Shown: piece by piece, positions 1-64,000 of the stretch
How positions within the stretch are numbered: the first letter of the stretch is position 1
Layout of the letters: every line of letters starts with the position of its first letter
From: Armatimonadota bacterium
GTDB lineage: Bacteria; Armatimonadota; Fervidibacteria; Fervidibacterales; Thermosaccharophagaceae
Direction of reading: 5' to 3'
NCBI GenBank assembly: GCA_025062195.1
Contig: JANXAS010000012.1
Span: forward strand, 3,237-67,236
DNA length: 64,000 nucleotides
Program-made: the position numbers and the translations under genes
The notes under the pieces: generated by a model
What the model was told of the DNA's origin: nothing
The model's input: only the letters and a program-made list of their open reading frames with translations
Databases searched by the model: none

Positions 1-11
1 TTACACGCATC

Positions 12-1631
12 ATGGTTGAGAAGGTGAAGCGCAATCAGGAACTTTATCCAATATACATTGATGTGACGAAGCGAGCACTCGTCATCGGCGGCGGGATAGC
101 TGGTATCCAAGCTGCGTTAGACATTGCAGATGGCGGATATGATGTTGTGCTTGTTGAGCGGGAGCCATCAATAGGTGGACACATGGCACAGCTCTCTGAG
201 ACATTCCCAACCCTTGATTGCTCGCAATGCATCCTCACGCCAAAGATGGTTCAGGTTCGCCAACACCAGAAGATCAAGCTTTACACATATTCAGTTGTTG
301 AAGATGTGCGTGGCTATATAGGCAATTTTGAAGTGACGATCAGGAAGAAGGCTCGTTCGGTTCGTGAGGATTTGTGCACTGGTTGCGGGCTTTGCATGCA
401 ACGATGCCCGGCAAGACGAGATGGCATACCAAGCGAGTTTGATAGAGGGCTTGGGACTCGCCCCGCAATTTATACTCCATTTCCCCAGGCGGTCCCAAAT
501 GTGCCGGTTATTGACCGCGAGCATTGTCGCTACTTCACTGAGGGCAAATGCAGAGTGTGTGAAAGGGTGTGTCCGGTAAAGGCGATTGATTACGAACAGC
601 AAGACGAATTCGTCACGGAGAGGGTTGGAGCCATCATTGTAGCGACCGGATATGAGCTTATCTCACCGTCTCTTTATGGGGAATATGGCAGTGGCAGGTT
701 CAAGGATGTAATTGACGGTCTTCAATTTGAGCGCCTGCTGAGTGCCTCGGGGCCAACTGGCGGAAAGGTGTTGCGCCCATCAGACGGCAAGGAAGCCAAA
801 GTCGTAGTCTTTATAGCGTGTGTCGGCTCAAGGGATAGGGCGAAGGGAATACCATACTGCTCAAAGATATGCTGCATGTATATTGCGAAGCACGCCCTGT
901 TGTTCAAGCATAGAGTGCACGATGGTGAGAGCTATGTGTTTTACATGGACATAAGGGCTGGTGGGAAAGGCTATGATGAATTCGTGCGCAGAGCGATTGA
1001 GGAAGAGGGCGCATGCTATATACGAGGCAGAGTTTCAAGGATTTATGAGAGCAACGGAAAGCTCATAGTCAAGGGGATGGATACCCTTAGCGGAAAATTG
1101 ATTGAGGTTGAAGCCGATATAGTTGTGCTCGCAACCGCTATGCGCCCCTCGGATGGGTTTGAGGAACTTGCACGCAAGCTGCGCATCCCGTATGACGAAT
1201 ATGGTTTCTTCAGCGAGGCACATCCGAAGCTACGCCCGGTTGAAACAACCACAGCCGGAGTTTTCCTTGCCGGTGCATGCCAAGCACCAAAAGATATCCC
1301 CGAATCAGTAGCACAGGCAAGCGCTGCAGCATCAAAGGTCCTTGGCATATTTGGCGCACCGAGAATTGAGCGCGAACCGACAATTGCAGTAGTTAACGAG
1401 ACGACTTGCACAGGCTGCTTTGACTGTGAAAGGGTCTGCCCATACAACGCTGTTGAGCGCAAGGAGATAAGAGACAGGCGCGGCAACTTGATAAAAGTGG
1501 TTTCATCGGTTAATCCCGGGCTGTGCGAAGGCTGCGGTGCATGCGTTGCAGCGTGCCGAAACAAAAGCGTTGACCTGCGCGGCTTCAGTGACGAACAAAT
1601 TTTTGCACAGCTCTCCGCAATCGCCATCTGA
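12..1631 (+). CDS. hdrA: HdrA-like FAD-dependent oxidoreductase with 4Fe-4S ferredoxin domains (heterodisulfide reductase subunit A family)
   Basis: The N-terminal dinucleotide fold is VIGGGIAGIQAALDIADGGYDVVLVE, followed by SIGGHMAQL and TLDCSQCILTPKM, which is typical of HdrA. There are several CxxCxxCxxxCP ferredoxin motifs (CTGCGLCMQRCP, CRVCERVCP, CTGCFDCERVCP, CEGCGACVAAC). The frame stays open to the left window edge, so the true start may lie upstream. Confidence 0.8.
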   Translation: MVEKVKRNQELYPIYIDVTKRALVIGGGIAGIQAALDIADGGYDVVLVEREPSIGGHMAQLSETFPTLDCSQCILTPKMVQVRQHQKIKLYTYSVVEDVRGYIGNFEVTIRKKARSVREDLCTGCGLCMQRCPARRDGIPSEFDRGLGTRPAIYTPFPQAVPNVPVIDREHCRYFTEGKCRVCERVCPVKAIDYEQQDEFVTERVGAIIVATGYELISPSLYGEYGSGRFKDVIDGLQFERLLSASGPTGGKVLRPSDGKEAKVVVFIACVGSRDRAKGIPYCSKICCMYIAKHALLFKHRVHDGESYVFYMDIRAGGKGYDEFVRRAIEEEGACYIRGRVSRIYESNGKLIVKGMDTLSGKLIEVEADIVVLATAMRPSDGFEELARKLRIPYDEYGFFSEAHPKLRPVETTTAGVFLAGACQAPKDIPESVAQASAAASKVLGIFGAPRIEREPTIAVVNETTCTGCFDCERVCPYNAVERKEIRDRRGNLIKVVSSVNPGLCEGCGACVAACRNKSVDLRGFSDEQIFAQLSAIAI

Positions 1632-2014
1632 GAGGAAGACCTAAGCCACAGCAATAAGCAATACCCGTTAGTAAATCCCGAGGTGAAGGGATAGCATTGT
1701 GCAAATCGGCTCGCCAACGGAAGGCGTAGGAAGGAGGGTGCGGTGGAGAGAGTATGGGGCGACCTTCTTGAAAACCGATTTATCGGCATCCACCTCCCTC
1801 TTGGTAACACCGGACAACGGATTTAACGATTCAATGCTTCATCTTCCTGAAGCTATTAGCGAGGCTGCTTCAAAAGGCTCCTCAATCACTTAACCACCAA
1901 TTCGCAACAGGCTTCGCTGATCTTCACGCCGATGCCAATGCGCTTCAATTAAAAGCAAGCCACCATGGCTTTATCGTGATTGTCTCAACATCTGTTGTTT
2001 TGCCTTCCCATCGT

Positions 2015-2509
2015 TCAAAACTTCTCCCAGTGGATGACTTCTTTTAGCTTCCGCTTGGATATTCTTCCCGGCTGCTCAGCTGGATAACCGATCGGTATTA
2101 AGCTCACGAGTTTATATCCGCTTGGGACACCGAGCAACTCAGCAATGCGATTTGCGTATGGCTTTTTATCACCGGCTACCCAGCATGCGCCCAGACCATG
2201 TGCGTGCGCTGCAAGCAATATGTTCTGTGTTGCTGCGCTGCCATCCTCAAGGTAATACTTAACATCCTTACAAAACACGGCTACGCAAACTGGCGCTTGC
2301 GCTATGAACTTGCCATAATCCGTTTCATCAGCTATGCGCTTCCTCATCTGTGCATCAGTGACAATTACAAACTCCCAAGGCTGGTAGTTCAGAGCTGTTG
2401 GGGCAAGTCTTGCGCAATCAATGATGTCCTCAATTATCTCCCTTGGGATTGGGTCGGACTTGAATGACCTTATGCTGCGACGGCTCTTCATGGCTTCAAT
2501 TGCATCCAT
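2015..2509 (-). CDS. Nitroreductase family protein
   Basis: The N-terminus is RRSIRSFKSDPIPRE, followed by APTALNYQPWEF. The ~160-aa length and these motifs are typical of the NADH/FMN nitroreductase fold. Confidence 0.85.
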   Translation of the reverse strand: MDAIEAMKSRRSIRSFKSDPIPREIIEDIIDCARLAPTALNYQPWEFVIVTDAQMRKRIADETDYGKFIAQAPVCVAVFCKDVKYYLEDGSAATQNILLAAHAHGLGACWVAGDKKPYANRIAELLGVPSGYKLVSLIPIGYPAEQPGRISKRKLKEVIHWEKF

Positions 2510-2608
2510 TGCCTATCACCTCACCTTCTCATCCACCTCATCAGATTAATTTGATGCCCCAAAATCTTAGCCTCTTATCATCACCTAAATGTCAGCAGCA
2601 TAAATTGC

Positions 2609-3196
2609 CTATTGTGTGCGCATGCGCTGCAGCTGCCCCATGACATCCCTAAGTATGTCCCTTGCCTCATTAAGCTTTTGCTGCGCACTCTCTTGCTGTC
2701 CCAGTTGCGATAATAGCTCCTTAACCTCATCAAGGAGCGCTACAGCCTTTGATAACTGTTCGGCGTGCTTAGGTTCTGGGACAATCTCTCTGGCGAGGTT
2801 AATCCAAGGGCGGGCTGATTCAAGGTATTCAATGACTTGGTGCGGTGTGTAAAGTTCGGGGTCAAAGCTAAAGCTGGCGTAGGTTAAATCCCGCCTCGCC
2901 GGCGAGAGCAGCTGCCATGCAGCGTGTGCCAATTCCGATCTGTGGTGGGAAATTTGCCCAGACAACCGTTTCACTTCGTTCGCTGTAATACGCAAGCGTG
3001 TTACCAGCAACCCATTTAACACCAATGATAACAGCGCTATGAGCCATCCTATAATGGCAAATACTCTTACATGCGACGGTTGTTGAACCTGAGCCGTTTG
3101 TGGTGTTACGCTCTCTTGAGCTTCACCGCTGTTCAATCCAGTATTGCTACCATCGGAGTTAGCTTGCCCTCCGAGGGTGTTCCCTTCTTGAGCCAT
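2609..3196 (-). CDS. Hypothetical single-pass membrane protein with a low-complexity N-terminus and a helical C-terminus
   Basis: A GGAGGTG Shine-Dalgarno site lies 5-6 nt upstream of the ATG. There is one hydrophobic helix (VFAIIGWLIALLSLVLNGLLV). I recognise no family. Confidence 0.55.
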   Translation of the reverse strand: MAQEGNTLGGQANSDGSNTGLNSGEAQESVTPQTAQVQQPSHVRVFAIIGWLIALLSLVLNGLLVTRLRITANEVKRLSGQISHHRSELAHAAWQLLSPARRDLTYASFSFDPELYTPHQVIEYLESARPWINLAREIVPEPKHAEQLSKAVALLDEVKELLSQLGQQESAQQKLNEARDILRDVMGQLQRMRTQ

Positions 3197-3211
3197 GTTC
3201 TCACCTCCGAG

Positions 3212-3991
3212 TCATTTGCCTTGCGCCGGCTTAAGCGGCTTTGTGCTAACAAGCATTCTGTCACCCTCAATCACGACGCTCCTGATGATGGGATCAAATA
3301 TCATGTCATCTGGTTTGAGGAGCGGATTGAGTCTTCCCTCAAGCCGCCTTTGAAGCCACTCTGGCACCGGCACAGCATTGAAGTAAAGCTCGCTGAAGCG
3401 CACATGCACCGAACCATCTTGAGCCGGTAAAAATTTCCCGACAGCTCTAAACGGATTGTTGATGCCGAAGAGTGTCCAACGCCCAGTCAACTCAACTTGA
3501 TTGTCATCACGAAACTTCACCTTGATGTTCATGTTCTTCGTGTATTTGCCCTCGGCAAAGATTTGCTCAAAGCTTTGCGGCGTAAAAATAGCATCGCAAT
3601 GCGACTCTTTAACTGAGAGCACAACTAACTTGTCATCCTCAACGAGCATCTTCGCATCCACTACTGGTTCAATCACGAGCGCCTCAAACTTGAGCAAATT
3701 CACGGTCTTGATTCTGACTGGGCTACTACGAATCTCAACGAGTTGAAACTTACCCTTCGCAGTTTCCTCTTGGCTTGGTGATTGAACAATCTTTATATGC
3801 AGCGCTTTAGGATCAACCGGGTTTGAAATGCGCTTGCGAAGGTGCTGTTCAAGAGCAGCTACAACCTTAGCAGCTGTGAATTTATCATCCTGTTCATATG
3901 CGAATCCGATGAACAAGACAGGAGTGAACATACACCATGTGAGGATGATCGCCACGCATATAGCTTCACTGGAATAGGCGTTTAACTTCAT
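3212..3991 (-). CDS. Hypothetical membrane-anchored or secreted protein, possibly DUF2993/LmeA-like
   Basis: I moved the start to the internal ATG (MKLNAYS...) because a GGAGGTG site lies inside the longer ORF, just upstream of that ATG. There is an N-terminal hydrophobic anchor. The C-terminal part loosely resembles LmeA/DUF2993 proteins; that resemblance is from recollection only. Confidence 0.5.
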   Translation of the reverse strand: MKLNAYSSEAICVAIILTWCMFTPVLFIGFAYEQDDKFTAAKVVAALEQHLRKRISNPVDPKALHIKIVQSPSQEETAKGKFQLVEIRSSPVRIKTVNLLKFEALVIEPVVDAKMLVEDDKLVVLSVKESHCDAIFTPQSFEQIFAEGKYTKNMNIKVKFRDDNQVELTGRWTLFGINNPFRAVGKFLPAQDGSVHVRFSELYFNAVPVPEWLQRRLEGRLNPLLKPDDMIFDPIIRSVVIEGDRMLVSTKPLKPAQGK

Positions 3992-4678
3992 TTCATCACA
4001 CCTCCGCACATGCCATTATGTCAGAGTTGAGATGTCATATCAAGCAACACATCTCACTTCAGCATGTTCGCCAATTATAGACAACACATCCTTGATTCGG
4101 TTACTGTTAGCGAAGCCTTATTCACCGAATTAACTTGAATGGGGCGCCAAGGCTGAATCAGTAAAAGCTGTCGCTATTTTGCTCAGGAGTTTGCTTGTGC
4201 TCAGTATACCACTTTCAAAAATTAAGGTGATATCTAACCCATGCAGCGTTGTGGCTTGCTCAAAGGCGGTCGTTTAAATTTCGCCGGCAACTATGACTTG
4301 AAGTCCATAGCATGGTTGCGAAATGTGTTTGCCAGCAACATTTGCAGCGAAGAGCGCAAGCCATTTCCCGCAAAAGCCATTGAGTTAAGCCATTGGTGGG
4401 GTTGAAGTTGGAGCACCTTGCATACTTTGGGGCGATAACTTAACTATGAGGGCACTTTGGAGTTTGTTTTGGGAGATGTAATTCTCCAAATGGCTCTTTA
4501 ATAGTGTGTCTTTTGGTGCACCATCAACCTTCTTCTCATTGGCTTGCAAGAATTGCCCTTCGCATGCGCTACCAATCTCACTTTAGGTGGCTTAAAAGAG
4601 CCACCATACAAAGCGCTGACAACCTTACCTTGGCAAACCAATTTTGACCAATGAGGTTTGCGCCTGACTGCACTCCGC

Positions 4679-5953
4679 TCATACAGCCTTTTTAGCCAGT
4701 TCAGCCTGACACGCAACAGCCATGCCCGGATAGCTCACTCCCCAAAGCCCTTCAACAAACCCATCTTGTATTTCACGCCATTGAGATAACACTTGTTCAA
4801 CAACGCTACTTGCAAGTTGTCTCATCTCAGTTTCTGACACATCGCCGTAGTATTCAATGTTGACTGCTTGCGGGTCGGTGATTGGGTGCCCAATTTGACT
4901 GACCATGTAGCAATAGACCTGCCTGAGTTGCGGCTGTGCTTCAACAAGCCTGTTTGCGATCAGCTGAGCCATCACTTGATAAATCTTGCCGACATGTGAC
5001 ACCGGATTTTTGCCAGCTGCAGCTTCAAGGCTCATCGGGCGATACGGTGTTATCAAGCCGTTGATCCTGTTACCTCTGCCAACTTGCCCATCGTCGCCGC
5101 ATTCAGCACTTGTTCCAGTGACGGTGATATAAATGGTGTCACCTTCGTCGGCTGTATTCAGTTCAATCTCAACCTCATACTCCACTGGGAATTTGATCAA
5201 GCAATTCTCGCACAGGTGTTGTTTAAGCTTTTCCTTCACCACCTCTTTTAACTCGTAGTATTCTCTCACCGACCTCACATACCGGTCGATGAATGCAGCA
5301 GCTATTGTCAGCCTGATACGCCTGCCTGTTCTCACACCCATAACTTTTATGTCCTCGCCGATAGCTGGCAACTCAACTCTCAATGCCGGTGAGTTGAGAA
5401 ACATCTCCGCTTCCTTAACGAGTTGCTCAGTTACAGAGAGAGGCGCAAATGCAACTGCAAGTGATGTGTCATTTGCTCTCGGGACATCACAGCCCATGTC
5501 ATAGTTGGCAATCAAATCCTCGCTGCCTCGCTTTATCCTGTAATCAACCATTAGGGCGCCTGGTATAGGCAGATTTGGAAGTTGCCTTTGGAACCAATTC
5601 TGGATTCCTTGAAGCACCATCTTTCCAATTGGCACGCGCCAAATTTCGTTCTGAGAGCCACGCCACTCAAGCGTTGCTCTGCCGACAAGCAGCACATAAA
5701 TTGGCTCTTCAATTGCTCCGCCACCAAGCTGTGGTGATGAGCGTCCCCCGGCGAGAACACACTTGTCCACATTGTGATGAAGTATACGCCCCGTGTGCTC
5801 GCGATAGAACAAACATAACATCCTGCTGAGCTCCTCTGCCGCACCATCGCACAGAGTATCAGGATGACCTTTTCCCTTGCGCTCAACTATCTCCATCGGC
5901 ATGTCATCAACGACCACATTTCTTCCAAGGTTCACCCTCAGGTGCATCTGCAT
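4679..5953 (-). CDS. metK: S-adenosylmethionine synthetase, archaeal type (methionine adenosyltransferase)
   Basis: The N-terminal motif [17 protein letters not shown] and the overall ~400-aa layout match the archaeal MAT family rather than bacterial MetK. A SAM-I riboswitch lies upstream. The start could be the second ATG at 5947. Confidence 0.88.
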
Positions 5954-6269
5954 TACCCCCCGCTAATGGCTTTTAAGAATAAATCGGATTTGTATCCATA
6001 GCTGCTGGGGCATATCCGTGAGTCGCCGGGGCATATCTGCACAATGCACAGCTTCAATACAGTAGGGAGGCGGTTTGACGATTGAGAAATGTGAACGCCT
6101 TCATGTGGCTAACTCACTTTCCCACAAACTGCTATGCCCATGTCCCGCCTCCCCATCTTCAGTCCCGTTACAATGATTGCAAACGCCCCCATTACGACTC
6201 GGAAGCGCCCCTTATGGAGAGGAGCGGGACCTGGGCATTGGCATAACATTTGCCACCTGCGGTATCCCA

Positions 6270-6422
6270 CTCCTCTCATCTCTTGCCCTTGGAAGTTTCA
6301 CATCCACTCCAAGGACTCAACGCATTTGGCACCTTGCCGATGACATGCAGCTACCTATGCCATCGGTAGGTTGCCGGGCTTCATCGGGCGCGTGACCCTC
6401 CACCGCTCGTGATGAGAGGAGG
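6270..6422 (-). promoter_or_regulatory. SAM-I (S-box) riboswitch aptamer
   Basis: The minus strand reads CTCCTCTCATCACGAGCGGTGGAGGGTCACGCGCCCGATGAAGCCCGGCAACC...GGCAAGGTGCCAAATGCG...CAAGAGATGAGAGGAG. The hallmark blocks are present (UCAUCxxGAG, GGUGGAGGG, GCCCGAUGAAGCCCGGCAACC, GGUGCCAA), and a closing P1 helix forms between CTCCTCTCATC and GATGAGAGGAG. It lies on the same strand as the SAM synthetase gene and upstream of it. Confidence 0.8.
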
Positions 6423-6730
6423 GGCGCCTCAACAACATCTTGACCTTACTTCAAAACTCAAAACTACATTCCCAACTTACCGTCATTCATTCAAGCATAG
6501 ATTATGCCGCGCATCATCAAATCGTCAACCACGAACGATGTTCATGCTGCAGGTGTAATCAATGAGAGAGCATCTTTAAAAACACGCTGCTATTTACCGC
6601 GTGGTAGTTGCGCAGTTAGCGTTGTTTTCGTAGTGGCGAACTACAGCTCAACAAAAACAGCGACAAAAACAAATGATGTGGGTGGCTCACTAACTGCCCA
6701 TATCCAACTGCGTAACTTCCAACTGCAAAT

Positions 6731-6759
6731 GTTGTTGGGAAAACATATTTCCCAACAAC
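6731..6759. other. Perfect 12-bp inverted repeat (hairpin) GTTGTTGGGAAA-acata-TTTCCCAACAAC
   Basis: Read directly from the sequence. It sits inside the 2.6-kb non-coding region, and no flanking T-run is obvious. Confidence 0.9.
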
Positions 6760-7199
6760 GCTACAGGCTAATACCGAATCAGGTTTTCAACCACCTTCGT
6801 TTTCTATCTCATCCAATGCACCGCGAACCAGTTGCTGATCCGATAACCAACGCACACATTCTGTATTTGATGCTCACCTTCCCAACATGGTATCTGAAGC
6901 AACGATTTTTATAACCTGTAGTCACTGACGAAATTTCTGAGCGCTGTTTTTAGACATCAGAAAAGTTACTCACCACTGGCTTCCACCGCTCCAATGATTG
7001 AGCACTAACCTTGTAAGAGCTTTCAATAATGAGTTTGGCTCTCATTTATTTCGTTAGAGACCACTGTCTGAAAAGCCAGTGGCATGGACAGCTAACGCCA
7101 TTTTCAAAAACCAAGGTAAAACACAACCTATATAGTGTTGGTGCTCATCTGCCATGGTCGTTTAAACCCCGTCTTGGAAGCCAACGGCATGTATGGCTA

Positions 7200-8470
7200 A
7201 GCACCAAAAAACTCCTGAGCAAAGAGCTGAAGCGCTGACAGATAATCAGTTTCACTTTCTGCACTACCAAGTCAAGTTCAATGTTGAGTGCAAGGCTCTG
7301 AATTCAAAGTTCGCTTTTGAAGGTAAGGCTACCGCCAAGCTGAAAAATGAGTGCGGGGTGCAAAGCACAAAGCTCGTTTTCTTGGGGCGAGGCTACTGCT
7401 GAGCCGAAAATGGTCACAAGACGCAAAGTTAAAAGCTCTACCATTTCAAGAAATCAAAGTAACGCGACCGCCTTTTGAATCACAAAACAAAAACTCTCAT
7501 TATGTAGCATCGTCCCTTGTGGGCAACGAAATTTAAATGACCGTCTCGGACAACCCTTGATGCTACATAGGTTGGATGTCACCTTGACTTTTGATGGTAT
7601 TCATTTCCGCAGGGTAAGGCTGCTGCCGAGCCGAAAATTTGCATGCCATATAGTGGCAGGAAAAGCCTGTCCGAAAATTCGGCAAGCCAGTTGGCTTGCC
7701 CTAAGAAATGGGAAAAATCACGACGGGAAATTCTTAGGGTGAGGCTGCTGCCGAGCCAAAAATTGAGAAGGTCAGAAAATGGGCAAGTTGGCGGATCGGA
7801 AGATAGGCAATGAATGATTCACAGCGCCTTTTGCTACAAACTTTTTTAGTGCTTGATTATCCATGCCACTGGCTTTAGCCATTGGTTGATGACGGGAATT
7901 CATTATTCATTCGGCGAGAATTTTCCTCGCCGTTTAAAGACGACGCTCAGAGAATTCGTCAGCTACTATGGGCTAAAGCCCATAGCATAGTTTGAAGAAG
8001 CGTTCACCAAAAACATTTGAGGCAAAGGGCAAACGAAAAAATTCAGACGCTCTTTACCACGAGCTTTGTTGCTTAGGTTTGTAGTTAGCCACGAAGCGAT
8101 AGCAAAGTGGCGTCAAAAATCCGTTTAAGTTCTTGGTCAGCCACCAAGCAAAGCGCGTCATAAGTTGTTCCTTGTTCCTTGTTCCGTTTTTTGACGGCAC
8201 TCCGCTTTGCTCCGTGCCTTATACAGCCTAATGGGAGGGCGAGGTTCCCGCCGAGCTAAAATTTTTCAGCAAAGAAAAAATTCGTAAGGGAAGGCTACTG
8301 CCCTGCCGAAAAATCAAAACGAAAAATTGGCAAGCCAATAGGCTTGCCCTACGAGGACAAAACGAAAATTCTCGGCATGCCAATGATGTGCCATCCAAGA
8401 GGACGGAAAATCGGAGGGCGATGTTGCCGCCGAGATCAAAATCAGGAAGGTCAACTGGCACATAGTTTTG
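7200..8470. repeat. Cluster of dispersed short intergenic repeat modules (mosaic of GC-rich hairpin motifs)
   Basis: There are multiple imperfect copies of motifs such as GGGCGAGGCTACTGCTGAGCCGAAAA, AGGGTAAGGCTGCTGCCGAGCCGAAAA, GGGAGGGCGAGGTTCCCGCCGAGCTAAAA, GGCAAGCCA(nn)TGGCTTGCC, CCATGCCACTGGCTTTAGCCATTGG and TATGGGCTAAAGCCCATAGC. Spacing and orientation are irregular. Confidence 0.85.
7825..8228 (+). repeat. Composite ~400-nt repeat element, copy 1
   Basis: It aligns by eye along its whole length with 20225-20625. The shared order is CCATGCCACTGGCTTTAGCCATTGGTTGATGACG, GAATTCATTCGGCGA, GAGAATTCGTCA, GGCTAAAGCCCATAGCA, GCGTTCACCAAAAACATTTGAGGCAAAGGGCAAACGAAAAAA, CTCTTTACCACGAGCTTTGTTGCTTAGGTT, GTAGTTAGCCACGAAGCGATAGC, TTGACGGCAC, GTGCCTTA. 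Confidence 0.85.
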
Positions 8471-8570
8471 TCTTTACATCTACAAGCTGGTGCACTAAAC
8501 TTGCTTAAGTTAGGCACTGCCTTAGCCAAGAGCATAAACAAGAGACAAGATTTGAAAGGATGAACAAGCT

Positions 8571-10376
8571 ATGGCACTAAAAGTTGAGATTGGTAAACCT
8601 GCAGAGTTTAGCAGTTGGGATGAACGATCCCTCTCGGATGAGGAAGTGGAGCAGTTTTTGACTTCACAGCGAATTTTTGAATGGCATATACCTAACCCTA
8701 TTGCTGCGGAATGCCGTATCCCATCAAACGAGGCACACCTGTTGTTACTTATGGCTGAACAACTTCGCTGCATGCAATCCTTTGAAGAATTACAGTGCTG
8801 GAACCAAGTGCGCATTTCCCGCTTCCCACACCAGATTGAAACAGCTTTGAAAGTGTTGAACGAGATGAATGGGTGTGCCTTACTCGCTGATGATGTTGGA
8901 TTGGGCAAAACAATTGAAGCAGGCTTGGTGATGAAAGAACTCATTGTTAGAGGGCTTGTTAAAAGCGTGCTCATATTGGTGCCAGCATCGCTAACTCATC
9001 AGTGGTGTCACGAGATGTTTGAGAAGTTTGGGGAGAGGTTCTTTATAGCCAGCCGGGAAAACGACTGGCTATCTTATGAGCGCATAATAGGTTCAATTGA
9101 CTTGGCAAAGCGTGAACCACACAGAAGCGCCATACTTAGACGCCAGTTTGACCTGCTCATTGTTGATGAAGCCCACAAATTAAGGAACAGGCTGACCCTT
9201 GCTCATCGCTTTTGCCAAAAGATACAAAAGCGCTATGTCCTGCTCCTAACTGCTACTCCGATCCAAAACAATTTATTTGAACTTTACAACCTTGTGACCC
9301 TGATAAAGCCTGGGCAACTTGGAACATTGCGAAATTTCAAAAGGAGATATGTCCTATCCGATGACCCGAAAAAGCCAAAGAATGTCGGGGAGTTGCGTCG
9401 GTTGCTCTCATCGGTAATGATAAGACATCACAGAGATGAAGTTGGAATAACCCTCCCACCAAGATATGTGACGACGCATTACATCTTGCTTACACCTCCA
9501 GAGTTTCGCCTTTATGAGGAGATGACGATGTTCTTAAGACAGAGCTACAAGCGATTTTGCGGGGCATCCGGTAAGGAAAGACACATGCGATTGACGCTAA
9601 TATTGCTCCAAAAAGAGCTCTGTAGCACGCCTCAAGCAGTAGCAGGAACATTGCTTAAGATGGCGGGAGACGATTACCCTGGCGAATTAAGGGAAAAGAT
9701 AGCCGAATTTTTCGAGCTCGCAAGGACAATACCATTGTGCGCAAAAATTGAGCACATTAAACAACTTTTGAGCGCACTCGGTGAGAAGGTGCTCATATTT
9801 ACAGATTACATTGCCAGCATGAAAGCGATAAAAAGAGCGCTTGAAGAGCATGGACATGAAGTCGTCCTATATCACGGTGGCATGAGCGAAAAGGCTAAAG
9901 ATAGGGCTATTGAAAGGTTTAAGGAGAGTGCTGGGGTGATGATAAGCACAGAGTCGGGTGCTGAGGGACGAAATCTGCAGTTCTGTAGGGTGGTGATTAA
10001 CTTTGATCTGCCTTGGAATCCCATGCGTCTTGAGCAGCGCATTGGGCGTGTCCATAGGTTAGGACAAGATAAACCTGTGTTTGTTATAAATTTGGCGACA
10101 GAGCAAACTGTTGAGGAACACATAATTGAGGTTTTGATAACAAAGATAGGGTTGTTTGAGTTAACCGTTGGCGAACTTGAGTTAATGCTCGGTATATCAC
10201 ACCTTGAAGAGGGCATTGAACGGCTCGTTGCAGAGGCAATTATGCAAAGCGAAACACCTGAAGAGGAAAAGGAACGCCTAAGACAAGTTGGAAAACTGCT
10301 GCAACGAGCTGTGGAACGCTACGAGCGAGTGAGACAGGCAAACCAAATGTTCTGGGAACTCATAAAACAGCACTGA
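8571..10376 (+). CDS. SNF2-family (Swi2/Snf2, RapA/Rad54-like) DEAD/H-box ATPase
   Basis: Motif I is LLADDVGLGKTIEAG, motif II is LLIVDEAHKLRN and motif III is LLLTATPIQNNLFELYNL. The C-terminal helicase lobe has STESGAEGRNLQ, NFDLPWNPMRLEQRIGRVHRLGQ. The protein is compact (601 aa) and has no obvious accessory domain. Confidence 0.9.
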   Translation: MALKVEIGKPAEFSSWDERSLSDEEVEQFLTSQRIFEWHIPNPIAAECRIPSNEAHLLLLMAEQLRCMQSFEELQCWNQVRISRFPHQIETALKVLNEMNGCALLADDVGLGKTIEAGLVMKELIVRGLVKSVLILVPASLTHQWCHEMFEKFGERFFIASRENDWLSYERIIGSIDLAKREPHRSAILRRQFDLLIVDEAHKLRNRLTLAHRFCQKIQKRYVLLLTATPIQNNLFELYNLVTLIKPGQLGTLRNFKRRYVLSDDPKKPKNVGELRRLLSSVMIRHHRDEVGITLPPRYVTTHYILLTPPEFRLYEEMTMFLRQSYKRFCGASGKERHMRLTLILLQKELCSTPQAVAGTLLKMAGDDYPGELREKIAEFFELARTIPLCAKIEHIKQLLSALGEKVLIFTDYIASMKAIKRALEEHGHEVVLYHGGMSEKAKDRAIERFKESAGVMISTESGAEGRNLQFCRVVINFDLPWNPMRLEQRIGRVHRLGQDKPVFVINLATEQTVEEHIIEVLITKIGLFELTVGELELMLGISHLEEGIERLVAEAIMQSETPEEEKERLRQVGKLLQRAVERYERVRQANQMFWELIKQH

Positions 10377-10489
10377 GTAACAGTTTGTGTATTTGCAGTC
10401 AGTCTGTAAGTGGCGCTAAACTTCGGTGGTTTAGGAGAGCCACGCTTCAGTTTAAAGTCACCTACTTTTAAGAGCGCAAAACCATTACG

Positions 10490-10637
10490 CTCTTTACTAC
10501 AAACTTGTTGGTCAGGCTCGCAGTTAGCCAAGAAGTGAAGTGTCGTTAAGTTGGTGCAAAGTGCGATGTTATCATTTTACTTGCACTTCACATTCACTTT
10601 GACGGCACCACATTTTGCTTGGTGCCTTACTGCGAAC
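10490..10637 (+). repeat. Intergenic repeat element (module A, subfamily 2) between the SNF2 gene and the Cys-rich gene
   Basis: The run CTCTTTACTACAAACTTGTTGG, GCAGTTAGCCAAGAAG, GGTGCAAAGTGCGATGTTATCATTTTACTTGCACTT, TTGACGGCACC, GGTGCCTTACTGCGAACC is collinear with 12953-13107 and 16174-16285. Confidence 0.85.
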
Positions 10638-10689
10638 CAACAAACTTTTGAGTAAAGAACGAACCATTGTATGGTGGGGAGTTAACGCG

Positions 10690-12597
10690 ATGCAATGGCA
10701 GCAAAGCTTTAGCATGTCATTTGGGAGTATAAAATCTGATGCCGTTGAAACATGGCTTCGCTCACTATGTTGTAGGTTCTTTGAATCCATTGGTGCCAAG
10801 GTGGACAAAAAAGGTAAATTGCTGCACATCAAATTACCTGAGGATTCACCGTTTGAATGGGATGGTAGCGAACTTATTGTTGGATTTGAAAAAGATGCCT
10901 GTGAAGCTGTTCAAGGCGCTTTGCTATTCACCCCCGGCAGCTTGCTGTTTCATCGCGTTCATGAATGGTTAAGAGAGCATGCATTGCACATTGCTGTTAA
11001 CTTGCCCGAGATTAAAAAGCCATCGGAACCTAAACTGCGTTTTGGAAATTGTGATTTGGTTTCAGTCAGAAGAAGGAAGGTCTGTCTGCGCGGTTTGCTT
11101 GTAAGCGTCGCGCTATCATGCATGCCGGCGTTTGAAAAGGCGATACTTAAGAAGTTCATGGTGCTTGAGAACGGCTTTGTTGCAGAAGTTACCGAGAAAG
11201 TGGACAGCATTCTCTCCGATGCTGAGCCCACTAAACCTTTATTCAGCCGCTCACTTTTCAGCAAACTTTTTGGATTGCTCACCGAGAAGTGTGAGAGCTT
11301 GCTTTCGGATTGGCTTTCGGAGCTGACTCAGATTGCAAAAGAGCGCTCAAAAGCTGAGCTTAAAAGAATAATCAACTACTACTCCAGCCTGCTCGGGGAA
11401 TTAGCCATCAAAGCAAGCAACAACAGCCAATTTCGGCATGAGATGGAGAAGTTAATTGCTGAGCGAGATGAGAGGCTAAGAGAGGAGTTACAAAGATATC
11501 AGCCCTTTGTCTCGGCTCAAGTTGTTGGCATCGCTGAGGTGAACATACCAGCAATTGAATTTAGGTTTACAGTCTCAAATGACTCGCTTCAACTATCGTT
11601 TCCCACTTATTGCAACCTTTATGATGGCACTTTCATGTTCGTAGCGTGTGCCAATTGTGGCTCTCAAACAAGTTATGTAAATCTTTGCACAAGTGGACAC
11701 ATAGCATGTAACGATTGCATTTTGAGTTGTTCAACCTGCGGCACGGAATACTGTAAAAGTTGCATCCGTAATTTTTGCGAACTTTGTAATTTACCTGTCT
11801 GTGACGAGTGCCTTTTAAATTGCGGGCTTTGCCACAGGAATGTTTGTAAGATACACAACATTGAATGTGAATTCTGTCGGAAAAAAGTTTGCAAAATATG
11901 CTCAATTGAATGCCACATATGTGGAAAGGGAGCCTGTTTTGATCACTCCATAAGTTGTGCTATCTGCAGCAGAGGAATCTGTAACGATTGCTTGCAACGG
12001 GGCATTAAAGAGATGCAAAAGTGCTTTGATTGCGGAGGGGTCATCTGCAATGACCATGCAATTTTGTGTTCAACTTGTGGGCGGGTAACTTGCACAAAAT
12101 GCAGAGCTGTTTGTTCAACTTGTGGTGGGATTATTTGCACAATGCACGCTTTTAAAGCCAATTGTTGTTCAATTATTCTGTGTAATAATCACTCCGTCAA
12201 TTGTCAATCATGCGGGAAAATAGCTTGTTTAGAACACATCGCGCAATGTGGTATTTGTGGCTCAATTGTCTGCCGCCTATGCAGCAACAGATGCATAATT
12301 TGTGAACAATACTACTGCGTTTCATGTTTGGGTAGAAAAACTGTGTGCAATTTGTGTATAAGGTTGCTTAATTCACCGGAGCGAAAATTGCCATCTTCTC
12401 TACTACCGCATCCGATGCCAAAACAGATTTTAAAGACAAGAAGTTGCCGATTTGTAGCCACAAAGTGTAGGTCGGTTTACCTATGGCGTGATGGATTGGA
12501 TGGATTACTTGTTGTTGCTGATGCTTCTGGAAAAATAATCTTCGCAAAACATCTTAACGCATTATGGCTTCTTCGCCATCTGAAGAAGTGGGGCTAA
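10690..12597 (+). CDS. Hypothetical protein: ~320-aa N-terminal domain with a coiled-coil segment, a ~237-aa tandem zinc-ribbon-like Cys array, and a ~75-aa C-terminal domain
   Basis: I moved the start to the ATG at 10690 (MQWQQSF...). A GGGGAG site precedes it, and the first 25 codons of the tracked ORF lie inside the repeat element. The Cys array is described under 11647-12357. I recognise no family. Confidence 0.75.
   Translation: MQWQQSFSMSFGSIKSDAVETWLRSLCCRFFESIGAKVDKKGKLLHIKLPEDSPFEWDGSELIVGFEKDACEAVQGALLFTPGSLLFHRVHEWLREHALHIAVNLPEIKKPSEPKLRFGNCDLVSVRRRKVCLRGLLVSVALSCMPAFEKAILKKFMVLENGFVAEVTEKVDSILSDAEPTKPLFSRSLFSKLFGLLTEKCESLLSDWLSELTQIAKERSKAELKRIINYYSSLLGELAIKASNNSQFRHEMEKLIAERDERLREELQRYQPFVSAQVVGIAEVNIPAIEFRFTVSNDSLQLSFPTYCNLYDGTFMFVACANCGSQTSYVNLCTSGHIACNDCILSCSTCGTEYCKSCIRNFCELCNLPVCDECLLNCGLCHRNVCKIHNIECEFCRKKVCKICSIECHICGKGACFDHSISCAICSRGICNDCLQRGIKEMQKCFDCGGVICNDHAILCSTCGRVTCTKCRAVCSTCGGIICTMHAFKANCCSIILCNNHSVNCQSCGKIACLEHIAQCGICGSIVCRLCSNRCIICEQYYCVSCLGRKTVCNLCIRLLNSPERKLPSSLLPHPMPKQILKTRSCRFVATKCRSVYLWRDGLDGLLVVADASGKIIFAKHLNALWLLRHLKKWG
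11647..12357 (+). repeat. In-frame tandem coding repeat: about 16 modules of ~14 aa (~42 nt) with the pattern C-x2-C-x4-C-x2-[C/H]-x3
   Basis: The translation reads CSTCGTEYCKSC IRNF CELCNLPVCDEC LLN CGLCHRNVCKIH NIE CEFCRKKVCKIC SIE CHICGKGACFDH SIS CAICSRGICNDC ... CGICGSIVCRLC SNR CIICEQYYCVSC. I counted 53 Cys in 237 residues, with His replacing the fourth ligand in six modules. Confidence 0.9.
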
Positions 12598-12599
12598 CA

Positions 12600-13260
12600 C
12601 CATCTAATTTCACTAAAAATCACCCAAACATGGTGGGAATTACGCAGTTAGCGTTGTTTTGTCCGGACAGACGATAGTCTGCCAAAGAAATGAATGCTGC
12701 AAACAGTGTAGATGATGACAAAAGGGGGGCTTTAGCCCCGAACGAAACTTTATTTGAATTTTCGTGCCTGATTTGTGGATGGAAATCGCAAAAAGCAATT
12801 GCGCCATAAAATCTTGTTCAACTTTATTGGGCTTAACTTGAACACAAGGGGAACGCTTTGTAAAACTTTGAGGCACAAAACTTGTTCAAACATGCAATGG
12901 CTGAGTTAGCACGCAATGTTGTGTAACTCCTATAAATAAATATGTGGCTTTACTCTTTACTACAAGCTTTGCTGGTTAGGTTTGTAGTTAGCCACGAAGC
13001 GAATGCGAAGTGGCGTTAAATTAGTGCAAAGTGCGATGTTATCGTTTTACTTGCACTTTGCACCCACTTTGACGGCACTGTGCTTTGCTCCGCGCCTTGC
13101 TACGAAATTTTACCAACTATGAGGGCTTTAGGGTCGCTAACGAAATTCACGGCACTATGGAAAGCATATTTCCGGAAGCTTCCACGGGCTCCCTATGCTA
13201 CTACAATTTCTTGAAATGGTATAAGCCGTCCGCATCTTTACTTTTGTAGATGTTTTTTCT
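12600..13260. repeat. Intergenic repeat cluster, including a module A subfamily-2 copy at 12953-13107
   Basis: GCAGTTAGCGTTGTTTT also occurs at about 6611. GGGGGGCTTTAGCCCC is a hairpin. The run CTCTTTACTACAAGCTTTGCTGGTTAGGTTTGTAGTTAGCCACGAAGCGAATGCGAAGTGGCGTTAAA, GTGCAAAGTGC-17 nt-GCACTTTGCAC, TTGACGGCACTG, GCCTTGCTACGAAA makes up the module A copy. Confidence 0.85.
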
Positions 13261-13307
13261 GACGGACGATTGTCTACTCTTACTAAACGATGACACCTGC
13301 ATAAGTC

Positions 13308-13341
13308 CTAAATAAAAAGCGTCGGGTATATCACCCGACGC
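13308..13341 (-). terminator. Rho-independent terminator downstream of the GyrA-CTD-like gene
   Basis: The minus strand reads GCGTCGGGT-gatat-ACCCGACGC followed by TTTTTATTT. That is a 9-bp GC-rich stem with a 5-nt loop and a T-run. Confidence 0.8.
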
Positions 13342-13400
13342 TCAAACATCAAACCGCTGTGGGAAAACCTTTCCTGTCTACTTTCGGTAGCGCATAGCGA

Positions 13401-13703
13401 TTACAATGGCACAACGCTGGCTATAGAATCGCCCTCCTCAAGCACTAATAAGCGAGAACCCTTTGCGGTGCGCGATGCCGTTTTAATTTCCTCTAATTGC
13501 AGCCTAACTATGCGCCCTTGCGTTGTTGCAACAACAATCTCACCGCTCTCACCGACTGGCAATGCTGCAAGAAGTGCATCGCCCTCGGCGAGATTAACAC
13601 CAGAGACACCTTTTGCAGGGCGCTTTCGCACCCGCACCTCATCAATAGGCACTCGCTTTGCATACCCATTCTTTGTGACGACGAGCACATATTTCGCCTC
13701 CAT
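13401..13703 (-). CDS. Stand-alone DNA gyrase subunit A C-terminal repeat (beta-pinwheel blade) protein, two blades, 100 aa
   Basis: VVTKNGYAKRVPIDEVRVRKRPAKGVSGVNL and VATTQGRIVRLQLEEIKTASRTAKGSRLL match the GyrA/ParC C-terminal blade consensus (tkxGyiKRxxxxefrxqxRggkGv). A strong GGGGAGGTG Shine-Dalgarno site lies 6 nt upstream of the ATG, and a terminator lies downstream. Confidence 0.75.
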   Translation of the reverse strand: MEAKYVLVVTKNGYAKRVPIDEVRVRKRPAKGVSGVNLAEGDALLAALPVGESGEIVVATTQGRIVRLQLEEIKTASRTAKGSRLLVLEEGDSIASVVPL

Positions 13704-13832
13704 AGCTCACACCTCCCCTTTGATTTTATTTTTGCACGCAAGCATAGGCTTGCGTTTCCACATTCTATTTTAGCAACAAACTTGCGACTTGGAAAACTGC
13801 TAATATCTAATGAACACCGGCAAACAGAATCC

Positions 13833-14678
13833 TCAAATAAGTTTGTTAGACTTGAGCACTCTTTGGACAAAAGAGCGTATTGCCTTGCTGCATTCATTGT
13901 CGTTAATTGCAGCCCAAATGAAAGCTTTAAAGTAACCCTCAAAGCTTCCAACATCCATCCGAATTTGCCCATCTCTAAGTTTAACACAATAAACTGGAAA
14001 ACCTTTGTTTATCAACAAACCAATTGCATCGGTTATACCGAGTTCCTTGCCCTCACAAGTCTTAACTTCATTCAACGCCTCATAAACAACTGGGTCAAAC
14101 ACATATCTTCCAGCAATAGCAAGTCTGCTTGGCGCATCTTCTGGTGATGGCTTTTCAATAACGCCTGTAACTCGCATAGTGTGCCCATGCCTTTTAACGC
14201 AGACTATGCCATATTTGTTTGTCTCACTCCTTTTCACTAACTCAACTGCGACTGTTACGGCAGCACAATATCGCTCATGGACTTCAATCAATTCATGAGT
14301 AATATTACAGCCCTTTGGCGACCAGATTATACAGTCACCCATCGCAACAACAAATGGTTTGTCATTCGTCCACCCAATTGCGCGTTTAATTGCATCTCCA
14401 GTGCCGAGCGGTTGAGGTTGCCTCACAAAATAAATTCGGATGCCACCTGCTTTATATCCGAGCGTCATAGCACTGTCATCAAAATATGCCTCCAATGATG
14501 ACTTGTGCTTCCCTGTTACAATGAGGACATCCATAATCCCAGCCTGTGCTAACTCATCAACGATGTATTCAATTGCAGGTTTTCTACCGACTGGAACCAT
14601 TTCCTTTGGTTGCGTTTTTGTGACGGGGTGCAGCCTTGTTCCACGCCCCGCCGCCAAGATAACTCCCCTCTCAACCAT
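13833..14678 (-). CDS. galU: UTP--glucose-1-phosphate uridylyltransferase (sugar nucleotidyltransferase)
   Basis: The N-terminal signature is GVILAAGRGTRLHPVTKTQPKEMVPV. The 281-aa length is typical of GalU. A GGGAG Shine-Dalgarno site is present. Confidence 0.8.
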   Translation of the reverse strand: MVERGVILAAGRGTRLHPVTKTQPKEMVPVGRKPAIEYIVDELAQAGIMDVLIVTGKHKSSLEAYFDDSAMTLGYKAGGIRIYFVRQPQPLGTGDAIKRAIGWTNDKPFVVAMGDCIIWSPKGCNITHELIEVHERYCAAVTVAVELVKRSETNKYGIVCVKRHGHTMRVTGVIEKPSPEDAPSRLAIAGRYVFDPVVYEALNEVKTCEGKELGITDAIGLLINKGFPVYCVKLRDGQIRMDVGSFEGYFKAFIWAAINDNECSKAIRSFVQRVLKSNKLI

Positions 14679-14899
14679 CTCTCACAACTCCCACATTATA
14701 AAATTCCGATTGGGCTAAAACTTCAACTTGGGTGGCTTTATCACAATCTTGTAGTTTTCCACACGGGGTAAAGCTCCCTCACCCACCGTGCTACTTTGCA
14801 GTTTAGCACGCTCATACAGTAAAGTTAACTTGTCTTGCCCGAACACTTGCCACGCACTTATGAGCATTCCCTCTTAGTTTGCACAATGCTTGGAACGAT

Positions 14900-16290
14900 A
14901 ATTGAATTGCTTGAAGAGGCATTGCTGCGAGACATAGAAACAACAGCCACAGCATCTGACCTCACAGAGATGATTTGAAAACGATGTTAAGAATTGTTGC
15001 GCAGTTGAATTTAGAGACAGCTTATAACTACCTCTGTCTTCCTTTTCGGCATCCGTCACTTACTCAAAAGCCGCAATAGCCACACAGTTGAATGCAAGAG
15101 CAGCTGCTAAGCCGCCTGCACTATTCGTTTTTGTATTTGTAAGTGCTTTTCGGATGGACTACCATCCACCCCTACGAAACAACGCCACCTGCGCAACTCA
15201 AAAGCCGTTATTAAACAGCACCAATGCCACCGGCTTAAGCCGTTGATAGATCACGCATAATGCCCTTAACTCGGAGATTTGTTAATGTCTAACCATCCAC
15301 GCCACCGGCTTAAACGGTTAGTAGTGACGAAAACAACGAACGCTGAATTCATTCGGCGTTTTTGCGCCATCTTATAAAGACGGCACCCAAAACCTCATCA
15401 GCGACTGCTGGCTAAAACTTGTATCGCAATTTGGAGATGTGCCCACCAGCAACATTTGAAGTAAAGAGCAACAAAAGTTGAGCACTGGATTCATTCGGCA
15501 AAACTTTTGTCTTCTGAAGAGGGCACTTCGTAGAAAATGGGCTCACAGTAATATTTGCTTTGCAATGCATCATCATAATGCTCTCATTACCGCTTCGGCG
15601 AGAAGCTGCAAGGGCACATGAAATACGCGCTAAATTCCTTTCGCCATTTAGAGACGGCGCTCATGAAAAAATCGTAAACGACACCCTAAGTGACTGCGGG
15701 CTAAGGTCCGTAGCATTGGTTGGATAAAGGCATTCACAAAAAGCTTTCGTGAGGATGAGGCTCTTGCCAAACCATCCGGCTCAGCAGGAAATTCATCATC
15801 CAATCCTGTTAGGGTGAGGTTCCCGCAAAAACTTTTGGCTCACAAAAAGATTAGCATCCCAATCTCGTTAGGATGAGGTTACGCAACCTTTTGCTCACAA
15901 AAATTCATCATCCAATCTTGTGAGGGTGAGGTTTCCGCAAATCTTTTGAGGGACAAGGCTCTGCCGAGCCAAAACAATATGCAACAGCATTTTGCAAAGG
16001 GGCGTTTGCGTTTCTCTGGCAACTATTGTTCATCTGTTCGTCCTTGCAAAACAACGCAACCCACATTAACTTCTTGTGACTTACGCACATGGCATTGCCT
16101 TGTAAGCAGGATGATAGCCTGCCAGAAAATCGCTGCAAAAATGAACAATGCAATTGGCGTAAATTTTAAACCGCTCTTTGCTGCAAACTTTGTTGGTTAG
16201 GTTCGTAGTTAGCCACAAAGCGAATGCGCAGTGGCGTTAAATTGGTGCATGCGCGATATCATCATACCTGCACTTTGCGCCCCTGCCATA
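14900..16290. repeat. Intergenic repeat cluster (1.6-kb non-coding region), including a module A subfamily-2 copy at 16174-16285
   Basis: The cluster contains diverged copies of the modules GCCACCGGCTTAAGCCG/GCCACCGGCTTAAACGG, GAATTCATTCGGCG, CATTTGAAGTAAAGAGCAAC, GGGCTAAGGTCCGTAGCA and GGCTCTGCCGAGCCAAAA. The run CTCTTTGCTGCAAACTTTGTTGGTTAGGTTCGTAGTTAGCCACAAAGCGAATGCGCAGTGGCGTTAAA is the module A copy. Confidence 0.8.
15789..15950 (+). repeat. Three tandem ~56-58-nt units
   Basis: The units read AAATTCATCATCCAATCCTGTTAGGGTGAGGTTCCCGCAAAAACTTTTGGCTCACAAAA / AGATTAGCATCCCAATCTCGTTAGGATGAGGTTACGCAACCTTTTGCTCACAAAA / ATTCATCATCCAATCTTGTGAGGGTGAGGTTTCCGCAAATCTTTTGAGGGAC. Confidence 0.85.
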
Positions 16291-16328
16291 GTTCCAATTT
16301 GCTTGCCACCGCACAATTGATTGAAACA

Positions 16329-18095
16329 TCACATTGCGCCCATTTGTTTCGCCCACGCATCAAGCCCTCTTCCTTCACTTATGTGTGTTACGCCAGCCTT
16401 CCTTGCAATCTCAAGGAAACGCCCAAGCAACTTTTGCTTCTCTTCCCCCTTCACTCTGTTTGTCGCAAGCTTTACATACCAAATTGGCAAGCGCGCAACT
16501 TGCACTCTAAAGCGAATTGAATCGTCCGCAGCGATATTTTCCGCCTCATCAAACAGCTTCTCTGCAGCGTTTAGAAACTCATCATCGTTAATGTATGGTG
16601 CAGTGGGTGCATCGTAGATATGAGCATGGTAACCCTTTTCCCTGACTCTTGAATGGAGCAACTCAATGTAAGCTCGTATTGGCTTTGCAGCGCTACCATA
16701 GTAGCCATTAAGGAACTCATCCATGTGCCTCTTGATATCCGTGTTCGGATTCCATAGCAGTTTTGCGAGCAAGTAGGAGCGCAACGGTGCCATCTCTCCA
16801 TTGCCACCGGGAGAGTAGTTACCTTGTTCAAACAATCCAACTACACCGTGCTTGGAGAAAAATTGCACATTCGCTTGAAGCACATCCAAGTTTGGAAATG
16901 GCTGAATGTAATGGGCAAAGTTTGTCGTATAGTCCCAAACATAGAGAATCGGTGCAACCTTTTGCCACGCCTTAGTGTCTTCCACAAAGCGTTTGTTCTC
17001 CGGTGATGGGCATCCATCAAGCGGGTGAGAGAAACAGCATTCTATTGAGCACAACCTGATTATGACATTGTGTCTTGGGCGAAGCGTCCTTGGTGGTTTT
17101 CGGCTGTAAGTGTATGCGAGTGTCTCTATGCGAATGTGTGGATATTCCTTCTCAACAGCTTCAGCGATAGCGTTAACAAACCGAATGATTGATGCCGATG
17201 GCGAGCCTTCAGAATCATCAAGCGCTTTACAATTCTCGCACTGACACCAATTTCCGGTGTCATTTTGCGAGACGTCAATTATCGTTGCCTCTGGATGTTC
17301 CTTTATCCATTGGCGAACCTTTTCAATTGCGAGCTTCAAAACATTGGGGTTTGAAAGGCAGCGCTGCACATAGCCGCTCACTCTTTTCCCGCCTATCAGT
17401 GGAAAGTATTCCGGATGCTCCTTGAAAAGCTCCCTTGGAATGAGCGCATCAAAGCTATGCACAAATGGATAAAATACAACAGCCCTTCCGCCATGCTTTT
17501 CTGTCAGCCTGTAATGTTGTCCATTCAATCTGTGACGGGCCGCAAAATCGGCATCTCGCATCATTTCCGTCCAGAAGACCTCACGATACTCAAAAGCAGG
17601 CAGCTGCATCTCATTTAAACTCGGCAACTCAAGCCTATCAAACTTTGGGACATGCTCAACATCTGGTGCAAACCAACGCACACCAAACTTCTCCTCAAGG
17701 AGAGCGTAAACGCCATACAATGTTCCCCTCGGCTTGCCACCAACTATAACCAGACTTTCACCAACAGTGCGAATGATAAACCCGTCTGTGCCAAATTTCT
17801 TTGTATCAAGCTTTATGCGCAGCTTTTTCGTGTGCCCATTCTCGCCGAGCATTATCTCGCGCTTACGCATCGGTTGCTCATCAGTAACTATCGGTAACTT
17901 TGCGCCGCTAATGCGTTCTATGTAGCGTTGCAACTCCTCAGCGGCATATCGCTCAGACGGTATAGCATCCTTAGCTATGACGATGCTGTAATCACTTTTG
18001 CCCCGCTCGGCAATGACAACTCCCGCCATGGCAATACCACCTCCGACAGCATTTACAGATAGAGCAATCAGCAGCAGAATGCAAGCGTGATACAT
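16329..18095 (-). CDS. DUF4838 domain-containing secreted protein (glycoside-hydrolase-like)
   Basis: There is a signal-like N-terminus. PSERYAAEELQRYIERISGAKLPIV and GTDGFIIRT...GGKPRGTLYGVYALLEEKFGVRWFAPD are typical of DUF4838 proteins; this is from recollection. A GGAGGTG Shine-Dalgarno site is present. Confidence 0.7.
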   Translation of the reverse strand: MYHACILLLIALSVNAVGGGIAMAGVVIAERGKSDYSIVIAKDAIPSERYAAEELQRYIERISGAKLPIVTDEQPMRKREIMLGENGHTKKLRIKLDTKKFGTDGFIIRTVGESLVIVGGKPRGTLYGVYALLEEKFGVRWFAPDVEHVPKFDRLELPSLNEMQLPAFEYREVFWTEMMRDADFAARHRLNGQHYRLTEKHGGRAVVFYPFVHSFDALIPRELFKEHPEYFPLIGGKRVSGYVQRCLSNPNVLKLAIEKVRQWIKEHPEATIIDVSQNDTGNWCQCENCKALDDSEGSPSASIIRFVNAIAEAVEKEYPHIRIETLAYTYSRKPPRTLRPRHNVIIRLCSIECCFSHPLDGCPSPENKRFVEDTKAWQKVAPILYVWDYTTNFAHYIQPFPNLDVLQANVQFFSKHGVVGLFEQGNYSPGGNGEMAPLRSYLLAKLLWNPNTDIKRHMDEFLNGYYGSAAKPIRAYIELLHSRVREKGYHAHIYDAPTAPYINDDEFLNAAEKLFDEAENIAADDSIRFRVQVARLPIWYVKLATNRVKGEEKQKLLGRFLEIARKAGVTHISEGRGLDAWAKQMGAM

Positions 18096-18457
18096 CTCAT
18101 GTCACCTCCGACCCGTAGGGTAGATCAACTCAGGACAAAAACCAATTTTAGCTATCGCATCCACACTACGGCATCCCAATTGTGGAGTGACTCTATTTTC
18201 AAAAATCAAGGCAACATCCAACCAACTCTGTTTAGTGTGGTGGCTTTAGTGTGCAGCTTGTCCACGACAGTCATTTAAATTTCGTCGCCCAAAATGGCAA
18301 CACTACATGGCGAGAGTTTGTGTCGTTTCACAACAAGACTCGCCCACTTTGGATTGCCTTGTAAGGGCAGGCAACTGCCTTCCCGAAAAATCACAAGAAG
18401 TTTCGGTTCGGGGATGTTTCATACGCCCATAAATTCAACTGCCTAACTCCTGTTCAG

Positions 18458-19567
18458 TTAACCTCTCTCAGCGCCACCGCTGCCAATCGGCTCAAATAGC
18501 TTTGGAGCAAATTGCATTAACGCAAGCTTTATACAGCCAGCCAATGGCACTGCGATTATCATGCCAACAATGCCAAACATGACGCTTCCAGCCATAACCG
18601 CGAAAATGGCGATAAGCGGGTGCAGTCCAACCCTCTGCCCAATCACCTTCGGCATTATGAGCCAGTCAAAAATTTGATTTACAACTGTGATCACACCAGC
18701 CGAAAATAGCGCAGCCAAAAGCTGATAATGCTCGCTCGTTAGATAACCGACGATGAAGGCGAGAATTGCGCTCCCAACTGCCCCAATGTATGGGATTGAG
18801 TATGTTATGCCCGCAGTGAAACCGATGGCAGCAGCATAATCGTTGTGGAAAATGAAGGACATCAGCCAAAGGATAACTCCATCAATGATGCCGACACATA
18901 CACACAGCAGCATATAGCCACGAAAGTATCGCCCAATCAACTTGCCAGTCTCATGAAGCAATGTCACTACTTCGGCGCGATACCGCACCGGTATGAGCGC
19001 AAGCACCCTTTGGCGAAGTGGATCAATAATCTGAAGCGAGTAGTATGTGATAATCGGCAATAGCAGTATTGATAGCAGGCTGCCGAGCGATGTCACAGCC
19101 CATCTGATCCGCCCAAGAATGAACTCACCAAGCTGCTTTGAAAAACTGCTAAGCGCCTGTAAGGCATATGCGAGAAATGGATTTTGTGAGGGGTTACTCT
19201 CTTCAATCCTCTTAAGCAACTCAACTGCGAACCTGTAGTAGCGTCCGTGCGGTGGTATGCACTCTTCAATAAATGATTGAACCTGCGAAATTACGAGCGG
19301 CACAATTGCTATCACCGCTGCTACAAATAGGAGCAGGAAAAAAACGAAGGAGATGAGAGAGGCTGCACTGCGAGACCACCCTCTGCTTTCAAGCTCATCG
19401 GCAATCGGATCAAGAATATAAGCAAGCAACATGCCCGCAGCAAAAAGGGGCAATATGACCCTTATTCGGTATAGGAGAAAGAGAAAAATGACGAGAGCAA
19501 TCAAAATCAATATCTGGTTAATCATGTAACTGCTTGAGGCGCTGTTTCGCTGCATTTTGAAGTTCAC
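18458..19567 (-). CDS. AI-2E family transporter (PerM/UPF0118)
   Basis: The protein is polytopic and ~370 aa, with the typical layout and a C-terminal motif (ALFSAGVITVVNQIFDWLIMPKVIGQRVGLHPL). Confidence 0.8.
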   Translation of the reverse strand: MNFKMQRNSASSSYMINQILILIALVIFLFLLYRIRVILPLFAAGMLLAYILDPIADELESRGWSRSAASLISFVFFLLLFVAAVIAIVPLVISQVQSFIEECIPPHGRYYRFAVELLKRIEESNPSQNPFLAYALQALSSFSKQLGEFILGRIRWAVTSLGSLLSILLLPIITYYSLQIIDPLRQRVLALIPVRYRAEVVTLLHETGKLIGRYFRGYMLLCVCVGIIDGVILWLMSFIFHNDYAAAIGFTAGITYSIPYIGAVGSAILAFIVGYLTSEHYQLLAALFSAGVITVVNQIFDWLIMPKVIGQRVGLHPLIAIFAVMAGSVMFGIVGMIIAVPLAGCIKLALMQFAPKLFEPIGSGGAERG

Positions 19568-19705
19568 CTCAACGACACATCAAGTGGGGGTGGCTTCAGC
19601 ACAGCATCTCGCTGCATTATTTACAATGCAAGCGCTTCCCACAACACTCATCGGGACAAATGTCACAGACAGCATCGTGCAATTGCGCGATACAGTGATA
19701 CAAAC

Positions 19706-19951
19706 TCACTCAACTACCTCCTTTTGCTCCTCGCCAACCTGTTGGGCACTCAAAATGCCTGACTGCTCACTTTGAGGCATCTCGGGAGCTGTGCTTGGCT
19801 TTGCAGTAGTAAGTTGGCGCACATGTTCTTCAAGGCTTGTAAGCATCCTCAAAATGCGCCATTCCAAGTAGACAGAGATGCACATCAATACGAGCATCAC
19901 GCATCCAAACAGGAAAGCCATGAGCCACAGAAAAGCAGCCAATACCTCCAT
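19706..19951 (-). CDS. Small hypothetical membrane protein (81 aa)
   Basis: A GGAGGTG Shine-Dalgarno site lies 7 nt upstream of the ATG. There is one strong transmembrane helix (LAAFLWLMAFLFGCVMLVLMCISVYL). I recognise no family. Confidence 0.5.
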   Translation of the reverse strand: MEVLAAFLWLMAFLFGCVMLVLMCISVYLEWRILRMLTSLEEHVRQLTTAKPSTAPEMPQSEQSGILSAQQVGEEQKEVVE

Positions 19952-20224
19952 CCGTGCACACCTCCAATTGCAAGCTATTCAGCTAAAACAGACTTTGCCA
20001 CAGCTTGGCATGTGAAGCAATCGCATAGCTGTGGATGATTGTAGGGTTAAGGAAAGGATGAAACTTGGATGGCTCTCGCAAGCCACTGTAATTCATCTTC
20101 GCTCTTCACCACAAACGTTGTTGGCGGTAACTTCCCCTAAGCATGCTATTGACTATAGCCCATAGCTGATGATGGACTTTATGAGCATTGTCTTCGGACA
20201 GTGGAACTCGCCGAAATTTACAAT

Positions 20225-20625
20225 GCCCTTTGCTATAAACTTTTTCGTTGCTTTTGTTATCCATGCCACTGGCTTTAGCCATTGGTTGATGACGAAAAAA
20301 TGAGCGCCGAATTCATTCGGCGAAAATTTTCCTTGCCGTCTAAAGATGGCGCTAAGAGAATTCGTCATTGACCATGAGCTAAAGCCCATAGCACGGTTTT
20401 GAAAAAGCGTTCACCAAAAACATTTGAGGCAAAGGGCAAACGAAAAAACTCAGGCGCTCTTTACCACGAGCTTTGTTGCTTAGGTTCGTAGTTAGCCACG
20501 AAGCGATAGCGAAGTGGCGTCAAAATCTGTTTGAGTTCGTATTTAGCTACCAAGCAAAGTGGCATCATAAGTTGTCCCTTGTCCCACTCTTGACGGCACT
20601 ACGCTTCGTGCCTTACTGCGAACCA
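20225..20625 (+). repeat. Composite ~400-nt repeat element, copy 2
   Basis: It is collinear with 7825-8228 along its whole length. There are few mismatches in the central block GCGTTCACCAAAAACATTTGAGGCAAAGGGCAAACGAAAAAA...CTCTTTACCACGAGCTTTGTTGCTTAGGTT. Confidence 0.85.
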
Positions 20626-20694
20626 ACAAAATTTGAAGAAAAATTCGGCAAGTGGTGCGGCGCAATTAGATGCTCTGTATCTGCTCCCTTCATC

Positions 20695-22272
20695 TCATTT
20701 GGTGCATGACTCAATCAAGCGCACAAGCTCACGGTAAAGTAAACATGCAGCATTCGGACCGAGCGACATTATTTCTCCGTAGTGGCGCTCACCGTATGTG
20801 TATGGTGGATGAGCATCCCACTGCGTCTTAGGGATGAAATAACCAAGTTCGTCGTTAGCCAACCCAACAATCACAGAGAACTTCGTTGGCATGAACTTAA
20901 GTAACGGTGGGCTTTCACAAATCTCACCGGCATAGTCAGCGCCGTCTGGCGATTCCACACCGCCAATTGCAACCTCAGGATATAGCTCACCCGGTATGCA
21001 AAGCATACCAATGTTTCCGATGCGAATAAAGGCAATCTCCGTTGGGACGACACCACGAAAAACAAAATAGCCATGCTTGACCACACCAATGTGCGCTCCA
21101 ATCCTGAGAAGCCAATTTTCAATTGGCAGCGTTATCGTCCTCGCACAGACTTCAACTTGCGTTTCATTTACAAGCTCAGCTTTGCGCGCAAGCTCAAGCA
21201 CAACCATACCGATATTCTCGCCGAGCGCCCTCGCCTTCTCCACACCATTCTCGCGGATGAAGCGCCCATCAAGTGAGCGCACACTAACCCCCGTTGGACT
21301 CATCAAACCGCCAATTGCGCCGTTGATATAGATCGCGATCCCTCCAAGCCCATCAACAAAGCCGCGATTTGGTGAGCGAATACCATCCTCAACGGCACAG
21401 CGCACCCAGTGCACAAAATCAGAGGTGACCATAGTGTTCCTTGAGCCGAATGCCTCGGGATGATTTGCCCACTGGATGATGGTGCACACTGTTTTGGATG
21501 TGGTTGCATCAAAGAAGCGAATCACAATCAGCCTATCATCAACAACAAATGGCGGGCGTGAATCACCGATCAACCCGTCAATGCCAGTTTTGGCTTGCGC
21601 AACAGAAAGCCTGCACCTGCGCATGTTTGAGACAGCCTCTATAAGCACCTTGGCTGTCAGCCACTTCACCATATCCATGTAGCTTGCATCCACACCGCAT
21701 GAAAATCTGTATCGTCCCCACAACCCGAGTGTATCTGGTGAGTTGTGGTTATGAGTGCATGTCACAACGATGTAATCAAATCCCGCACCCCTGCGCTCAG
21801 CTTCATCCCGTATGTCAATAACATCGTCGTAAAACAAACCGATTAGGTCAAGAGCTACTATGCCAATTCGGTGAACACCGTTATCAATAGCAACAGCCCT
21901 TGCCCAAAGTTGGTCATGCACTCTTGATGCTGGACGGGAGTTGTGAAAACCAGCAAGCCAAATCCTTGTCCCACTCAGCTTATCTCCATCCAAAGGCTCA
22001 TATCGTCCATCGCTATCTTTGTCAATAAAGCTTGCGCACACAGATGGCGTTATTGCTGCCTTTGATGCCCCAACCATCCATATGCCATCACCATATTGTC
22101 CGTTTGATCGAATGCGCAATTCAAGCTTATATCGGATGTGCCTCGGATATGCGTTTAACAAAAGAGAGATAACGATGGTTGAGATGAGGATGGTGAGAAC
22201 AATGAGCCACAATTTCAACTTGCGAAGGAACATACCGTCCACCACCGAAAGCTCCTTCAAATGATGCGTCAT
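20695..22272 (-). CDS. Neutral/alkaline ceramidase-like hydrolase with an N-terminal membrane anchor
   Basis: AAITPSV..., the aligned block IVALDLIGLFYDDV and VVTCTHNHNSPD resemble the N-terminal catalytic domain of non-lysosomal ceramidase-family proteins. It is a paralog of 41095-42486. Confidence 0.6.
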   Translation of the reverse strand: MTHHLKELSVVDGMFLRKLKLWLIVLTILISTIVISLLLNAYPRHIRYKLELRIRSNGQYGDGIWMVGASKAAITPSVCASFIDKDSDGRYEPLDGDKLSGTRIWLAGFHNSRPASRVHDQLWARAVAIDNGVHRIGIVALDLIGLFYDDVIDIRDEAERRGAGFDYIVVTCTHNHNSPDTLGLWGRYRFSCGVDASYMDMVKWLTAKVLIEAVSNMRRCRLSVAQAKTGIDGLIGDSRPPFVVDDRLIVIRFFDATTSKTVCTIIQWANHPEAFGSRNTMVTSDFVHWVRCAVEDGIRSPNRGFVDGLGGIAIYINGAIGGLMSPTGVSVRSLDGRFIRENGVEKARALGENIGMVVLELARKAELVNETQVEVCARTITLPIENWLLRIGAHIGVVKHGYFVFRGVVPTEIAFIRIGNIGMLCIPGELYPEVAIGGVESPDGADYAGEICESPPLLKFMPTKFSVIVGLANDELGYFIPKTQWDAHPPYTYGERHYGEIMSLGPNAACLLYRELVRLIESCTK

Positions 22273-23108
22273 CTTCTGCGCAGCGTGCGCTCAATTATAG
22301 GGCGAAGATATTGAAGGTCAAGCTTTGTCTGCTCCACAATTTGCGGTGCCGTCATATTCGGATACTCGCTATGGACGCTTATGATTCCATCAAAGCCGAG
22401 CATTGACAGACACTCAAAAACTTCACCCCACCTTGTTATGCCCTCTTGCAATGGTGCTGCTTCAACTCGCCATCTAACTTCACCAGAGCTACTCCTCTCC
22501 ATGTGCCACGCGAAATCCTTAACGGCAACCATTCGCACATAATCGCCAAGCAAATCAATGCAGGCTTTCCAGCCGCAAAGCCCACCCTCTATCGTCATAT
22601 GCCCTGGGTCAATGTAGGCGCAGATATGCTCGCTTGAAAACCCATCAAGTAGCATAAAGGTGATTGCGCCATCACAAGTTATGAAGTTGCCACTGTGAGT
22701 GTGCACGCCAAGTGTGACGCCATACCTCTCGGCGATCTTTTCCAACCCACTTAGGTTATGACGAACCTCACTTATGCGCTCTTTAACTGTCCCAAACGAT
22801 TCATATCGCCAATAGCCGAGCTTGATGAACTTTATCCCAAGCTCACCCGCTGTCCCAATTATGTCCTCAACATGCTCATCATCTGGCGATGTGATTGATG
22901 TCGTGAGCATGCCGATGCAAAGCCCTCTTTCCTCAAACACCTTCATTGCACTCGGAAGAAGGCGCTTTGCATCCTCTGGGGCAATACTGCCACCTTCCCT
23001 TACAGTCAAATCAACACCATCAAAGCCAAGCTCCGCAATTGCATCTGCCATACCATCAATCCCCAACTCTTGAAGATGCTTTGCAAACATTACGAGAAGC
23101 AATTCCAT
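22269..23108 (-). CDS. Sugar phosphate isomerase/epimerase (xylose isomerase-like TIM barrel)
   Basis: The AP_endonuc_2-like pattern is LGFDGVDLTVREGG..., FIKLGYW, GVHTHSG, IDPGH. I placed the start at MELLLVMF because the 77 upstream codons of the tracked ORF look non-protein-like and overlap the divergent gene. The stop overlaps the downstream start by 4 nt. Confidence 0.7.
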   Translation of the reverse strand: MELLLVMFAKHLQELGIDGMADAIAELGFDGVDLTVREGGSIAPEDAKRLLPSAMKVFEERGLCIGMLTTSITSPDDEHVEDIIGTAGELGIKFIKLGYWRYESFGTVKERISEVRHNLSGLEKIAERYGVTLGVHTHSGNFITCDGAITFMLLDGFSSEHICAYIDPGHMTIEGGLCGWKACIDLLGDYVRMVAVKDFAWHMERSSSGEVRWRVEAAPLQEGITRWGEVFECLSMLGFDGIISVHSEYPNMTAPQIVEQTKLDLQYLRPIIERTLRRR

Positions 23109-23209
23109 CACCCCCCAAATGATGCATTCAGTCCGGCAACTCACACCGAAAGCGATGATACCACATGTGTTCGTCCCGTGATAGCATTCGGAACAGAGGT
23201 GAGCATAGC

Positions 23210-26200
23210 ATGCGCATAGGTGATTTGATAGAGCTAAAGAGTGTGCCAACGGTAATTCAACTTGAGGGTGTCTCACATGCTGTGGGCGCCGAATTTGAGG
23301 GGACAAGCCAAAGAGCATTAAGGGAGCTTGTCTCAACATACCTTATCATTCGTGGTGCAAATGAGGCTGCGCTTGAAAGCATACTCACGACCATGACCAA
23401 AGAGACGGGTTGCGCACACATGCTCAGCGGGGCATATGGCACTGGGAAAAGCCATATGCTTGCTCTTATCGGTTTGCTCTGCCAATTTCAGTGGGCGAGA
23501 GAGCTGTTTGCAAGCTCGCACGAGCGCTACAGCAAATTGATGGATGAGCTTGCAAAGCGCAAGTGGTTAGTCACATTCACCAGCTTAGATGCGTATTCGC
23601 CAACGGCGCCACTTGAACAAATCATTTGGGATGAAACTGTGGCTTCGCTTAAGCGAACCCATCCACATGCGGTGGGACAGAAGCTACCAAGTGAGATGCC
23701 GTCGTCTCGCGCAGAGGCACTTACAATGCTGCAAAGCGCCGCGAATGCTCTCGGCTATGATTGCACCCTGTGGGTCATTGACGAACTATCAATGTTCCTT
23801 GGAGCGAAGGGGCACAGGGAATTGCAAGCTGATGCATCATTTCTGCAGTTCATCGCACAGCACTGCCAACGCTCCAGAGCTTGGCTCATTGTAGCCATAC
23901 AGAAGACGATTGAAGAGCTTGGCGAACTTGAACCATACTCACTGACACAAATCAAGGACAGATATGTGCGCCATACACTCTCATTCGCTCACGCTCGCCA
24001 GCTCATACGAAAGAATCTGCTACCGCCAAAGGATGGGCGACAGTTTGCGCAGGTCATGCTCCAATGGCATCGCAAGCTACTTGAGTCCTTCCCAATGATT
24101 GACTTCAGCGCCGAGGAGTTGATAGCTTGCTACCCGCTGCACCCGTTCACGCTCGCTTGCCTTGAGAGGGCTACCGGGCGTTTCTTTTCAAGGACTCGCT
24201 CCATCGTTGACTTTGTCCAAAAACAGGCACAGGAGTTGGTTGACTGTGATGCCTTTCAACTCATCACGCCAGACGCAATCTACGAGCACTTTTACGCCGA
24301 CATTATCTCGCACCCAGAGCTGCATCCATATGCCGACGAAGTCATCCCATATCTTGATGAAAGGGTGAGCGAACTCTTTCCGGAGCGCCAAAAGGCTATG
24401 AGAAAACTTGCAAGGGCGCTTGTGGTATTCAAGATGGCCGGCATAGATGCATCTGTAAGGAAGCTTGCTCACACATTCCTTTGGGACTTGGGTTTGGGTG
24501 CGGAGATGAATTACAGCTATATGCTGTCGTTGCTGGAGACGCTCCGCACAAACGCGAACTACATTGACTGTGTTAGGCGTGAGGAGGATTACGGCGATAC
24601 ATACTCCATTGATTTAGGCGCAACCGTCACTGAGATGTTGCAACGGCGCTTGCAGGCTTTGATTGAGACCTTTTCCGATGAGGACATCAGAGTGGTTGAG
24701 TATGCACTGAGAACAATGTCCACATCTCACCTACCCGTCCCGCAAATTGGCACCGGGCACACATTCACCACTCAGTGGCAAAACGCTTCGTTCAGTCTTA
24801 TGCTGCAATGTGTTGACCTGAGAGAACTCACCAAAGACTGGATGCTTAACTTGCAGAACTACATTGCCTCACCATCGTGCGCCTACGATGTCCATGCGCT
24901 TATAGCGCCGCCAATCGCAGCTGATGAGCAAATGAAGAGCGCAATTGAGCTGCTGTATTCGCTTGAGGAGAATAGGTTCAGATATGCCATACCTATCCTC
25001 ATACCGAGGGCTGTTGGTAGGGGTGAAATGATGCGCCTCATGGAGAATGCAGCAGCATCAATCCTTGCAAGCGACCCATCCCTCAAGGACAGCGACATCG
25101 GCGTTGCTATTTACAAGCGCCTGCGCGAGGAAGAAAACGCAAGGGCGAGCGAGACACAGCGCATACTGAGAAATGCATATTTGAATGGCACATTGCTCAT
25201 AGGCGGAAAGAAGCTGCCCATCTCGGCGCTTATACCAACTGAGGCATCAATTAGCGATGTGTTCACAGCAATCGCTGGCGCATCTATTCCCAAGGTCTTC
25301 CCGCAATTTTCATCCGTAGCGCCGCGCTCGCCAGTTCGTCCATCGGATGAGCACAGAAAACTTGTCAACGCGATTTTGGCTGGCGAGGGAATTCAAAAGT
25401 TAAGCGCTGACCTAAGAGAGCTATGGCGATGCATTGCTATTCCGCTTGGAATAACGGCACAACTGCTTGATGGCACTGCACCATGCGATGGTGCTGCGAG
25501 GCTTATAAGCGAGCTGATAGCCGGAGCAGATGTCCCAATCGCGTATGAGCAAATTATCTCAATGGCTCGCAAGAGCGAATATGGATTGCGTGAGGAGCAA
25601 TGCGAGTTGCTCATTGCAGCATTGTTAAAGCGCGGCGAAGCCTTGGCACACGACCGATATGGCGCAACGCTATCATTACAGCGGCTCAGCTCACCGCTGC
25701 GAAGGTGCGTTGCGACATTGAGCACAGCACCGCTCATTGAGAGAGAAACCTGGGAAGAAGCGATTTTGTATGCGGATGGACTTTCCATACTGCCATCCGA
25801 GCTTGAGATGAAATTTCATCCAGCAGTGCAACAGATGCTCTGGCAGAGCATCGTCTCGTGGAAGGAACACGCATCCGGAATTTGCGAACAAGCCCACAGG
25901 GAACTGCTCTCGCTTATGACACAGCTGCAGCACAGCAATGCACTGTGGTCTCACTCGCTCAACGCCATCGGCACTGTCGGAGTTGCCATCAGCGCTGTAG
26001 CTGCCGAGGCAATAGCTCATGAAGGTCTTAAGGGATGGGTTGCAACGCTGGAAGTTAATGGCATAAGTTGGGAGGAACTCAAATCGGCATGGAGCAGATG
26101 CACTCAACTTCATGATGCGTTAGTGGCACACGGAGAGAAGCTGCGAAAGATACACGCTTGGCTGACCGATGTGAGCCTGAGGCTCAGCGGCGATGCGAAG

Positions 26201-26989
26201 GCGTTGGCACAACAACTCCTTGAGGCACTTGACGGTGGCGAGTCCATCCTTGGTGAGCTTGATTGGTTCGTCTCATCTTGGGAAAGACTGCTAAGCAGCT
26301 ACATAAGCGATTACTTGAGGCATCATGAGAACGAACATAGCGTCTCACGCTTTGAGCCATACATCAAAATTAGACGCCACAGCGCATTCAGGCTGCTTAA
26401 CCGAATGGCACAATTGCGCTTGCCGATGAGGGAAGCAATTGAAGCGATGAGAACAGTTAGCGCCGAGCTGTCAAAGCAATGTGCCATAACAAAGGAACAA
26501 CTCGCACGCCAGCTTTACAGCTCGCCAATATGCCAGAGTTGTAAATTGATGCTCGGAGAACACATTCCGCTTGTTCCCCCGGAGGAGATAACAAGCACCC
26601 TTGAAGAGATGGCTAAGGAATGCAAGGGGCGTTTTCTCTCACACGATGTCAGGGGCAAGATTAGTTCATTCATGGAACGCCTCCCAGCATCCACCACTAA
26701 GCAGCGTTTGGAACGCCTGCTTAACTTGAGCATAAGTGATAGCCACGATGTCTGGCTTGAAGCGCTCAGCGACGATGTGATCGAATGCATTAACACGGCA
26801 TTGTCACCGACACCGACCGCTATAAGGAGTTTGCAATCGCTGTGTGAAAGGCTTGTTGGAAGCGAGGTGACTAAGGCACAAGCTGTAAGGGTGTTTTTAA
26901 ATTGGCTTGACGAGCCAACGCAACTGAAGCCGTTTGATGTTGTCCGCTTCATAAGAGGCGAAGATGCGAGTCAACAAAACAACCGGTGA
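23210..26989 (+). CDS. Large (~1260 aa) P-loop NTPase, BrxC/PglY/DUF6079-like
   Basis: Walker A is LSGAYGTGKSHMLA and Walker B-like is CTLWVIDELSMFL. The N-terminus is MRIGDLIELKSVPTVIQLE. The remainder is long and mostly helical. An AGAGGTGAG Shine-Dalgarno site precedes the ATG at 23210. The family assignment is from recollection of the GxxGxGKSH signature. Confidence 0.7.
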   Translation: MRIGDLIELKSVPTVIQLEGVSHAVGAEFEGTSQRALRELVSTYLIIRGANEAALESILTTMTKETGCAHMLSGAYGTGKSHMLALIGLLCQFQWARELFASSHERYSKLMDELAKRKWLVTFTSLDAYSPTAPLEQIIWDETVASLKRTHPHAVGQKLPSEMPSSRAEALTMLQSAANALGYDCTLWVIDELSMFLGAKGHRELQADASFLQFIAQHCQRSRAWLIVAIQKTIEELGELEPYSLTQIKDRYVRHTLSFAHARQLIRKNLLPPKDGRQFAQVMLQWHRKLLESFPMIDFSAEELIACYPLHPFTLACLERATGRFFSRTRSIVDFVQKQAQELVDCDAFQLITPDAIYEHFYADIISHPELHPYADEVIPYLDERVSELFPERQKAMRKLARALVVFKMAGIDASVRKLAHTFLWDLGLGAEMNYSYMLSLLETLRTNANYIDCVRREEDYGDTYSIDLGATVTEMLQRRLQALIETFSDEDIRVVEYALRTMSTSHLPVPQIGTGHTFTTQWQNASFSLMLQCVDLRELTKDWMLNLQNYIASPSCAYDVHALIAPPIAADEQMKSAIELLYSLEENRFRYAIPILIPRAVGRGEMMRLMENAAASILASDPSLKDSDIGVAIYKRLREEENARASETQRILRNAYLNGTLLIGGKKLPISALIPTEASISDVFTAIAGASIPKVFPQFSSVAPRSPVRPSDEHRKLVNAILAGEGIQKLSADLRELWRCIAIPLGITAQLLDGTAPCDGAARLISELIAGADVPIAYEQIISMARKSEYGLREEQCELLIAALLKRGEALAHDRYGATLSLQRLSSPLRRCVATLSTAPLIERETWEEAILYADGLSILPSELEMKFHPAVQQMLWQSIVSWKEHASGICEQAHRELLSLMTQLQHSNALWSHSLNAIGTVGVAISAVAAEAIAHEGLKGWVATLEVNGISWEELKSAWSRCTQLHDALVAHGEKLRKIHAWLTDVSLRLSGDAKALAQQLLEALDGGESILGELDWFVSSWERLLSSYISDYLRHHENEHSVSRFEPYIKIRRHSAFRLLNRMAQLRLPMREAIEAMRTVSAELSKQCAITKEQLARQLYSSPICQSCKLMLGEHIPLVPPEEITSTLEEMAKECKGRFLSHDVRGKISSFMERLPASTTKQRLERLLNLSISDSHDVWLEALSDDVIECINTALSPTPTAIRSLQSLCERLVGSEVTKAQAVRVFLNWLDEPTQLKPFDVVRFIRGEDASQQNNR

Positions 26990-27195
26990 CAACTTATAAA
27001 AAGCGACATCATCCCAAGAAATTAAGGCAACATGATGGCAAAAACTCTATGCTGTAAAGTCGCCTCTTATTGGCGAGGGAAATTTAACGGCAGCCGCGAC
27101 AACCCCCAAAGATACAGAGAACTAAAGAGTGGCACAGCGCACAAGATGCGCTTAAAAGCGTGCGGACAATGGTATACCACACTCGCAAGTCACTG

Positions 27196-28005
27196 TCAAA
27201 GCCATTCCGGAAGCTTATCAGAGTGTTTCCTGAAGATGATTAGACCGAGAAGGAAGACAGCAGCTGATATTACAAGCGCTATGCCGATGTGCACCCAGTC
27301 AACTGGCAATGGTTCTTTTTCGGGCAGCGGTGGTGGATACATGAGCAAGCGCCTGTAAGCGTCAATGTATACGGCGAGAGGGTTGAGCATATACAAGTTG
27401 AGCCAATTGGTTGGAACATCCTCAAGGAAATACATGATGGGCACAGCAAAGTATAGCCACTTCAACGAAGTGTCAGCGATGAATTTCACATCGTGGTAAT
27501 AAACTGTCCAGCAGGAGAGCATAAGCGCCAAACCCATACATAGCATAGTTTGACCGAAGATGATAATCGGCACAAAGAATGCCTTCGGTTGAATGTGAAC
27601 ATTTAAAGCCAATAAGTAGATGAGCAGCACGAGCATGCTTATAAGGAAGTGAATTAGGTTGCTCAGGACGGATACGACTGGCAATACCTCCCTTGGGAAT
27701 GGGAAGGCTTTGACCAGCGAACCGTGATGAAGGATGGATGAGCATCCATCAAGTATTGAGGCGCTGAAGAATTGCCATGCAAAAACGACGCACATAAAGT
27801 ATGCGGATATGTTAGGCAGGTCGCGCTTGAAGAAATGCTCAACAACGATTACGAGTATGAGCACCTGCGCAATTGGTGGCGCAAGCGACCAAAGTATACC
27901 AAGCATTGTTCGCTTATAGCGTAGGCGCAACTCGCGCCAGACAAGCACATAGATAAGTTGCCTGTAGTATATGGTGCTCAAAAGTGAATCCACAATGTAG
28001 CTCAC
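27196..28005 (-). CDS. ABC-2 type transporter permease (Wzm/TagG/KpsM-like polysaccharide-export permease)
   Basis: The N-terminus YRQLIYVLVWRELRLRYKRTMLGILWSLAPPI is typical of Wzm-type permeases, and there are six hydrophobic segments. It overlaps the upstream M16 gene by 4 nt. No cognate ATPase gene is adjacent. Confidence 0.8.
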   Translation of the reverse strand: MSYIVDSLLSTIYYRQLIYVLVWRELRLRYKRTMLGILWSLAPPIAQVLILVIVVEHFFKRDLPNISAYFMCVVFAWQFFSASILDGCSSILHHGSLVKAFPFPREVLPVVSVLSNLIHFLISMLVLLIYLLALNVHIQPKAFFVPIIIFGQTMLCMGLALMLSCWTVYYHDVKFIADTSLKWLYFAVPIMYFLEDVPTNWLNLYMLNPLAVYIDAYRRLLMYPPPLPEKEPLPVDWVHIGIALVISAAVFLLGLIIFRKHSDKLPEWL

Positions 28006-29312
28006 TGGTGTTCACTCCAGGGTCCGGCTACAACGGTTGAGAGCGAGTCAACATTGATGTGCCTCCTTGCAGTTTCAATCACCTGCTCAAGTGTGATTGA
28101 GCGGTATATTTCCTCCCGCTTCCTTAGGTAGTCAACTCCAAGCTCATACATGTGCGCATCCAGGACTGCTTGAGCCATCCCAGAGTTGGTTTCAATGCGG
28201 AAGTTAAAGCCACCGACAATGTAGTTTACGGCGTCACTCAACTCAACAGCGCTTGGTGGCTCATCGCCGCATATGGCTGCAACTTGCTTTCGGATGCTAT
28301 CAATCGCTTTCCTAACATTTGCTGGGTCAACTCCAGCACCAGCTATAAACATGCCTTTACCCCATTGCCCCAATATGCGGGACCAAACGCTATAGGCGAG
28401 CCCTTCTATCCCTCTGACCCTATTGAACAACCTTCCAATGCCAGCGCTCCCACCGAGTATACAATTGAAGACATTGAGAGCGTAATAGTCTGGGTCACGA
28501 CGGCTCACGCAAATTTGACCGAGCATTACAGCAACCTGTGATTTGTCAACCATAGTGCGAACTTCAAACCTTGGCGGCTGTAGTTGCACATCGGCTATTT
28601 TCAGCGTTTCAACTTCGTTGCTGCCAGCCTCCCAACCACCAAAATACCGTTCAGCCAATTTGAAGGCTTCTTCCGGCGCTATGTCCCCAACAACAGCAAA
28701 CGCAGCTCCGTTGGGACGATACCAGCGTGAATGAAATTCAAGGAGAGCGTTGTTATCTACTCTGAGGATGCTGTCTTCCTCACCCTCCACAAGATGCTTA
28801 TAGGGATGCTCTGAAGGATACAACGTCTGACGCATCATCTTTGCCGCAACAGCCCATGGGTCATCTTCACGGGTGCGAAGCAGAGTTATTGTGCGCAGCT
28901 TGCATTTCTCAAGCTCCTCGTGCGGGAATGACGGATTGAGCAATACATCCGCAAGCACATCCATTGAACGCTCAACATACCTTGAAAGGCATTCCACACC
29001 AAAGCCGGCAAAGTCATACGCACACCAAGTCCATATGCGGGCGCCGATGTCCTCAAGCTCCTCAGCAATTTGAACCCATGTGCGCTTTACAGTGCCCTTT
29101 GTAAGCATTTGAGATGTCATGTTCGCTAACCCGCGCATGTTGGGTTCGTCTCTGACGCTGCCAGCCTTTACAGAACCGCAAATTGTCACGCTCGGATGAT
29201 TGCGCTTCTCAATGGCTATGACCGTAACTCCGTTGCCAAGCACATGCACAGCTGGCTCACAATGCACAGATTTGCAGGGCGCATTCCCCCCACAGCACAG
29301 GCATACTGTCAT
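28002..29312 (-). CDS. M16 family peptidase, non-catalytic (beta-like) subunit
   Basis: It has the insulinase-fold length and layout. The position of the HxxEH zinc motif is degenerate (GLANMTSQMLTKGT). I placed the start at MTVCL (ATG at 29312), after a GAGGTG site. Confidence 0.75.
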   Translation of the reverse strand: MTVCLCCGGNAPCKSVHCEPAVHVLGNGVTVIAIEKRNHPSVTICGSVKAGSVRDEPNMRGLANMTSQMLTKGTVKRTWVQIAEELEDIGARIWTWCAYDFAGFGVECLSRYVERSMDVLADVLLNPSFPHEELEKCKLRTITLLRTREDDPWAVAAKMMRQTLYPSEHPYKHLVEGEEDSILRVDNNALLEFHSRWYRPNGAAFAVVGDIAPEEAFKLAERYFGGWEAGSNEVETLKIADVQLQPPRFEVRTMVDKSQVAVMLGQICVSRRDPDYYALNVFNCILGGSAGIGRLFNRVRGIEGLAYSVWSRILGQWGKGMFIAGAGVDPANVRKAIDSIRKQVAAICGDEPPSAVELSDAVNYIVGGFNFRIETNSGMAQAVLDAHMYELGVDYLRKREEIYRSITLEQVIETARRHINVDSLSTVVAGPWSEHQ

Positions 29313-29337
29313 CCAATTCACCTCGCAATGGCACAGG

Positions 29338-30615
29338 TTAGCGAGCGACCTCGGGTGCTTTTGACCTTCTTGAGGAAGTCGGGATGAAGTGACCGATAGT
29401 GCGATTGTCCTCGTGCAGATAGCGTTGCGCCATCAGCTGCACATCATTTACAGTTACAGTCCTTATGCGCTCAAGCAATTCATCAGCATACCTGTAGCTT
29501 GCTATGATTTCAAAGAAGCCAAGTTGCATCGCCCTCATTGAGACCCCCTCTTGGGAATAAATGAAAGAGGCTTCAACTTGGTTAAGTGCCCTCTGAAGTT
29601 CTTGTAGAGATATCCCATCTTGGGCGATTCGCTCAACCTCCGTTAGAAGTGCCTTTTCAAGCTGCTCAACGGTGACTCCATCTCTTGCCTGAGAGCGCAG
29701 CCAAAGCAGTGACGGCTCCTTCGCAATGTGCAAGTGCGCGCTTGCCCATACCGCTATGTTTCCTTCAACCAAGTTTCGGTATAGCCTTGAACTCCTGCCC
29801 ATGCTAAGCACAGCTTCAAGGGCATATAGAGCTGGTATGTCCTCATGTCCAGCTTGCGGTATGTGATAGGCGATAAAGACATACTCACCATGCGCTTCCC
29901 TTTTGACCACGGTTCGTCTCTCACCTCTTTGGGGTGGTTCTTTTGTCCTCGGCTCAGGTGGTGTCTCGCCGCGCTCAAAATCGCCAAAGTGTTTTTTGGC
30001 GAGCTCAAAGACATAAGCTGCGCTTACATCACCGACAACAACGAGCACTGCATTGTTTGGCGCATAATAGCGCTTATAATACATGAACAGTTCGTCACGA
30101 GTTATTGAGCGCAAATCGGATTCATACCCAATGACGCTCCAACGATATGGATGCGCCAAAATGGCTGTAGCTAAGACAGCCTCCTCAAGCAGGAATTCTG
30201 GATGATTCTCAGCCCCTTGGCGCTCGCTTATGATGACCATGCGCTCAGCCTCAACTTCCTTAGGGTCAAAGATGGCATTGCTCATCCTGTCAGATTCAAT
30301 TTCAATGGCAAGCTCTATATCGCTTGAGGGCAAATCCTCAAAGTAAGCGGTATAATCACGGGATGTGAATCCGTTCCAGCGCCCACCCTTGCGCTCAATC
30401 AAGCGCATCAACAACTCTTTTGGAAACTTCGGCGTCCCTTTAAAGAGCATATGCTCAACCCAATGAGATATGCCGGTTATACCCGGATGCTCGTTTCTTG
30501 AGCCGAGGTTATACCACACATAGCAGCTTGCAAGCGGCATTGTATGGTCTTCCTTGACAAGCACCTTTAAACCATTATCCAATACCCCTTCAACGACACC
30601 ATTAGAAAGCCTCAT
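29338..30615 (-). CDS. M16 family zinc peptidase, catalytic subunit
   Basis: The inverted zinc motif HWVEHMLFKGT (HxxEH) is present, along with LDNGLKVLV at the N-terminus. The start could instead be at 30636. Confidence 0.85.
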   Translation of the reverse strand: MRLSNGVVEGVLDNGLKVLVKEDHTMPLASCYVWYNLGSRNEHPGITGISHWVEHMLFKGTPKFPKELLMRLIERKGGRWNGFTSRDYTAYFEDLPSSDIELAIEIESDRMSNAIFDPKEVEAERMVIISERQGAENHPEFLLEEAVLATAILAHPYRWSVIGYESDLRSITRDELFMYYKRYYAPNNAVLVVVGDVSAAYVFELAKKHFGDFERGETPPEPRTKEPPQRGERRTVVKREAHGEYVFIAYHIPQAGHEDIPALYALEAVLSMGRSSRLYRNLVEGNIAVWASAHLHIAKEPSLLWLRSQARDGVTVEQLEKALLTEVERIAQDGISLQELQRALNQVEASFIYSQEGVSMRAMQLGFFEIIASYRYADELLERIRTVTVNDVQLMAQRYLHEDNRTIGHFIPTSSRRSKAPEVAR

Positions 30616-30804
30616 AACCTTCACCACCCATACCATCAGAAACAGCCTCAGCTGTAACGCTGTAACTATGTAACCTGTAACTATCGCTCCACCTCAACTT
30701 GGCGTAAGTTTTCCTTTCATGCTTGCCCCACATGAGAAGCGAGGACACGCCTTTAACAAACTGGCAACTACCGCAGTGCCGATGATGCAACTTGCGATAC
30801 ACAT

Positions 30805-32817
30805 TCACTTGCGCACAATGTTGAGCACACCACCAGCAAGGATAATTTCAACTTGCCGTCTTGTGAGCGAGTATTGAAGTGAAAATTCTCTTTCCTTGCT
30901 CAAGTTGCGCACAAGTATTGGAAGACCCTCCATGAGCCGTTCAACGACATCTGGCATCTCAAGCTCATCGCCTTGAGAGATGAATTCATACTCTTCGTTT
31001 CTTGAAAATGTGAGCGGCAATATCCCGAAGTTGACCAAGTTAGCATGGTGTATTCTGGCAAATGATTTAGCTATGACAGCGCGCACACCCAAGTATCGTG
31101 GTGCAAGCGCTGCATGCTCTCTGCTTGAGCCTTGCCCATAATTCTCTCCACCAACAATGAAGCCGCCAGAATGCGCTTTTGCGCGCCAAACGAATTTCGG
31201 GTCAAGCCGCTCAAACACAAACTCCGATATCGCAGGCAAGTTGGAGCGCAACGCCATCACCTTTGCTCCGCCCGGGAGTATATCGTCGGTCGTGATGTTA
31301 TCGCCCAACTTGATGAGCACAATGCCATTTAGTTTTTCTGGGAGCGGCTCAAACTGTGGCAACGGCTTTATATTCGGTCCACGAAGGACTTCAACCTCGC
31401 TTGGCTTGTCAGCGGGTGGCAAGATGAGCGAATCATCAATCTCAAACCTATCGGGAATGCTAACTTTTGGCGGTTCGCCAAATTTCCTTGGGTCGGTTAT
31501 TACACCGGTGAGCGCAGCAACAGCTGCCGTCTCCGGGCTGCACAGGTAGACCATATCATCCTTTGTTCCGCTCCTGCCCTTAAAGTTGCGATTGAATGTG
31601 CGCAACGAAATACCACCGCTTGGTGGCGCTTGCCCCATACCTACACAAGGACCGCAAGCACACTCAAGCAGCCGGACGCCAGCTGAGAGCAGTTCAGAAA
31701 GAGCACCACTCCTCGCAAGCGCTAATAGCACCTGTCTTGAACCAGGTGAAAGTGTGACACTCACATTTGGGTGAACTCTTTTACCACGCAGTATTTCGGC
31801 GACGACCATTAGGTCACGATAGGATGAGTTTGTGCAGCTGCCAATGCAAACTTGATCAACCACTGTCCCTTCAAGTTCGCTCACCGGCTTTACATTGTCA
31901 GGGCTTGATGGGCACGCAATTAAAGGCTCAAGCGAACAAAGGTCAATTTCAATCTCTTCGTCATATTCGGCATCACCATCGGCTACAAGGTGTCTCCACG
32001 CCCCTTCCCTGCCCTGTGCGCGCAAAAATGCAAGTGTCTGTTCATCGCTTGGGAAAATACTGGTTGTGGCGCCAAGTTCTGTCCCCATGTTGGCTATCGT
32101 AGCTCTGTCTGGCACAGACAAAGTTAGTGTGCCATCGCCGCCGTATTCAAACAGCTTTCCGACACCACCCTTAACGGTGAGTCTTCTCAGAAGCTCAAGT
32201 ATCACATCCTTCGCTGAAACCCAATCCGGCAACCTGCCAGTTAGCCTGACGAGCACTATCTTTGGCATAATCAACCTGAATGGTTCGCCAGCCATAGCAA
32301 GCGCAACATCAAGCCCACCAGCACCAATGGCTAACATTCCGATGCCACCACAAGTTGAGGTATGGCTATCAGAGCCGAGGAGTGATTCCCCTGGCACAGC
32401 AAACCTTTCAAGGTGCACTTGATGGCAAATGCCATTGCCGGGGCGCGAAAAGTGAATGCCATACTTGGCTGAGAATGTCTGAAGGAAACGATGGTCATCA
32501 GCATTCTCAAAACCAAGTTGCAACATGTTGTGATCAACATAGCAGACGGATAACTTTGTGCGCACGCGCTCAACACCCATCGCCTCAAATTCCAGGCATG
32601 CCATCGTTCCAGTTGCATCTTGAATGAGCGTCTGATCAATTCGTATGGCAATCTCACATCCCGCAGTTGGCTCACCTTCAACAAGATGCTCATCAATGAC
32701 TTTCCTTGCAATACTCCTACCGATGGTGACCACCCCTTCCTTACAGGAGTTACACATTTGGCGATGTTTGAAGGAACAAGCAAAGGTCTGCTCACAAAAC
32801 ATTCCCCAAACAAACAT
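30805..32817 (-). CDS. acn: Aconitate hydratase (compact ~650-aa aconitase family)
   Basis: The Fe-S ligand regions are GSDSHT, CIGSCTNSSY and CGPCVGMG. The swivel domain has GENYGQGSSREHAA. The exact start is uncertain because the first ~25 codons of the ORF look non-native. Confidence 0.85.
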   Translation of the reverse strand: MFVWGMFCEQTFACSFKHRQMCNSCKEGVVTIGRSIARKVIDEHLVEGEPTAGCEIAIRIDQTLIQDATGTMACLEFEAMGVERVRTKLSVCYVDHNMLQLGFENADDHRFLQTFSAKYGIHFSRPGNGICHQVHLERFAVPGESLLGSDSHTSTCGGIGMLAIGAGGLDVALAMAGEPFRLIMPKIVLVRLTGRLPDWVSAKDVILELLRRLTVKGGVGKLFEYGGDGTLTLSVPDRATIANMGTELGATTSIFPSDEQTLAFLRAQGREGAWRHLVADGDAEYDEEIEIDLCSLEPLIACPSSPDNVKPVSELEGTVVDQVCIGSCTNSSYRDLMVVAEILRGKRVHPNVSVTLSPGSRQVLLALARSGALSELLSAGVRLLECACGPCVGMGQAPPSGGISLRTFNRNFKGRSGTKDDMVYLCSPETAAVAALTGVITDPRKFGEPPKVSIPDRFEIDDSLILPPADKPSEVEVLRGPNIKPLPQFEPLPEKLNGIVLIKLGDNITTDDILPGGAKVMALRSNLPAISEFVFERLDPKFVWRAKAHSGGFIVGGENYGQGSSREHAALAPRYLGVRAVIAKSFARIHHANLVNFGILPLTFSRNEEYEFISQGDELEMPDVVERLMEGLPILVRNLSKEREFSLQYSLTRRQVEIILAGGVLNIVRK

Positions 32818-32989
32818 ATGGGTAGCTTAAAAACCGCTTTTGTTAGCCTTTAAGAATCAATGGGGCGCTTTGCACGGCGCCTAACTTACTATCAGCCCAC
32901 TAACCCTTGCAAAGTTTAGAATGACGCACTTGCAGCAATCTTTGCACAGACTAATTTGGGACAACATGCACACGAGGATGAGAATGTGA

Positions 32990-33870
32990 AGCTTCTGTCA
33001 AACCCTAACGGTTAGTTTAGGCTTATAGCGTTTCAAGAACGGTTTAGCTCAGGCATTCTGAAAAGTTGTGGTTTGCAGTCCGCCAGATAGCATAGTGGTG
33101 GCTTTGATTTTTCTGACGGCACCCCACTTTTGCTCTGCGCCTTATAAAAAGCGCATATGCCGCATCAACTTCTTCGCTCCCCGCTAAAAATTTTGTTGCT
33201 TAGGTTCGTAGTTAGCCACGAAGCGATAGCAAAGCGGCGTCAAAATTTGTTTGAGTTCGTATTTAGCCACCAACCAAAGTGGCATCGTAAGTTGTCCCTT
33301 AGTTCCCTTGTCCCTTGCCCCATTTTTGACGGCACTACGCTTCGCTTCGTGCCTTACTACGAACCAGTGGGAGGGCGAGGTTCCCTACGAACCAGTGGGA
33401 GGGCGAGGCTCCCTACGAACCAGTGGGAGGGCGAGGCTCCCGCCGAGCTAAAGTTTTTCAGCAAAGAAAATCGTAGGGCAGGACCACTGCCCTGCCGAAA
33501 AATCGGCAAGCCAGTAGGCTTATCCTCCGAAACAATAAAAATCGTGACAGGAAAATTCGGAGGGCAAGGCTACTGCCGAGCCGAAAAGAAATTTTTCTCG
33601 CCGTCTAAAGATGGCGCTAAGAGAATTCGTCATTAACCATGAGCTAAAGCCCATAGCATGGTTTTGAAAAAGCGTGGTCGTTTATCCATGCCGCTGGCTT
33701 TAGCTGTTGGTGATGACGAAACAAATGAGCACCGAATTCAATCGGCGAAAATCTTGACCGTCGTCCAAAGAGAGCACATAAGGATTCGCCAGCTATTATG
33801 GGCTAAAGACCACAGCATAGTCGTGAAAAAGAGCGCTTACTAACAACATTTGAAGCAAAGAGCGAACCTG
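32990..33870. repeat. Intergenic repeat cluster with rearranged copies of the same modules
   Basis: The module A subfamily-1 copy at 33170-33365 is nearly identical to 20470-20625. The stretch 33599-33675 is almost identical to 20330-20410 (CGTCTAAAGATGGCGCTAAGAGAATTCGTCATT.ACCATGAGCTAAAGCCCATAGCA). The stretch 33687-33870 is a more diverged second copy of the CCATGCC.CTGGCTTTAGC...CATTTGAAGCAAAGAGCGAAC part. Confidence 0.85.
33357..33440 (+). repeat. Three perfect or near-perfect tandem 28-nt units
   Basis: CTACGAACCAGTGGGAGGGCGAGG(T/C)TCC occurs three times head to tail. It is followed by CGCCGAGCTAAAG, which is the usual continuation of this module elsewhere. Confidence 0.95.
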
Positions 33871-34301
33871 ATTACTCAACACCGGATGAGTTCAGTTCTC
33901 AATCGTGGAAGTTACACAGCTGGCATTGCTTTGCAAGTCAGAGCGATAGTCCTACAGAAAATCAATACAAGAACGAACTGAGCAAACGGCGCAAATGGTA
34001 AATACAAAAGTCCTAAACAAAGTGTTCTGTGGGTGAAGCCACTCTACCAGCGCGCAATTCAAGAGCGAATGTTGCCGGCAGTTAACAACTCTCCCTATCA
34101 ACTGTGCAACTTAATTGCTTCATCATTAGAAGCTGCCTAAAGCCAATAGCATGTGTGACTATGAGCAGCAGCTTTTGAGCAAAGAGCAAATTTCTCAAGG
34201 CAGCATTATTTACTTGGGTGCAGCTTAAAGGCGTTGCTTACACATGGTTTTGGCTCACTTTGAGTCCGCCCTAAAGAAGTTAAATCTCGGAGGCGGTTAA
34301 A

Positions 34302-35459
34302 TTGAATCGAGGAGCTGATGTCATTGTCGTCGGCAGCGGGATAATTGGGGCTTCGTGTGCTCACTATCTCGCTAAAGCCGGCTTTAAGGTGCATGTGATT
34401 GAAGCACAAGCAAGCATATGCGCCGGCACTTCAAAGGCTTGTGATGGGTTCGTATCGGTATGGGACAAGCTGGACGAAGCTTCGTTTGAGCTGGCGCACA
34501 TGAGCGCACAGATGTGGGCAGAGCTGAGTGAGGAATTGACGGTCAAGTTTGATTATCGGCGATGCGGGCACTTGCTCATCACAGGCACTGAGGTGGGCGT
34601 GAATCAGCTCGGTGATATATGCAAGCGAACGCGCTTAGCGGGTGAGCCAGCGGAACTGTTGGATGAGACAAAGCTTCGTTCCTTAATCCCGCAACTCAGT
34701 CACAGTGTGACTAATGGATTGCTGTTGCCAAATGAGGCGCAAGTTGATCCAAGGAAAGCAACTGTAGCGTTGCTCAACGAGGCTAAGATGAGCGGTGCGA
34801 AAATATCGGTCAGCATGCCGGTCATCGGATTCTTGATGAGCGGTGGGCGAATTAGAGGGGTCAAGACTGCTGACGGTGAAATTGGCTGTGAACTTGTAGT
34901 TGTTGCGACCGGTGTGTGGACTTCTGAGCTGATTGAGAGGGGTGTCGGTATCAAGCTGCCGATAGTGCCGAGGAAGGGGCATGTGCTTGTCCTTGAGCGC
35001 TCCAGCTTCACCATCCCGCATCTGTTGGCAGAGGTCGGCTACATTGGTAGCTTGGTTAGCGCCGATGGTTTACAGGTTGCATTTGTCCTTGAACAGACAG
35101 TTGACGGGACAATATTAGTTGGCAGCAGCCGGGAACTCGGTAAGGGCGATAGCACCGTGGAGTTGAATGTGGTAACAGCGATTGCACAGCGCGCAATTTC
35201 GGTCATGCCGCCATTGCGCAATTTGCTCCTCATACGAACATATGCTGGTTTACGCCCTTGGACACCAGACATGATGCCTATCATCGGCAAGATTGACGGA
35301 TTGGATGGAATGCTCATAGCAGCCGGTCATGAAGGTGGTGGAATATGCATGGCACCAGCAACTGGACAGCTGATAACGAAAATCGTGCTCGGTGAGGAGC
35401 TGCCCTCCTTTGCCAAAGCGTTCTCACCAACAAGGTTCCTTAAAGGGCAAAGAAGTTGA
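34302..35459 (+). CDS. FAD-dependent oxidoreductase (DAO family; glycine/D-amino-acid/sarcosine oxidase-like)
   Basis: The dinucleotide fold is DVIVVGSGIIGASCAHYLAKAGFKVHVIE, and the C-terminal motif is GHEGGGICMAPATG. The start codon is TTG, with GGAGG 8 nt upstream. Confidence 0.8.
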   Translation: MNRGADVIVVGSGIIGASCAHYLAKAGFKVHVIEAQASICAGTSKACDGFVSVWDKLDEASFELAHMSAQMWAELSEELTVKFDYRRCGHLLITGTEVGVNQLGDICKRTRLAGEPAELLDETKLRSLIPQLSHSVTNGLLLPNEAQVDPRKATVALLNEAKMSGAKISVSMPVIGFLMSGGRIRGVKTADGEIGCELVVVATGVWTSELIERGVGIKLPIVPRKGHVLVLERSSFTIPHLLAEVGYIGSLVSADGLQVAFVLEQTVDGTILVGSSRELGKGDSTVELNVVTAIAQRAISVMPPLRNLLLIRTYAGLRPWTPDMMPIIGKIDGLDGMLIAAGHEGGGICMAPATGQLITKIVLGEELPSFAKAFSPTRFLKGQRS

Positions 35460-35553
35460 TCCGACGCATTGCGCTATAATGCTTTGTGGTCAGCTCTTTA
35501 CCGTGCACTTAGGCACTTAGAATTGGAAAATGTCATTCTTGGGGGTGAAGTTG

Positions 35554-36432
35554 ATGGGCAATCAAGTCAAGACAGTGCTTTTACTTGGCGCTTTAACTGG
35601 GTTGCTCATTTTGATCGGTGATTTGCTTGGTGGTAAGCAAGGGATGCTCTTTGCGCTAATATTTGCAGCGCTGATGAACTTTGGTGCGTGGTGGTTCTCT
35701 GACAAAATTGTGCTTGCAATGTATCGTGCAAGGGAGGCTAATCCGAGCGAATACCCTCGCCTATACAGCATCGTGCGAAGGTTGACTACAAGAGCTAACT
35801 TGCCGATGCCGCGCATTTACATTATTCCGGCGGTGCAACCAAATGCATTTGCCACTGGACGAAATCCACAGCATGCAGCCGTCGCTGTAACTGAGGGGTT
35901 GCTAAGACTGCTCAACGACGATGAGCTTGAGGGTGTGCTCGCACATGAACTTACGCATGTGCGCAACAGAGATACATTGGTCTCGGCAATCGCAGCAACT
36001 ATTGCTGGTGCAATTATGGTTTTGGCGAGGATGGCACAATGGGCTTTGTGGTTTGGGGCGTTCGGCGAAAACAGGGAGAGAGGAGGTAATATCCTGCAGT
36101 TGATCGCGCTCATACTGCTGATTATCCTTGCACCTCTTGCAGCACTGATCATTCAACTCGCCATATCTCGCTCCCGTGAATACATGGCTGATGAAGGTGC
36201 GGCGCACATGAGTATGAAACCGCTCGCACTCGCAAGCGCTTTAGCGAAACTTGAAACTGTAGCCCGCCAGCTCCCAATGAGTGATGCCGATCCGAGCACA
36301 GCACACATGTTTATCGTTCACCCAGCATACGGCGATGTCATTTGGAAGCTGTTTAGCACTCACCCTCCCATCCCGGAGCGAATAGCAAGGCTTAAGGAAA
36401 TAGCGGCACGCATGGGGCAATTGGCACAGTGA
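35554..36432 (+). CDS. htpX: Zinc metalloprotease HtpX (M48 family)
   Basis: The HExxH motif is HELTHVRNRD. There are four transmembrane segments and the PxxxRI motif at the C-terminus (HPPIPERIARL). I placed the start at MGNQVK, after a GGGGGTGA site. Confidence 0.9.
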   Translation: MGNQVKTVLLLGALTGLLILIGDLLGGKQGMLFALIFAALMNFGAWWFSDKIVLAMYRAREANPSEYPRLYSIVRRLTTRANLPMPRIYIIPAVQPNAFATGRNPQHAAVAVTEGLLRLLNDDELEGVLAHELTHVRNRDTLVSAIAATIAGAIMVLARMAQWALWFGAFGENRERGGNILQLIALILLIILAPLAALIIQLAISRSREYMADEGAAHMSMKPLALASALAKLETVARQLPMSDADPSTAHMFIVHPAYGDVIWKLFSTHPPIPERIARLKEIAARMGQLAQ

Positions 36433-36718
36433 GAAAGCCGCAAGGGACATCTGCAGCATACCCCCAAATGGCGGGCACGACAGCAATGCCCGAGTAAGGA
36501 AAGAGCTGTAACAGCTCGCACGAATCACAGTGCATTGCCGTGCCCGCCTAAAATACACCGCCACTTGAAATGCATCAATGCCACCAAGAAGGCACTCTGT
36601 GCGTCCAAATCTATGAATTGAGACACAAGCACGGACAATGCAATAAAGCACACTTCACAGCTGCTGCTTGAGATGGTATACTCAAATGTGAAACGACGGC
36701 TTGGGAGGTAGCTGCAAG

Positions 36719-39547
36719 ATGAAGGAGCGAGACCCATTTGTCACATGCATTGCATGTTTATGGTTTGTTGTGTGCTTAGCTGTATCTGTCCACAACAGCA
36801 TGGCTAATGCACAGCTTAAGTTTGAGGTGGTTGAGCAAGAGAGCGATGCATCATTTTGCTTTGCTATGACACTTCGCCAGACAGATGCAGGCTGCTCACA
36901 CACAACACTGTGCATATTTAGCATAACGGGAAACCAACAGGAGTTTTACATGCTGCACATTGGGCGCAACGACACGCAACTTGCATGGTATGGGCGTGGG
37001 CAAAAGAGAGCAATCGCAAATGGCAAAGGTTTGCAGAGGGGCAACAGCTGGCGGCTCTTGCTAATACGAGATGTTGATGGCATAAGACTCCTCTCAAATG
37101 ATGAGCTGTTGCTAAAGGCGGATGTGAAGCTTCCATCCGGCGGTGCTTTCAAGTATGCCCTTGGGTGTGCCCATTTATCTGCTGAAGAGAGCCGCTACCA
37201 ACCCACAGAGCAGGTTTTCTTCACGGATGATTTTACTCAAGGCGACGATAACCTCACATCTTGGGATAGGTCTGGGCAGTGGGCGTTACAAAGCGTTGAC
37301 AGCCCACAGCCAAACCCAAACTTGAGCGCTAACCCGTTTGCGCTTCGCGCAACTGTCACACCACAACAGCCAAAGGCAACCGCCCTAACAGGCTACTGGT
37401 TCTGGCACAGCTACGCAGCGCAGGCTTCGGTCAAAGTTCAAGGCCGTGCAACCGCTGGATTGATAGCATATGCCAGAAGTCTGGAAGATTGCTGGATGCT
37501 CACGCTACAACCTCAAAGCAGTTGGCGATATTTCCCAAAGGGCACCGTCAGACTTGTGCGAGTCACAAACGGTGATGAGAGGGTGATTGCTGAGCAGACA
37601 TTGCCGCTTGAGGATGATCAATGGTATGAGTTGCGCATGAGCGCTGATAACGGTGTTGTAAGGGGTTGGGTTGATGGAATTGAGGTCGTGCGCGCAAGCG
37701 CTAACAGCTTCCCTATGGGGCAAGTCGGCTTATATGCAATGGGTGATGGTAGGGTTTACTTTGACGATATCATCGTAGCACCATTGCAGCAGCTTATAGC
37801 CGCTACTATGCAAACAAAGATAACCGAACAGTATACCCTTGAAAATACGATGACTGAGTGGGCAACCTTATTTGGTTCATTTGTGCGTGACCCACAGGAT
37901 GCAAGGCTGTGGTGGCACTCCGGCATATTCTTTGGCGACTTTGAACTAACACTATGGTTGAATGAGGGTGGGCGCAACAAGGGCAGTTTCACATTCTATC
38001 TTTGCCCATCCCAAGCTACCGGCATGCGCCCTGTAGCACTGCACTTTGTTAGGCGCAGCGAATCACCGCGCCAGATAGCAAACTTGCACATTGGGTTGCC
38101 AACGCCGTTCTCAATCGGTGTGAATGCACCGATAAGGGTTGGTGGTATAAACGACATTCTTGTATCGGTAACTTGCGGCTCATCTGCGCTTACAAGTCCT
38201 ATAAGGTTGAGCATAAATGGCATTAGGGAGGAGCCAGTGCGCATCAAGCGCATGTCAAACAGGCTCGTTTTGATGCACGGCAATAGAGTTATCGGCATCG
38301 CTGAACACGCATCCATAAAGTTGGCTCAGTTTATTAGCTACAGAACTGATGGATATGAGCCGGATTGGTCAAGGTGCGACCTTGTGTGCTCCAATCTCAT
38401 TGACGACACATTCTCAGTGGCTCCAACGCGCTGGCGTTCCACAAGGGGTGTCTGGCAAGTGACGGCAAGGTGGCCATGTGCACCAGGTTGGGCATGGTTT
38501 GGTGGAACGCAACATCGCTTCCCAACCTTATGGAGCAAGGCAAGCTTTGAGGGTAACATGGTCATTGAAATATTTGCGGCAATTAAGATGCGTGAGCGTG
38601 GCAACCCATATCCAAACCCTCGTGATATTAATGTCTCATTCTGCGCTGATGGTTGGAATGTGGGCAGCGGCTATTCATTCCTGCTCGCCGGGTGGGGTAA
38701 CTCCGGCTCAGGGCTTCTACGAAAGGGTGAAAGAGTAGCATACAACCCCGATTTTGTGTTCAGGAAAGTTTCAACACTTAACTTTGCCGGCTTCCATAGG
38801 CATTGGTTTCACATACGAATTTTGAAACTCGGCAGCAATATAACATGCTATGTTGATGGTCAACCTGCGGTGCAGTGGAATGACCCACAACCGATCAACT
38901 CCGGCAGGGTTGCAATATGGACTGTTGACAATGGCGTGCTCATAGCAAGGGCTCGAATTTGGTATGAAAAGGTGAAAGGGCTTGAGACAGCACCAACGCC
39001 ATTATCCAACTTGCCTGAAGAGACACCAAGTGAGGTTACATCAGTTGATGGATGGAGAAGCATTTGGAACGATGAAAGCCAACCTGTGCTTCGCCGCGCA
39101 CCGAACGGGAAAATTGAGGTTGTAAATTGCATGCCCGGCGGGAGGATGTTCGTTAGGGCACCAGTAAATGATATCAGCGTGGCGCAGTCACCATTTCTGA
39201 GATTGAAATTGCGCTTGAGCGAAGGGACTCTTGTCAATCTTTACCTTCGCTTGAATGGGCGCACTGTAATGATACCGTTGAGCATACCTCTTCCGCACCC
39301 TGAGAGGGTTCTCGTTGCTGGACAAAATACAGCGGGTGTGCAAGTCACCAAGGATGCAAACGGCACTGTTAATGTGCAAGTTGACATGCGCTCGCTTTGC
39401 GAGGCTATTGGGATAGCGAGTCAGAATGCGGTCCTTAATGAGGTTCTCATAGGTAACCTCACTACGGATGAATATCTCCTTGCTGGTCTTCTCGGCAACC
39501 CACTCGGTTGCTCCTACACGATTGAAGAGTTTTCTGTGACGAGGTAA
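36719..39547 (+). CDS. Large secreted protein with several concanavalin/LamG-like (DUF1080-like) beta-sandwich domains
   Basis: There is a signal peptide (CLWFVVCLAVSVHNSMANA). Domain endings of the type GQVGLYAMGDGRVYFDDIIVAP and GRVAIWTVDNGVLIARARIWYE recur, and these are typical of LamG/DUF1080 modules. A GGGAGGT Shine-Dalgarno site precedes the ATG at 36719. Confidence 0.6.
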   Translation: MKERDPFVTCIACLWFVVCLAVSVHNSMANAQLKFEVVEQESDASFCFAMTLRQTDAGCSHTTLCIFSITGNQQEFYMLHIGRNDTQLAWYGRGQKRAIANGKGLQRGNSWRLLLIRDVDGIRLLSNDELLLKADVKLPSGGAFKYALGCAHLSAEESRYQPTEQVFFTDDFTQGDDNLTSWDRSGQWALQSVDSPQPNPNLSANPFALRATVTPQQPKATALTGYWFWHSYAAQASVKVQGRATAGLIAYARSLEDCWMLTLQPQSSWRYFPKGTVRLVRVTNGDERVIAEQTLPLEDDQWYELRMSADNGVVRGWVDGIEVVRASANSFPMGQVGLYAMGDGRVYFDDIIVAPLQQLIAATMQTKITEQYTLENTMTEWATLFGSFVRDPQDARLWWHSGIFFGDFELTLWLNEGGRNKGSFTFYLCPSQATGMRPVALHFVRRSESPRQIANLHIGLPTPFSIGVNAPIRVGGINDILVSVTCGSSALTSPIRLSINGIREEPVRIKRMSNRLVLMHGNRVIGIAEHASIKLAQFISYRTDGYEPDWSRCDLVCSNLIDDTFSVAPTRWRSTRGVWQVTARWPCAPGWAWFGGTQHRFPTLWSKASFEGNMVIEIFAAIKMRERGNPYPNPRDINVSFCADGWNVGSGYSFLLAGWGNSGSGLLRKGERVAYNPDFVFRKVSTLNFAGFHRHWFHIRILKLGSNITCYVDGQPAVQWNDPQPINSGRVAIWTVDNGVLIARARIWYEKVKGLETAPTPLSNLPEETPSEVTSVDGWRSIWNDESQPVLRRAPNGKIEVVNCMPGGRMFVRAPVNDISVAQSPFLRLKLRLSEGTLVNLYLRLNGRTVMIPLSIPLPHPERVLVAGQNTAGVQVTKDANGTVNVQVDMRSLCEAIGIASQNAVLNEVLIGNLTTDEYLLAGLLGNPLGCSYTIEEFSVTR

Positions 39548-39667
39548 TACACCACTGTGACGCAGAATTTGGTCAGCCTATACCGTTTCCAAAAGCGGTT
39601 TTCATCTGCCCCTACTTTCAGCTGCGTAAATCCTACTAAGTGATAGCATGCCTGAGCAGTTTATGCA

Positions 39668-40501
39668 TCAACCTCGGGTTCCGCCTTGTTTAATTTCCCT
39701 TTGGCGCTCAAATACAATGCGTAGTCCAAGCAGTGTTAGGTCTTCCTCAACATCATCAATCACATCAATCAATGGCGCCATCATGCTCGCAAGCCCGCCA
39801 GTAGCTATAACTTTAGCCTCGCCGAGTTCCCGCTTAAACCTCGCCACTAACTCCTTAACAAGCCCCACATAACCGAATATGATTCCGGACTGCATGCTCG
39901 TCACAGTAGAGCGCCCTATAGCTCTTTCTGGCACCTCAAGCTGAATCCTGGGCAGCTTCGCTGTCCGCTCAAATAGCGCCTCCGCTGAGATGATGACTCC
40001 GGGGGCAATCGCCCCACCAAGGTATGCACCATCTGCTGTTATCGCATCAAATGTCGTAGCGGTCCCGAAGTCAACGACGATACAAGGTCCTCCATAAAGT
40101 TCATGCGCAGCGATGGCGTTGACGAGTCTATCTGCACCGACTGCTTTTGGGTCATCGTAAAGTATGCGCACGCCCAAATCAATATCGGCACCAACAATAA
40201 GCGCCGATGTGCTAAAGAAACGCTTGCTCATCTCATCAAGAGATGGAGTTAGTGGCGGCACTACACTGCAAATGCAAACGGCGTTCACATCGCCAGGATT
40301 TATCCCATACCAGTTAAGCATGGTTGAAACGAAAGAGAAATGTTCCTCGGGAGTTCTTGAGGCGATGGTGTGTATTCGCCATGTGCAGATCAAACTGCCC
40401 TTCAACCCTTCCTTTGAAGTGTGTTGATGCTGTTCGCCCAAATTGAACAACCCGAAGACGATGTTTGTGTTCCCAACATCAATTGCAAGCAAATACGGCA
40501 T
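39668..40501 (-). CDS. coaX: Type III pantothenate kinase
   Basis: LAIDVGNTNIVFGLF, VGADRLVNAIAA and VVDFGTATTFD are the ASKHA phosphate and adenosine motifs of CoaX. I placed the start at MPYLLAID, 10 nt after AGGGGG. Confidence 0.9.
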   Translation of the reverse strand: MPYLLAIDVGNTNIVFGLFNLGEQHQHTSKEGLKGSLICTWRIHTIASRTPEEHFSFVSTMLNWYGINPGDVNAVCICSVVPPLTPSLDEMSKRFFSTSALIVGADIDLGVRILYDDPKAVGADRLVNAIAAHELYGGPCIVVDFGTATTFDAITADGAYLGGAIAPGVIISAEALFERTAKLPRIQLEVPERAIGRSTVTSMQSGIIFGYVGLVKELVARFKRELGEAKVIATGGLASMMAPLIDVIDDVEEDLTLLGLRIVFERQREIKQGGTRG

Positions 40502-41094
40502 CGTAAGCATGCCCCCTTGCCAGCTAAGTTTCGTTATCGGAAGACAAACATCTTGGTGAGCCAAAAGATTTGGCAGAAGACCCGCCCTCCCGTGTCGCCA
40601 AATGAATCCAGCGTTCATTTGCCTTGTCAGCGAGCGTTGGTTAAAGCCGGTGGCGTAAGAGCTAAGCACCTAAAACCTTGTGAAATTACACAGCAGCACT
40701 GTTTTACGGGCGAGGACTGTAGCTCGCCAGAGAATCAATAGAAAAAAGAATGGCGCAAACGGCGTGAATCGTAAGTTCACAAACAGGAGTGGCTTCAGCC
40801 CCGAACAAAATTCCTATAGCTTTTAAATTTCTTTGCCGAAGCTATCCCCGCTCAATTTGTCACTCACGATAGCAGATAGCATCCGAAAGCGAAGCATGTT
40901 AGCAGCTTAGCAACTGCCCCTATATTCAACTGTGCAACTCCTTATTGTTTTTGCGGACAGCCGTCCGCGCCTAAAAACTGCACAACTGCCCAACTGCTAA
41001 TGGTATAAGCTGCTCTGTCAAATCGGCTTATATGAGCTGATCGCCTGAAACGATACAGGTAACTCATCAGCGTTCTCTGCAGTCAGCTTTGTCC

Positions 41095-42486
41095 TCAGAA
41101 AACTAAGCCGCTGGAACACGGTGGCGAACTCCCAGCATCCCAATAGCTCTCATTTGGTAGTGTTGCTGCCCTCCTAACTGCTGCCTTAGGGAGTGCCATC
41201 AACAATTCAATTGCAGCCTCTCGCATCAATATACCTGCATCCGGCATAAGTTTGCTGCTCCTTGCCAGCCGAGTTTCATACCCACCGGCACGAAATGCCC
41301 CCTCAGTTGGGACATAGCCAACCATACCGTTGGCACATGAGACAACGAATGTGCTTGCGTATGGAGAAGCACTCCTAACATCAAGTCCAAACTGGCAGAA
41401 GTATTCACATGGGAACGAGACAATAGCCAAATCGCCTATGAGCATAGCCATGACTTCAGCATTTACCATCGGCTCAAGCTTGTTTGCTTCATTGAGGAGA
41501 ATAAGCTCACGGGCGTAAATTCGTTCGGTGTCCCAAGATTCACCCTCCTCCAACAACCGCATTGCCTCCTCAAGCATCTGCTGTGGCACTTTCCTTGTTG
41601 GCAAACTCAGGATCTTTGACACCGCGGCAAGCGGCAGCACTTCATCTGAATATGCATCAAAGTCCATCGCAAAGATAACCTTTAATGCCTCAGCGCCAAT
41701 CCTGCCACCTACCCTTCTCGCCCACTTCTCACCAACCTCTGGCTCACGAGGTATCAGTTGCGCAACTTGCGTCACATCGCCGCATGCTCCATTCAGATAA
41801 ACCACATGCGTTTGCTCACCCATAACCGCCTTAATTGTCTCACGGACATAGTGGATGTAGTCGGCTGAGAATTCGTCCCCCCACATTACAGTTGCATGGC
41901 ATGCATAGTTGACTATGCATCCGAGAAGCGTTCCATCGGTAGCCATTGCGGCAAGGACACCAACTCGCGGGTCTATTGGACCGGCTATGGCAATGGCATC
42001 TTTTGCCAACTTGCCAGGATGGGTCCTTTGAGTGCCATCCTTCATTACGCACCTGCGATTGAACGCAACTGTGTCTTCGTATCCGAAACCAGTTGCAATA
42101 AGCGCCCGACATTTATTCCTATCGGCTTTGGAGATAGCTTGCGCAATAGCTTTAGCAACATTATCGCAGTAGCCCTTATCAGCTTCGCACAGGAACGCAT
42201 CAGCTATCGGACCGCCATTATGCGTATGGGTGGCTGCGATCAAAATGTGCGCCTGAGGTATCCCGGTGCTCTCTTCCGCCATGCGCCTTGCATAAGCAAC
42301 GATTGATGACTTGATTGAGAGCGCATCCAAAGACACGATGGCAAGCTTGACGTTGCCATTGCTGAAGACGGCAGCGTTTACAAGCAATGGGTCGTGAATG
42401 CCAGTTGCAAACCTCGGGTGGAAACCACCGGGTATCACAGAACCAACTTCCGGTGTTATGTCAATGCATGCAAATCCGACCTCCAT
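41095..42486 (-). CDS. Neutral/alkaline ceramidase-like hydrolase (cytoplasmic paralog)
   Basis: GFACIDITPEVG, AIVSLDALSI and IAATHTHNGGP are present, with the same motif order as in 20695-22272. I placed the start at MEVGF, after GGGAG. Confidence 0.6.
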   Translation of the reverse strand: MEVGFACIDITPEVGSVIPGGFHPRFATGIHDPLLVNAAVFSNGNVKLAIVSLDALSIKSSIVAYARRMAEESTGIPQAHILIAATHTHNGGPIADAFLCEADKGYCDNVAKAIAQAISKADRNKCRALIATGFGYEDTVAFNRRCVMKDGTQRTHPGKLAKDAIAIAGPIDPRVGVLAAMATDGTLLGCIVNYACHATVMWGDEFSADYIHYVRETIKAVMGEQTHVVYLNGACGDVTQVAQLIPREPEVGEKWARRVGGRIGAEALKVIFAMDFDAYSDEVLPLAAVSKILSLPTRKVPQQMLEEAMRLLEEGESWDTERIYARELILLNEANKLEPMVNAEVMAMLIGDLAIVSFPCEYFCQFGLDVRSASPYASTFVVSCANGMVGYVPTEGAFRAGGYETRLARSSKLMPDAGILMREAAIELLMALPKAAVRRAATLPNESYWDAGSSPPCSSGLVF

Positions 42487-42551
42487 TTCCGCCACTCCCG
42501 CACCATCATTAGTGGGACAAATGAAAATGCGCTTTAACTGTCAGCACACTC

Positions 42552-43376
42552 TCAAACCGATGATGCGAGCAACCCAAGCATGCATTCAACTGCGAGCTTT
42601 GCCGCAGTTACAGCGCTTGCACCCGTATCGTGTTGTGGGCAAAGCTCAACTAAGTCAACCGAAACCACTTTGCAACCTATAGTGTGCAGCCTTTGTATTG
42701 CCCGCACAAATTCGCAAAACTGCAGCCCACCAGGCTCAGGGTTGCCAACTGCTGGGATGACACTTGGGTCAATCACATCCAAGTCCACGCTGACATGAGT
42801 GGGCACATCACTGGCTATTAGCCAGGCAAGCTCATTTAAGTCCCGGTAGAGCTCCATCGGCTCATAACCGAAAAATGAACGAACACCGAAGACGAAAAGG
42901 TTCTCCATGCCAACGAGTTCGCTCAGCCTGCGAACTGTGCATGCATGAGAAAACTTTGAGCCATTGTATTCATCTCGCCAATCGGAGTGGGCATCAAAGA
43001 CGATAACCTGAAGCCTTCGGTGAGCTTTTAGTAAACCATCAACTACGCCGATCGTGATTGAGTGGTCGCCACCGATGCAAACTGTTTTCTTTCCGTCCTT
43101 GTGAAGTTTGAAGACGAGCGTGGAGATCGCATTAATTGCTTCCTCTGCGGAATGCGGCAACAGCATGTTGCCCAAGTCCACCAAATCAATGTGGCGCAGG
43201 TCAACTTGGAAGACATGGCTATAGCTTTCTATGCTGTCTGAGGCAACCCGTATGGCATCTGGCGCATGGCGCATGCCGCTTCGGAAACTTGATGAGCCAT
43301 CCCAAGGTATGCCCACTATTGCGATTTTTCCATCAAGCCCGACCTTGGCTTCCAAGAATGGCTGCCAAAGTGGCAT
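42552..43376 (-). CDS. speB: Agmatinase / arginase-family ureohydrolase
   Basis: The Mn-binding motifs are GGDHSIT, FDAHSDW and SVDLDVIDPS. An AGGGGTGG Shine-Dalgarno site is present. Confidence 0.85.
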   Translation of the reverse strand: MPLWQPFLEAKVGLDGKIAIVGIPWDGSSSFRSGMRHAPDAIRVASDSIESYSHVFQVDLRHIDLVDLGNMLLPHSAEEAINAISTLVFKLHKDGKKTVCIGGDHSITIGVVDGLLKAHRRLQVIVFDAHSDWRDEYNGSKFSHACTVRRLSELVGMENLFVFGVRSFFGYEPMELYRDLNELAWLIASDVPTHVSVDLDVIDPSVIPAVGNPEPGGLQFCEFVRAIQRLHTIGCKVVSVDLVELCPQHDTGASAVTAAKLAVECMLGLLASSV

Positions 43377-43579
43377 GGCAAACCACCCCTATGTGGCTGC
43401 ATTTTACACTCACGAATTCAAACGCTAAACTATAACCAATGGCGTTCACTTAAGAAGGCTTTTATCAAGCCCCATTGACTCGCAAGCTCAACTCACACTT
43501 TATGCACAACTGCATTATGCCAGCATGAGGTGTCATCATGGGTATCACAGATTGAACGGATGTTGCGAGGGGATGAGAA

Positions 43580-44521
43580 GTGATAGAGGTGCGCAACCTT
43601 ACGAAGTATTATGGCACTCTTAAAGCCCTTGACGATGTCTCATTCACTGTGAAGAGGGGAGAGGTCATTGGCTTCCTCGGACCGAACGGCGCCGGCAAGA
43701 CAACGGCAATGCGAATCATATGTGGCTATTTGAGTCCGACTGAAGGAACGGCAAAGGTCGCTGGATATGATGTCATTGAGAATCCGACGGAGGCTCGCAA
43801 GTTCATAGGCTATATGCCTGAGACAGTCCCACTATACAACGAGATGACGGTCAGAAGCTATCTTCATTACATGGCCGCGCTGAGGCAAGTCCCGAAAGGG
43901 CAGCGCAAGGAGAGAGTTGACTATGTCGTTGAGAGGTGCGGTTTGAAGGAAGTCGTTGACAACATTATTGGCACACTATCAAAGGGTTATAGGCAGCGTG
44001 TCGGCATTGCTCAGGCGCTCGTGCACGACCCACCGGTGCTTGTCCTTGATGAACCAACTATCGGGCTTGACCCAATACAGGTTGTTGAAGTCCGTCAACT
44101 CATAAAGGAATTGGGCAATGAACACACGGTCATCCTTTCAACCCACATCCTGCCTGAAGTGAGCATGACTTGTAAGAGGGTGCTCATAATACACCGAGGT
44201 CGCATCGTAGCTGAGGACACACCTGATGGGCTTGAGAGAAGGCTGAGGAGAAGCGAACGCATACTTGTGCGGTTGTTGCGCACACCTGAGGAGGCGGTTA
44301 GTTCGCTTGAGCGGTTGCCAAACATAATTAGGGTTGAAAGGGTGCGCGGTGAAGCGAATCTGTTGGCGATTGAAACTCGCCCAGGAGTTGATATGCGCCC
44401 ACAGATAGCCGAACATGTCGTCGGGAAGGGCTGGGGGTTGCTTGAATTGCGCCGTGACGAGATGACGCTTGAGGAAATCTTTCTAAACATTATCACCCGC
44501 GAAGAGGTAATAAGAGCGTGA
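43580..44521 (+). CDS. ABC transporter ATP-binding protein (GldA-like, ABC-2 subfamily)
   Basis: Walker A is GPNGAGKTT, the signature is LSKGYRQRVGIAQAL and Walker B is VLVLDEPT. The start codon is GTG, after GAGGGGA. Confidence 0.9.
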   Translation: MIEVRNLTKYYGTLKALDDVSFTVKRGEVIGFLGPNGAGKTTAMRIICGYLSPTEGTAKVAGYDVIENPTEARKFIGYMPETVPLYNEMTVRSYLHYMAALRQVPKGQRKERVDYVVERCGLKEVVDNIIGTLSKGYRQRVGIAQALVHDPPVLVLDEPTIGLDPIQVVEVRQLIKELGNEHTVILSTHILPEVSMTCKRVLIIHRGRIVAEDTPDGLERRLRRSERILVRLLRTPEEAVSSLERLPNIIRVERVRGEANLLAIETRPGVDMRPQIAEHVVGKGWGLLELRRDEMTLEEIFLNIITREEVIRA

Positions 44522-45333
44522 GAGAGGTGTTTAGCGTGAGCACCTCAATAGTTGAGCCGACAGCTCGCTCAAGAATGGGTTTGCGTCATAGACTGAAAGC
44601 TTTGATTCGCCATATAGGCTCATGGTTCTATATCATCTGGCTCATAGCGTGGCGTGAAGTTAAGGCTTTCTTCACATCTTGGATAGCATATGCGATGCTC
44701 ATTTTCTTCCTCGTGCTTTGCGGCTATATATTCTTCGCCATATTCATGGTTGGGAGAACCTCTGACATGCGCTACTTCTTTTGGGATGTCGCCATAATTC
44801 TAATGTTCATAGTGCCCACAATGACCATGAGGCTGTTTGCCGAGGAGAGAAGGCTTGGGACTTTGGAATTGCTCCTCACATCACCGGTAAGCGATTGGCA
44901 GGTTGTGCTTGGCAAGTTCATGGGCTCATTTATTGTCCTTTGTATAACGCTTTCCTTAACCCTTTATGTGCCTGTCATAGTCAAACGCATTGCCAATCCC
45001 GACTTAGGTCCATATTGGAGTGCATACATTGGATTGCTATTTTACGGAGCTGCGATGCTCGCAATAGGTGCATTTTGGTCGGCTACGACTGACAACCAAA
45101 TAATAGCCGCCATAGCTACATTCGGAACATTGCTCATGCTTTACATAATTAGTTGGCCAGCTGAGGGGGTGGGCGGTTGGAGCGAACTCTTTCAACGCAT
45201 ATCATTGTATCACCGCTACAAGGATTTTGCCGATGGCTTAGTTGATACTAAACATATCGTCTTTTATGTTATGCTCACCCTTCTTGCGCTCTATTTCGCT
45301 GTGAGAACAATTGAAAGCAGGCTTTGGAGATGA
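44518..45333 (+). CDS. ABC-2 family transporter permease (GldF-like)
   Basis: It is a polytopic membrane protein immediately downstream of the ATPase, overlapping it by 4 nt. The start may be the GTG at 44536, after GAGAGGTG. Confidence 0.75.
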   Translation: MREVFSVSTSIVEPTARSRMGLRHRLKALIRHIGSWFYIIWLIAWREVKAFFTSWIAYAMLIFFLVLCGYIFFAIFMVGRTSDMRYFFWDVAIILMFIVPTMTMRLFAEERRLGTLELLLTSPVSDWQVVLGKFMGSFIVLCITLSLTLYVPVIVKRIANPDLGPYWSAYIGLLFYGAAMLAIGAFWSATTDNQIIAAIATFGTLLMLYIISWPAEGVGGWSELFQRISLYHRYKDFADGLVDTKHIVFYVMLTLLALYFAVRTIESRLWR

Positions 45334-45529
45334 TGAGGATGATGAGTTAGTCAGGTTATTGTTGTTAACTGGCTTAGAAGCGTTAGCGGAGTGGAGTTGA
45401 ATGGCATGAGGCAACGGATTCTTTCGCTTATGTTCTGAGTTGTTTTTGGGCGGCACTTCGCTGGCGCTTCGCGCCTTTCTAAGAGTCAAAAGCTCTTAAG
45501 CAAAGAGGGAGGGCTTTTATCTAAGGGGG

Positions 45530-47089
45530 GTGAGAAATGTGCTTTCGGCATTCAGGTCAATTCAACCGAGAGTGCGCCGATGGACATCAACATTAGTCAT
45601 ATTCGGGCTTGCGCTAATTTTAAGCGGCATAACGGTGAAGACGGCATGGAGGCACGCGAAGTTTGAATGGCTTTGGATAGTAATTACCTCAGTTGGCGTA
45701 TGCTCATTCATCGTTGCATTCGCTGTAAACTATGAAAGCATACTTTCGTTTCTCCTAACAAGAAGAGGGCGGATGGGAACAAACGCTCTTATCTCGGCGC
45801 TGCTAATGGCGGCGATAGTGGTTATGGTGGGTTGGATTGGCGACAGGCATCATATAAGGCTTGATTGGACAAGGACAAAACGCCACACACTTTCACCGCA
45901 AACGCTAAAGATACTCAAGGGGCTGAAGAAAAAGATAACGATCGTCGGATTCTACAGGCGAGATTCATTTGAATTTGAGCGGATAAGAGATTTGTTGGAA
46001 AGCTATGAAGACGCTTCCCCGAATATAAGGGCGATGGTTGTGGACCTAAGAGACAATCCGTTACTTGCCGAAAAGTATGGCGTGACATCAACATCAACAG
46101 TTGTTTTTGAGTGTGAGGGCAAACGGGAAGTTGTATCCTTCGGCAGTGAGCAGGAATTTACAAGCGCCATACTTAAGCTGACCCGTGAGAGAAAGAAAAA
46201 AATCTATTTCGTTCAAGGGCATGGCGAACACAGCTACAGCAGCTATGATGATGAGGGCTACAGCAGGGTCAAAGACTTCCTTGAAAAGCTTGAGTATAAG
46301 GTTGAGGGGCTTGAGCTTATGCGCAAACAACAAGTCCCGAAGGATTGTGATGTGCTTGTCATTGCTGGACCACAAAAGCCGTTCATGCCGGAGGAGATCG
46401 AGGCGCTAAAGAGATATCTTAAAGGTGGCGGCAAGGCGTTGATAATGCTTGATCCGAAAAGCGCCGATATGAACGAAGTGCTTGAGGAATACGGCGTTGG
46501 AGTTAAAAGCGGTTATGTTTTTGATATCGTCACGCTGGCAAGAGACCCAAGGGTTCTCCTTATAACCAATTTTGAGCATCATGACATAACTCGCCCATTC
46601 ATGAAAGCAAGGGCGAATGCGCTTCTGTTAGCTGAATGCGCTGCGCTGAAGAAGAGCGAAAAGACACCAACTGGGTATACGGTGACGGAGCTGCTCAAAA
46701 CCACCTCGGAAGCATGGCTCAAAATGGAACTCACAGAGAATATAGCGCCAACAAGGGAGGATGAGCGTGGTCCATTCACACTGGCACTTGCGGTAGCGCC
46801 CTCTTCAACGGCGGATGGTGAGAAGAAGACAAGGCTTGTTTTGATCGGTGACTCGGACTTTGCCAGCAACCAATTTGTGCCCGCCTTTTACAATGCTGAT
46901 TTCTTCCTGAACACCATTAACTGGCTCGCACAGGAAGAGGAACTCGTTGAAATAAAGCCGAGGGAAGAGCCACCGGATACATTCATGCCGACGGGTAGGC
47001 AGCAGCTTTTTGTCTTCCTATGGAGCGTGATTGTCTTGCCTTTGGTTGTGCTCATGGCAGGGATCGGTGTGTGGCTCTCTCGGAGGTGA
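45530..47089 (+). CDS. GldG-like ABC-transporter auxiliary protein (ABC-type uncharacterized transport system)
   Basis: N- and C-terminal transmembrane helices flank a large soluble domain. VLVIAGPQKPFMPEEIEALKRYLKGGGKALIMLDP and RLVLIGDSDFASNQF are typical of GldG-family proteins; this is from recollection. Confidence 0.65.
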   Translation: MRNVLSAFRSIQPRVRRWTSTLVIFGLALILSGITVKTAWRHAKFEWLWIVITSVGVCSFIVAFAVNYESILSFLLTRRGRMGTNALISALLMAAIVVMVGWIGDRHHIRLDWTRTKRHTLSPQTLKILKGLKKKITIVGFYRRDSFEFERIRDLLESYEDASPNIRAMVVDLRDNPLLAEKYGVTSTSTVVFECEGKREVVSFGSEQEFTSAILKLTRERKKKIYFVQGHGEHSYSSYDDEGYSRVKDFLEKLEYKVEGLELMRKQQVPKDCDVLVIAGPQKPFMPEEIEALKRYLKGGGKALIMLDPKSADMNEVLEEYGVGVKSGYVFDIVTLARDPRVLLITNFEHHDITRPFMKARANALLLAECAALKKSEKTPTGYTVTELLKTTSEAWLKMELTENIAPTREDERGPFTLALAVAPSSTADGEKKTRLVLIGDSDFASNQFVPAFYNADFFLNTINWLAQEEELVEIKPREEPPDTFMPTGRQQLFVFLWSVIVLPLVVLMAGIGVWLSRR

Positions 47090-47101
47090 AAATCATCTCC
47101 C

Positions 47102-48871
47102 ATGCGCGGGACGAAAGGGACGCTAATTCTGCTCGCTATAGCAATAGCACTTGGAGTCTGGATTTTCCTTTTTGAGCGCGGACCTGCGCCTGAAGGGAAG
47201 GCTCTTTTGGCTGTTGACCCAAACAAGATTGAAAAGGTTGAACTTCATAACCTGAAGGAGCGCAAGAGAATTGTCCTGCAGCGTGTCGGGAAAGAATCGT
47301 GGCGAATCGTATCACCCATAAACACACCGGCGAATAACGACACAGTGAAGTTCATGCTTGACAGGCTTAAGCGGGTGAAAATTGAGCTGGCGCTAAAGGA
47401 GGATGCCTTAGGCAAAAAAGAGTTCGGCTTCCGTGAACCACAAGGCGCAATCGCAATTGAGATGCGCAGCGGAAAAAGGTATAAGCTGGTGCTCGCAAAG
47501 AAGACGCCAGATGCACTTTATGCGTATGCCTACCGCGAGGATAAGCGTAAGCCAGTTGTGGTTGATAGCATGCTTCTTGATGACGCTCTAAAAGGGCTTG
47601 ATGACCTGCGCGAAAAGCGCGTCACAAGGTTTGACAAAGACAAGGCGAATAAGTTGGTGCTTAGGCATCCAGACCAAACTGTGGTTTGTGAGCGCTCCGG
47701 CGAAGAATGGCAAATAACAAAGCCGCTGCGCACAAACGCCGACGCAAGCCCAATCGGCACCGCACTTGATAAGCTTTCAACGCTTGAAGCTTCCAAGTTC
47801 GTGGACGACAACCCTACGAAAGAGTCGTTGAGGAAATACGGCTTAGAGAAGCCGTCATTTATTGCCGAGGTGTGGGTGAAGGGGCGCGAGAGACCAATAT
47901 GGTTGCATGTCGGAAAAAAGTCAAGCGAGGACTCCACAAAACTCTATGCACGCTCATCCGCTGGGCGCTCTGTTTTCCTGATTGACGAATCAAGCCTTAA
48001 TGACATAAGAAAGCGTTTCAACGATCTGCGCTCAAAGAGGCTGCTCAGCTTTGACACCGGTGAGATTGACAGGGTAAAGCTGATTCACAGTGGGAAGGAG
48101 ATTGAGCTTGAGCGAAGAAAACGCGATGACCGCGACGAGTGGGAAATGCTCAAGCCGAAGAAAATGCGCGCCGATACCACAACTGTAACGAACTTGCTAT
48201 GGGATGTGCATGACCTTGAAGCTCAAAGCTTTATAGACCAACCAAAAGGGCTTGATGAATACGGCTTAGACAAGCCGCAAGCCTCTGTGGAATTGCGCGA
48301 CCGCAAGCGAAACAAGACGATGAGACTCCTCATCGGCAAGCATGCCGATGGGAAAACAGTTTATGCCAAGGCTGCAGATCAAGGGGTTGTGTGCAAAGTC
48401 CCCTCGGATATACTTGATAAGGTGCGAAAGGATGTGAATGAGCTGCGCAACCTTGAGATCGTTCGCTTTGAGCGCGATGATGTAAACCAATTGGCGATTG
48501 AGTGGCTTGAGGAAAAGAAGCGTAAGAGAGTGCTTGTTGAAAGGCGCGGTAACAGTTGGGAGGTGGTTAAACCGAAGAGGATTAATGCCGATAGCACAGC
48601 TATGAGCAATATCCTTTGGACGCTTGAACAGGTTCGCGCTGACAAATATGTTGACGAAGTTAAGGAAGCCAAGAAGTATGGTTTTGACAAACCACAACTC
48701 ACAGCAACCGTATGGCTCAAGGGGCGGAAGGTGATCAAGCTGACGATCGGTGCTCACGACGAGACGAAGAACAATGTCCACCTAATTTCATCACAGGTTG
48801 ATGGGGTCTATTTGAAGTCCGATTACATCCTTGATGACCTGAAACGCTATGCACGCCAGCTGGTGAAATGA
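47102..48871 (+). CDS. DUF4340 domain-containing protein with an N-terminal anchor and repeated beta-rich modules
   Basis: It has a single N-terminal transmembrane segment. Internally repeated ~90-aa modules each contain W(E/Q)(I/V/M)xKP (EEWQITKPLRTNAD, DEWEMLKPKKMRAD, NSWEVVKPKRINAD). It occupies the usual position downstream of gldG-like genes. Confidence 0.65.
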   Translation: MRGTKGTLILLAIAIALGVWIFLFERGPAPEGKALLAVDPNKIEKVELHNLKERKRIVLQRVGKESWRIVSPINTPANNDTVKFMLDRLKRVKIELALKEDALGKKEFGFREPQGAIAIEMRSGKRYKLVLAKKTPDALYAYAYREDKRKPVVVDSMLLDDALKGLDDLREKRVTRFDKDKANKLVLRHPDQTVVCERSGEEWQITKPLRTNADASPIGTALDKLSTLEASKFVDDNPTKESLRKYGLEKPSFIAEVWVKGRERPIWLHVGKKSSEDSTKLYARSSAGRSVFLIDESSLNDIRKRFNDLRSKRLLSFDTGEIDRVKLIHSGKEIELERRKRDDRDEWEMLKPKKMRADTTTVTNLLWDVHDLEAQSFIDQPKGLDEYGLDKPQASVELRDRKRNKTMRLLIGKHADGKTVYAKAADQGVVCKVPSDILDKVRKDVNELRNLEIVRFERDDVNQLAIEWLEEKKRKRVLVERRGNSWEVVKPKRINADSTAMSNILWTLEQVRADKYVDEVKEAKKYGFDKPQLTATVWLKGRKVIKLTIGAHDETKNNVHLISSQVDGVYLKSDYILDDLKRYARQLVK

Positions 48872-49057
48872 AAAACTGTTGCAAGGGTTAATCCCTTGAG
48901 ATGTTGAAACTCAAGCTGAACCAGGATGCCATCACAATGCCTTTTGCGGCGTGAAAGCATGGGCAAAAATAAGTTCACCCAATTGCCCGCGGCTTGCTCA
49001 TCACAACGATGTGGGTGCAATCTTAGGGCGTCACTTATAGCCTTTTAATCTGATGGG

Positions 49058-50020
49058 GTGAGTCAATTGCGCATAGAGGCACGAATACCCATCCGAATAG
49101 ACTTTGGTGGACCTTGGACTGACACACCTGAATTTTATGAGAACGAACCTGAAGGCGGAGCGACACTTAACGCGGCGATTGTGCCATTCATTCCTGATCA
49201 AACGGGACAGCTTCGCCCAGCTTATGTTACCGGTGTGCTTGACACCGGCGGGAGTTTGCTTGAAGCCAAATATGAGACGGTAAAAGGGACGATGGTCTCA
49301 TATGAGGCTGGAATACCAAGCTCTGGATTGGGCACGAGCGCAGCTCTAAATGCACTCTGGCTCGCTTTGATCAAGGCAGTGAGTGAAGATGTGGAGTCGT
49401 TTGAGATGCGCAGGTTGATTGCGGAGAAGTCGCACCGCATAGAGCGCGAGTTGGGTATAATCGGCGGCAAGCAGGATCAGTATGCAGCAGTGTTCGGGGG
49501 GATCAATTTGTTTGTGTTCCATCGCGATGGGACTGTTGATGTGAACAGGCTTGAGATAGGCGAAGATATCATCAACGAGCTTGAAAGCAGACTCATCCTG
49601 TTTGATACCGGCAAGGCAAGGCTTTCGTCAAAGCTGCATGAGCATGTGTGGGGTAATTATTTTGCGGGCAAGAACAGAAGTTGGCTTGTGCGCATGCGTG
49701 AGATTGCATTTGAAATGGCTGATGTCCTAAAAGCGGGTGACATAGACAGCTTTGGGAAGTTGATGTGGGAAAACTGGGAATGCCAGAAGGCTTTGCATGA
49801 GAGCATTACGAACGAGCAAATTGAGCGCATATTTGATGTTGCTATGCAAGCTGGGTGTATAGGTGGAAAAGCCTGCGGCGCTGGCGGTGGAGGATGCCTT
49901 TTGTTCCTCACTGAAAAGGGGAAACGAACGGATGTAGAAAGCACACTTATAAGCATGCCGGGCGTAGTTGTGAAGTTCAAGTTTGATTTTGAAGGGTTAA
50001 AGGTATGGCGATGTGCCTGA
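49058..50020 (+). CDS. GHMP-family sugar kinase
   Basis: GHMP motif II is PSSGLGTSAALNALW and motif III is GGKACGAGGGGCLLFL. The N-terminus IPIRIDFGGPWTD resembles heptose-phosphate and fucose kinases. Confidence 0.8.
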   Translation: MSQLRIEARIPIRIDFGGPWTDTPEFYENEPEGGATLNAAIVPFIPDQTGQLRPAYVTGVLDTGGSLLEAKYETVKGTMVSYEAGIPSSGLGTSAALNALWLALIKAVSEDVESFEMRRLIAEKSHRIERELGIIGGKQDQYAAVFGGINLFVFHRDGTVDVNRLEIGEDIINELESRLILFDTGKARLSSKLHEHVWGNYFAGKNRSWLVRMREIAFEMADVLKAGDIDSFGKLMWENWECQKALHESITNEQIERIFDVAMQAGCIGGKACGAGGGGCLLFLTEKGKRTDVESTLISMPGVVVKFKFDFEGLKVWRCA

Positions 50021-50203
50021 CGAAGCATGAACATCAGTGAATTGGGAGCATTGTAAATAATGCAAAGGTGGGTGTGGGCTAAAGCCAACCCATCTTTTGT
50101 TGCATTTTAGCGCCAATATGTCCTCACTTGCAGTTTGTCCGTTGCCAAACCGTGAATTTGGGGCGATACACGGGCAGGAAACAATTATGGAGGTGATGAC
50201 AAG

Positions 50204-50473
50204 ATGCCAATTTATGAGTATGCGTGCAGTGTTTGCAAGCACCATTTTGATGTGGAACACGGCGCCGATGAGCATCCGAAAATAACATGTCCTGCCTGTG
50301 GCTCGCCAGCGAGAAAGGTGTTCAAGCCAGTGCCAATAATATTCAAGGGCTCGGGATGGCATGTTACAGACTACGGACCTACAGGACCTAAGTCTTCGCA
50401 ATCAAGCTCAAAGGCAAGCTCTAAAGCCGAGCCGATTAAGGAAAAAGAAACGGCAACAATTGATATTGATTGA
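50204..50473 (+). CDS. FmdB-family zinc-ribbon putative regulatory protein
   Basis: MPIYEYACSVCKHHFDV...ITCPACGS is the canonical FmdB CxxC...CxxC N-terminus. A GGAGGTG Shine-Dalgarno site lies 8 nt upstream. Confidence 0.85.
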   Translation: MPIYEYACSVCKHHFDVEHGADEHPKITCPACGSPARKVFKPVPIIFKGSGWHVTDYGPTGPKSSQSSSKASSKAEPIKEKETATIDID

Positions 50474-50731
50474 AAACGCCCGTGACAAATGCAACGCGTT
50501 GGAAGTTAAGCAGAGTGTGCCTTTAGCGGTGGCGGAGAATCGTCTGCCAGAAAAATCATCGTAAAACTAACGGTGCGGGTGAATCGCAGCTGCCACTAAA
50601 TTCAATTGCAACTCATGGGGCGTGTAAGAGGCTAACTAACCATGCTTGACTCTGCTGCAACTGACTAATGAATGGTATCGTCTAACCTTGTGACAAGCAA
50701 ATACCATAACATTTCAGGTGAGGTGTCGCTT

Positions 50732-51313
50732 ATGAAGGGAAGAATGCCAATTGGAGCTGCTGTTGTTATTACATCCCTTGCGTTGCTCTTCGTCGGGTTA
50801 AGGTTTTGCTCATCGCAAGATGTCAACTACATTTGCTTTGAAGCTGAGGATGTGACATCAATAGAGCAACCAATGCGCATAGCCAAGACTGAGAAGGGCG
50901 AGACAGAGAAAGTCTCTGGCAATGCCTTCATTGAGATACCTTGGCTCAAAAAGGAAAAGGACGAACCTATTGGGCGAGCCACATACAAAATCAATATTTC
51001 ACAAAGCGGAGTTTACTATGTCTGGGTCCGCACATACTGGATTCACGGCTGCGGCAATTCTGTGGCTGTTGCAGTTGATGATGGTCGCCCCATGGTCATT
51101 ACGGATAACACATACAACAAATGGCATTGGCCGCGCTCAACAGTCCAAGTCAAGTTGACACCGGGTGAGCACACATTCCATCTAATCGGAACAGAGATGG
51201 GCATTAAGGTTGACCAAATCTACCTAACCACCGATAGAGGTTATGTCCCAACTGGTGTGCGGACGCCAAATTATAAGGTCAACCCGAAGACGGAAGAATC
51301 CAAAAGCAAGTGA
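50732..51313 (+). CDS. Hypothetical secreted or anchored protein with a carbohydrate-binding-module-like beta-sandwich
   Basis: I placed the start at MKGRMPIG, after GGTGAGGTG. There is a signal or anchor helix. The segment GVYYVWVRTYW...GNSVAVAVDDG...LTPGEHTFHL resembles CBM-like domains, but only weakly. Confidence 0.5.
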   Translation: MKGRMPIGAAVVITSLALLFVGLRFCSSQDVNYICFEAEDVTSIEQPMRIAKTEKGETEKVSGNAFIEIPWLKKEKDEPIGRATYKINISQSGVYYVWVRTYWIHGCGNSVAVAVDDGRPMVITDNTYNKWHWPRSTVQVKLTPGEHTFHLIGTEMGIKVDQIYLTTDRGYVPTGVRTPNYKVNPKTEESKSK

Positions 51314-51337
51314 GCGGTATTATTGGGGCTTAACCCA

Positions 51338-52387
51338 TTATTCTGAGCCGCTAACTTTGATCACTTCATGTGCTGCGGAAGTGAGCCGTTGCATGATGGC
51401 TGCTCCGATGCCATGCCTTGGGACAGCTTCAACGAGCACCACATCAAGTTTTTCCTTATCAGCAAATGCGATTCGCTCATAGAGTGAGGCTGCGATACCT
51501 TCCAAATTCCTTTCACTGCCAAGGCTGAGCAATAGCGCTTTAGAGAGAGCCTCATCGGTATGCAATGCTTGCATTGTCTCATCGGTGACAACCAAACACA
51601 CGCTACAGCCAGCTTCCATAAAGTTCGCAGCGCGTTCCTTAAGCGCTTTGATGCGTTCCTCCCGCCCATCAATGTCAACGAGGATGAGGCGTGCGTGAAT
51701 CGGACGATAGCGCCCCGTCATAGCGCCCTCGTCAATTTCAACACCTTTACCGATCACTGTTTCAATCTCCTCAACACCAATTGCGCCGAGGCGGAGTATC
51801 TTCGGCGGGTCAACAGTCATGTCTATGACGGTTGATTCAATTCCGATGCTTGTCTTGCCACCATCAATCACATACTCGATTTGTCCGCCAAGTTGCCTTA
51901 TCACTTCGCCTGCATCCGTTGGTGAGATGCGCCCAGAAAGATTAGCCGATGGTGTAGCTAAGGGCGTCCCACATGCCTTTATCAGAGCCAAAGGTATATT
52001 GTGCTTGGGGCAGCGGACGCCGACTTTGTCGGTATACGCACATACTTCGTCCGGCACTTTGCTTGAACGCCTCAGTATGAGCGTTAACGCTCCGGGGAAA
52101 AAGCGCTCCATAAGCTTCCTTGCAGCATCGCTTATCTCCGTTGCAAGCTCATCAACTTGATCTGGCGATAAAACAAGCAAAGGTAGCGGGCGCCCTTTCG
52201 GTCTGCCCTTAATCTCATACAGCCGTTCAACAGCCCTCCTGTTAAATGGGTTACAACCAAGTCCGTAAACCGTCTCGGTGGGAAATGCAGCGAGTGAACC
52301 CTCCGTCAAAGCCTTCGCAACTTCTTCCAGGGCTTCAGTCAGCGCCTCGACAGTCAGGTTGGGGTCGGCTTTGATTACCTTCGTCAT
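51338..52387 (-). CDS. tsaC: L-threonylcarbamoyladenylate synthase (Sua5/YwlC long form)
   Basis: The YrdC-domain motifs FPTETVYGLGCNP, KGRPKGRPLPLLV and PSANLSG are present, together with a C-terminal Sua5 domain. Confidence 0.9.
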   Translation of the reverse strand: MTKVIKADPNLTVEALTEALEEVAKALTEGSLAAFPTETVYGLGCNPFNRRAVERLYEIKGRPKGRPLPLLVLSPDQVDELATEISDAARKLMERFFPGALTLILRRSSKVPDEVCAYTDKVGVRCPKHNIPLALIKACGTPLATPSANLSGRISPTDAGEVIRQLGGQIEYVIDGGKTSIGIESTVIDMTVDPPKILRLGAIGVEEIETVIGKGVEIDEGAMTGRYRPIHARLILVDIDGREERIKALKERAANFMEAGCSVCLVVTDETMQALHTDEALSKALLLSLGSERNLEGIAASLYERIAFADKEKLDVVLVEAVPRHGIGAAIMQRLTSAAHEVIKVSGSE

Positions 52388-52618
52388 GATTGGGTTAATC
52401 CCTCCCCAATCGCGCAGTTCAACACATTATGCCCCCATGTTTTATTAGGACTTGTGCAGCTTTTTGTATGGTCGGATGATGATATGCTGGCAAAACTTCT
52501 TTTGATTAGAAGCAGCACACCCGAATATGTGGACGATTGTTAAACTGCCCGCACCATACGTTTTTGTTTTTCGGGCGGACTATCGTCCGACCATACACTT
52601 AGCTTGCGTGACTCACGA

Positions 52619-53500
52619 TCATTTGCGCTGTGCCATGACAAATCTTTTGACTCCAGCAAGGTCAAGATGCATCTCAATGCGCTCATACTGACAAGTTGCT
52701 CCGAGCATATCCGCGACTTTCTCTGCTTGATTCACTCCGACTTCAAGCGCTATCAAACCACCGTTGCATAGCCATTTCAAAGATTGCTCAACAAGCCCAC
52801 GAATGTAAAACAGACCATCCACACCACCATACCAGCTTTCCTTCGGCTCGTAGTTGACCACTTCCGGTGGCAACTCAGCCACCTCATCGTCCGAAATGTA
52901 TGGCAAGTTTGCAACAATCGCATTCAACTCGCTTTGCAGCACAGCTTCCAACGGCTCAAGCAGTGAGCCGCGCAGAAAAATGATGCGATCGTCAACGCCA
53001 TGCAGTATTGCATTCTCCCTCGCAAGGCAAAGAGCATTTTCCGAGATGTCAGTGGCAAATATGTATGCCTTTGGAAAATGCACAGCCAAAGCTATTGCTA
53101 TTGCACCGCTACCTGTGCCCACATCCGCAAGGAGCAAATCCTGCTTGCAAGGATAAACGCAACGCAGCCTCATGATGACTCTCTCAACGAGCTGTTCCGT
53201 CTCGGGTCGGGGTATCATCGCTCTTTCATCAAGCTTTATCCTCAGCCCCATGAAATCCCAATATCCGAGGATGTATGCCAGCGGGCGGCGGCGAAGACGC
53301 TGAGTCAACAAATCTTTTAGCAACTGCAGCTCACCCCTGCTGAGCAGCTTATTCTGATGAAGGTGAACTTCCGTCCGCGAACACCCAAGCAAGTGAGCTA
53401 ACAGCCACTCTGCATCCGCCTGTGGTGTTGGAACACCAGCTTTAAGCAATTCCGAGATGAGCATCTTCAAGGCAGCATTAACAACCATGCTTTTGCACAC
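52619..53500 (-). CDS. prmC: Peptide chain release factor N5-glutamine methyltransferase
   Basis: The SAM motif is LLADVGTGSGAIAIALA and the catalytic motif is IVANLPYI (NPPY-type). The N-terminal helical domain is also present. Confidence 0.85.
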   Translation of the reverse strand: MCKSMVVNAALKMLISELLKAGVPTPQADAEWLLAHLLGCSRTEVHLHQNKLLSRGELQLLKDLLTQRLRRRPLAYILGYWDFMGLRIKLDERAMIPRPETEQLVERVIMRLRCVYPCKQDLLLADVGTGSGAIAIALAVHFPKAYIFATDISENALCLARENAILHGVDDRIIFLRGSLLEPLEAVLQSELNAIVANLPYISDDEVAELPPEVVNYEPKESWYGGVDGLFYIRGLVEQSLKWLCNGGLIALEVGVNQAEKVADMLGATCQYERIEMHLDLAGVKRFVMAQRK

Positions 53501-53503
53501 TAC

Positions 53504-54055
53504 CTATGGCAGCTTTTCAACTACCACTTGATTGTTCGTGTAGATGCAAAGGCGCGAGGCTATAGCGAGTGCTTCGTGCGCTATTGTGGCAGCATCAAGC
53601 TCTGTGAACTTGAGCAACGCTCTCGCTGCAGCTTCTGCGTAACCACCGCCACTGCCAATCCCAATTACACCATCATCTGGCTCAATGATTTCCCCCGAGC
53701 CAGCAATGAGCAATAAGTCATTGACATCAGCGACAACGAGCAATGCTTCAAGCCTCCTTAAAACTCTATCAGTGCGCCAATCCCTCGCAAGCTCGTAAGC
53801 AGCTCGCCTCAAGTTGCCGTGGTATTCCGTCAACTTTTCCTCAAACCTTTGGAAGAGAGTAAGGGCGTCTGCAACTGCCCCTGCAAACCCGGCAAGGACT
53901 TTGCCATCATAAAGCTTGCGTATTTTGCGAGCTGTGTGCTTCACAGCTATATTCCCCATCGTCACCTGCCCATCGCCAGCCATCGCCACTTCGCCGTTGC
54001 GCTTGACCGCAAGTATTGTAGTGCCATGAGCTTTAAGCTTCGTATCGCAATGCAC
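53504..54055 (-). CDS. hslV: ATP-dependent protease subunit HslV with an N-terminal extension
   Basis: [21 protein letters not shown]...[13 protein letters not shown]...[15 protein letters not shown]...GSGG is near-collinear with canonical HslV. I placed the start at the GTG at 54055, 6 nt after GGAGGTG. That leaves about 11 residues ahead of the catalytic Thr. Confidence 0.85.
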
Positions 54056-54095
54056 AGTTTTCACCTCCAAGGAGCTTATGAATCCGTAGCGCGAT

Positions 54096-55022
54096 TCACC
54101 TTTGAGCGCCGCTAATTAATCCCTCCACTTCACTTCTGTATGGCAGTGATGGCTGTGCACCGAGTTTCGTTGTGGCAAGCGCTCCGGCTGCATTTGCGAA
54201 TAAAACGGCTTCACGCAGCGATGCCCCCTCACATAGCTTGACTGCCAGCGCTGCTGTAAAGGCATCACCGGCTGCTGTAGCATCAATTGAGTTAACTTTG
54301 AATGCCGGTATATGCTCAACATCGTTCTCATCAGCTATGATGGCACCCTGCTCACCGATAGTGAGCACGACCGCTTTTGTGCCCATCTCGCGCAAAGCGA
54401 TGGCAGCCTTCATTGCGTCATTTAAGTCGCCGATTGCAAAACCTGTCATTTGCATCGCTTCACTTTCATTCAGCGTCACTACATCGCACATGCTTAGAAG
54501 TCTGAGGGCGAAATCCTGTGCCGGCGCCGAGTTAAATACCACTCGCACACCACACCTATTGGCTATTTCAAGCGCTTTTGTGACCGCCTCTTCCGGGACT
54601 TCAAGCTGCAACACAAGGCAGTCCGAACACCTGATCCTCTCCTCAGCCCCCTCAACATCCTGAGCGCTGACTCGCCCATTCGCACCGAGAACGACTATGA
54701 TGCAATTTTCGCCACCTTGAGCGACATAGATTTGAGCAACGCCGGTGTGCGAACTGCTGTCCCGCTTCAAGAATGTAGTGTCAACACCGGCTTCACACAA
54801 GCTTCTTTCAAGCATCTCACCAAACATGTCATCACCGACTCGCCCAATGAATGAAACTGATGCACCAAGCCTTGCAGCCGCGACAGCTTGGTTTGCCCCT
54901 TTGCCACCACAGGCAATTGTGAAGTTTGTCCCGATAACTGTTTCCCCAGGCTTTGGAAGCCTCGGCGCAGCTGCAACCATATCAACATTGGCACCGCCAA
55001 TAACGGCTATTTTGACGCCCAT
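54096..55022 (-). CDS. rbsK: Ribokinase (PfkB family)
   Basis: [15 protein letters not shown] and [14 protein letters not shown] are the PfkB signatures. A GGAGGTGAGGTGAG Shine-Dalgarno region is present. Confidence 0.85.
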
Positions 55023-55070
55023 CTCACCTCACCTCCGAAAGTGAGCCACAAGCTTGCTTCAAAAATTTCA

Positions 55071-56321
55071 TCAAGCCTTACCAAGGCGTTGAAGCATGTG
55101 CCTTGCAAGGTCAGCCCATTGCGAATTCGGAAAGCGCTCACATAGCCATTTGAGCATTTTTGCAGCACCTTCCCTATCGCTGTAGTGCTTTAAAAGTATG
55201 TCAGCACTTCGTATCGTGGCGAGCGCTCTAAGCTCCTCTTCAGCATGTTCGTCTAAAACAATGCTCCTGAACACCCTGAGAGCTATCTCATAATTGCAGG
55301 CGCGCTCAAATAAAACCGCCATGTCAAGCCTCATTTGTGGTGTGCTGAGCTGTATCAACTCCCCCCATACCTCTTCTGGGAGCGCTGAAACAAGCTCTGT
55401 AAGTGCATGGCTACCGCTTGAAGAAGAGCGTGTTCCATATCGCAACGCAGCTTGCAAATGAGCTACAGCCAAGTTAACATCTCCGACCCTGGCAAGCGAT
55501 GCCGAAAGAAGAAACCTTGAAAACGCGTTAGCTGGGTCAATCCTTACAGCGCGCTTTAGATACTTAACAGCCGCACTAAACATGCCGCACCTTAGCAGCC
55601 ACTCCGCATGAATGGTGAGTGACTCAGCCTGCGCTTCCTTTAGCGACCCAAATGAGAAGGCGGCAACAACCCCAACGAGGAAACCACCAACATGTGCCCA
55701 ATGCCCAACGGTTGTATCACCGACGCTGAAGTGCGAAAGCACGCCGCTCAAAATCTCCAAAGCAAACCATACGCTGAGCACAGCCAGCGATGGCAGTTGC
55801 ACAGTGCCATACCTGAAATAGAGCAACACACTGTAGGCATAAAACAACTCTATTCGCTCGTGATAAAAGCGCACCGCAAAAAGACCAAGCAATGCCGCTA
55901 TGGCGCCGGATGCACCAACCTGCGGTATTAACAGCGCCTTTGGATCCAACAGCTTTAAAGCGATGACCTGCATCAGGATCGCGCCAAGTTGGCTCGTCGT
56001 GTAAAAAAGCGCATAGACAGCACTCCCAAGAACATTCTCAATGTGCCTGCCAAAAACCCACAGATAGACCATATTGCCGAGTATGTGAAATGGCAGCGGG
56101 GCATCGTGAACGAAAATGGATGTTAATAGCGCATACCATTTTGGGTTGGCTGGCACAAAGCCGAGCGTGTAAAATAGCCTCTGAAGAGCGTTGTTGTATC
56201 CGGTGAAGTAAACAACGAGTTCAAGAAAGTAGACGAGCACATTTATTCCGATGAAAAGGTAAGTTATGATTGGCGTGCGACGCAACTTTGCGCTCGTCCC
56301 AATTGGCGCAATGAGAAACAT
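55071..56321 (-). CDS. Rhomboid-family intramembrane serine protease with a C-terminal TPR-like domain
   Basis: The catalytic Ser lies in GASGAIAALLG and the catalytic His in HVGGFLVG. The HxxxN region is HILGNM. The ~180-aa C-terminal tail is helical and repeat-like. Confidence 0.8.
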   Translation of the reverse strand: MFLIAPIGTSAKLRRTPIITYLFIGINVLVYFLELVVYFTGYNNALQRLFYTLGFVPANPKWYALLTSIFVHDAPLPFHILGNMVYLWVFGRHIENVLGSAVYALFYTTSQLGAILMQVIALKLLDPKALLIPQVGASGAIAALLGLFAVRFYHERIELFYAYSVLLYFRYGTVQLPSLAVLSVWFALEILSGVLSHFSVGDTTVGHWAHVGGFLVGVVAAFSFGSLKEAQAESLTIHAEWLLRCGMFSAAVKYLKRAVRIDPANAFSRFLLSASLARVGDVNLAVAHLQAALRYGTRSSSSGSHALTELVSALPEEVWGELIQLSTPQMRLDMAVLFERACNYEIALRVFRSIVLDEHAEEELRALATIRSADILLKHYSDREGAAKMLKWLCERFPNSQWADLARHMLQRLGKA

Positions 56322-56588
56322 GCCTCCTTCACCCTACTCTGCTCTCACTTCATATGCAGCTGTTGCGAGCATAGCGCTATAGAGCGAGAGTTATGCCACT
56401 TTCAAAATTAAGGCAGCATGCAGCCTATCCGAAGTCTAATTCTAAATGCCGTTGATGAGCACCTTTATCCAATCCGCACCGTGTGCTTTAACCCAAAGTC
56501 ACTGACGATTTTTCACGAGCGCTGTATTTAGGCAGCGAAAATACCTCACCAAGGCAGTGCCCTCTAAGATTCTTTTTGGCTCGGCAAG

Positions 56589-56791
56589 AGCATCGCCAGC
56601 ACAAGTTTGAAGAGAGTATCGCCATCGCAAGCATTGTATGAGCATCACCTTTGCAAGCTTGGCGGGAGCATTGCCACCATAAGTTTAACAGGAGCATCCT
56701 CGTCATAAGTTCAGCAAGAGCATCGCCAACACAAGCATGACAGGAATGTCGCTCTCACAAGCTTGCCGGAAGACTTGTTCACACAAGTCGC
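56589..56791. repeat. Degenerate tandem repeat, 26-nt period, about 7.8 units
   Basis: The units are AGCATCGCCAGCACAAGTTTGAAGAG / AGTATCGCCATCGCAAGCATTGTATG / AGCATCACCTTTGCAAGCTTGGCGGG / AGCATTGCCACCATAAGTTTAACAGG / AGCATCCTCGTCATAAGTTCAGCAAG / AGCATCGCCAACACAAGCATGACAGG / AATGTCGCTCTCACAAGCTTGCCGGA / AGACTTGTTCACACAAGTCGC. Confidence 0.9.
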
Positions 56792-57172
56792 TTTAATTCA
56801 GCACTCATTTGTTTCATCATCAACGGTTGGTTAAAGCCAGCGGCATTGGTGGATATGCACCGACAACTTTTGAACTGATACCATAGCAGCATTGGTGTTA
56901 CCGAGATTTGTTGAGCTGGCAGTGATTGCCACAAAGCCGGATGTGGACATCGAGAAGCGCTTGCGACCCAAGCCCAATAAATCAAAGATGGACGATGTGA
57001 TGCCATTCCAAGGAATTAAAGCCCGAAGTTATGCAGTCAGCGTGTTTTCATGTGCTGACGACAGCCCAAGAAAATCAACGCAAACAGACGGCAAGAGCAG
57101 CGTAAATTACAAACCCACATGCGGGAAGGGCTTTAGCCACGAACAAAACTTTTCGCCAAGCCAGCTTGCAGA

Positions 57173-60100
57173 TCATTCAAGGAATTCACACCAACCCCAA
57201 AGCTGCGGCTTGATTTCAACTTCGCTTGGCAAATCCGAAACAATGCCCGAAAGTTTGTTTGCCCAATAGAGTCGTTCCGCAACACTGTCGCCTGCTTGTG
57301 TTGAGAAGATGACGCCAAAATCAATGGGCATCTTAGTGCCTGCAATTGGTGGTTTTATGTTAGACCAGATTTCGTCCCACAAAATTTCAGCCTCAACATT
57401 GTATCCGATAGCCGTTGGCTTTACTGCGACCTTTGAGCGCGTGAGTGTTTCCACTTGGTCAACGGTTACACTTCGCACAGGCGATGCAAACTTTTCTGGC
57501 GTCTTTGTGCCAGCCGATCTGTAACGATATATGACTGCTATCGGTTTGCCGCCAAAAATTGATAAGAGAATACGCACATCACCGGCAACAATTTCCTGAG
57601 GGTGGCTCTCCGGTGTCCGCATTAACCCGAGTTGCAAATCAACACAATCTCCAAACTTAAATAGCAACCGCAAATCCTTAGCGCTGTTGAGCGCCGGGGT
57701 TTTATCGTTCACCATCGCTGCCAAATACAGCGAATGCTCATTCCACATCAGGGCAAACTTCGCCCTCACCTCACCATCACTTGTCACATTCTCAAATTGC
57801 TTCTCTTCCCACTCGTTAAGCTCAGCGTCAACCTTTAGCTGCTTGAGCGCTTTGCGAACCGAGAGCAACTTCAATGTGCCCTCTTTGGCACGCTCCATTG
57901 CTGCGCGCCTAAGGATGAATTGCTCACAAGCCAAAACATCCTTTGGCGTCAACCTCAAGCGCACGCTGAACTTATGCGAGCTTTTTAACCCCTCAAGTTC
58001 AACTATGCTTGCGTGGTGGTGCCCACAGACGAAATAAAATCGCCCATCAGCTGTTGCATTGAATGTCGGACCAAAGCATTCTTCTTGAAGCGTGATATCA
58101 TTTACGGGCATTCCACGCCTCGGCTCAGCGAATATGTTCCACCAAGGTGCAATGCGGTGATCTTTGAAGAGCGTCGCTATTAGCAACCCGTCGCACGTGA
58201 AAAGGTAAACTTCACCTTTATTTCCGATGATGGCAAAAACCTCGCCCAGCGTTGGAACATTAGCAGTGCCGATGATTCGCAGTGTCCCAATAACTCTGCC
58301 CGGCGCTGGGGATGGTGCACCGTGAGAGGCGTGGACACCACCCCAAGGATTTGGATATGACCAAATAACTGTTCCATCACCACTTATGCCGAGGATTGGC
58401 TCACCCGTGTAAATGACTGTGCCATCCTGCAGCACGGCTGTGCTCGGTCCGCAGCCAATACCTTTTATCGGTGCTGGACCAATCTGGCTGGCATTGTTCA
58501 GGTCGTAAACTGGAGCACCCGCTTTCGTCCAACCCGAAACTTTGATAAGCCAAAGCCTACCAGCACCCTCCATAGCAACGCTGAAGTCCCTTGAACTCAT
58601 AAGGCTGCCCCAGTAAACGAACAACCTCGCAACTTCTCCATCAGCTCTCGGTGCGTCTTGGAAAGCAACTTCGTTTGCTTGCAGCCTGCCATCACCATTT
58701 TCGTCAGCCCAAACGAAGTTGAACTTAAACGGGTCTCTATCTCCGAGTGCATTGAAGAAATCGTTTCCCAGCAACTTTGAGCCTGCTGCATAAGGATTTC
58801 TGCCAGCGCCACCGGTTGCCCATTCGCATGACCCGAAAGCAGAAAGCGGCTTCGCATAAACTCCGGTGTCTTCAGTTATCAGCACATAACCGGTGTGCAC
58901 TCCAAAGTCGTAGACTAAAAATTTTCTCCCCTTGAACTCAATTGGTCTGTCGGGAGTTACTGGGAAGATGTGACCATGTGCTTCGTCACCGACTCGGTAG
59001 TAAATTCGTTTTAGCTTCCAAGCGCCGTTATCAAAGTCAAGTTCAAATTCCATGCCTTTGTAGTAAGCGCTGCGCTTATCCCTGCTAAGCCAAACCGGAC
59101 CTCCGCCATACTCTGGTCCGCCAATGAATTCGCGCAGCAGTTTGCCTTCGCGTGCATCCCAGACAGAGATTCGTTTTGGTTGATAGTCCTCTTCGGCAAC
59201 CCAAAGTCTTCCCGCATTATCAACAGCGATGCCATAGGGATTGGACATGCGTCTTGGGTTATAGGGACCGACATTGCGGCCACCGGCATCACCAATGACC
59301 CTGAGCAATTTTCCGTTTGGCGAGAAGACTTTGACTTGATGGCTGTGACCTCTATCGGATATGAAAATTTCTCCGCCCTCGGACACAAATATTGACTGGG
59401 GTTCATCAAGGTCATCAGTGATAAGCGGTTTAATCTCACCCGAGTTTAAATCAACCCTGACGACACGACCTGAACTGATTGCGAGCAACACATTCACTCG
59501 CTTATCAAACCAAATTGCACTTGGGCTGTGGACGTTGTAAGTCCTCAAGATTGCTTTTTCGGGTTCATTTGCAGGCTGAGAAAGCTTGGCGATGTCATAA
59601 GCGACGATTTCATCACGGTTGCGATAGGATACAAAGAGCACTTCTCTGTGTGCTGCAATGCCTTCAATGCCGTGATCCTCTTTCAGTTGCATTAACCTTC
59701 GGAAACGATAAGTCTGCGGATCAAGCTCAGAAATGACTGCCTGCAAACCTTGAAAGCCAAGCCACGCACCTTTGCTTGCAACATAAAGTTTCTCGCCATT
59801 AGAGCAAAGCAATGCTGCTCCGCCAAGGTCGAGCCATTTTGTTCCCCAAAGTTTGTTGCCATTGACATCAAGCGCCATAAGTGTATCGCCAGACTCGGCG
59901 GTGAATGCGCCTATGAAGACTTTATCGCCGACGATTGCGACGCTTCTTGGTGGGCAATGGTCTGAAAGCCACCCGCCAGTTCCATCTTGAAGAAGCCAGG
60001 GTGTTTTGCCAGACCAGTAAACAGTAAAATGATAGCGCAGATTGAGCTCACCGCGCCGGACAAAAACCGCATTATATTCTCCGGGGGCAACTAACCTACC

Positions 60101-61399
60101 ACTATCATCAGTCCCATCCCACCAATCCACATTTGCGCCTCTGTGCCTGAAAGCATGCGCAATCAAATTACGAACACGCCTGCCTTGTGCGTCATTAATT
60201 GCAATAGTGACATAGCTATCGCTGGGCAATGTGTATCGGATAGGAACGGGCGGCGTCAACTTTTGAGGCGTAGGTGGCGCTGGCAAACTTCTGCCACCAA
60301 TATCTTCAAGGGCAAGGACTTCGCCAATACGGGCAATGTTTGTCAACTTCCCACCCTGCGTCACATAAGCGATGTCAGGATTCTCCCCTGTTAACGGCTC
60401 AATGATGCGGACTCTCAAAGCCAATGTTTCAACCGATGCTGGGAATTTGATGCCCATATCAGTGTAAGGTGGACGCCACCATATTGGGACATCAACGATG
60501 GCAGACTGTTTCCACATGCTTTCATTAGCAAGCGCCGGATTGACGACCCTCTTACCGGTAAAGGTGTCAATAGCGACTCGCTTGCCGAATACATTGACGA
60601 GCCAAACCCCACTTATGCGCTTTGGCTGTTCCCAGTGCAGGATAACCCATGATGGTGATTTTTCCGTTATTGGTTCTTCCCTTGCGCTCCTCCAATCCGT
60701 GTTCACATCGCCATCAATCAAGCTCCACGGACTATGCCTTTCAGCTTCAACTGCAGTTCGCCTTATGTAACTTTCAGCAATAGGGGTTGACCATTGTGCC
60801 CAGTCATAAAGTCGCTCACGCAAAATTGCCAAACCATAAATTACCGAAGGCTCAGGTTGAATTGGTGGTTTAGGTAAGCGAAAAGTGAGCCTGATGGCGC
60901 TTGTTAAAATGTCTTTTGGGAATGTGACTGCCCTAAAAGACCTTCTTGGCGAAGGCTCACTAACCTTCACCCAATGTGATTCGTTGTTGGGATCACCGGG
61001 AGGGTTAACTTCGGGCTTGAGATAGCTCACCTCGCAATTGCCGATAAACCCAATTAGAGTTCCAACTTGTATTTGGCGCTTGAAAGCGATGCGAAAGTGT
61101 CTGACCAAATCTCTCGTTGGCGCTGTCTCCCAACTGCTGTGAGGCGGTATTGGACCACGGATGTGAAATAAGCCGATCAAACGCTCCTTCGTCGGAGCAC
61201 TGTAGCCGCTTTTACTTTTATCAGCGCGCCAAGGATGGGGCGGTAACTCGCATGTGTTTTCGTAATCCAAATCGGCTTCACTTACAGCAGTGGAAAACAC
61301 AAGTCCGTTTGAATAGCTGATTGGTGAAGAGGCAAACATGAGGAAGCTGAAGCAAAGATTGAAGAGTCCATTCGCTACGCACATTTTCATACCCCCCAT
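57173..61399 (-). CDS. Very large (~1400 aa) secreted multidomain protein: discoidin-like, FlgD-Ig-like, NHL/beta-propeller repeats, Ca-binding-like loop, CBM9/DOMON-like C-terminus
   Basis: There is a signal peptide. The discoidin-like segment is IDGDVNTDWRS...WVILHW. The FlgD-Ig-like segment is YVTIAINDAQGRRVRNL...WDGTDDSGRLVAPGEY. The NHL-like blades include NPYGIAVDNAGRLWVAEED. DENGDGRLQANEV is a Ca-binding-like loop. The C-terminus LNEWEE...FALMWNEHSLYLAAMVND is CBM9-like. The start is probably one of the internal ATGs at 61390 or 61384. Confidence 0.6.
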   Translation of the reverse strand: MGGMKMCVANGLFNLCFSFLMFASSPISYSNGLVFSTAVSEADLDYENTCELPPHPWRADKSKSGYSAPTKERLIGLFHIRGPIPPHSSWETAPTRDLVRHFRIAFKRQIQVGTLIGFIGNCEVSYLKPEVNPPGDPNNESHWVKVSEPSPRRSFRAVTFPKDILTSAIRLTFRLPKPPIQPEPSVIYGLAILRERLYDWAQWSTPIAESYIRRTAVEAERHSPWSLIDGDVNTDWRSAREEPITEKSPSWVILHWEQPKRISGVWLVNVFGKRVAIDTFTGKRVVNPALANESMWKQSAIVDVPIWWRPPYTDMGIKFPASVETLALRVRIIEPLTGENPDIAYVTQGGKLTNIARIGEVLALEDIGGRSLPAPPTPQKLTPPVPIRYTLPSDSYVTIAINDAQGRRVRNLIAHAFRHRGANVDWWDGTDDSGRLVAPGEYNAVFVRRGELNLRYHFTVYWSGKTPWLLQDGTGGWLSDHCPPRSVAIVGDKVFIGAFTAESGDTLMALDVNGNKLWGTKWLDLGGAALLCSNGEKLYVASKGAWLGFQGLQAVISELDPQTYRFRRLMQLKEDHGIEGIAAHREVLFVSYRNRDEIVAYDIAKLSQPANEPEKAILRTYNVHSPSAIWFDKRVNVLLAISSGRVVRVDLNSGEIKPLITDDLDEPQSIFVSEGGEIFISDRGHSHQVKVFSPNGKLLRVIGDAGGRNVGPYNPRRMSNPYGIAVDNAGRLWVAEEDYQPKRISVWDAREGKLLREFIGGPEYGGGPVWLSRDKRSAYYKGMEFELDFDNGAWKLKRIYYRVGDEAHGHIFPVTPDRPIEFKGRKFLVYDFGVHTGYVLITEDTGVYAKPLSAFGSCEWATGGAGRNPYAAGSKLLGNDFFNALGDRDPFKFNFVWADENGDGRLQANEVAFQDAPRADGEVARLFVYWGSLMSSRDFSVAMEGAGRLWLIKVSGWTKAGAPVYDLNNASQIGPAPIKGIGCGPSTAVLQDGTVIYTGEPILGISGDGTVIWSYPNPWGGVHASHGAPSPAPGRVIGTLRIIGTANVPTLGEVFAIIGNKGEVYLFTCDGLLIATLFKDHRIAPWWNIFAEPRRGMPVNDITLQEECFGPTFNATADGRFYFVCGHHHASIVELEGLKSSHKFSVRLRLTPKDVLACEQFILRRAAMERAKEGTLKLLSVRKALKQLKVDAELNEWEEKQFENVTSDGEVRAKFALMWNEHSLYLAAMVNDKTPALNSAKDLRLLFKFGDCVDLQLGLMRTPESHPQEIVAGDVRILLSIFGGKPIAVIYRYRSAGTKTPEKFASPVRSVTVDQVETLTRSKVAVKPTAIGYNVEAEILWDEIWSNIKPPIAGTKMPIDFGVIFSTQAGDSVAERLYWANKLSGIVSDLPSEVEIKPQLWGWCEFLE

Positions 61400-61402
61400 G
61401 AT

Positions 61403-62572
61403 CTATTTCGTGTTTGCTTGAGTGTCATTTCCCTCAATCAGAGAAGCCACTTCGCAGAACACTTCATCAACGCTTATTAGACGCATGCATGCTATCCCAA
61501 ACGGACATGCAAACATTTTGCCATCATATGGGTTAAGACATGGTGAGCATGGCAATGCCTTGTAAATGATTCGATGTTGAGCGCCAATTGGAGCATAGTG
61601 TGCGGGTGACTCCGGACCGAATATGGCAATGCATGGTGTGCCAAGTGCGGCTGCAATATGCATAGGACCGCTGTCATTTGTAACCACCAGCAAAGCCTCA
61701 TCAAGGAGCATGCAAAGCTCATGCAGGTTGAGTTTCCCGGCTAAGTTATGCACACGCTCATGCTCTTCAATGCCGGCAAGCACACTCTTAACATAGCTCA
61801 CTTCTTTTGGTGCGCCGATAACACATATGTGCATGTTTGGATATGCATCAAGCAAGCGCAGTATGAGCTCGCAAAAACGCTCCCCAAGCCAACGGCGCTG
61901 CAAAGCCATTTCTCCAGCGTTTGGGTTAACGACAACGAACGGGCGCGGCAGCTTGAGAACATTTTCACTGACTTTGCCCAATTGGTAAGATGGGCGTATC
62001 AATGGCTCGTTTAAATTTGTCTCAATACCAACTGCCCAAGCTTGAGCGAGGAATAGTTGGCATGTGTGCCTTGGAGTAAATGGGACAATATGCGTCAGCA
62101 ATCTCCCTCGTGGCGATTGTGCGTGATGAAAACCAACTCGCACGCCGGCACCCGAAAGGAAGGCAATCAATGCTGCTGCGTTTGAAAAGAATTCAAGCTC
62201 AAAGAATGCCTCCGGAGACCAACGGCGAAGAGACAAAATTAGTGCTAACGACGATTTGATGGCTGCAGTAAGAGATGAGACATCCAATGTGAAGCACTTA
62301 TCAAAACCGAGCATGTAAGCCAGCTCTTCATGCTGCTTAAGCGTGACGAGCGCAACGGTTGCTTTCAAGCGCTCGCGAATCGCCCTCAACAAAGGTGTCG
62401 CGAGAACCAAACTCCCCATACCAACATACTTGGATATGGCAACCCTTTTCCACCCAGTTGTAATGGCACCATAGCGCCTACTTTTGACGCCCGCTCCGAT
62501 GGCGCTCGCGATGAACCCAAACAGTTTTTGGTCAAGCACATAAAGTGTCCGGAAATCCATAGCTTTACACAC
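61403..62572 (-). CDS. Glycosyltransferase family 9 (heptosyltransferase-like)
   Basis: The C-terminal donor-binding motif is LVVTNDSGPMHIAAALGTPCIAIFGP, and the layout is that of the GT9 family. Confidence 0.8.
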   Translation of the reverse strand: MCKAMDFRTLYVLDQKLFGFIASAIGAGVKSRRYGAITTGWKRVAISKYVGMGSLVLATPLLRAIRERLKATVALVTLKQHEELAYMLGFDKCFTLDVSSLTAAIKSSLALILSLRRWSPEAFFELEFFSNAAALIAFLSGAGVRVGFHHAQSPRGRLLTHIVPFTPRHTCQLFLAQAWAVGIETNLNEPLIRPSYQLGKVSENVLKLPRPFVVVNPNAGEMALQRRWLGERFCELILRLLDAYPNMHICVIGAPKEVSYVKSVLAGIEEHERVHNLAGKLNLHELCMLLDEALLVVTNDSGPMHIAAALGTPCIAIFGPESPAHYAPIGAQHRIIYKALPCSPCLNPYDGKMFACPFGIACMRLISVDEVFCEVASLIEGNDTQANTK

Positions 62573-63068
62573 AACACCTCGTCAGCGAACCGGAGCCACA
62601 CCTTTGAGTAAAGGCGAGTGACAACCTGCCCGAATAAGGAATCCGTGGCTAAAGTCACCCCTAAAGATTGCTCAGTATGAATGATACGACTCCCACTATT
62701 ACCCAGTTACAACATCTTAAAAGCCATCTCAAAAATCTGAGAGGAGAACATGCATCATATGGATTCAAACTGCCCGTTTGGTTCGACAGAAACCCTCTCA
62801 AAAGTTAATGTGACATGGACATCCTACTCATGAAAGTTCTTTCAAAATGCCCTCGCATCAGTCCATCAACGCATCGCAAAGTGATTGCAGATGATTAGCG
62901 CGCCACCCGCTTCTGAGGCAGCAAGCAGGTTGTAAATGATAGTAGAGACGAATGAAATGCACCGGGAGAAAGATAATCTGCCGTCCGCCTCACCACATAC
63001 TATTTGCAATGCTCACACCGCTGCCTCAAAAACGGCATCACAGCCAAGGTTTGAATCTGAAATAGCCT

Positions 63069-63998
63069 TTAAAGCGGCGGTGCATAAATTGGGTTGAGGA
63101 ATGTAACTAAGTTGCCAATGCAAAGAGCATTAAGCGTGACAAGAAGCAGAGTGATGCAAGCTATTGCAACCTTGCGATATCTCACACCGATTAAGCTGCC
63201 GATACCGCACCAGAAAATGATGCCGAAAGAACATATGGAAGGCATCAGATACCTACCACCTTCATATCCACCTGGATGAGTGAACAGTGTGTAATGCAAC
63301 AGGGCTAAGTAAAGCAGCACGAATGGCATCGCCACAACAATTTGGAGGCTGTGGTGATGCTTCCACCCACCACCGTTGTAAAGCCATGTGGCGAAGCGAA
63401 AGAGCAAACCCAAGAGCGCAAGTATGGTCAGTAAAACGAGGAATGAATACAACCCCTCCGAGATTGGATAGAATGCCGGATTCGGTGAGCCATAAAACTG
63501 GCTCCAACGCTCGCCATGCTCCGGCTTGAATATAAACCAATCAACCTGTGCCCATAGGCTGCGATGCGCACCCTTGATGAAACGCCATAGCAAGTGCCAA
63601 GAGCGTCCATCTGTCAGGAATTCAAACGGCGAATTCAAAAGCATGCACGGCTCATAAACCCACTTGACTATCGGCATTAACCTGCCGTTGAGGATGTAGA
63701 AGCGCAGATACCACCAACCCGAGATTGCAATCGGTAGTAGTAGCGATAGCGCTAAACAGATCATGCGCTGCGCACCAACGCCAGTCCTGCGCATGCAGGA
63801 AAGTGCCCCAACTATCTGTAACGGTGCAAGCGAGAGCAACGATGCCTTGCTCAAAAACATCAAGCCGCAAGATATCCCGAGGAGGGCTGAACCAACCAAC
63901 GGATTTAAAGCACCACTCATAACGCGAATAAGCAAAAGGAGAAAGGCATGTGCTGTAAGTATCGTCATAGAATCATTATTGATGACCGCACTCAACAT
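63069..63998 (-). CDS. GT-C fold membrane glycosyltransferase (ArnT/PMT, GT39/GT83-like), C-terminal part only
   Basis: It is a polytopic hydrophobic protein next to the GT9 gene. The reading frame is still open at the right window edge, so the N-terminal catalytic part lies outside the window. The family call is tentative. Confidence 0.5.
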   Translation of the reverse strand: MLSAVINNDSMTILTAHAFLLLLIRVMSGALNPLVGSALLGISCGLMFLSKASLLSLAPLQIVGALSCMRRTGVGAQRMICLALSLLLPIAISGWWYLRFYILNGRLMPIVKWVYEPCMLLNSPFEFLTDGRSWHLLWRFIKGAHRSLWAQVDWFIFKPEHGERWSQFYGSPNPAFYPISEGLYSFLVLLTILALLGLLFRFATWLYNGGGWKHHHSLQIVVAMPFVLLYLALLHYTLFTHPGGYEGGRYLMPSICSFGIIFWCGIGSLIGVRYRKVAIACITLLLVTLNALCIGNLVTFLNPIYAPPL

Positions 63999-64000
63999 AA

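Follow-up and report, generated by a model that had tools for sequence, protein, structure and literature searches.

A Swi2/Snf2 motor gene paired with a YqhG-like, cysteine-array gene: a probable two-subunit translocase of RapA/BrxHII type

Escherichia coli RapA (HepA) is the RNA-polymerase-recycling Swi2/Snf2 ATPase. It carries its motor, Spacer and CTD on one polypeptide, together with a tandem Tudor N-terminal domain. The C-terminal layout described for RapA and BrxHII consists of two alpha+beta domains, the second of which has a coiled-coil insert (PMC12839542). BrxHII, which has a RapA-like architecture (PMC12839542), is a single polypeptide of ~940 aa encoded inside a six-gene defence operon. 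In Bacillus, yqhG adjoins a SNF2 gene, yqhH (PMC6123443; PMC10054049), and knocking out yqhH renders B. thuringiensis sensitive to UV and lowers its UV survival.

The gene pair considered here (Table 1) lies in a 64,000-nucleotide stretch of DNA from an Armatimonadota MAG, referred to here as the window. The pair resembles RapA in having a motor of the same Swi2/Snf2 type and in preserving the order of motor, alpha+beta domain and alpha+beta domain with coiled-coil insert. In contrast with RapA, these parts are divided between two polypeptides, a tandem Tudor domain is not evident (the N-terminal 80 aa of the SNF2 protein lay outside the modelling), a predicted poly-zinc array and a C-terminal domain are added, and the split pair also occurs in archaea. 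Similarly, it differs from BrxHII in being split, in having the array and in lying outside a BREX context. The domain assignments, the split architecture and the strict pairing of the two genes in both bacteria and archaea are observed features of the locus and its relatives, and the pair is, in our judgement, probably a two-subunit Swi2/Snf2 translocase of RapA/BrxHII type with a housekeeping role, in which the zinc array serves as an arm.

Table 1. Positions of the two genes and of their parts within the window.
Feature	Position	Strand	Description or basis
SNF2 gene	8571..10376	+	compact Swi2/Snf2 ATPase, 601 aa; ORF
Spacer between SNF2 and partner genes	10377..10689		313 bp
Partner gene	10690..12597	+	putative accessory subunit, 635 aa from ATG 10690
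N-terminal YqhG-like domain, aa 1-317	10690..11640	+	AF2 model, Foldseek, hhalign, homolog L086
Predicted poly-zinc array, aa 320-556	11647..12357	+	Cys/His knuckle pattern
C-terminal tail, aa 557-635	12358..12594	+	linker then small beta-rich domain; conserved

In agreement with the sequence-only reading, the first ORF encodes a SNF2 protein of 601 aa in which both SNF2-rel_dom (residues 100-355, E 6e-37, 127.7 bits against a cut-off of 24.9) and Helicase_C (residues 392-498, E 3e-26, 92.1 bits against a cut-off of 23.5) were found. Membership of the Swi2/Snf2 group was thus indicated by scores above the Pfam gathering values for both lobes. By BLASTP, the protein aligned with residues 151-635 only of E. 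coli RapA, with 35-36% identity across both RecA lobes, and its core is followed by nothing more than a helical tail of ~65 aa, so that the earlier description of a SNF2 protein free of accessory domains was a fair one. The score against the RapA equivalog model (NCBIfam NF003426) was 193.1 bits, in two partial stretches, as opposed to the cut-off of 576, and scores were likewise far under the curated NCBIfam cut-offs for DrmD, DpdE, ZorD and RapA. The RapA architecture was absent from the window SNF2 protein itself, the Spacer/CTD-like module being found in the next gene. Gene 1 is predicted to be the motor subunit, with a RapA/BrxHII-like core that lacks C-terminal accessory domains.

The partner ORF opens upstream of its ATG, at TTG 10615; the product counted from the ATG is identical to the deposited protein P0001, in line with the ~635-aa, same-strand protein previously described. 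No model in Pfam, NCBIfam or PADLOC names this protein, and a Pfam search with it gave no match at E<=0.1. The family nevertheless comprises 682 cluster representatives at E<=1e-3, and its architecture (N-domain, array and tail) is constant.

The N-terminal domain had been called unrecognisable, a description that no longer applies given its AF2 model, the Foldseek match of that model to RapA and the above-threshold match of a homolog to the Pfam YqhG model. The AF2 model (pLDDT 84.6) comprised an alpha-beta-beta-beta-alpha-beta subdomain at aa ~16-104 and a beta-sheet subdomain with long inserted coiled-coil helices at aa ~122-309, and the order of secondary structures agreed with the published description of the RapA/BrxHII C-terminal domains. 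In a Foldseek search of the PDB, only RapA was significant (four entries, E 7e-8 to 1e-7) and the next match was at E 0.2; the TM-score was low (0.34, rmsd ~9 A) and the aligned RapA residues were not reported by the tool. The match is assigned to the C-terminus of RapA because other SF2 helicases would also have been picked up had the RecA lobes been matched, and because of the hhalign comparison with the RapA C-terminal profile (E 7.5e-4, probability only 25%, 230 columns), which was collinear with RapA ~711-966, the part absent from the 601-aa motor. With respect to YqhG, homolog L086, which aligned end to end with the window partner (BLASTP E 3e-39), scored 43.8 bits against the Pfam model (cut-off 25) over model positions 5-246 of 258, while homolog P0131 scored 24.5 bits against the same cut-off, homolog P0135 gave a collinear partial match and the window partner itself gave none. 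By transitive homology, then, the N-domain is taken to be a divergent YqhG domain (Pfam PF11079), and as modelled it resembles the C-terminal accessory module of RapA. Such identities would make the pair a split helicase of RapA/BrxHII type, and not a motor to which an unrelated metal-binding partner had been added.

The arrangement also resembles that of Bacillus YqhH/YqhG, with which it was compared by description, in that a compact SNF2 gene stands beside a YqhG-domain gene. It differs in that the Pfam YqhG model, at 258 positions, describes a stand-alone domain without Cys array or C-terminal tail, and in that the window partner has diverged too far to match that model.

The sequence-only reading gave the length of the array correctly as 237 aa and slightly overcounted its modules, at about 16; the strict CxxC-x4-Cxx[C/H] pattern occurred in 13 units. 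The array counts 53 Cys and 9 His, arranged as 28 Cxx[C/H] knuckles whose starts alternate at spacings of 7 and 8 residues, and this regularity predicts about 14-15 four-ligand (tetrahedral) metal sites. The repeat is a 15-residue C-x2-C-x4-C-x2-[C/H]-x3 unit that can recur up to about 30 times, and no tandem repeat was found at the DNA level in the array coding sequence. Among four homologs of ~60% identity all array Cys were invariant while intervening residues varied, and short beta-hairpins were predicted (pLDDT 63-85 for aa 330-410). From the invariant, regularly spaced Cys/His ligands we infer that the array binds zinc.

Tandem Cys/His metal-binding modules attached to a helicase are also found in ZNFX1. 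The likeness of the array to eukaryotic NFX1/ZNFX1 and RBR/B-box proteins, which is one of analogy only, extends to tandem Cys/His modules and to faint resemblances in sequence or fold to TRIP4/ASC-1, FYVE, B-box and RBR domains; the PDB sequence matches were weak, and all were with zinc domains of the cross-braced or treble-clef kind (TRIP4/ASC-1, FYVE, B-box/RING). The window repeat differs in being a distinct 15-residue unit, and none of the known zinc-ribbon or zinc-finger Pfam families (DZR, zf-NF-X1, zf-B_box, zf-C2HC5, etc.) matched it at E<=0.1. When 29 homologs were compared with Pfam zinc families, only the Siva Cys-rich region was found (E 0.002, 2/29). A SWIM-zinc-finger partner of the YwqA/YwqB type was set aside, SWIM (PF04434) being found neither in the partner nor in the 29 homologs.

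Of 75 genome loci whose upstream DNA was readable, 62 had a SNF2 gene of the same subfamily directly upstream of the partner homolog (60 same-strand loci plus L012 and L122 after frame-overlap correction), and 12 of the 75 lacked an adjacent SNF2 gene. The paired loci come from about ten bacterial phyla, from DPANN archaea and from two euryarchaeal lineages. The earlier proposal of a conserved, uncharacterised two-gene module, including the co-occurrence of Cys-array homologs with this SNF2 clade that had been suggested as a check, was thus borne out; the module is uncharacterised in the literature and libraries searched, and adjacency of the YqhG/YqhH type is a property of the window as well as of the 62 loci. 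The same arrangement was noted in L001-L006, L008 and L009, with the SNF2 stop and the partner start abutting in L008 and overlapping in L009. The spacer in the window is long compared with the 19-54 bp seen in relatives, and no convincing terminator or promoter was found in it. In Caldilineaceae both genes are present but unlinked, and in DPANN archaea the family is widespread in very small genomes, beside, for example, a prolyl-tRNA-synthetase-like gene.

The pair had also been described as isolated by the largest, repeat-filled gaps of the window. This was correct for the upstream gap (5954-8570, 2617 bp), which is the largest and contains dispersed repeats as well as the SAM riboswitch of the neighbouring metK (6273-6418, minus strand), but not for the 803-bp downstream gap, in which no repeats were found and which is smaller than those at 14679-16328 and 19568-20694. 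The neighbours of the pair are metK, a GyrA_C-like gene and an NTP transferase; the flanks consist of housekeeping genes that are syntenic across related genomes, and a search of 96 loci for a recurrent third gene found none. The context of the pair is chromosomal and non-mobile. As identities for the pair, BREX BrxHII was rejected, the operon with BrxC, PglX/BrxXI methyltransferase and PglZ being absent and a lone BrxC-like ATPase lying 10.6 kb away, as was DISARM DrmD, for which the SNF2 protein scored 254.7 and 246.8 bits against cut-offs of 610 or 950 and drmA/B/C and methyltransferase neighbours were lacking.

Several observations would fit a DNA-repair or recombination motor of the Rad54/Rad5 kind, acting directly on damaged DNA or branched intermediates and not via RNA polymerase. 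Thus, the best solved-structure sequence match of the SNF2 protein was the Rad54-like Sulfolobus SSO1653 (1z63, E 1e-40), followed by RapA (E 3e-39); UV survival is lower in the B. thuringiensis yqhH knockout; the pair comes immediately after uvrB-uvrA-uvrC in L008 and has uvrC nearby in L095; and the alpha-beta-beta-beta-alpha-beta order seen in the partner's first subdomain is restriction-endonuclease-like. However, uvr adjacency was noted in only 2 of about 100 loci, the N-domain alignment contained no conserved acidic or lysine catalytic residues (only columns G35 and F66 were invariant), and the sole structural relatives were RapA proteins, which act on RNA polymerase. Direct action of this kind is accordingly considered unlikely.

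A lower probability still is given to the anti-phage or anti-plasmid role allowed for in the sequence-only reading, in which the pair would be a minimal relative of type 3 BREX BrxHII or DISARM DrmD with an array that senses foreign nucleic acid. The best PADLOC matches of the SNF2 protein were indeed to BrxHI/BrxHII (E 8e-76) and DrmD (E 1e-73), a BrxC/PglY-like ATPase is encoded 10.6 kb downstream in the window and 4-8 kb downstream in relatives, most of the array is replaced by another C-terminal region in some Ktedonobacterales partners, and BrxHII, too, has RapA-type accessory domains (PMC12839542). Against these observations, every defence equivalog cut-off was missed widely, the adjacent genes include no methyltransferase, no PglZ and nothing else of BREX or DISARM, and the lone BrxC-like ATPase is separated from the pair by unrelated genes on the other strand. 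PADLOC matches among 29 partner homologs were single or double, scattered (best E 0.002) and never recurrent, and no family member was found in 2.9 million viral contigs with a pattern that recovers the partner family in genomes. The syntenic housekeeping flanks, the lack of a recurrent third gene or PADLOC match and the lack of viral copies disfavour defence, as does the spread of the family in very small DPANN genomes.

Least probable of all is that the array, with its high Cys content, senses redox state or metals, or stores metal, and so turns the motor on or off during oxidative or metal stress, after the manner of the reversible thiol and zinc switches known in other regulators such as Hsp33 and RsrA. 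The 7/8 spacing is regular, each ligand is strictly conserved and the knuckles are predicted to be beta-hairpins, all of which suggests that the metal sites are structural, and a range of 11 to 61 knuckles between lineages is hard to square with a tuned sensor.

As a two-subunit RapA/BrxHII-type translocase, the pair would work as follows. Gene 1 would supply an ATP-driven DNA motor, and gene 2 would supply, in a second polypeptide, the accessory module found in RapA fused to the C-terminus of the motor, namely a degenerate restriction-endonuclease-like alpha+beta domain and an alpha+beta domain with a long coiled-coil insert, together corresponding to the Pfam YqhG domain. This module would be extended by a stiff rod, built here from about 14-15 zinc (Cys3-4/His0-1) knuckle pairs and varying widely in length between lineages, and then by the small conserved C-terminal domain. 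The YqhG-like module may dock both to the motor and to a target bound to DNA, which the RapA analogy suggests is most likely an RNA polymerase that has stalled or come to the end of transcription, so that the pull of the motor on duplex DNA would dislodge or remodel the target. The function probably lies in removing or remodelling complexes bound to DNA, RNA polymerase among them, and the role would be a housekeeping one, in transcription or in transcription-repair conflicts, rather than phage defence. The UV sensitivity of the yqhH knockout and the place of the pair after uvrB-uvrA-uvrC in L008 count in favour of this reading too. The rod may act as a spacer arm that keeps the C-terminal domain a fixed distance away, or as an extended surface for protein contacts. 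A general nucleic-acid clamp appears less likely, and the net charge, which is near neutral in most arrays compared, argues somewhat against it.

A broader proposal, that bacteria and archaea share in the pair a universal two-subunit equivalent of RapA, one that removes RNA polymerase when it has stalled or after termination or else links transcription with repair, with the poly-zinc rod as a new, length-tunable structural arm, is put forward as tentative and rather doubtful. A target identical to that of RapA is made less credible by the fact that the same module serves both domains of life although archaeal and bacterial RNA polymerases differ. If the proposal holds, DPANN and some euryarchaea would gain a Swi2/Snf2 polymerase-removal factor, so far unrecognised in archaea, and the rod would be a molecular ruler of 11 to about 60 metal knuckles.

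The fold of the partner tail, of 79 aa, was predicted with low confidence only, and no similarity to the N-terminal Tudor domains of RapA was detected in the tail. It carries the motif W-R...(hydrophobic)VV.D..G..(I/V) and is basic (+11) in the window clade.

The pairing of an SNF2 gene (the motor) with a downstream Cys-array gene (the partner), which had been proposed from the sequence alone, proved to be real and deeply conserved. Three close homologs of the partner shared one chromosomal neighbourhood, each being encoded directly 3' of an SNF2 gene for a 601-aa product, with archaeal-type metK upstream and genes for a 100-aa GyrA_C-like protein and an NTP-transferase downstream, and the arrangement seen in the window was also noted for a 70%-identical SNF2 of 'Candidatus Fervidibacterota'. 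When 1.84 billion cluster representatives were scanned in full with a four-sequence partner profile (HMMER), 682 proteins passed E<=1e-3, of which 53 also passed E<=1e-30; the best-scoring ones shared a plan of a ~300-aa N-domain, a Cys array (10-44 CxxC) and a short tail. A word-indexed search with the N-domain profile gave just 2 proteins. The window derives from an Armatimonadota metagenome-assembled genome, and a deposited protein, P0001 ('MAG: hypothetical protein RMK18_07560 [Armatimonadota bacterium]'), was identical to its second ORF. Two family members with only ~20% identity to the window N-domain, P0275 and P0246, both had an SNF2 gene ahead of them. The SNF2 stop and partner start codons abutted at one locus (L008) and overlapped at another (L009).

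Wider sampling relied on a degenerate pattern at the DNA level, modelled on the conserved array start (C-x2-C-x9-C-x2-GH-x2-C-x2-C-x3-C-x2-C), with 1 match in the window versus 0 expected by chance, which was scanned through one genome per GTDB species and matched at least 120 loci. Among the matches listed, HMMs built for this analysis indicated a family member in 96 of 120 loci, 60 of which had an SNF2 of the same subfamily as immediate upstream, same-strand neighbour; at two more (L012 and L122) an upstream SNF2 appeared after overlapping stop-to-stop frames were resolved. With the 21 family loci that lacked upstream DNA left unscored, the upstream-adjacent SNF2 was present in 62 of 75 informative loci and absent from 12 among the matches listed. 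Pairs were found in Planctomycetota, Chloroflexota, Gemmatimonadota, Eisenbacteria, Bacillota, Sericytochromatia, one proteobacterial MAG, UBP9 and Armatimonadota-like lineages and, among archaea, in many Woese-, Pace- and Nanoarchaeota, one Methanobacteriota MAG and one Methanomassiliicoccales MAG. Both genes were present but unlinked in Caldilineaceae, where the 807-aa neighbour of SNF2 (L007) was rejected as a family member as it has no Cys array. The pairing is ancient. No SNF2-partner fusion was found among 120 SNF2 homologs, a search in which P0013 turned out to be an internally duplicated sequence.

Coordinates of the pair, its neighbours in the window and selected loci of relatives
Feature	Sequence	Coordinates	Strand	Details
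metK	window	4679-5953	-	archaeal-type S-adenosylmethionine synthetase (PF01941, E 7e-139) in a bacterial genome
SAM-I riboswitch	window	6273-6418	-	Rfam RF00162, 53.4 bits; bacterial, precedes archaeal-type metK
Dispersed repeat	window	7310-8440 and 33429-33582		~21-38 nt; core GGGYGAGGCTRCTGCCGAGCC
SNF2 motor gene	window	8571-10376	+	601 aa; Pfam SNF2-rel_dom E 6e-37, Helicase_C E 3e-26
Spacer between motor and partner genes	window	10377-10689		313 bp versus 19-54 bp in L001, L003 and L005
Partner ORF	window	10615-12597	+	TTG opening; ATG 10690 gives 635 aa, also the NCBI call
GyrA_C-like gene	window	13401-13703	-	stand-alone 100-aa protein; two GyrA C-terminal beta-propeller blades (PF03989, E 2e-28)
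BrxC/PglY-like ATPase gene	window	23165-26989	+	1274 aa; Pfam DUF6079
Variant partner, SNF2 adjacent	L029 (Ktedonobacterales/Chloroflexia)	277-2613	-	
Variant partner, SNF2 adjacent	L034 (Ktedonobacterales/Chloroflexia)	2338-4602	-	
Variant partner, SNF2 adjacent	L044 (Ktedonobacterales/Chloroflexia)	1544-3814	+	
Stop-to-stop ORF with SNF2, beside partner	L010 (Thermoguttaceae MAG)	846-5240	+	1465 codons; SNF2 core at codons ~919-1449, ~900 codons ahead of core
uvrB, uvrA, uvrC and pair	L008 (low-GC, probably DPANN contig)	1-5754		uvr genes immediately upstream of the pair, same strand

The N-terminal domain of the partner, regarded as unrecognisable in the sequence-only reading, appears to be YqhG, as judged by transitive homology. 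Sub-threshold, collinear Pfam matches to PF11079 ('Bacterial protein YqhG of unknown function') were obtained for members of the family (P0131, 24.5 bits for a cut-off of 25, model positions 119-250; P0135, model positions 5-141), and the partner at L086, a Firmicutes MAG locus with an adjacent SNF2, matched above threshold (43.8 bits, E 2e-11, positions 5-246 of 258). The window partner in turn aligned end to end with the L086 partner (residues 23-559, E 3e-39). In Bacillus, yqhG adjoins yqhH, an SNF2-family helicase gene (PMC6123443, PMC10054049), and this adjacency together with the homology argues that the window pair is probably a distant, elaborated version of yqhH-yqhG. Literature searches on PF11079, YqhG and SNF2 with cysteine-rich partners yielded no description of the partner family or of the pair, which is taken to be kin to the RapA/BrxHII-type Swi2/Snf2 helicases.

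Resemblance of the predicted N-domain to RapA was evident from a confident AlphaFold2 model of residues 1-317 (16-sequence alignment, pLDDT 84.6). In a Foldseek search of the PDB, this model matched four E. coli RapA entries over ~290 columns (E 7e-8 to 1e-7, probability 1.0), the next match having an E of 0.2, and no SF2 helicase other than RapA was matched. Two of the four entries lack the RapA N-terminal domain; the match must therefore involve the post-motor, RapA-specific regions. Profile-profile comparison of the N-domain with a RapA C-terminal profile (641-968; E. coli, Proteus, Aeromonas and Acinetobacter) gave 230 collinear columns at E 7.5e-4 and probability 25%, N-domain positions 4-270 aligning with profile positions 76-331 (RapA residues ~711-966). 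This alignment was taken as corroboration of the matched region rather than as independent proof; hhalign against a single RapA sequence was not significant (probability 1.8%, pointing to RapA 878-923) and improved only with the 4-sequence profile. A 2026 comparative study describes the post-motor domains of RapA and BrxHII, the second of which is confined to these helicases (PMC12839542). In agreement with that description, the elements of the N-domain model were ordered as an alpha-beta-beta-beta-alpha-beta unit and then beta strands, the last hairpins being preceded by an insertion of long helices (187-269).

The 601-aa SNF2 aligned only with RapA residues 151-635 and has no room for post-motor domains. 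Given the likeness of the N-domain to these domains, the simplest reading sees in the pair a helicase of RapA/BrxHII type whose motor and accessory parts are separate subunits that would form a complex. Split two-subunit RapA-like helicases would then occur in several archaeal lineages, the genome-reduced DPANN among them, and in at least 10 bacterial phyla. YqhG, a Pfam family of unknown function, would gain a structural identity as a detached RapA-type accessory module, which would explain the constant company of yqhG with an SNF2 gene.

The array (partner residues 320-556, 237 aa) contained 53 Cys, 9 His and 28 Cxx[C/H] knuckles, the start-to-start spacing of which alternated between 7 and 8 residues to give a 15-residue unit, C-x2-C-x4-C-x2-[C/H]-x3. 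No DNA-level tandem repeat was found in the window array, which is therefore old and diverged. Among four homologs of ~60% identity, all array Cys were invariant, intervening residues varied and indels were absent, a pattern that probably marks structural metal ligands. The array matched no Pfam, NCBIfam or PADLOC model, and only weak sequence echoes of cross-braced or treble-clef zinc domains were noted (TRIP4/ASC-1 at E 0.006, FYVE, B-box/RING and TFIIH p44). A low-confidence AF2 model of the whole protein (4 input sequences, pLDDT 46.6) placed one short beta-hairpin in each 15-residue unit, with pLDDT 63-85 for residues 330-410; a fold search with this model gave no significant match. The array would be a zinc-binding rod. 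Across the family the number of its knuckles ran from 11 (114 aa, DPANN) to 61 (553 aa) and its net charge from +19 to -86, most members being near neutral, which is mild evidence for a structural arm or protein-contact surface rather than a general polyanion clamp. Even taken alone, a poly-zinc array of such variable length would be unusual among protein elements, and it is a candidate rigid spacer or scaffold. The C-terminal tail was conserved across the family and carried the motif W-R...VV.D..G..V; the idea that this tail is a displaced RapA Tudor domain was rejected (hhalign E 0.38).

A role in defence, as suggested in the sequence-only reading, was not favoured, the genomic context of the pair being non-defence. 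The top-scoring PADLOC models for the motor were BrxHI/BrxHII and DrmD, yet its scores fell below every curated equivalog cut-off examined, namely those for DrmD (255 versus 610 bits), DpdE (207 versus 500), RapA (193 versus 576) and ZorD (111 versus 1500). The flanks of the pair were metabolic genes, syntenic across related genomes, and clustering of flanking ORFs from the 96 family loci among the matches listed revealed no gene recurring across phyla, the largest cluster being a prolyl-tRNA-synthetase-like gene in DPANN. PADLOC matches of 29 partner homologs were no more than scattered singles or doubles (best E 0.002), and the array-start pattern found two chance matches and zero family members in 2.9 million viral contigs. 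A BrxC/PglY-like ATPase, matching PADLOC BrxC (E 4e-21) and SspC (E 3e-12) over its N-terminal ATPase part (~430 aa) only, was encoded downstream of the pair, at a distance of 10.6 kb in the window and of 4-8 kb in relatives, its relative position being kept in L001 and L005. Unrelated opposite-strand genes separated it from the pair, and no other BREX or Ssp gene was found near it. From the missed cut-offs, the syntenic metabolic flanks, the PADLOC and viral negatives and the lack of another BREX gene, a chromosomal, core-type function is therefore favoured; retention of the pair in small DPANN genomes likewise suggests a core function.

Hints toward a role in transcription or repair were thin. 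RapA takes RNA polymerase off DNA (PMC8501970 and related papers), and a yqhH knockout of B. thuringiensis is UV-sensitive. Linkage to uvrABC, as in L008, was rejected as a general trait of the pair, being noted at 2 loci only. The target would be RNA polymerase or another DNA-bound complex and, if it is the former, archaea would have in the pair a candidate factor for polymerase recycling or transcription-repair.

Several partners departed from the common plan. Those of L029, L034 and L044 kept only the first few Cys knuckles, after which came a different C-terminal region of ~350 aa that includes a long Ala/Glu-rich helical tail; the N-domain appears to bear an alternative effector end here. 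Bacillota/Clostridia partners (L017, L042, L077 and L120) had an extra Cys cluster in the N-domain, CCDLCPF..ICD....CCDFC.YY..C, a possible further metal or Fe-S site. In P0245 (616 aa, from the representative library), a degenerate N-lobe of SNF2 type (E 2e-20 against the SNF2 HMM) was fused ahead of the distal N-domain and array; no intact GxGKT Walker A motif was visible in its sequence, and this protein may represent a motor-partner gene fusion that has decayed.

The earlier description of the genes and array was accurate overall, with three exceptions. A strict count gave 13-15 modules rather than about 16; the downstream gap, described as repeat-filled and among the largest, was 803 bp, free of repeats and not among the two largest; and the 2.6-kb upstream gap, labelled non-coding, contained the SAM riboswitch of the adjoining metK. 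The core of the dispersed repeat had 5 matches in the window versus 0 expected, with palindromic GGCAAGCC...GGCTTGCC elements nearby, and the gap upstream of the SNF2 gene, longer by ~1.9 kb than in relatives (~740 bp in L001), owed most of this excess to the repeats. A promoter and terminator scan of the spacer between the paired genes was uninformative, revealing no recognisable element. The GyrA_C-like gene, convergent with the partner gene, was the downstream neighbour in all Armatimonadota/Fervidibacterota relatives, and in L005 the ends of these two genes overlapped.

Follow-up and report, generated by a model that had tools for sequence, protein, structure and literature searches.

The cysteine-rich protein described here probably, if by no means securely, belongs as accessory subunit to a split SNF2 motor of the RapA/BrxHII kind, with an array of approximately 15 zinc ions serving as a rigid spacer or scaffold. 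Its gene lies in the window (the whole stretch of DNA analysed, 64,000 nucleotides [nt] in length) downstream of a gene for a SNF2-family ATPase, and the features concerned are as follows:

8571..10376, + strand: SNF2-family ATPase of 601 amino acids (aa), motor core only (Pfam SNF2-rel_dom 6e-37, Helicase_C 3e-26)
10377..10689, no strand: intergenic spacer of 313 nt, unusually long for this gene pair (the orthologous pair at locus L001 is approximately 30 nt apart; most others abut or overlap)
10690..12597, + strand: gene for the cysteine-array protein (P0001, 635 aa), with an ATG at 10690; the longest open reading frame (ORF) starts from a TTG at 10615
11647..12357, + strand: cysteine array (aa 320-556), with 30 ligand pairs giving 15 predicted interleaved tetrahedral metal sites

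The array sits within a single ORF (10615/10690-12597). In frame 1, positions 11647-12357 translate to 237 residues with 9 histidines and 53 cysteines; the cysteine count confirms that of an earlier reading of this DNA, and the translation matches the peptide quoted there. That sequence-only reading described about 16 modules with a period of 14 residues (42 nt). The actual period is 15 residues (45 nt), as determined by cysteine autocorrelation (32 at lag 15 and 28 at lag 30, but only 4 at lag 14), and we count 13 modules and two caps. Twelve of the modules are strict CxxC-x4-Cxx[C/H] units and one is degenerate (aa 490-501, ANCCSIILCNNH); the caps are an atypical head, C-x2-C-x9-C-x3-H-x2-C-x2-C, and a terminal CNLC. 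The alternation of Cys and His at the fourth ligand, also reported earlier, is partial in this protein (CCHCHC/HCHHHCC) and is not kept across the family, where the position is limited to C, H, D and E, which is the set of zinc ligands; one homolog (P0047) has 23 consecutive Asp there. A 30-residue C4/C3H super-repeat was rejected for the same lack of alternation in the family. The predicted ligands are the 53 Cys and seven His (H337, H389, H419, H456, H486, H501, and H516), and these 60 residues make up exactly 15 four-ligand sites.

The pairing of ligands was examined through their joint loss across 1611 modules from 172 array segments. There are 76 cases in which a module i without its CxxC is followed by a module i+1 without its second pair (odds ratio 12.9, p=3e-37); at offsets i-2, i-1, i, i+2, and i+3, the odds ratios are 0.6-1.6. 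Because CxxC(i) and Cxx[C/H/D](i+1) are lost together and no other offset behaves in this way, the sites are predicted to be interleaved, each with the spacing C-x2-C-x19-C-x2-[C/H/D]. Evolutionary co-loss thus suggests a topology that fits the earlier guess of interleaved or cross-braced sites, but not the 14-residue module as the metal-binding unit, as each site would be drawn from two successive modules. Four other arrangements were rejected: one zinc per 15-residue module (which strands C340/C343 and C553/C556 and has a same-module odds ratio of 1.6), adjacent Cxx[C/H]-x3-CxxC sites (offset i-1, odds ratio 1.0), knuckle-knuckle (A-A) pairing (odds ratio 1.2), and turn-turn (B-B) pairing (odds ratio 0.3). 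The array is therefore, as far as co-loss can indicate, most likely a chain of approximately 15 interlocked zinc sites. Zinc as the bound metal is our inference, whereas the sequence pattern, the family, the gene linkage, the structural similarity to RapA, and the ligand co-loss are observed. The statistic yields metal-site topology from sequences alone and is reusable on other repeat arrays.

The array begins with a segment that resembles a RING finger:

11647..11763, + strand: array head with C3HC4 RING-type spacing (aa 320-358, C-x2-C-x9-C-x3-H-x2-C-x2-C-x11-C-x2-C)

The spacing of this head fits the RING pattern C-x2-C-x(9-39)-C-x(1-3)-H-x(2-3)-C-x2-C-x(4-48)-C-x2-C exactly, and 118 of the 154 homologs carry the signature. 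Loss of C333/H337 goes with loss of C355/C358 (odds ratio 42, p=1.8e-8), suggesting that the head ligands pair as in the RING cross-brace (ligands 1,2,5,6 and 3,4,7,8; pairs 1+3 and 2+4). However, the head matches no RING profile model at cut-off (zf-C3HC4 scores 11.5 bits against a cut-off of 21, with E=0.28; E is 1.4 for Sina_RING and 1.1 for the PDB profile of the RNF4 RING), and there is no sign of E3 ligase activity for the array protein. None of the Pfam zinc-finger models reaches threshold (IBR_1, E=0.05; zf_RING-like, E=0.0085), and a PDB sequence search gave only weak matches: a designed helical protein, the TRIP4 zinc finger (E=0.0056), and the PML RING (E=0.44). AN1, B-box, FYVE, and PHD are further cross-braced two-zinc fingers, and a central 'C-x2-C-x4-C-x2-H' is known from AN1 and FYVE. 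As in that element, the first pair of an array module would reach forward and the second pair back, but the known cross-braced fingers close after two zinc ions, whereas the predicted brace runs through 15 sites here and approximately 7-39 in the family.

AlphaFold2 models the whole protein with a pLDDT of 93.4 and a pTM of 0.73, and the array plus C-terminal domain with values of 92.4 and 0.73; pLDDT over the array is 86-98. DSSP assigns the model a recurring pattern along the array (EEE------EEEHHHEEE), in which the second ligand pair of each module lies in a treble-clef-like helical turn of three residues following a strand. The high pLDDT and pTM make a rod shape plausible. No PDB fold matches the array significantly, the best being the tandem LIM domains of LMO2 (2xjy_A, E=0.035). 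A LIM domain consists of two sequential zinc fingers spanning approximately 55 residues. LIM fingers have the spacing C-x2-C-x16-23-H-x2-C, which the inferred array site shares, and LIM domains in tandem form extended rods that serve as scaffolds for binding proteins. LIM fingers, however, bind zinc sequentially with approximately 27 residues per zinc, whereas the array would hold one zinc per 15 residues in sites that overlap by 12 residues; Pfam LIM does not match the array protein, and the RMSD to tandem LIM structures (LMO2/LMO4 with LDB1) is 10-11 A, with 11 A for LMO2.

Comparison with zinc ribbons and the DnaJ cysteine-rich domain, which the sequence-only reading had called for, places the array outside both by layout and by Pfam. 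In zinc ribbons both ligand pairs are in beta-hairpin knuckles, whereas the model puts the second pair of the array in a helical turn; the Pfam models DZR and Zn_ribbon do not match the protein. The DnaJ domain binds two zinc ions in a hairpin by pairing repeats 1+4 and 2+3. Repeated CxxCG knuckles and a non-sequential pairing of repeats are common to both, but the array runs forward as a chain and does not have the GxG of the four CxxCxGxG repeats (only the G at +1 is present, in 51% of modules), and the Pfam model does not match. Metallothioneins (Pfam Metallothio, E=0.54 on the array protein) form Cys-thiolate clusters that lack regular secondary structure, whereas the His/Asp ligands and four-ligand bookkeeping of the array fit isolated tetrahedral sites, and the model has regular beta-hairpins with pLDDT > 90.

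The DNA units of the array are old and diverged. TRF detects no tandem repeat in 11647-12357, and the 45-nt units have a mean DNA identity of 43% (maximum 62%), which bears out the earlier remark that they are not near-identical; non-ligand residues are on average 12% identical between units. In three orthologs (59-63% identity), all of the array Cys are invariant, while non-ligand array positions are 38-42% identical, a pattern that agrees with the proposal of selection on a repeated metal-binding fold rather than recent slippage. Outside the array, identity between orthologs is 60-72% for the flanking domains and 75-89% for neighbouring genes; H419 is replaced by Asp in the orthologs. The strong conservation of ligand spacing noted earlier holds across 154 distant homologs (1486 modules), whose module logo reads C0, C3, G4 (51%), K/R5, hydrophobic 7, C8, D/E10, and H/C/D 11. 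There is next to no chance that the array is a lineage-specific low-complexity expansion without conserved structure. The homolog comparison rules out such an expansion without conserved spacing, which the sequence-only reading had named as its refuting case, and nothing was found in its favour: the spacing is kept in at least 154 homologs at approximately 20-25% identity in two domains of life, strict modules among five orthologs (51-63% identity) number 12 in four and 11 in one, the DNA units are diverged, and AlphaFold2 pLDDT exceeds 90.

The array is the middle part of a larger protein, and three further segments are predicted around it:

10735..11001, + strand: aa 16-104, alpha-beta-beta-beta-alpha-beta subdomain, predicted equivalent of the RapA Spacer (DSSP, Foldseek, hhalign to RapA 704-791)
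11053..11616, + strand: aa 122-309, beta-sheet and three long coiled-coil-like helices, predicted equivalent of the RapA/BrxHII CTD (DSSP, hhalign to RapA 881-923)
12412..12594, + strand: aa 575-635, small basic C-terminal domain of four beta-strands and a helix, with a W...V-x-D...G signature (DSSP)

The first 310 residues, as modelled, correspond in fold, order, and secondary structure to the Spacer/CTD tail of RapA (HepA), the RNA-polymerase-associated SNF2 ATPase of E. coli. Foldseek with the N-terminal domains returns RapA first (8so8, 8spg, 8t0l_F, and 6bog_A; E=1.3-3.3e-7, probability 1.0, 277-292 columns). In hhalign, the family profile gives a weak match that is co-linear with RapA (aa 12-235 with 704-923; E=1.2e-4, probability 55%), and the two N-terminal subdomains aligned separately have P=0.006 and P=0.002. 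Pfam contains no family for aa 1-317 at E<=10, and RapA_C does not match. The RapA Spacer has been described as a degenerate restriction-endonuclease-like fold (PMC12839542); the family alignment contains no conserved PD-(D/E)xK residues in the aa 16-104 subdomain. The secondary structure of aa 122-309 in the model (strands 122-166, helices 187-269, strands 273-309, by DSSP) matches the RapA/BrxHII CTD layout (PMC12839542). The C-terminal domain aligns in 83 of 107 homologs, and neither Pfam nor the PDB contains a match to it; it belongs to the 79-residue tail that follows the array and has a net charge of +11. We rejected it as a relocated RapA Tudor domain, as hhalign shows no similarity to the RapA N-terminal domain.

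The SNF2 protein would complement this arrangement; the sequence-only reading took in neither this neighbour nor the RapA-like tail domains. Its translation contains the motifs GLGKT, DEAH, and QRIGRVHRLGQ; among PDB sequences it is closest to the SSO1653 core and to E. coli RapA from residues 151-339 onward, aligning to the core of RapA only, and its best PADLOC/NCBIfam matches (BrxHI/BrxHII, DrmD, DpdE, RapA) are all below curated cut-offs. It has neither the N-terminal Tudor domains of RapA nor a C-terminal Spacer/CTD. RapA and the BrxHII of type 3 BREX, which share a domain order, carry motor and tail in one protein, whereas here the two are in separate genes; the Tudor-like N-terminal domains of RapA are absent from the split pair, and the tails of RapA and BrxHII lack both the 237-aa zinc array and the extra C-terminal domain. 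The split recurs in 12 of 14 loci, a check of the long homologs revealed none fused to SNF2, and the neighbourhoods examined contain no BREX genes.

In the same 12 of 14 loci (from Armatimonadota, Chloroflexota, Halobacteria, Hodarchaeota, and others), an orthologous SNF2 gene is directly upstream of the array gene, and the SNF2 genes upstream of distant homologs share 34-47% identity with the present one over its full length. In the 313-nt spacer, neither a promoter nor a terminator was convincingly identified. The local gene order shared with Ca. Thermosaccharophagus tengchongensis is intact, and the pair both in the window and at L001 is in conserved synteny among housekeeping genes; at the archaeal loci L014 and L015 its context is also one of housekeeping genes.

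We propose that the array protein is a three-part accessory subunit whose N-terminal 310 residues would supply the Spacer and CTD missing from the 601-aa SNF2 protein, so that docking of the two would rebuild a RapA-like machine. The array would bind approximately 15 metal ions in a structural role, with Zn(II) the most likely metal. The CxxC knuckle on the beta-hairpin tip of each module would pair with the Cxx[C/H/D] turn of the next; each site would overlap its successor, and a RING-type cross-braced pair would start the chain. Such continuous stapling would be expected to produce a stiff, elongated element: a rigid spacer or scaffold of lineage-specific length that would fix the distance between the motor and the small basic C-terminal domain. 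The charge of the array is close to neutral, whereas the tail after it is basic. The array may also present an extended surface of variable sequence for protein binding, like that of tandem LIM domains. The docking of the two proteins, the stiffness of the rod, and its function as ruler or scaffold are each put forward as interpretations, and a ruler function is required by no result. The housekeeping context in this genome and several archaea would be in line with an action on RNA polymerase or DNA like that of RapA; elsewhere in the family, the pair adjoins Mrr-type nucleases in defence islands.

More tentatively, and with the odds somewhat against it, the zinc-stapled rod (a RING-like head, then one site per 15 residues, 7-39 in a row) may be a new architecture that forms the length-setting arm of an ancient two-subunit SNF2 machine. 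If so, this machine would be common to Bacteria and Archaea, including Asgard lineages, and would be a split relative of RapA/BrxHII acting on RNA polymerase or foreign DNA. Prokaryotic SNF2 ATPases are poorly understood beyond RapA and a few defence systems, and a split SNF2 with a long zinc arm would offer a new handle on motor targeting. An endlessly continued cross-brace would likewise be a new route to a stiff rod of tunable length, of interest to structural biology and protein design.

A different role, which we consider possible but improbable, is that the pair forms the core of an anti-phage or anti-plasmid defence in which motor and zinc subunit follow foreign DNA and pass it on to a nuclease; the pair in this genome would then be a nuclease-less or degenerate remnant, an idea compatible with the structural proposal above. 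An Mrr-type endonuclease gene follows the pair at L008 and on Halorhabdus and Haloferax plasmids; the nuclease end of ZorD is matched by the L008 enzyme at E=9.5e-21 and, weakly, by that of Halorhabdus (E=1.3e-4). Mokosh-like and PLD genes are found near the pair at L008 and at the haloarchaeal plasmid loci, and the L006 pair adjoins type I restriction-modification genes. The SNF2 protein also resembles BrxHII, DrmD, DpdE, and ZorD; it matches models of ZorD (the Zorya protein that combines SNF2 with an Mrr-like nuclease) with E=1.9e-47, and some relatives have, next after the array gene, a gene for an Mrr nuclease matching the ZorD C-terminus. Against this, the housekeeping synteny of the pair in the window and at L001 includes no nuclease or methylase, and L014 and L015 are housekeeping contexts too. 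In the 64-kb window no nuclease, methylase, or AAA partner was found (tblastn with nuclease and AAA partners was negative), and decayed AAA/nuclease partner genes in its gene-poor flanks were rejected by tblastn as well. The window also lacks ZorA/B/C, and the zinc-array protein has no counterpart in Zorya. PADLOC 2.0 has no model that the array protein matches (the SNF2 protein matches several helicase models partially), and tblastn found no match to the array protein in phage genomes.

Less probable again is an array that reads nucleic acid, with zinc modules lying along DNA or RNA like tandem zinc fingers, their variable surface positions acting as reading heads that give the SNF2 motor its specificity for a substrate or sequence. 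The partner does belong to a DNA-translocating ATPase family, module position 5 is K or R in 35% of modules, the array here has a net charge of +7 (with +11 in the tail), and the non-ligand positions diverge fast. However, the arrays of homologs are neutral to acidic (-1 to -14 in P0006, P0007, P0008, P0018, and P0047), D/E at position 10 has a frequency similar to that of basic residues at position 5, a pattern more reminiscent of inter-module salt bridges, and no known nucleic-acid-binding zinc-finger family matches. It is quite unlikely that the array is a thiol-based sensor in which oxidant or metal stress frees zinc, unfolds the rod, and switches the SNF2 motor. Zinc-thiolate switches are known from Hsp33 and the ZAS anti-sigma factors, the present protein offers 60 potential thiolate/imidazole ligands and is cytoplasmic (no signal peptide), and it probably comes from a hot-spring organism. 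A switch would nonetheless need no more than one or two sites, leaving 7-39 sites and a strict 15-residue geometry unexplained, and the substitution of His or Asp for the fourth Cys, which lowers redox sensitivity, is frequent across homologs. An electron-transfer wire of rubredoxin-like Fe(Cys)4 centres is highly improbable: the CxxCG knuckles resemble those of rubredoxin and the sites would be closely spaced, but His, Asp, or Glu occupies the fourth ligand position in approximately half of the cases, with interchange between orthologs, the model has the second ligand pair in a treble-clef-type helical turn rather than a second CxxCG knuckle, and the neighbourhood contains no redox partners.

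The array protein belongs to a large family. No part of the 635-aa sequence matches a family in Pfam, NCBIfam, or PADLOC at threshold, our literature search found no description of the cysteine-array protein family, and a word-indexed homolog search returned 3 close relatives only, to which repetition with a 29-sequence alignment added none. An exhaustive profile search found at least 682 clusters at 50% identity in bacteria and archaea, none of them annotated. The earlier description of such a run as unusual in bacteria therefore needs qualification, although the family carries no annotation. The anatomy, ligand map, and likely binding partner given here thus apply to proteins labelled only 'hypothetical protein'. 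Scanning of genome contigs, using patterns built from clade-specific N-terminal motifs, identified one locus, and tblastn against plasmids matched three haloarchaeal plasmids; a protein identical to the 635-aa product is present in a public collection. Of 153 parsed homologs, 100 place the array between an N-terminal region of 250 aa or more and a tail of 50 aa or more, and array length in those 100 ranges from 109 to 590 aa; it is constant among close orthologs. Because the homologs at L002 and L013 have no adjacent SNF2 gene and one family member has a VWA domain in place of the SNF2 link, the array is not tied exclusively to SNF2.

The array lies inside a single open reading frame (ORF; 10615/10690-12597) whose 635-aa product starts at the ATG at 10690 and is identical to an entry in a public protein collection. 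The translation of 11647-12357 (+) agrees exactly with the peptide quoted in the sequence-only reading, including its 53 Cys in 237 residues, and contains 9 His as well. The proposed period of 14 residues (42 nt) was not recovered: Cys autocorrelation gives 32 coincidences at lag 15, 28 at lag 30 and 4 at lag 14, so the array unit is 15 residues (45 nt). In place of the approximately 16 tandem modules that had been counted, the array consists of the following parts, all on the + strand:

12 strict CxxC-x4-Cxx[C/H] modules
one degenerate module, aa 490-501
an atypical array head, aa 320-346
a final CNLC, aa 553-556

The argument against recent slippage stands: the 45-nt units have a mean DNA identity of 43% and TRF found no DNA tandem repeat in the array region, indicating that the repeats are old and diverged. 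Non-ligand residues of the units are 12% identical. Read directly, the sequence of the array protein shows neither a signal peptide nor a hydrophobic segment.

The metal-site topology was examined with a co-loss test, which asks which ligand pairs degenerate together, using 172 array segments (1611 modules) from 154 homologs. The first pair (CxxC) of module i is lost with the second pair (Cxx[C/H]) of module i+1 (76 joint losses, odds ratio 12.9, p=3e-37), while offsets of -2, -1, 0, +2 and +3 give odds ratios of 0.6-1.6. The contrast between offsets +1 and -1 serves as an internal control, because both require two adjacent imperfect modules. First-first and second-second pairings have odds ratios of 1.2 and 0.3, respectively. 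In the array head, losses of C333/H337 and of C355/C358 coincide (odds ratio 42, p=1.8e-8), leaving C320/C323 and C340/C343 as the presumptive partners by elimination. The head spacing, C-x2-C-x9-C-x3-H-x2-C-x2-C-x11-C-x2-C, is the RING C3HC4 consensus and is present in 118 of the 154 homologs; the pairing predicted from co-loss is the RING cross-brace. All 53 Cys enter the resulting ligand map together with H337, H389, H419, H456, H486, H501 and H516, which makes 60 ligands in 15 predicted sites.

Predicted metal sites in the ligand map of the array protein (aa positions; + strand)
Site 1: 320/323 + 340/343
Site 2: 333/337 + 355/358
Site 3: 347/350 + 371/374
Site 4: 363/366 + 386/389
Site 5: 378/381 + 401/404
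Site 6: 393/396 + 416/419
Site 7: 408/411 + 431/434
Site 8: 423/426 + 453/456
Site 9: 445/448 + 468/471
Site 10: 460/463 + 483/486
Site 11: 475/478 + 498/501
Site 12: 492/493 + 513/516
Site 13: 505/508 + 528/531
Site 14: 520/523 + 543/546
Site 15: 535/538 + 553/556

The predicted sites have the form C-x2-C-x19-C-x2-[C/H/D], each overlapping the next by 12 residues, and the array is on this map a cross-brace that never closes. Structural zinc and interleaved sites are well-supported predictions.

AlphaFold2 models had a pLDDT of 93.4 and a pTM of 0.73 for the full array protein with 107 homologs, and 92.4 and 0.73 for the array and tail alone. In the models, CxxC sits at the tip of a beta-hairpin in each module, and the second pair is borne by a helical turn of three residues that comes after the hairpin; this predicted fold is treble-clef-like and not zinc-ribbon-like. 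Foldseek gave no significant PDB match to the array; the best was the LMO2 tandem LIM (E=0.035), and the other top matches, also below significance, were the JADE1 PZP domain and the RBR proteins HOIL-1 and HHARI. The array resembles cross-braced and LIM-type zinc fingers, yet matches no zinc-finger family model and, unlike any of these, runs on for 15 or more sites. When the array and tail model was compared with BFVD (a viral library), it matched, at E=1e-8 to 1e-4 but with poor RMSD, uncharacterised proteins from several phages, from Bodo saltans virus and from Klosneuvirinae (Edafosvirus, Hyperionvirus, Harvfovirus); viruses may be further carriers of long zinc-knuckle arrays.

Every Cys is kept in 3/3 orthologs of the array protein (59-63% identity). 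One of these belongs to Candidatus Thermosaccharophagus tengchongensis (an Armatimonadota MAG). Its locus shows full synteny with the window, and the array protein, at 63% identity, has diverged more than the SNF2 gene (80%) or the neighbouring genes (75-89%). Among orthologs, non-ligand array positions are 38-42% identical, compared with 60-72% for the flanking domains. As the ligands are invariant while these positions diverge, the target of selection is the ligands and the spacing between them.

No model for the array protein exists in Pfam, NCBIfam or PADLOC, a literature search found no description of the family, and all named members found are annotated 'hypothetical protein'. An exhaustive profile search returned 682 representatives at E<=1e-3 (320 at E<=1e-10). 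In 100 of 153 parsed homologs the array is flanked on both sides, by at least 250 aa N-terminally and by a tail of 50 aa or more, with a plan of N-domain (~330 aa), array (109-590 aa, or ~7-39 sites; median 237 aa) and tail (~80 aa). The module logo (1486 modules) reads C0, C3, G4 (51%), K/R5, hydrophobic 7, C8, D/E10 and H/C/D at 11. Across the family the fourth-ligand position is occupied by C, H, D or E; the member P0047 has 23 consecutive CxxC-x4-CxxD modules with Asp throughout, and a His to Asp exchange occurs at this position between orthologs of the array protein. In another member, P0050, the array is joined to a von Willebrand A domain in place of the RapA-tail-like domain.

The full model retrieves E. 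coli RapA, an RNA-polymerase-associated SNF2 ATPase, first in Foldseek (8so8, 8spg, 8t0l_F, 6bog_A; E=1.3-3.3e-7, probability 1.0, 277-292 columns). By hhalign, aa 12-235 of the N-domain profile are co-linear with RapA 704-923 (E=1.2e-4). In the tail of RapA and of BrxHII, a related helicase of type 3 BREX, a degenerate REase-like alpha+beta domain precedes a beta-sheet into which long coiled-coil helices are inserted (2026 analysis, PMC12839542). The secondary structure of the N-domain model fits this layout, with a first domain at aa 16-104 followed by aa 122-309. RapA D744 (Spacer) touches the RNA polymerase beta-prime zinc-binding domain (PMC8501970). The gene next to the array gene encodes an SNF2 motor:

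8571-10376 (+): SNF2 ATPase, 601 aa, intact motifs, directly upstream of the array gene

This protein aligns to the RapA core and the Sulfolobus SSO1653 core, but stops at the point at which the tail starts in RapA. At 12 of 14 loci the array gene is immediately preceded by an SNF2 ortholog (34-47% identity, 553-643 aa), and the two genes often overlap; the other two loci lack the SNF2 gene. The paired loci include Armatimonadota, Ca. Amarolinea (Chloroflexota), a marine metagenome contig, Halorhabdus and Haloferax plasmids, a Hodarchaeota (Asgard) MAG and another archaeon. By the logic of gene fission, the SNF2 and array proteins should form a RapA-like complex. The pair shares its domain content with RapA/BrxHII, but its motor and tail are not covalently fused, and the profile match to the RapA tail is weak (hhalign probability 55%), with no hit from Pfam RapA_C. 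We rate the pair as a putative split SNF2 remodeler plus a treble-clef/cross-brace zinc module, both of known kinds, with the zinc module in a concatenated arrangement that is new. The spacer between the two genes (10377-10689) is 313 nt long, compared with ~30 nt in the related locus L001, and most other pairs abut or overlap; it holds GCACTTTGCAC, which is found twice more near 13024-13063.

We lean, if only slightly, towards a reading in which the array protein is an accessory subunit of a split SNF2 motor. The N-domain would dock onto the motor, and the zinc-stapled array, of lineage-specific length, would be a stiff spacer or scaffold separating it from the small basic C-terminal domain. 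We infer this ruler or scaffold role because most homologs have both flanking regions around arrays of very different length, and because the array is near neutral in charge and the tail after it basic. A less likely rival is that the array reads nucleic acid directly. Two further rivals, both improbable, make it a redox or zinc switch, or a rubredoxin-like iron wire. The set of fourth-ligand residues and the His-to-Asp exchange favour zinc over iron or disulfides. The possibility that the array is a meaningless low-complexity expansion is refuted by the comparison of homologs, at least 154 of which keep the ligand spacing.

The pair may alternatively be the core of a defence system. In one branch, including the Halorhabdus and Haloferax plasmids, it is followed by an Mrr-type endonuclease, in these regions (locus coordinates):

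L008, 10655-16561
L012, 9979-10731
L011, 10114-11067

The nuclease of L008 is a strong match to the nuclease end of ZorD (E=9.5e-21) and that of Halorhabdus a weak one (E=1.3e-4); Mrr-type loci lie near Mokosh-like, PLD or type I restriction-modification genes. Some bacterial loci have an extra PF00004 AAA+ ATPase (weakly IetA-like), a ~260-aa protein and DUF1257/DUF2997 genes. The window and L001 have neither the AAA+/DUF set nor the Mrr set, and the accessory proteins gave no match in the window as tblastn queries; here the neighbours are an archaeal-type S-adenosylmethionine (SAM) synthetase with a SAM riboswitch, a nucleotidyl transferase, a DUF4838 protein and a transporter. The role of the pair could be housekeeping and RapA-like, defensive, or different between lineages.

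At L008, the nuclease is followed by Mokosh MkoA-like and PLD (DrmC-like) genes. Four loci with distant relatives of the pair (L003, L005, L006 and L007; about 3800-6100, 10100-12600, locus coordinates) contain a larger conserved cluster of a ~260-aa protein, PF00004 AAA+ ATPase, SNF2 gene and array protein, often with DUF1257, DUF2997 and a small radical-SAM protein downstream. Their SNF2 protein has an N-terminal CPxCGW...CFRCG zinc ribbon that is absent from that of the window.

Elsewhere in the window, a SAM-I riboswitch (RF00162, 53 bits; 6273-6418, -) lies upstream of the archaeal-type SAM synthetase (4679-5953, -; PF01941, E=7e-139), both in an apparent Armatimonadota genome. The gene-poor interval at 6500-8570 spans ~2.1 kb, against just ~660 nt for its orthologous counterpart in L001. 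It contains six dispersed copies of a ~38-nt repeat with the core GAGGCTRCTGCCGAGCC, as well as GGCAAGCC-N4-GGCTTGCC palindromes (7681-7700, 8329-8348), which may all represent REP- or MITE-like elements. At 13401-13703 (-), a pair of DNA gyrase A C-terminal beta-propeller blades (PF03989, E=2e-28) makes up a stand-alone 100-aa ORF that is conserved at 89% identity in L001. Very long ORFs are found at 23165-26989 (+; 1274 aa) and 57173-61399 (-; 1408 aa).

Follow-up and report, generated by a model that had tools for sequence, protein, structure and literature searches.

The 64,000-nt stretch of DNA analysed here (the window; positions 3,237–67,236 of contig JANXAS010000012.1, assembly GCA_025062195.1, from an Armatimonadota bacterium of the Thermosaccharophagaceae) encodes a genuine full-length relative of BrxC, an ATPase of the ORC/Cdc6-type AAA+ class. 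The branch to which it belongs is monophyletic, confined to Armatimonadota and vertically inherited under purifying selection, and the window gene belongs to no BREX system. In our overall reading, to which we assign a probability of roughly 60%, this Armatimonadota-only branch of the BrxC/PglY family, lacking PglZ, a methyltransferase and any fixed neighbour, would act in ATP-gated DNA binding without cleavage and would have a cellular or surveillance role. A literature search found no description of a PglZ-less Armatimonadota branch of BrxC.

Gene identity and the missing BREX partners

The solitary BrxC-family ATPase is encoded at positions 23210..26989 on the forward (+) strand, which also carries the gene's own features given below; its reading frame comprises 1,259 codons plus the stop, as delimited by ORF reading, Pfam, PADLOC, orthologue alignment and hhalign. 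An alternative longer frame opens at 23165; orthologue alignments begin at the ATG at 23210, and a Shine-Dalgarno-like AGAGGTGA can be read in the sequence 7 nt 5' of this ATG (23195..23202). A scan for sigma-70 promoters found none near the gene. No terminator-like sites were found on its strand, and the three on the opposite strand are fewer than in shuffled sequence. The stop codon is separated from the next gene by 206 bp, and the GC content of the gene is that of its surroundings.

An earlier note, made from the letters alone, had described a P-loop ATPase of about 1260 amino acids and suggested a likeness to BrxC, PglY and DUF6079 proteins; both statements were borne out. Pfam PF19557 (DUF6079, now BrxC-PglY_N) matches residues 1–416 with 103.9 bits (cut-off 23, E=6e-30), and the PADLOC BrxC model matches at 3.9e-21. 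In an hhalign comparison with BrxC of type 3 BREX, columns 5–1252 of the window family align to columns 3–1237 of type 3 BrxC (probability 100, E=2.4e-47, 1,151 aligned columns, 17% identity). The family profile also reaches the solved BrxC structures 9zdx and 9zn5 at about 1e-9; phmmer of the single protein against PDB sequences gave no match, BrxC being reached by the family profile only. With Foldseek, the AlphaFold2 model finds BrxC (9zll, 9zdx) as its best PDB matches, followed by ORC/Cdc6. Checked against non-defence families, the protein stays in the BrxC/DUF6079 family both by Pfam and by the full-length hhalign alignment. The NCBIfam equivalog cut-offs lie far above its scores (BrxC NF033441, 54.1 bits versus 400; PglY NF047891, 24.5 versus 1700). 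Judged by these profile matches, the protein is a member of the BrxC/PglY family but the equivalog of neither BREX protein.

BREX systems act against phages; BrxC is their central ATPase and, together with PglZ, their defining protein. Our Pfam scan took in all ORFs of 150 aa or more from 2 to 49 kb of the window. As the earlier note had it, the gene stands between a divergent upstream gene for a TIM-barrel protein (AP_endonuc_2) and a convergent ABC-2 permease gene, and the note's further statement that no methyltransferase, PglZ, Lon or kinase lies within 20 kb agrees with the scan, which found none of these, nor a PAPS reductase, among the ORFs covered. None of the BREX accessory genes BrxA, BrxB/BrxF, BrxL, BrxHI/HII and PglW is adjacent, and the scan found neither an integrase gene nor any other gene of a mobile element within 20 kb. 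The PglZ model PF08665 has no match anywhere in the organism's own, 97%-complete genome. A further PglZ profile (A4), whose positive control on canonical BREX PglZ worked, gave nothing at E<=1 in that genome and no match in the window or its flanks; the protein itself ends at residue 1259. Likewise, PglZ was found in 0 of 30 other genomes carrying the BrxC-family gene, and clustering of the neighbours at 26 and then at 54 loci revealed no partner common to different clades. Orphan status therefore holds at the levels of locus, genome and family, and the remaining genes of a BREX system, which the note had allowed might lie just outside the locus, were not detected. Membership in BREX of any type was rejected on the lack of PglZ in the genome, of an adjacent methyltransferase or PAPS reductase, and of accessory genes.

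A gene for an SNF2 helicase (8571–10376), 13 kb upstream, pairs with a gene for a zinc-rich protein and is syntenic with the BrxC-family gene within the genus only. It was rejected as a BrxHII candidate: its PADLOC BrxH matches are as generic as those to DrmD, ZorD and DpdE, and it is unlinked outside the genus. A ceramidase-like gene occurs near the BrxC-family gene in four loci (the window, L001, L035 and L046), not consistently.

These searches bear on the idea that the protein is one part of a dispersed system, BREX-like or other, with its partner genes at other places in the genome. In BREX, BrxC scaffolds BrxB and PglZ (PMC13326643), and members of the sister clade discussed below often have a dedicated TPR partner, generic TPR proteins being present in the window's own genome. 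However, a profile search of that genome for the TPR partner yielded only partial, generic TPR matches (E>=6e-10) and no full-length orthologue, PglZ is absent genome-wide here and in the 30 other carriers, no neighbour is conserved across clades, and the SNF2 helicase is linked in the genus only and already paired with the zinc-rich protein. We consider a dispersed system very unlikely.

Domain architecture and conserved residues

The structure of the 1,259-aa protein was predicted with AlphaFold2 (pLDDT 89.5), and the domain borders given here are our own reading of the model. Residues 1–345 (23210..24244) form an N-terminal segment, an ORC/Cdc6-type AAA+ core and a lid, as assigned from PF19557, AlphaFold2 and Foldseek, with the AAA+ strands at residues 69–73, 119–125, 185–191, 224–230 and 252–256. 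The Walker A motif GAYGTGKSH (residues 74–82; 23429..23455) contains K80, which aligns to K78 of Acinetobacter BrxC and is kept in all 50 aligned family members. The Walker B motif LWVIDELS (residues 187–194; 23768..23791) contains D191-E192, aligned to D268-E269 of Acinetobacter BrxC; D191 is present in 51 of 51 members, and position 192 is glutamate in 39 and aspartate in 12. R251 (23960..23962), in the motif QIKDRY, is a predicted trans-acting arginine finger, as it aligns to R330 of Acinetobacter BrxC, in which the residue roles, including that of the R330 finger, have been described (PMC13326643). This arginine is conserved in 41 of 51 members and lost only in an Armatimonadia/Zipacnadia subclade, which lacks both the Walker B glutamate and the finger; the ATP-site residues are intact in the clade of the window protein. 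The double loss in that subclade indicates that ATP hydrolysis is dispensable for whatever function the family has in common.

The rest of the chain, which the earlier note took for about 1000 mostly helical residues, does end in a helical coiled coil in the model, but there it also contains two winged-helix regions and a six-strand alpha+beta domain. The first winged-helix region (residues 346–471; 24245..24622) was assigned from the AlphaFold2 secondary structure and the BrxC domain order of PMC12839542. It is followed by an alpha+beta domain with a long helical pair (residues 472–700; 24623..25309; strands at 516–534, 561–565, 596–598 and 661–670, helices at 604–658), assigned from the model and collinear with type 3 BrxC, and by a second winged-helix region (residues 701–844; 25310..25741), for which the model is joined by a weak alignment to Acinetobacter BrxC from residue 786 onward. 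The C-terminal helical coiled-coil arm of the model (residues 845–1259; 25742..26986) includes long helices at 871–906, 954–985 and 1010–1042, and the family profile has weak matches to Rad50 coiled coils and designed helical bundles. This layout agrees with the order described for BrxC, namely AAA+, winged helix, alpha+beta, winged helix and a coiled coil with a distal subdomain (PMC12839542).

The predicted apex loop of the coiled coil carries a cysteine triad, C1091 and C1108-x2-C1111 (26480..26542), that is invariant across 51 sequences, as are Y1031, Y1035 and H1039; equivalent conserved positions are present in type 3 BrxC. The triad is probably a zinc site, with H1039 possibly a further ligand. 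With a pI of 5.9 the protein as a whole is acidic, and charge computed per domain shows no basic character in any of the modules proposed to bind DNA.

Inheritance, selection and proposed role

The gene was found in 125 of 301 Armatimonadota genomes, usually once per genome. Within the organism's own order it is carried by 21 of 23 genomes and in the Abditibacteriaceae by 21 of 21; all 18 Fervidibacter genomes that are at least 70% complete in the scan have it, a count that leaves out the genome of F. sacchari itself. It is missing from more than half of the Armatimonadota genomes and so is not essential phylum-wide. The gene tree is congruent with the classes, i.e. follows taxonomy, and the gene retains its synteny with housekeeping genes at 72% and 56% identity. 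The dN/dS of the gene is 0.115, compared to 0.07–0.13 for neighbouring genes; over eight pairs it ranges from 0.06 to 0.18, with no domain above 0.29. The low values extend to those modules that are reported to evolve fast in BREX BrxC (PMC12839542).

Of the three readings that the earlier note had offered, that of an uncharacterised family is upheld by this phylum-wide vertical clade without BREX partners. A remnant of a lost system would explain a BREX-family gene that stands without BREX partners, but nearly all of the more than 120 carrier genomes have an intact reading frame, dN/dS is 0.06–0.18, the catalytic and structural residues are conserved and the predicted fold is confident; we regard decay as refuted by the selection and conservation data. 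Single copy, wide presence in whole lineages, a taxonomic tree and low dN/dS together indicate that the gene is no remnant, and they also set it apart from mobile defence genes.

The third reading, that of a stand-alone defence or sensor protein, is possible. A single-gene anti-phage or anti-plasmid protein would detect invading DNA, bind it and stop it from replicating, either alone or via a host nuclease. Every characterised relative is a defence protein, the sister clade bears a fused, catalytically complete PglZ domain, and Fervidibacter loci have the gene next to a variable toxin-antitoxin cluster with ParE, PIN and Uma2 genes. Toxin-antitoxin-rich surroundings are frequent for defence genes. 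However, inheritance is like that of a core gene (21/23 and 21/21 genomes in two lineages), with a single copy, a tree that follows taxonomy and preserved housekeeping synteny; no domain departs from the low dN/dS, not even the modules reported as fast-evolving in BREX BrxC. There is also no effector domain and no PglZ in the whole genome, no mobile-element gene was found within 20 kb, and the GC content is like that of the surroundings. On balance we consider stand-alone defence unlikely, and the way the gene is inherited speaks more for a function in the cell than for classical mobile defence.

The protein is most likely an ATP-gated, self-assembling, DNA-binding ATPase that would act without a nuclease, its DNA binding and oligomerisation being transferred from the biochemistry of type 1 BrxC, for which ATP-dependent dimers, heptameric rings and DNA binding have been reported (PMC13326643, Nucleic Acids Res 2026). 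Upon ATP binding, the N-terminal AAA+ domains would stack head to tail via the trans arginine finger, so that the protein assembles on DNA into dimers and into rings or spirals. DNA would be contacted by both winged-helix regions and by the alpha+beta domain between them, and the putatively zinc-stapled coiled-coil arms may point outward or pair. The output would be something other than cleavage, because the PglZ nuclease is neither fused nor encoded anywhere in the genome; ATP could gate the occupancy, bridging or remodelling of DNA, or the protein could recruit an unrelated, unlinked factor. Candidate roles include chromosome or replication upkeep and surveillance of incoming DNA.

Given a vertical branch without other BREX genes, it seems that a defence-type DNA-binding ATPase has been retained for a job of its own. 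More specifically, and as a tentative proposal, whole lineages of Armatimonadota may have domesticated a BREX-type ORC/Cdc6-like ATPase as one of their core chromosomal proteins, and its ATP-gated ring or filament assembly on DNA, with no nuclease or DNA modification, might serve replication control, chromosome organisation or foreign-DNA silencing. Condensin-like complexes, of which housekeeping and defence versions are both known, offer a parallel to such domestication. The Armatimonadota branch is a further example to weigh when asking how frequently defence and cellular DNA machinery swap parts. It also amounts to a natural experiment in which a BrxC with an intact ATP site has long been retained without PglZ, methyltransferase or fixed partner, from which it follows that the scaffold must have an activity worth keeping alone. 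In the sister family, a hyperthermophile, Fervidibacter sacchari, has been cultured (PMC11535203), and thermostable orthologues should suit biochemistry and cryo-EM.

Comparison with known systems

The sole likeness to SMC/condensin-like ATPases is the coiled coil with an apical cysteine cluster. Such an ATPase was rejected as a candidate: the AAA+ domain is contiguous and N-terminal, and there is no ABC-type split head flanking the coiled coil. PADLOC models of SspC, from the phosphorothioation-based Ssp defence system, match residues 45–336 (E=2.5e-12), which is weaker than the BrxC match and covers the ATPase domain only. No gene with the Pfam match expected for SspA, SspB or SspD (e.g. cysteine desulfurase, PAPS-reductase-like) was found in the scanned region of the window. 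With the likeness to SspC limited to the ATPase and the SspA, SspB and SspD genes not found nearby, SspABCD membership was rejected as well. ORC/Cdc6 initiators belong to the same AAA+ clade and are the second-best structural match after BrxC, but only the N-terminal ~400 residues correspond and there is no sequence-level match; the C-terminal architecture of ~850 residues is BrxC-specific.

The best structural match is type 1 BrxC of Acinetobacter (9zdx, 9zll, 9zn5; Foldseek E=6.5e-10, TM 0.56–0.61 on target), with 12–14% identity in the Foldseek alignments. The first finger residue of Acinetobacter BrxC, K326, aligns to Q247 of the window protein. The AAA+ domain of Acinetobacter BrxC binds BrxB:PglZ, and PglZ has no counterpart in the window's own genome (BrxB lay outside this search). 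Type 3 BrxC shares with the window protein a length class of about 1,230–1,260 aa, collinearity over the 1,151 aligned columns, a G-x-Y-G-T/S-GKSH Walker A, a DE Walker B, a (K/R)DRF motif, a Y-x3-Y-x3-H motif and the cysteine triad near the C-terminus. However, type 3 BREX operons encode canonical DUF6079 proteins together with an N6_N4 methyltransferase (PglXI), an SNF2 helicase (BrxHII) and PglZ, whereas the window locus is without all three, and type 3 BrxC has a patchy distribution whereas the window branch is inherited vertically.

A representative search with residues 1–1200 of the window protein as query identified BrxC-PglZ fusions as the nearest relatives outside the phylum (23–28% identity over those residues). 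They are annotated as "DUF6079 family protein" and occur in Bacillota, Halanaerobiales, Eremiobacterota and others. Such fusions from other phyla appear to be the closest clade to the Armatimonadota branch: IQ-TREE, on a faster alignment, placed the two as sisters, and FastTree gave an unresolved trichotomy. Like the window gene, the fusions have no methyltransferase and stand in housekeeping surroundings. They differ in carrying ~550 extra C-terminal residues that end in an alkaline-phosphatase domain of PglZ type, complete in its catalytic residues and absent from the window protein, and in having a TPR gene (~340 aa) directly upstream in 3 of 4 distinct loci, where the window has the divergent TIM-barrel gene. 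Lacking both the PglZ domain and the upstream TPR gene, the window protein was not assigned to the fusion family. This sister clade, the full-length BrxC homology and the phylum-wide vertical clade go beyond the earlier note. The Armatimonadota branch and the fusions open a stepwise series in which the core of BREX can be dissected, from BrxC alone in Armatimonadota, through the BrxC-PglZ fusion, often with a TPR partner, to full BREX.

The solitary gene and its family

The open frame of the BrxC-like gene spans positions 23165–26989 on the + strand of the window. Translation probably starts at the ATG at 23210: a AGAGGTGA site lies 7 nt upstream, and the alignment of orthologues begins there. 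The product is a protein of 1,259 aa (141 kDa). The earlier note's observation on 23210–26989 was confirmed for the frame itself, for the Walker A (GAYGTGKSH, residues 74–82) and Walker B (LWVIDELS, residues 187–194) motifs, and for the neighbours: on one side a TIM-barrel gene (AP_endonuc_2) in divergent orientation, on the other an ABC-2 permease gene in convergent orientation, beyond which lie two genes for M16 peptidases and then aconitase. The GC content of the gene is like that of its surroundings.

In Pfam, PF19557 (DUF6079, named BrxC-PglY_N in newer releases) covers residues 1–416 (E=6e-30). The top PADLOC model is BrxC (3.9e-21), with SspC weaker, and the NCBIfam equivalog models for BrxC and PglY score far under their cut-offs. 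Because single-sequence searches reach only the ATPase third, we compared a profile of 26 members of the solitary family with one of 22 canonical DUF6079 proteins, which are encoded in type 3 BREX operons (BrxC, N6_N4 methyltransferase, SNF2 helicase and PglZ). The two profiles align end to end over 1,151 columns (probability 100, E=2.4e-47, 17% identity), and canonical type 3 BrxC and the solitary family have in common a Y-x3-Y-x3-H motif and a C-terminal-proximal Cys triad. The BrxC/PglY resemblance suspected in the earlier note is thus borne out over the full length and not for the ATPase alone, in support of its interpretation of the gene product as an orphan ATPase of this class: the protein belongs to the BrxC/PglY family but to no BREX system.

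Genomic context, distribution and selection

A Pfam scan of the window from 2 to 49 kb, covering all ORFs of 150 aa or more, detected no methyltransferase, PglZ, Lon or kinase, as had been claimed. The genome itself, which is 97% complete, has one DUF6079 gene and no PglZ recognizable by Pfam. A second PglZ profile, built from the BrxC-PglZ fusion proteins described below, detected the canonical PglZ of two type 3 BREX loci (E=4e-13 and 5e-10); it had no match at E<=1 in this genome, and neither the window nor any Armatimonadota locus, flanks included, gave a match. In 30 other carrier genomes, PF08665 had no match and the fusion-derived profile gave just two marginal matches of 26–35 residues in unrelated ORFs. 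All-against-all clustering of neighbouring ORFs, carried out on 26 loci and then on 54 loci with 8-kb flanks, produced no family present in more than eight loci and none shared across the clades.

Several other genes in these loci deserve mention. At 8571–12597, the window encodes a 601-aa SNF2 helicase and, after it, a 660-aa protein without a Pfam or PADLOC match, a pair that is syntenic in two sister species of Thermosaccharophagus (L001, 1–2166; L003, 2239–5935). The SNF2 gene, 13 kb upstream, was considered as BrxH and rejected, as BrxH models match it no better than those of DrmD, ZorD and DpdE; its linkage to the BrxC-like gene is confined to the genus. A 100-aa ORF at 13401–13703, also conserved in L001 and L003, consists of two GyrA C-terminal β-propeller blades alone (Pfam DNA_gyraseA_C, E=2.3e-28). 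A ceramidase-like family (weak Pfam match) is represented close to the BrxC-like gene in four of the loci, those of the window (20695–22272), L001, L035 and L046; in L046 it occupies 7412–8695 and overlaps by 4 bp the start of the BrxC-like gene (8692–12285). This recurrence may be due to chance, since paralogues occur in the genome. In two Fervidibacter-group loci, small toxin-antitoxin-type genes (ParE, Uma2) separate the BrxC-like and nadB-like genes (L004, 13758–16268; L006, 13761–15469), with more PIN_3 genes immediately downstream of nadB; in L005 (13763) the BrxC-like and nadB-like genes are adjacent. The toxin-antitoxin cluster is a variable islet beside a stable BrxC-like gene. In L004 (2092–4362) and L006 (3145–5439), a LAGLIDADG_3 match lies between two GcpE_C matches in the GcpE (IspG) gene, which suggests an intein in this isoprenoid-pathway enzyme.

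A six-frame search of 301 Armatimonadota genomes identified the BrxC-like gene in 125 of them (62 of 159 genera), nearly always in single copy. It is present in all 21 Abditibacteriaceae genomes and in 21 of the 23 genomes of the window's order, the two others being 61–67% complete. A motif scan that covered one genome for each GTDB species yielded 60 loci. Those with a name below the domain level are all from Armatimonadota (Thermosaccharophagus, Fervidibacter, Caldisaccharidevorator, Abditibacterium, Fimbriimonadaceae, Armatimonadia, Zipacnadia, Hebobacteria), except two short contigs labelled Bacillota. The closest relatives, with 72% and 56% identity and the same flanking genes, are from Candidatus Thermosaccharophagus species. 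Identity drops with taxonomic distance, from 56–72% within the genus to 25–34% (mostly 31–34%) within the order and 23–31% within the phylum, and in a maximum-likelihood tree the Abditibacteriia and the Fervidibacteria group form clades with support of 98–100. The BrxC-like branch is inherited vertically.

Against the 72% orthologue, dN/dS of the BrxC-like gene is 0.115, compared with 0.07–0.13 for five neighbouring housekeeping genes, and its amino-acid identity is slightly under theirs. In eight pairs (the window with L001 and seven from other lineages, six of them with unsaturated dS), whole-gene dN/dS is 0.06–0.18, which excludes the earlier note's option of a remnant of a lost system; no domain exceeds 0.29.

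A sister clade of BrxC-PglZ fusions

Among 1.84 billion cluster representatives, an exhaustive phmmer search returned 551 matches, 210 of them at E<=1e-30. Approximately 60 of the best 150 are proteins of 1,590–1,850 aa that align over residues 1–1200 (23–28% identity) and continue into an extension of about 550 residues, which has no Pfam match. In 22 sequences, the end of this extension shows no variation in the catalytic motifs of alkaline phosphatases (D-G-x-R-x-D, P-x-x-T, D-x3-H, D-H-G and H-G-G). The profile of the extension finds PorX, in its PglZ domain (E ~1e-13), and BREX PglZ (9nv3, 2e-7; 9zn5, 1.6e-5). On both grounds, the long relatives are BrxC-PglZ fusions. Their hosts include Bacillota, Halanaerobiales, Eremiobacterota and Thermodesulfobacteriota. 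No methyltransferase was found in four distinct fusion loci. In three of these, a TPR gene (~340 aa) lies directly upstream of or overlaps the gene for a 1,780–1,840-aa fusion (L110, 8954–15388; L111, 7335–13680; L115, 7010–13526), and these two-gene units sit in housekeeping contexts; the fourth locus (L113) has no TPR gene.

Two trees were calculated with canonical type 3 BrxC as the root, and both unite the solitary proteins and the fusions in a single clade (support 100). FastTree leaves a three-way split in which 56 Armatimonadota representatives are a single PglZ-free clade; in the IQ-TREE result, the fusions together (support 91) are the sister group of the Armatimonadota clade (support 100). 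The solitary Armatimonadota branch has no PglZ in either case, be this state a loss or the older condition. A separate PglZ-less subclade of proteins of ~1,310–1,390 aa (e.g. in Poribacteria) is nested among the fusions, which suggests that a second lineage is PglZ-free independently of the first; at L114 (8001–12173), there is no PglZ within 8 kb. Our literature search found no description of either BrxC-PglZ fusions or a solitary, vertically inherited BrxC branch.

Structure model, ATP site and comparison with type 1 BrxC

An AlphaFold2 model of residues 1–1200, built from a 51-sequence alignment, is confident (pLDDT 89.5, pTM 0.57) and has its best PDB matches in the solved N-terminal half of Acinetobacter BrxC (9zll, 9zdx; E=6.5e-10), followed by ORC/Cdc6 proteins. 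Its AAA+ core and lid reach to about residue 345 and are followed by a winged-helix region, an α+β domain, another winged-helix region and an extended coiled coil whose apex is rich in loops, the architecture described for BrxC (PMC12839542). The α+β and second winged-helix modules of BREX BrxC are said to evolve fast (PMC12839542), whereas here they are as constrained as the ATPase.

The family profile places K80, D191-E192 and R251 opposite K78, D268-E269 and the arginine finger R330 of solved BrxC (residue roles from PMC13326643). K80 and D191 are invariant in the 51 sequences, as are Y1035, H1039, C1091, C1108 and C1111. The Walker B glutamate, R251 and R330 are retained in the window's clade, Abditibacteriia, Fimbriimonadia and Hebobacteria-like sequences, so the window's protein should still hydrolyse ATP. 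In an Armatimonadia/Zipacnadia subclade (L084, L085, L088, L089, L091–L096), the Walker B glutamate is an aspartate (DE to DD), R251 and R330 are replaced, with loss of the finger at the R251 position, and SRTRS has become xxADG; the ATP site is thus remodelled, but these proteins are still full-length and conserved. For the common function of the family, nucleotide-dependent assembly is probably more important than turnover.

We propose that the protein assembles on DNA as an ATP-gated oligomer and that the result would be occupancy, bridging or remodelling of DNA and not cleavage; the Cys3(+His) apex, a putative zinc site, might staple or pair the coiled-coil arms. The acidity of the putative DNA-binding modules and the toxin-antitoxin-rich flank of the Fervidibacter loci count against this mechanism. 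Type 1 BrxC forms ATP-dependent back-to-face dimers via arginine fingers, occasional heptameric rings and DNA-stimulated oligomers, and its AAA+ domain binds BrxB:PglZ (PMC13326643). By analogy, the window's protein would keep the dimers, rings and DNA-stimulated oligomers of type 1 BrxC and would have lost the binding of BrxB:PglZ.
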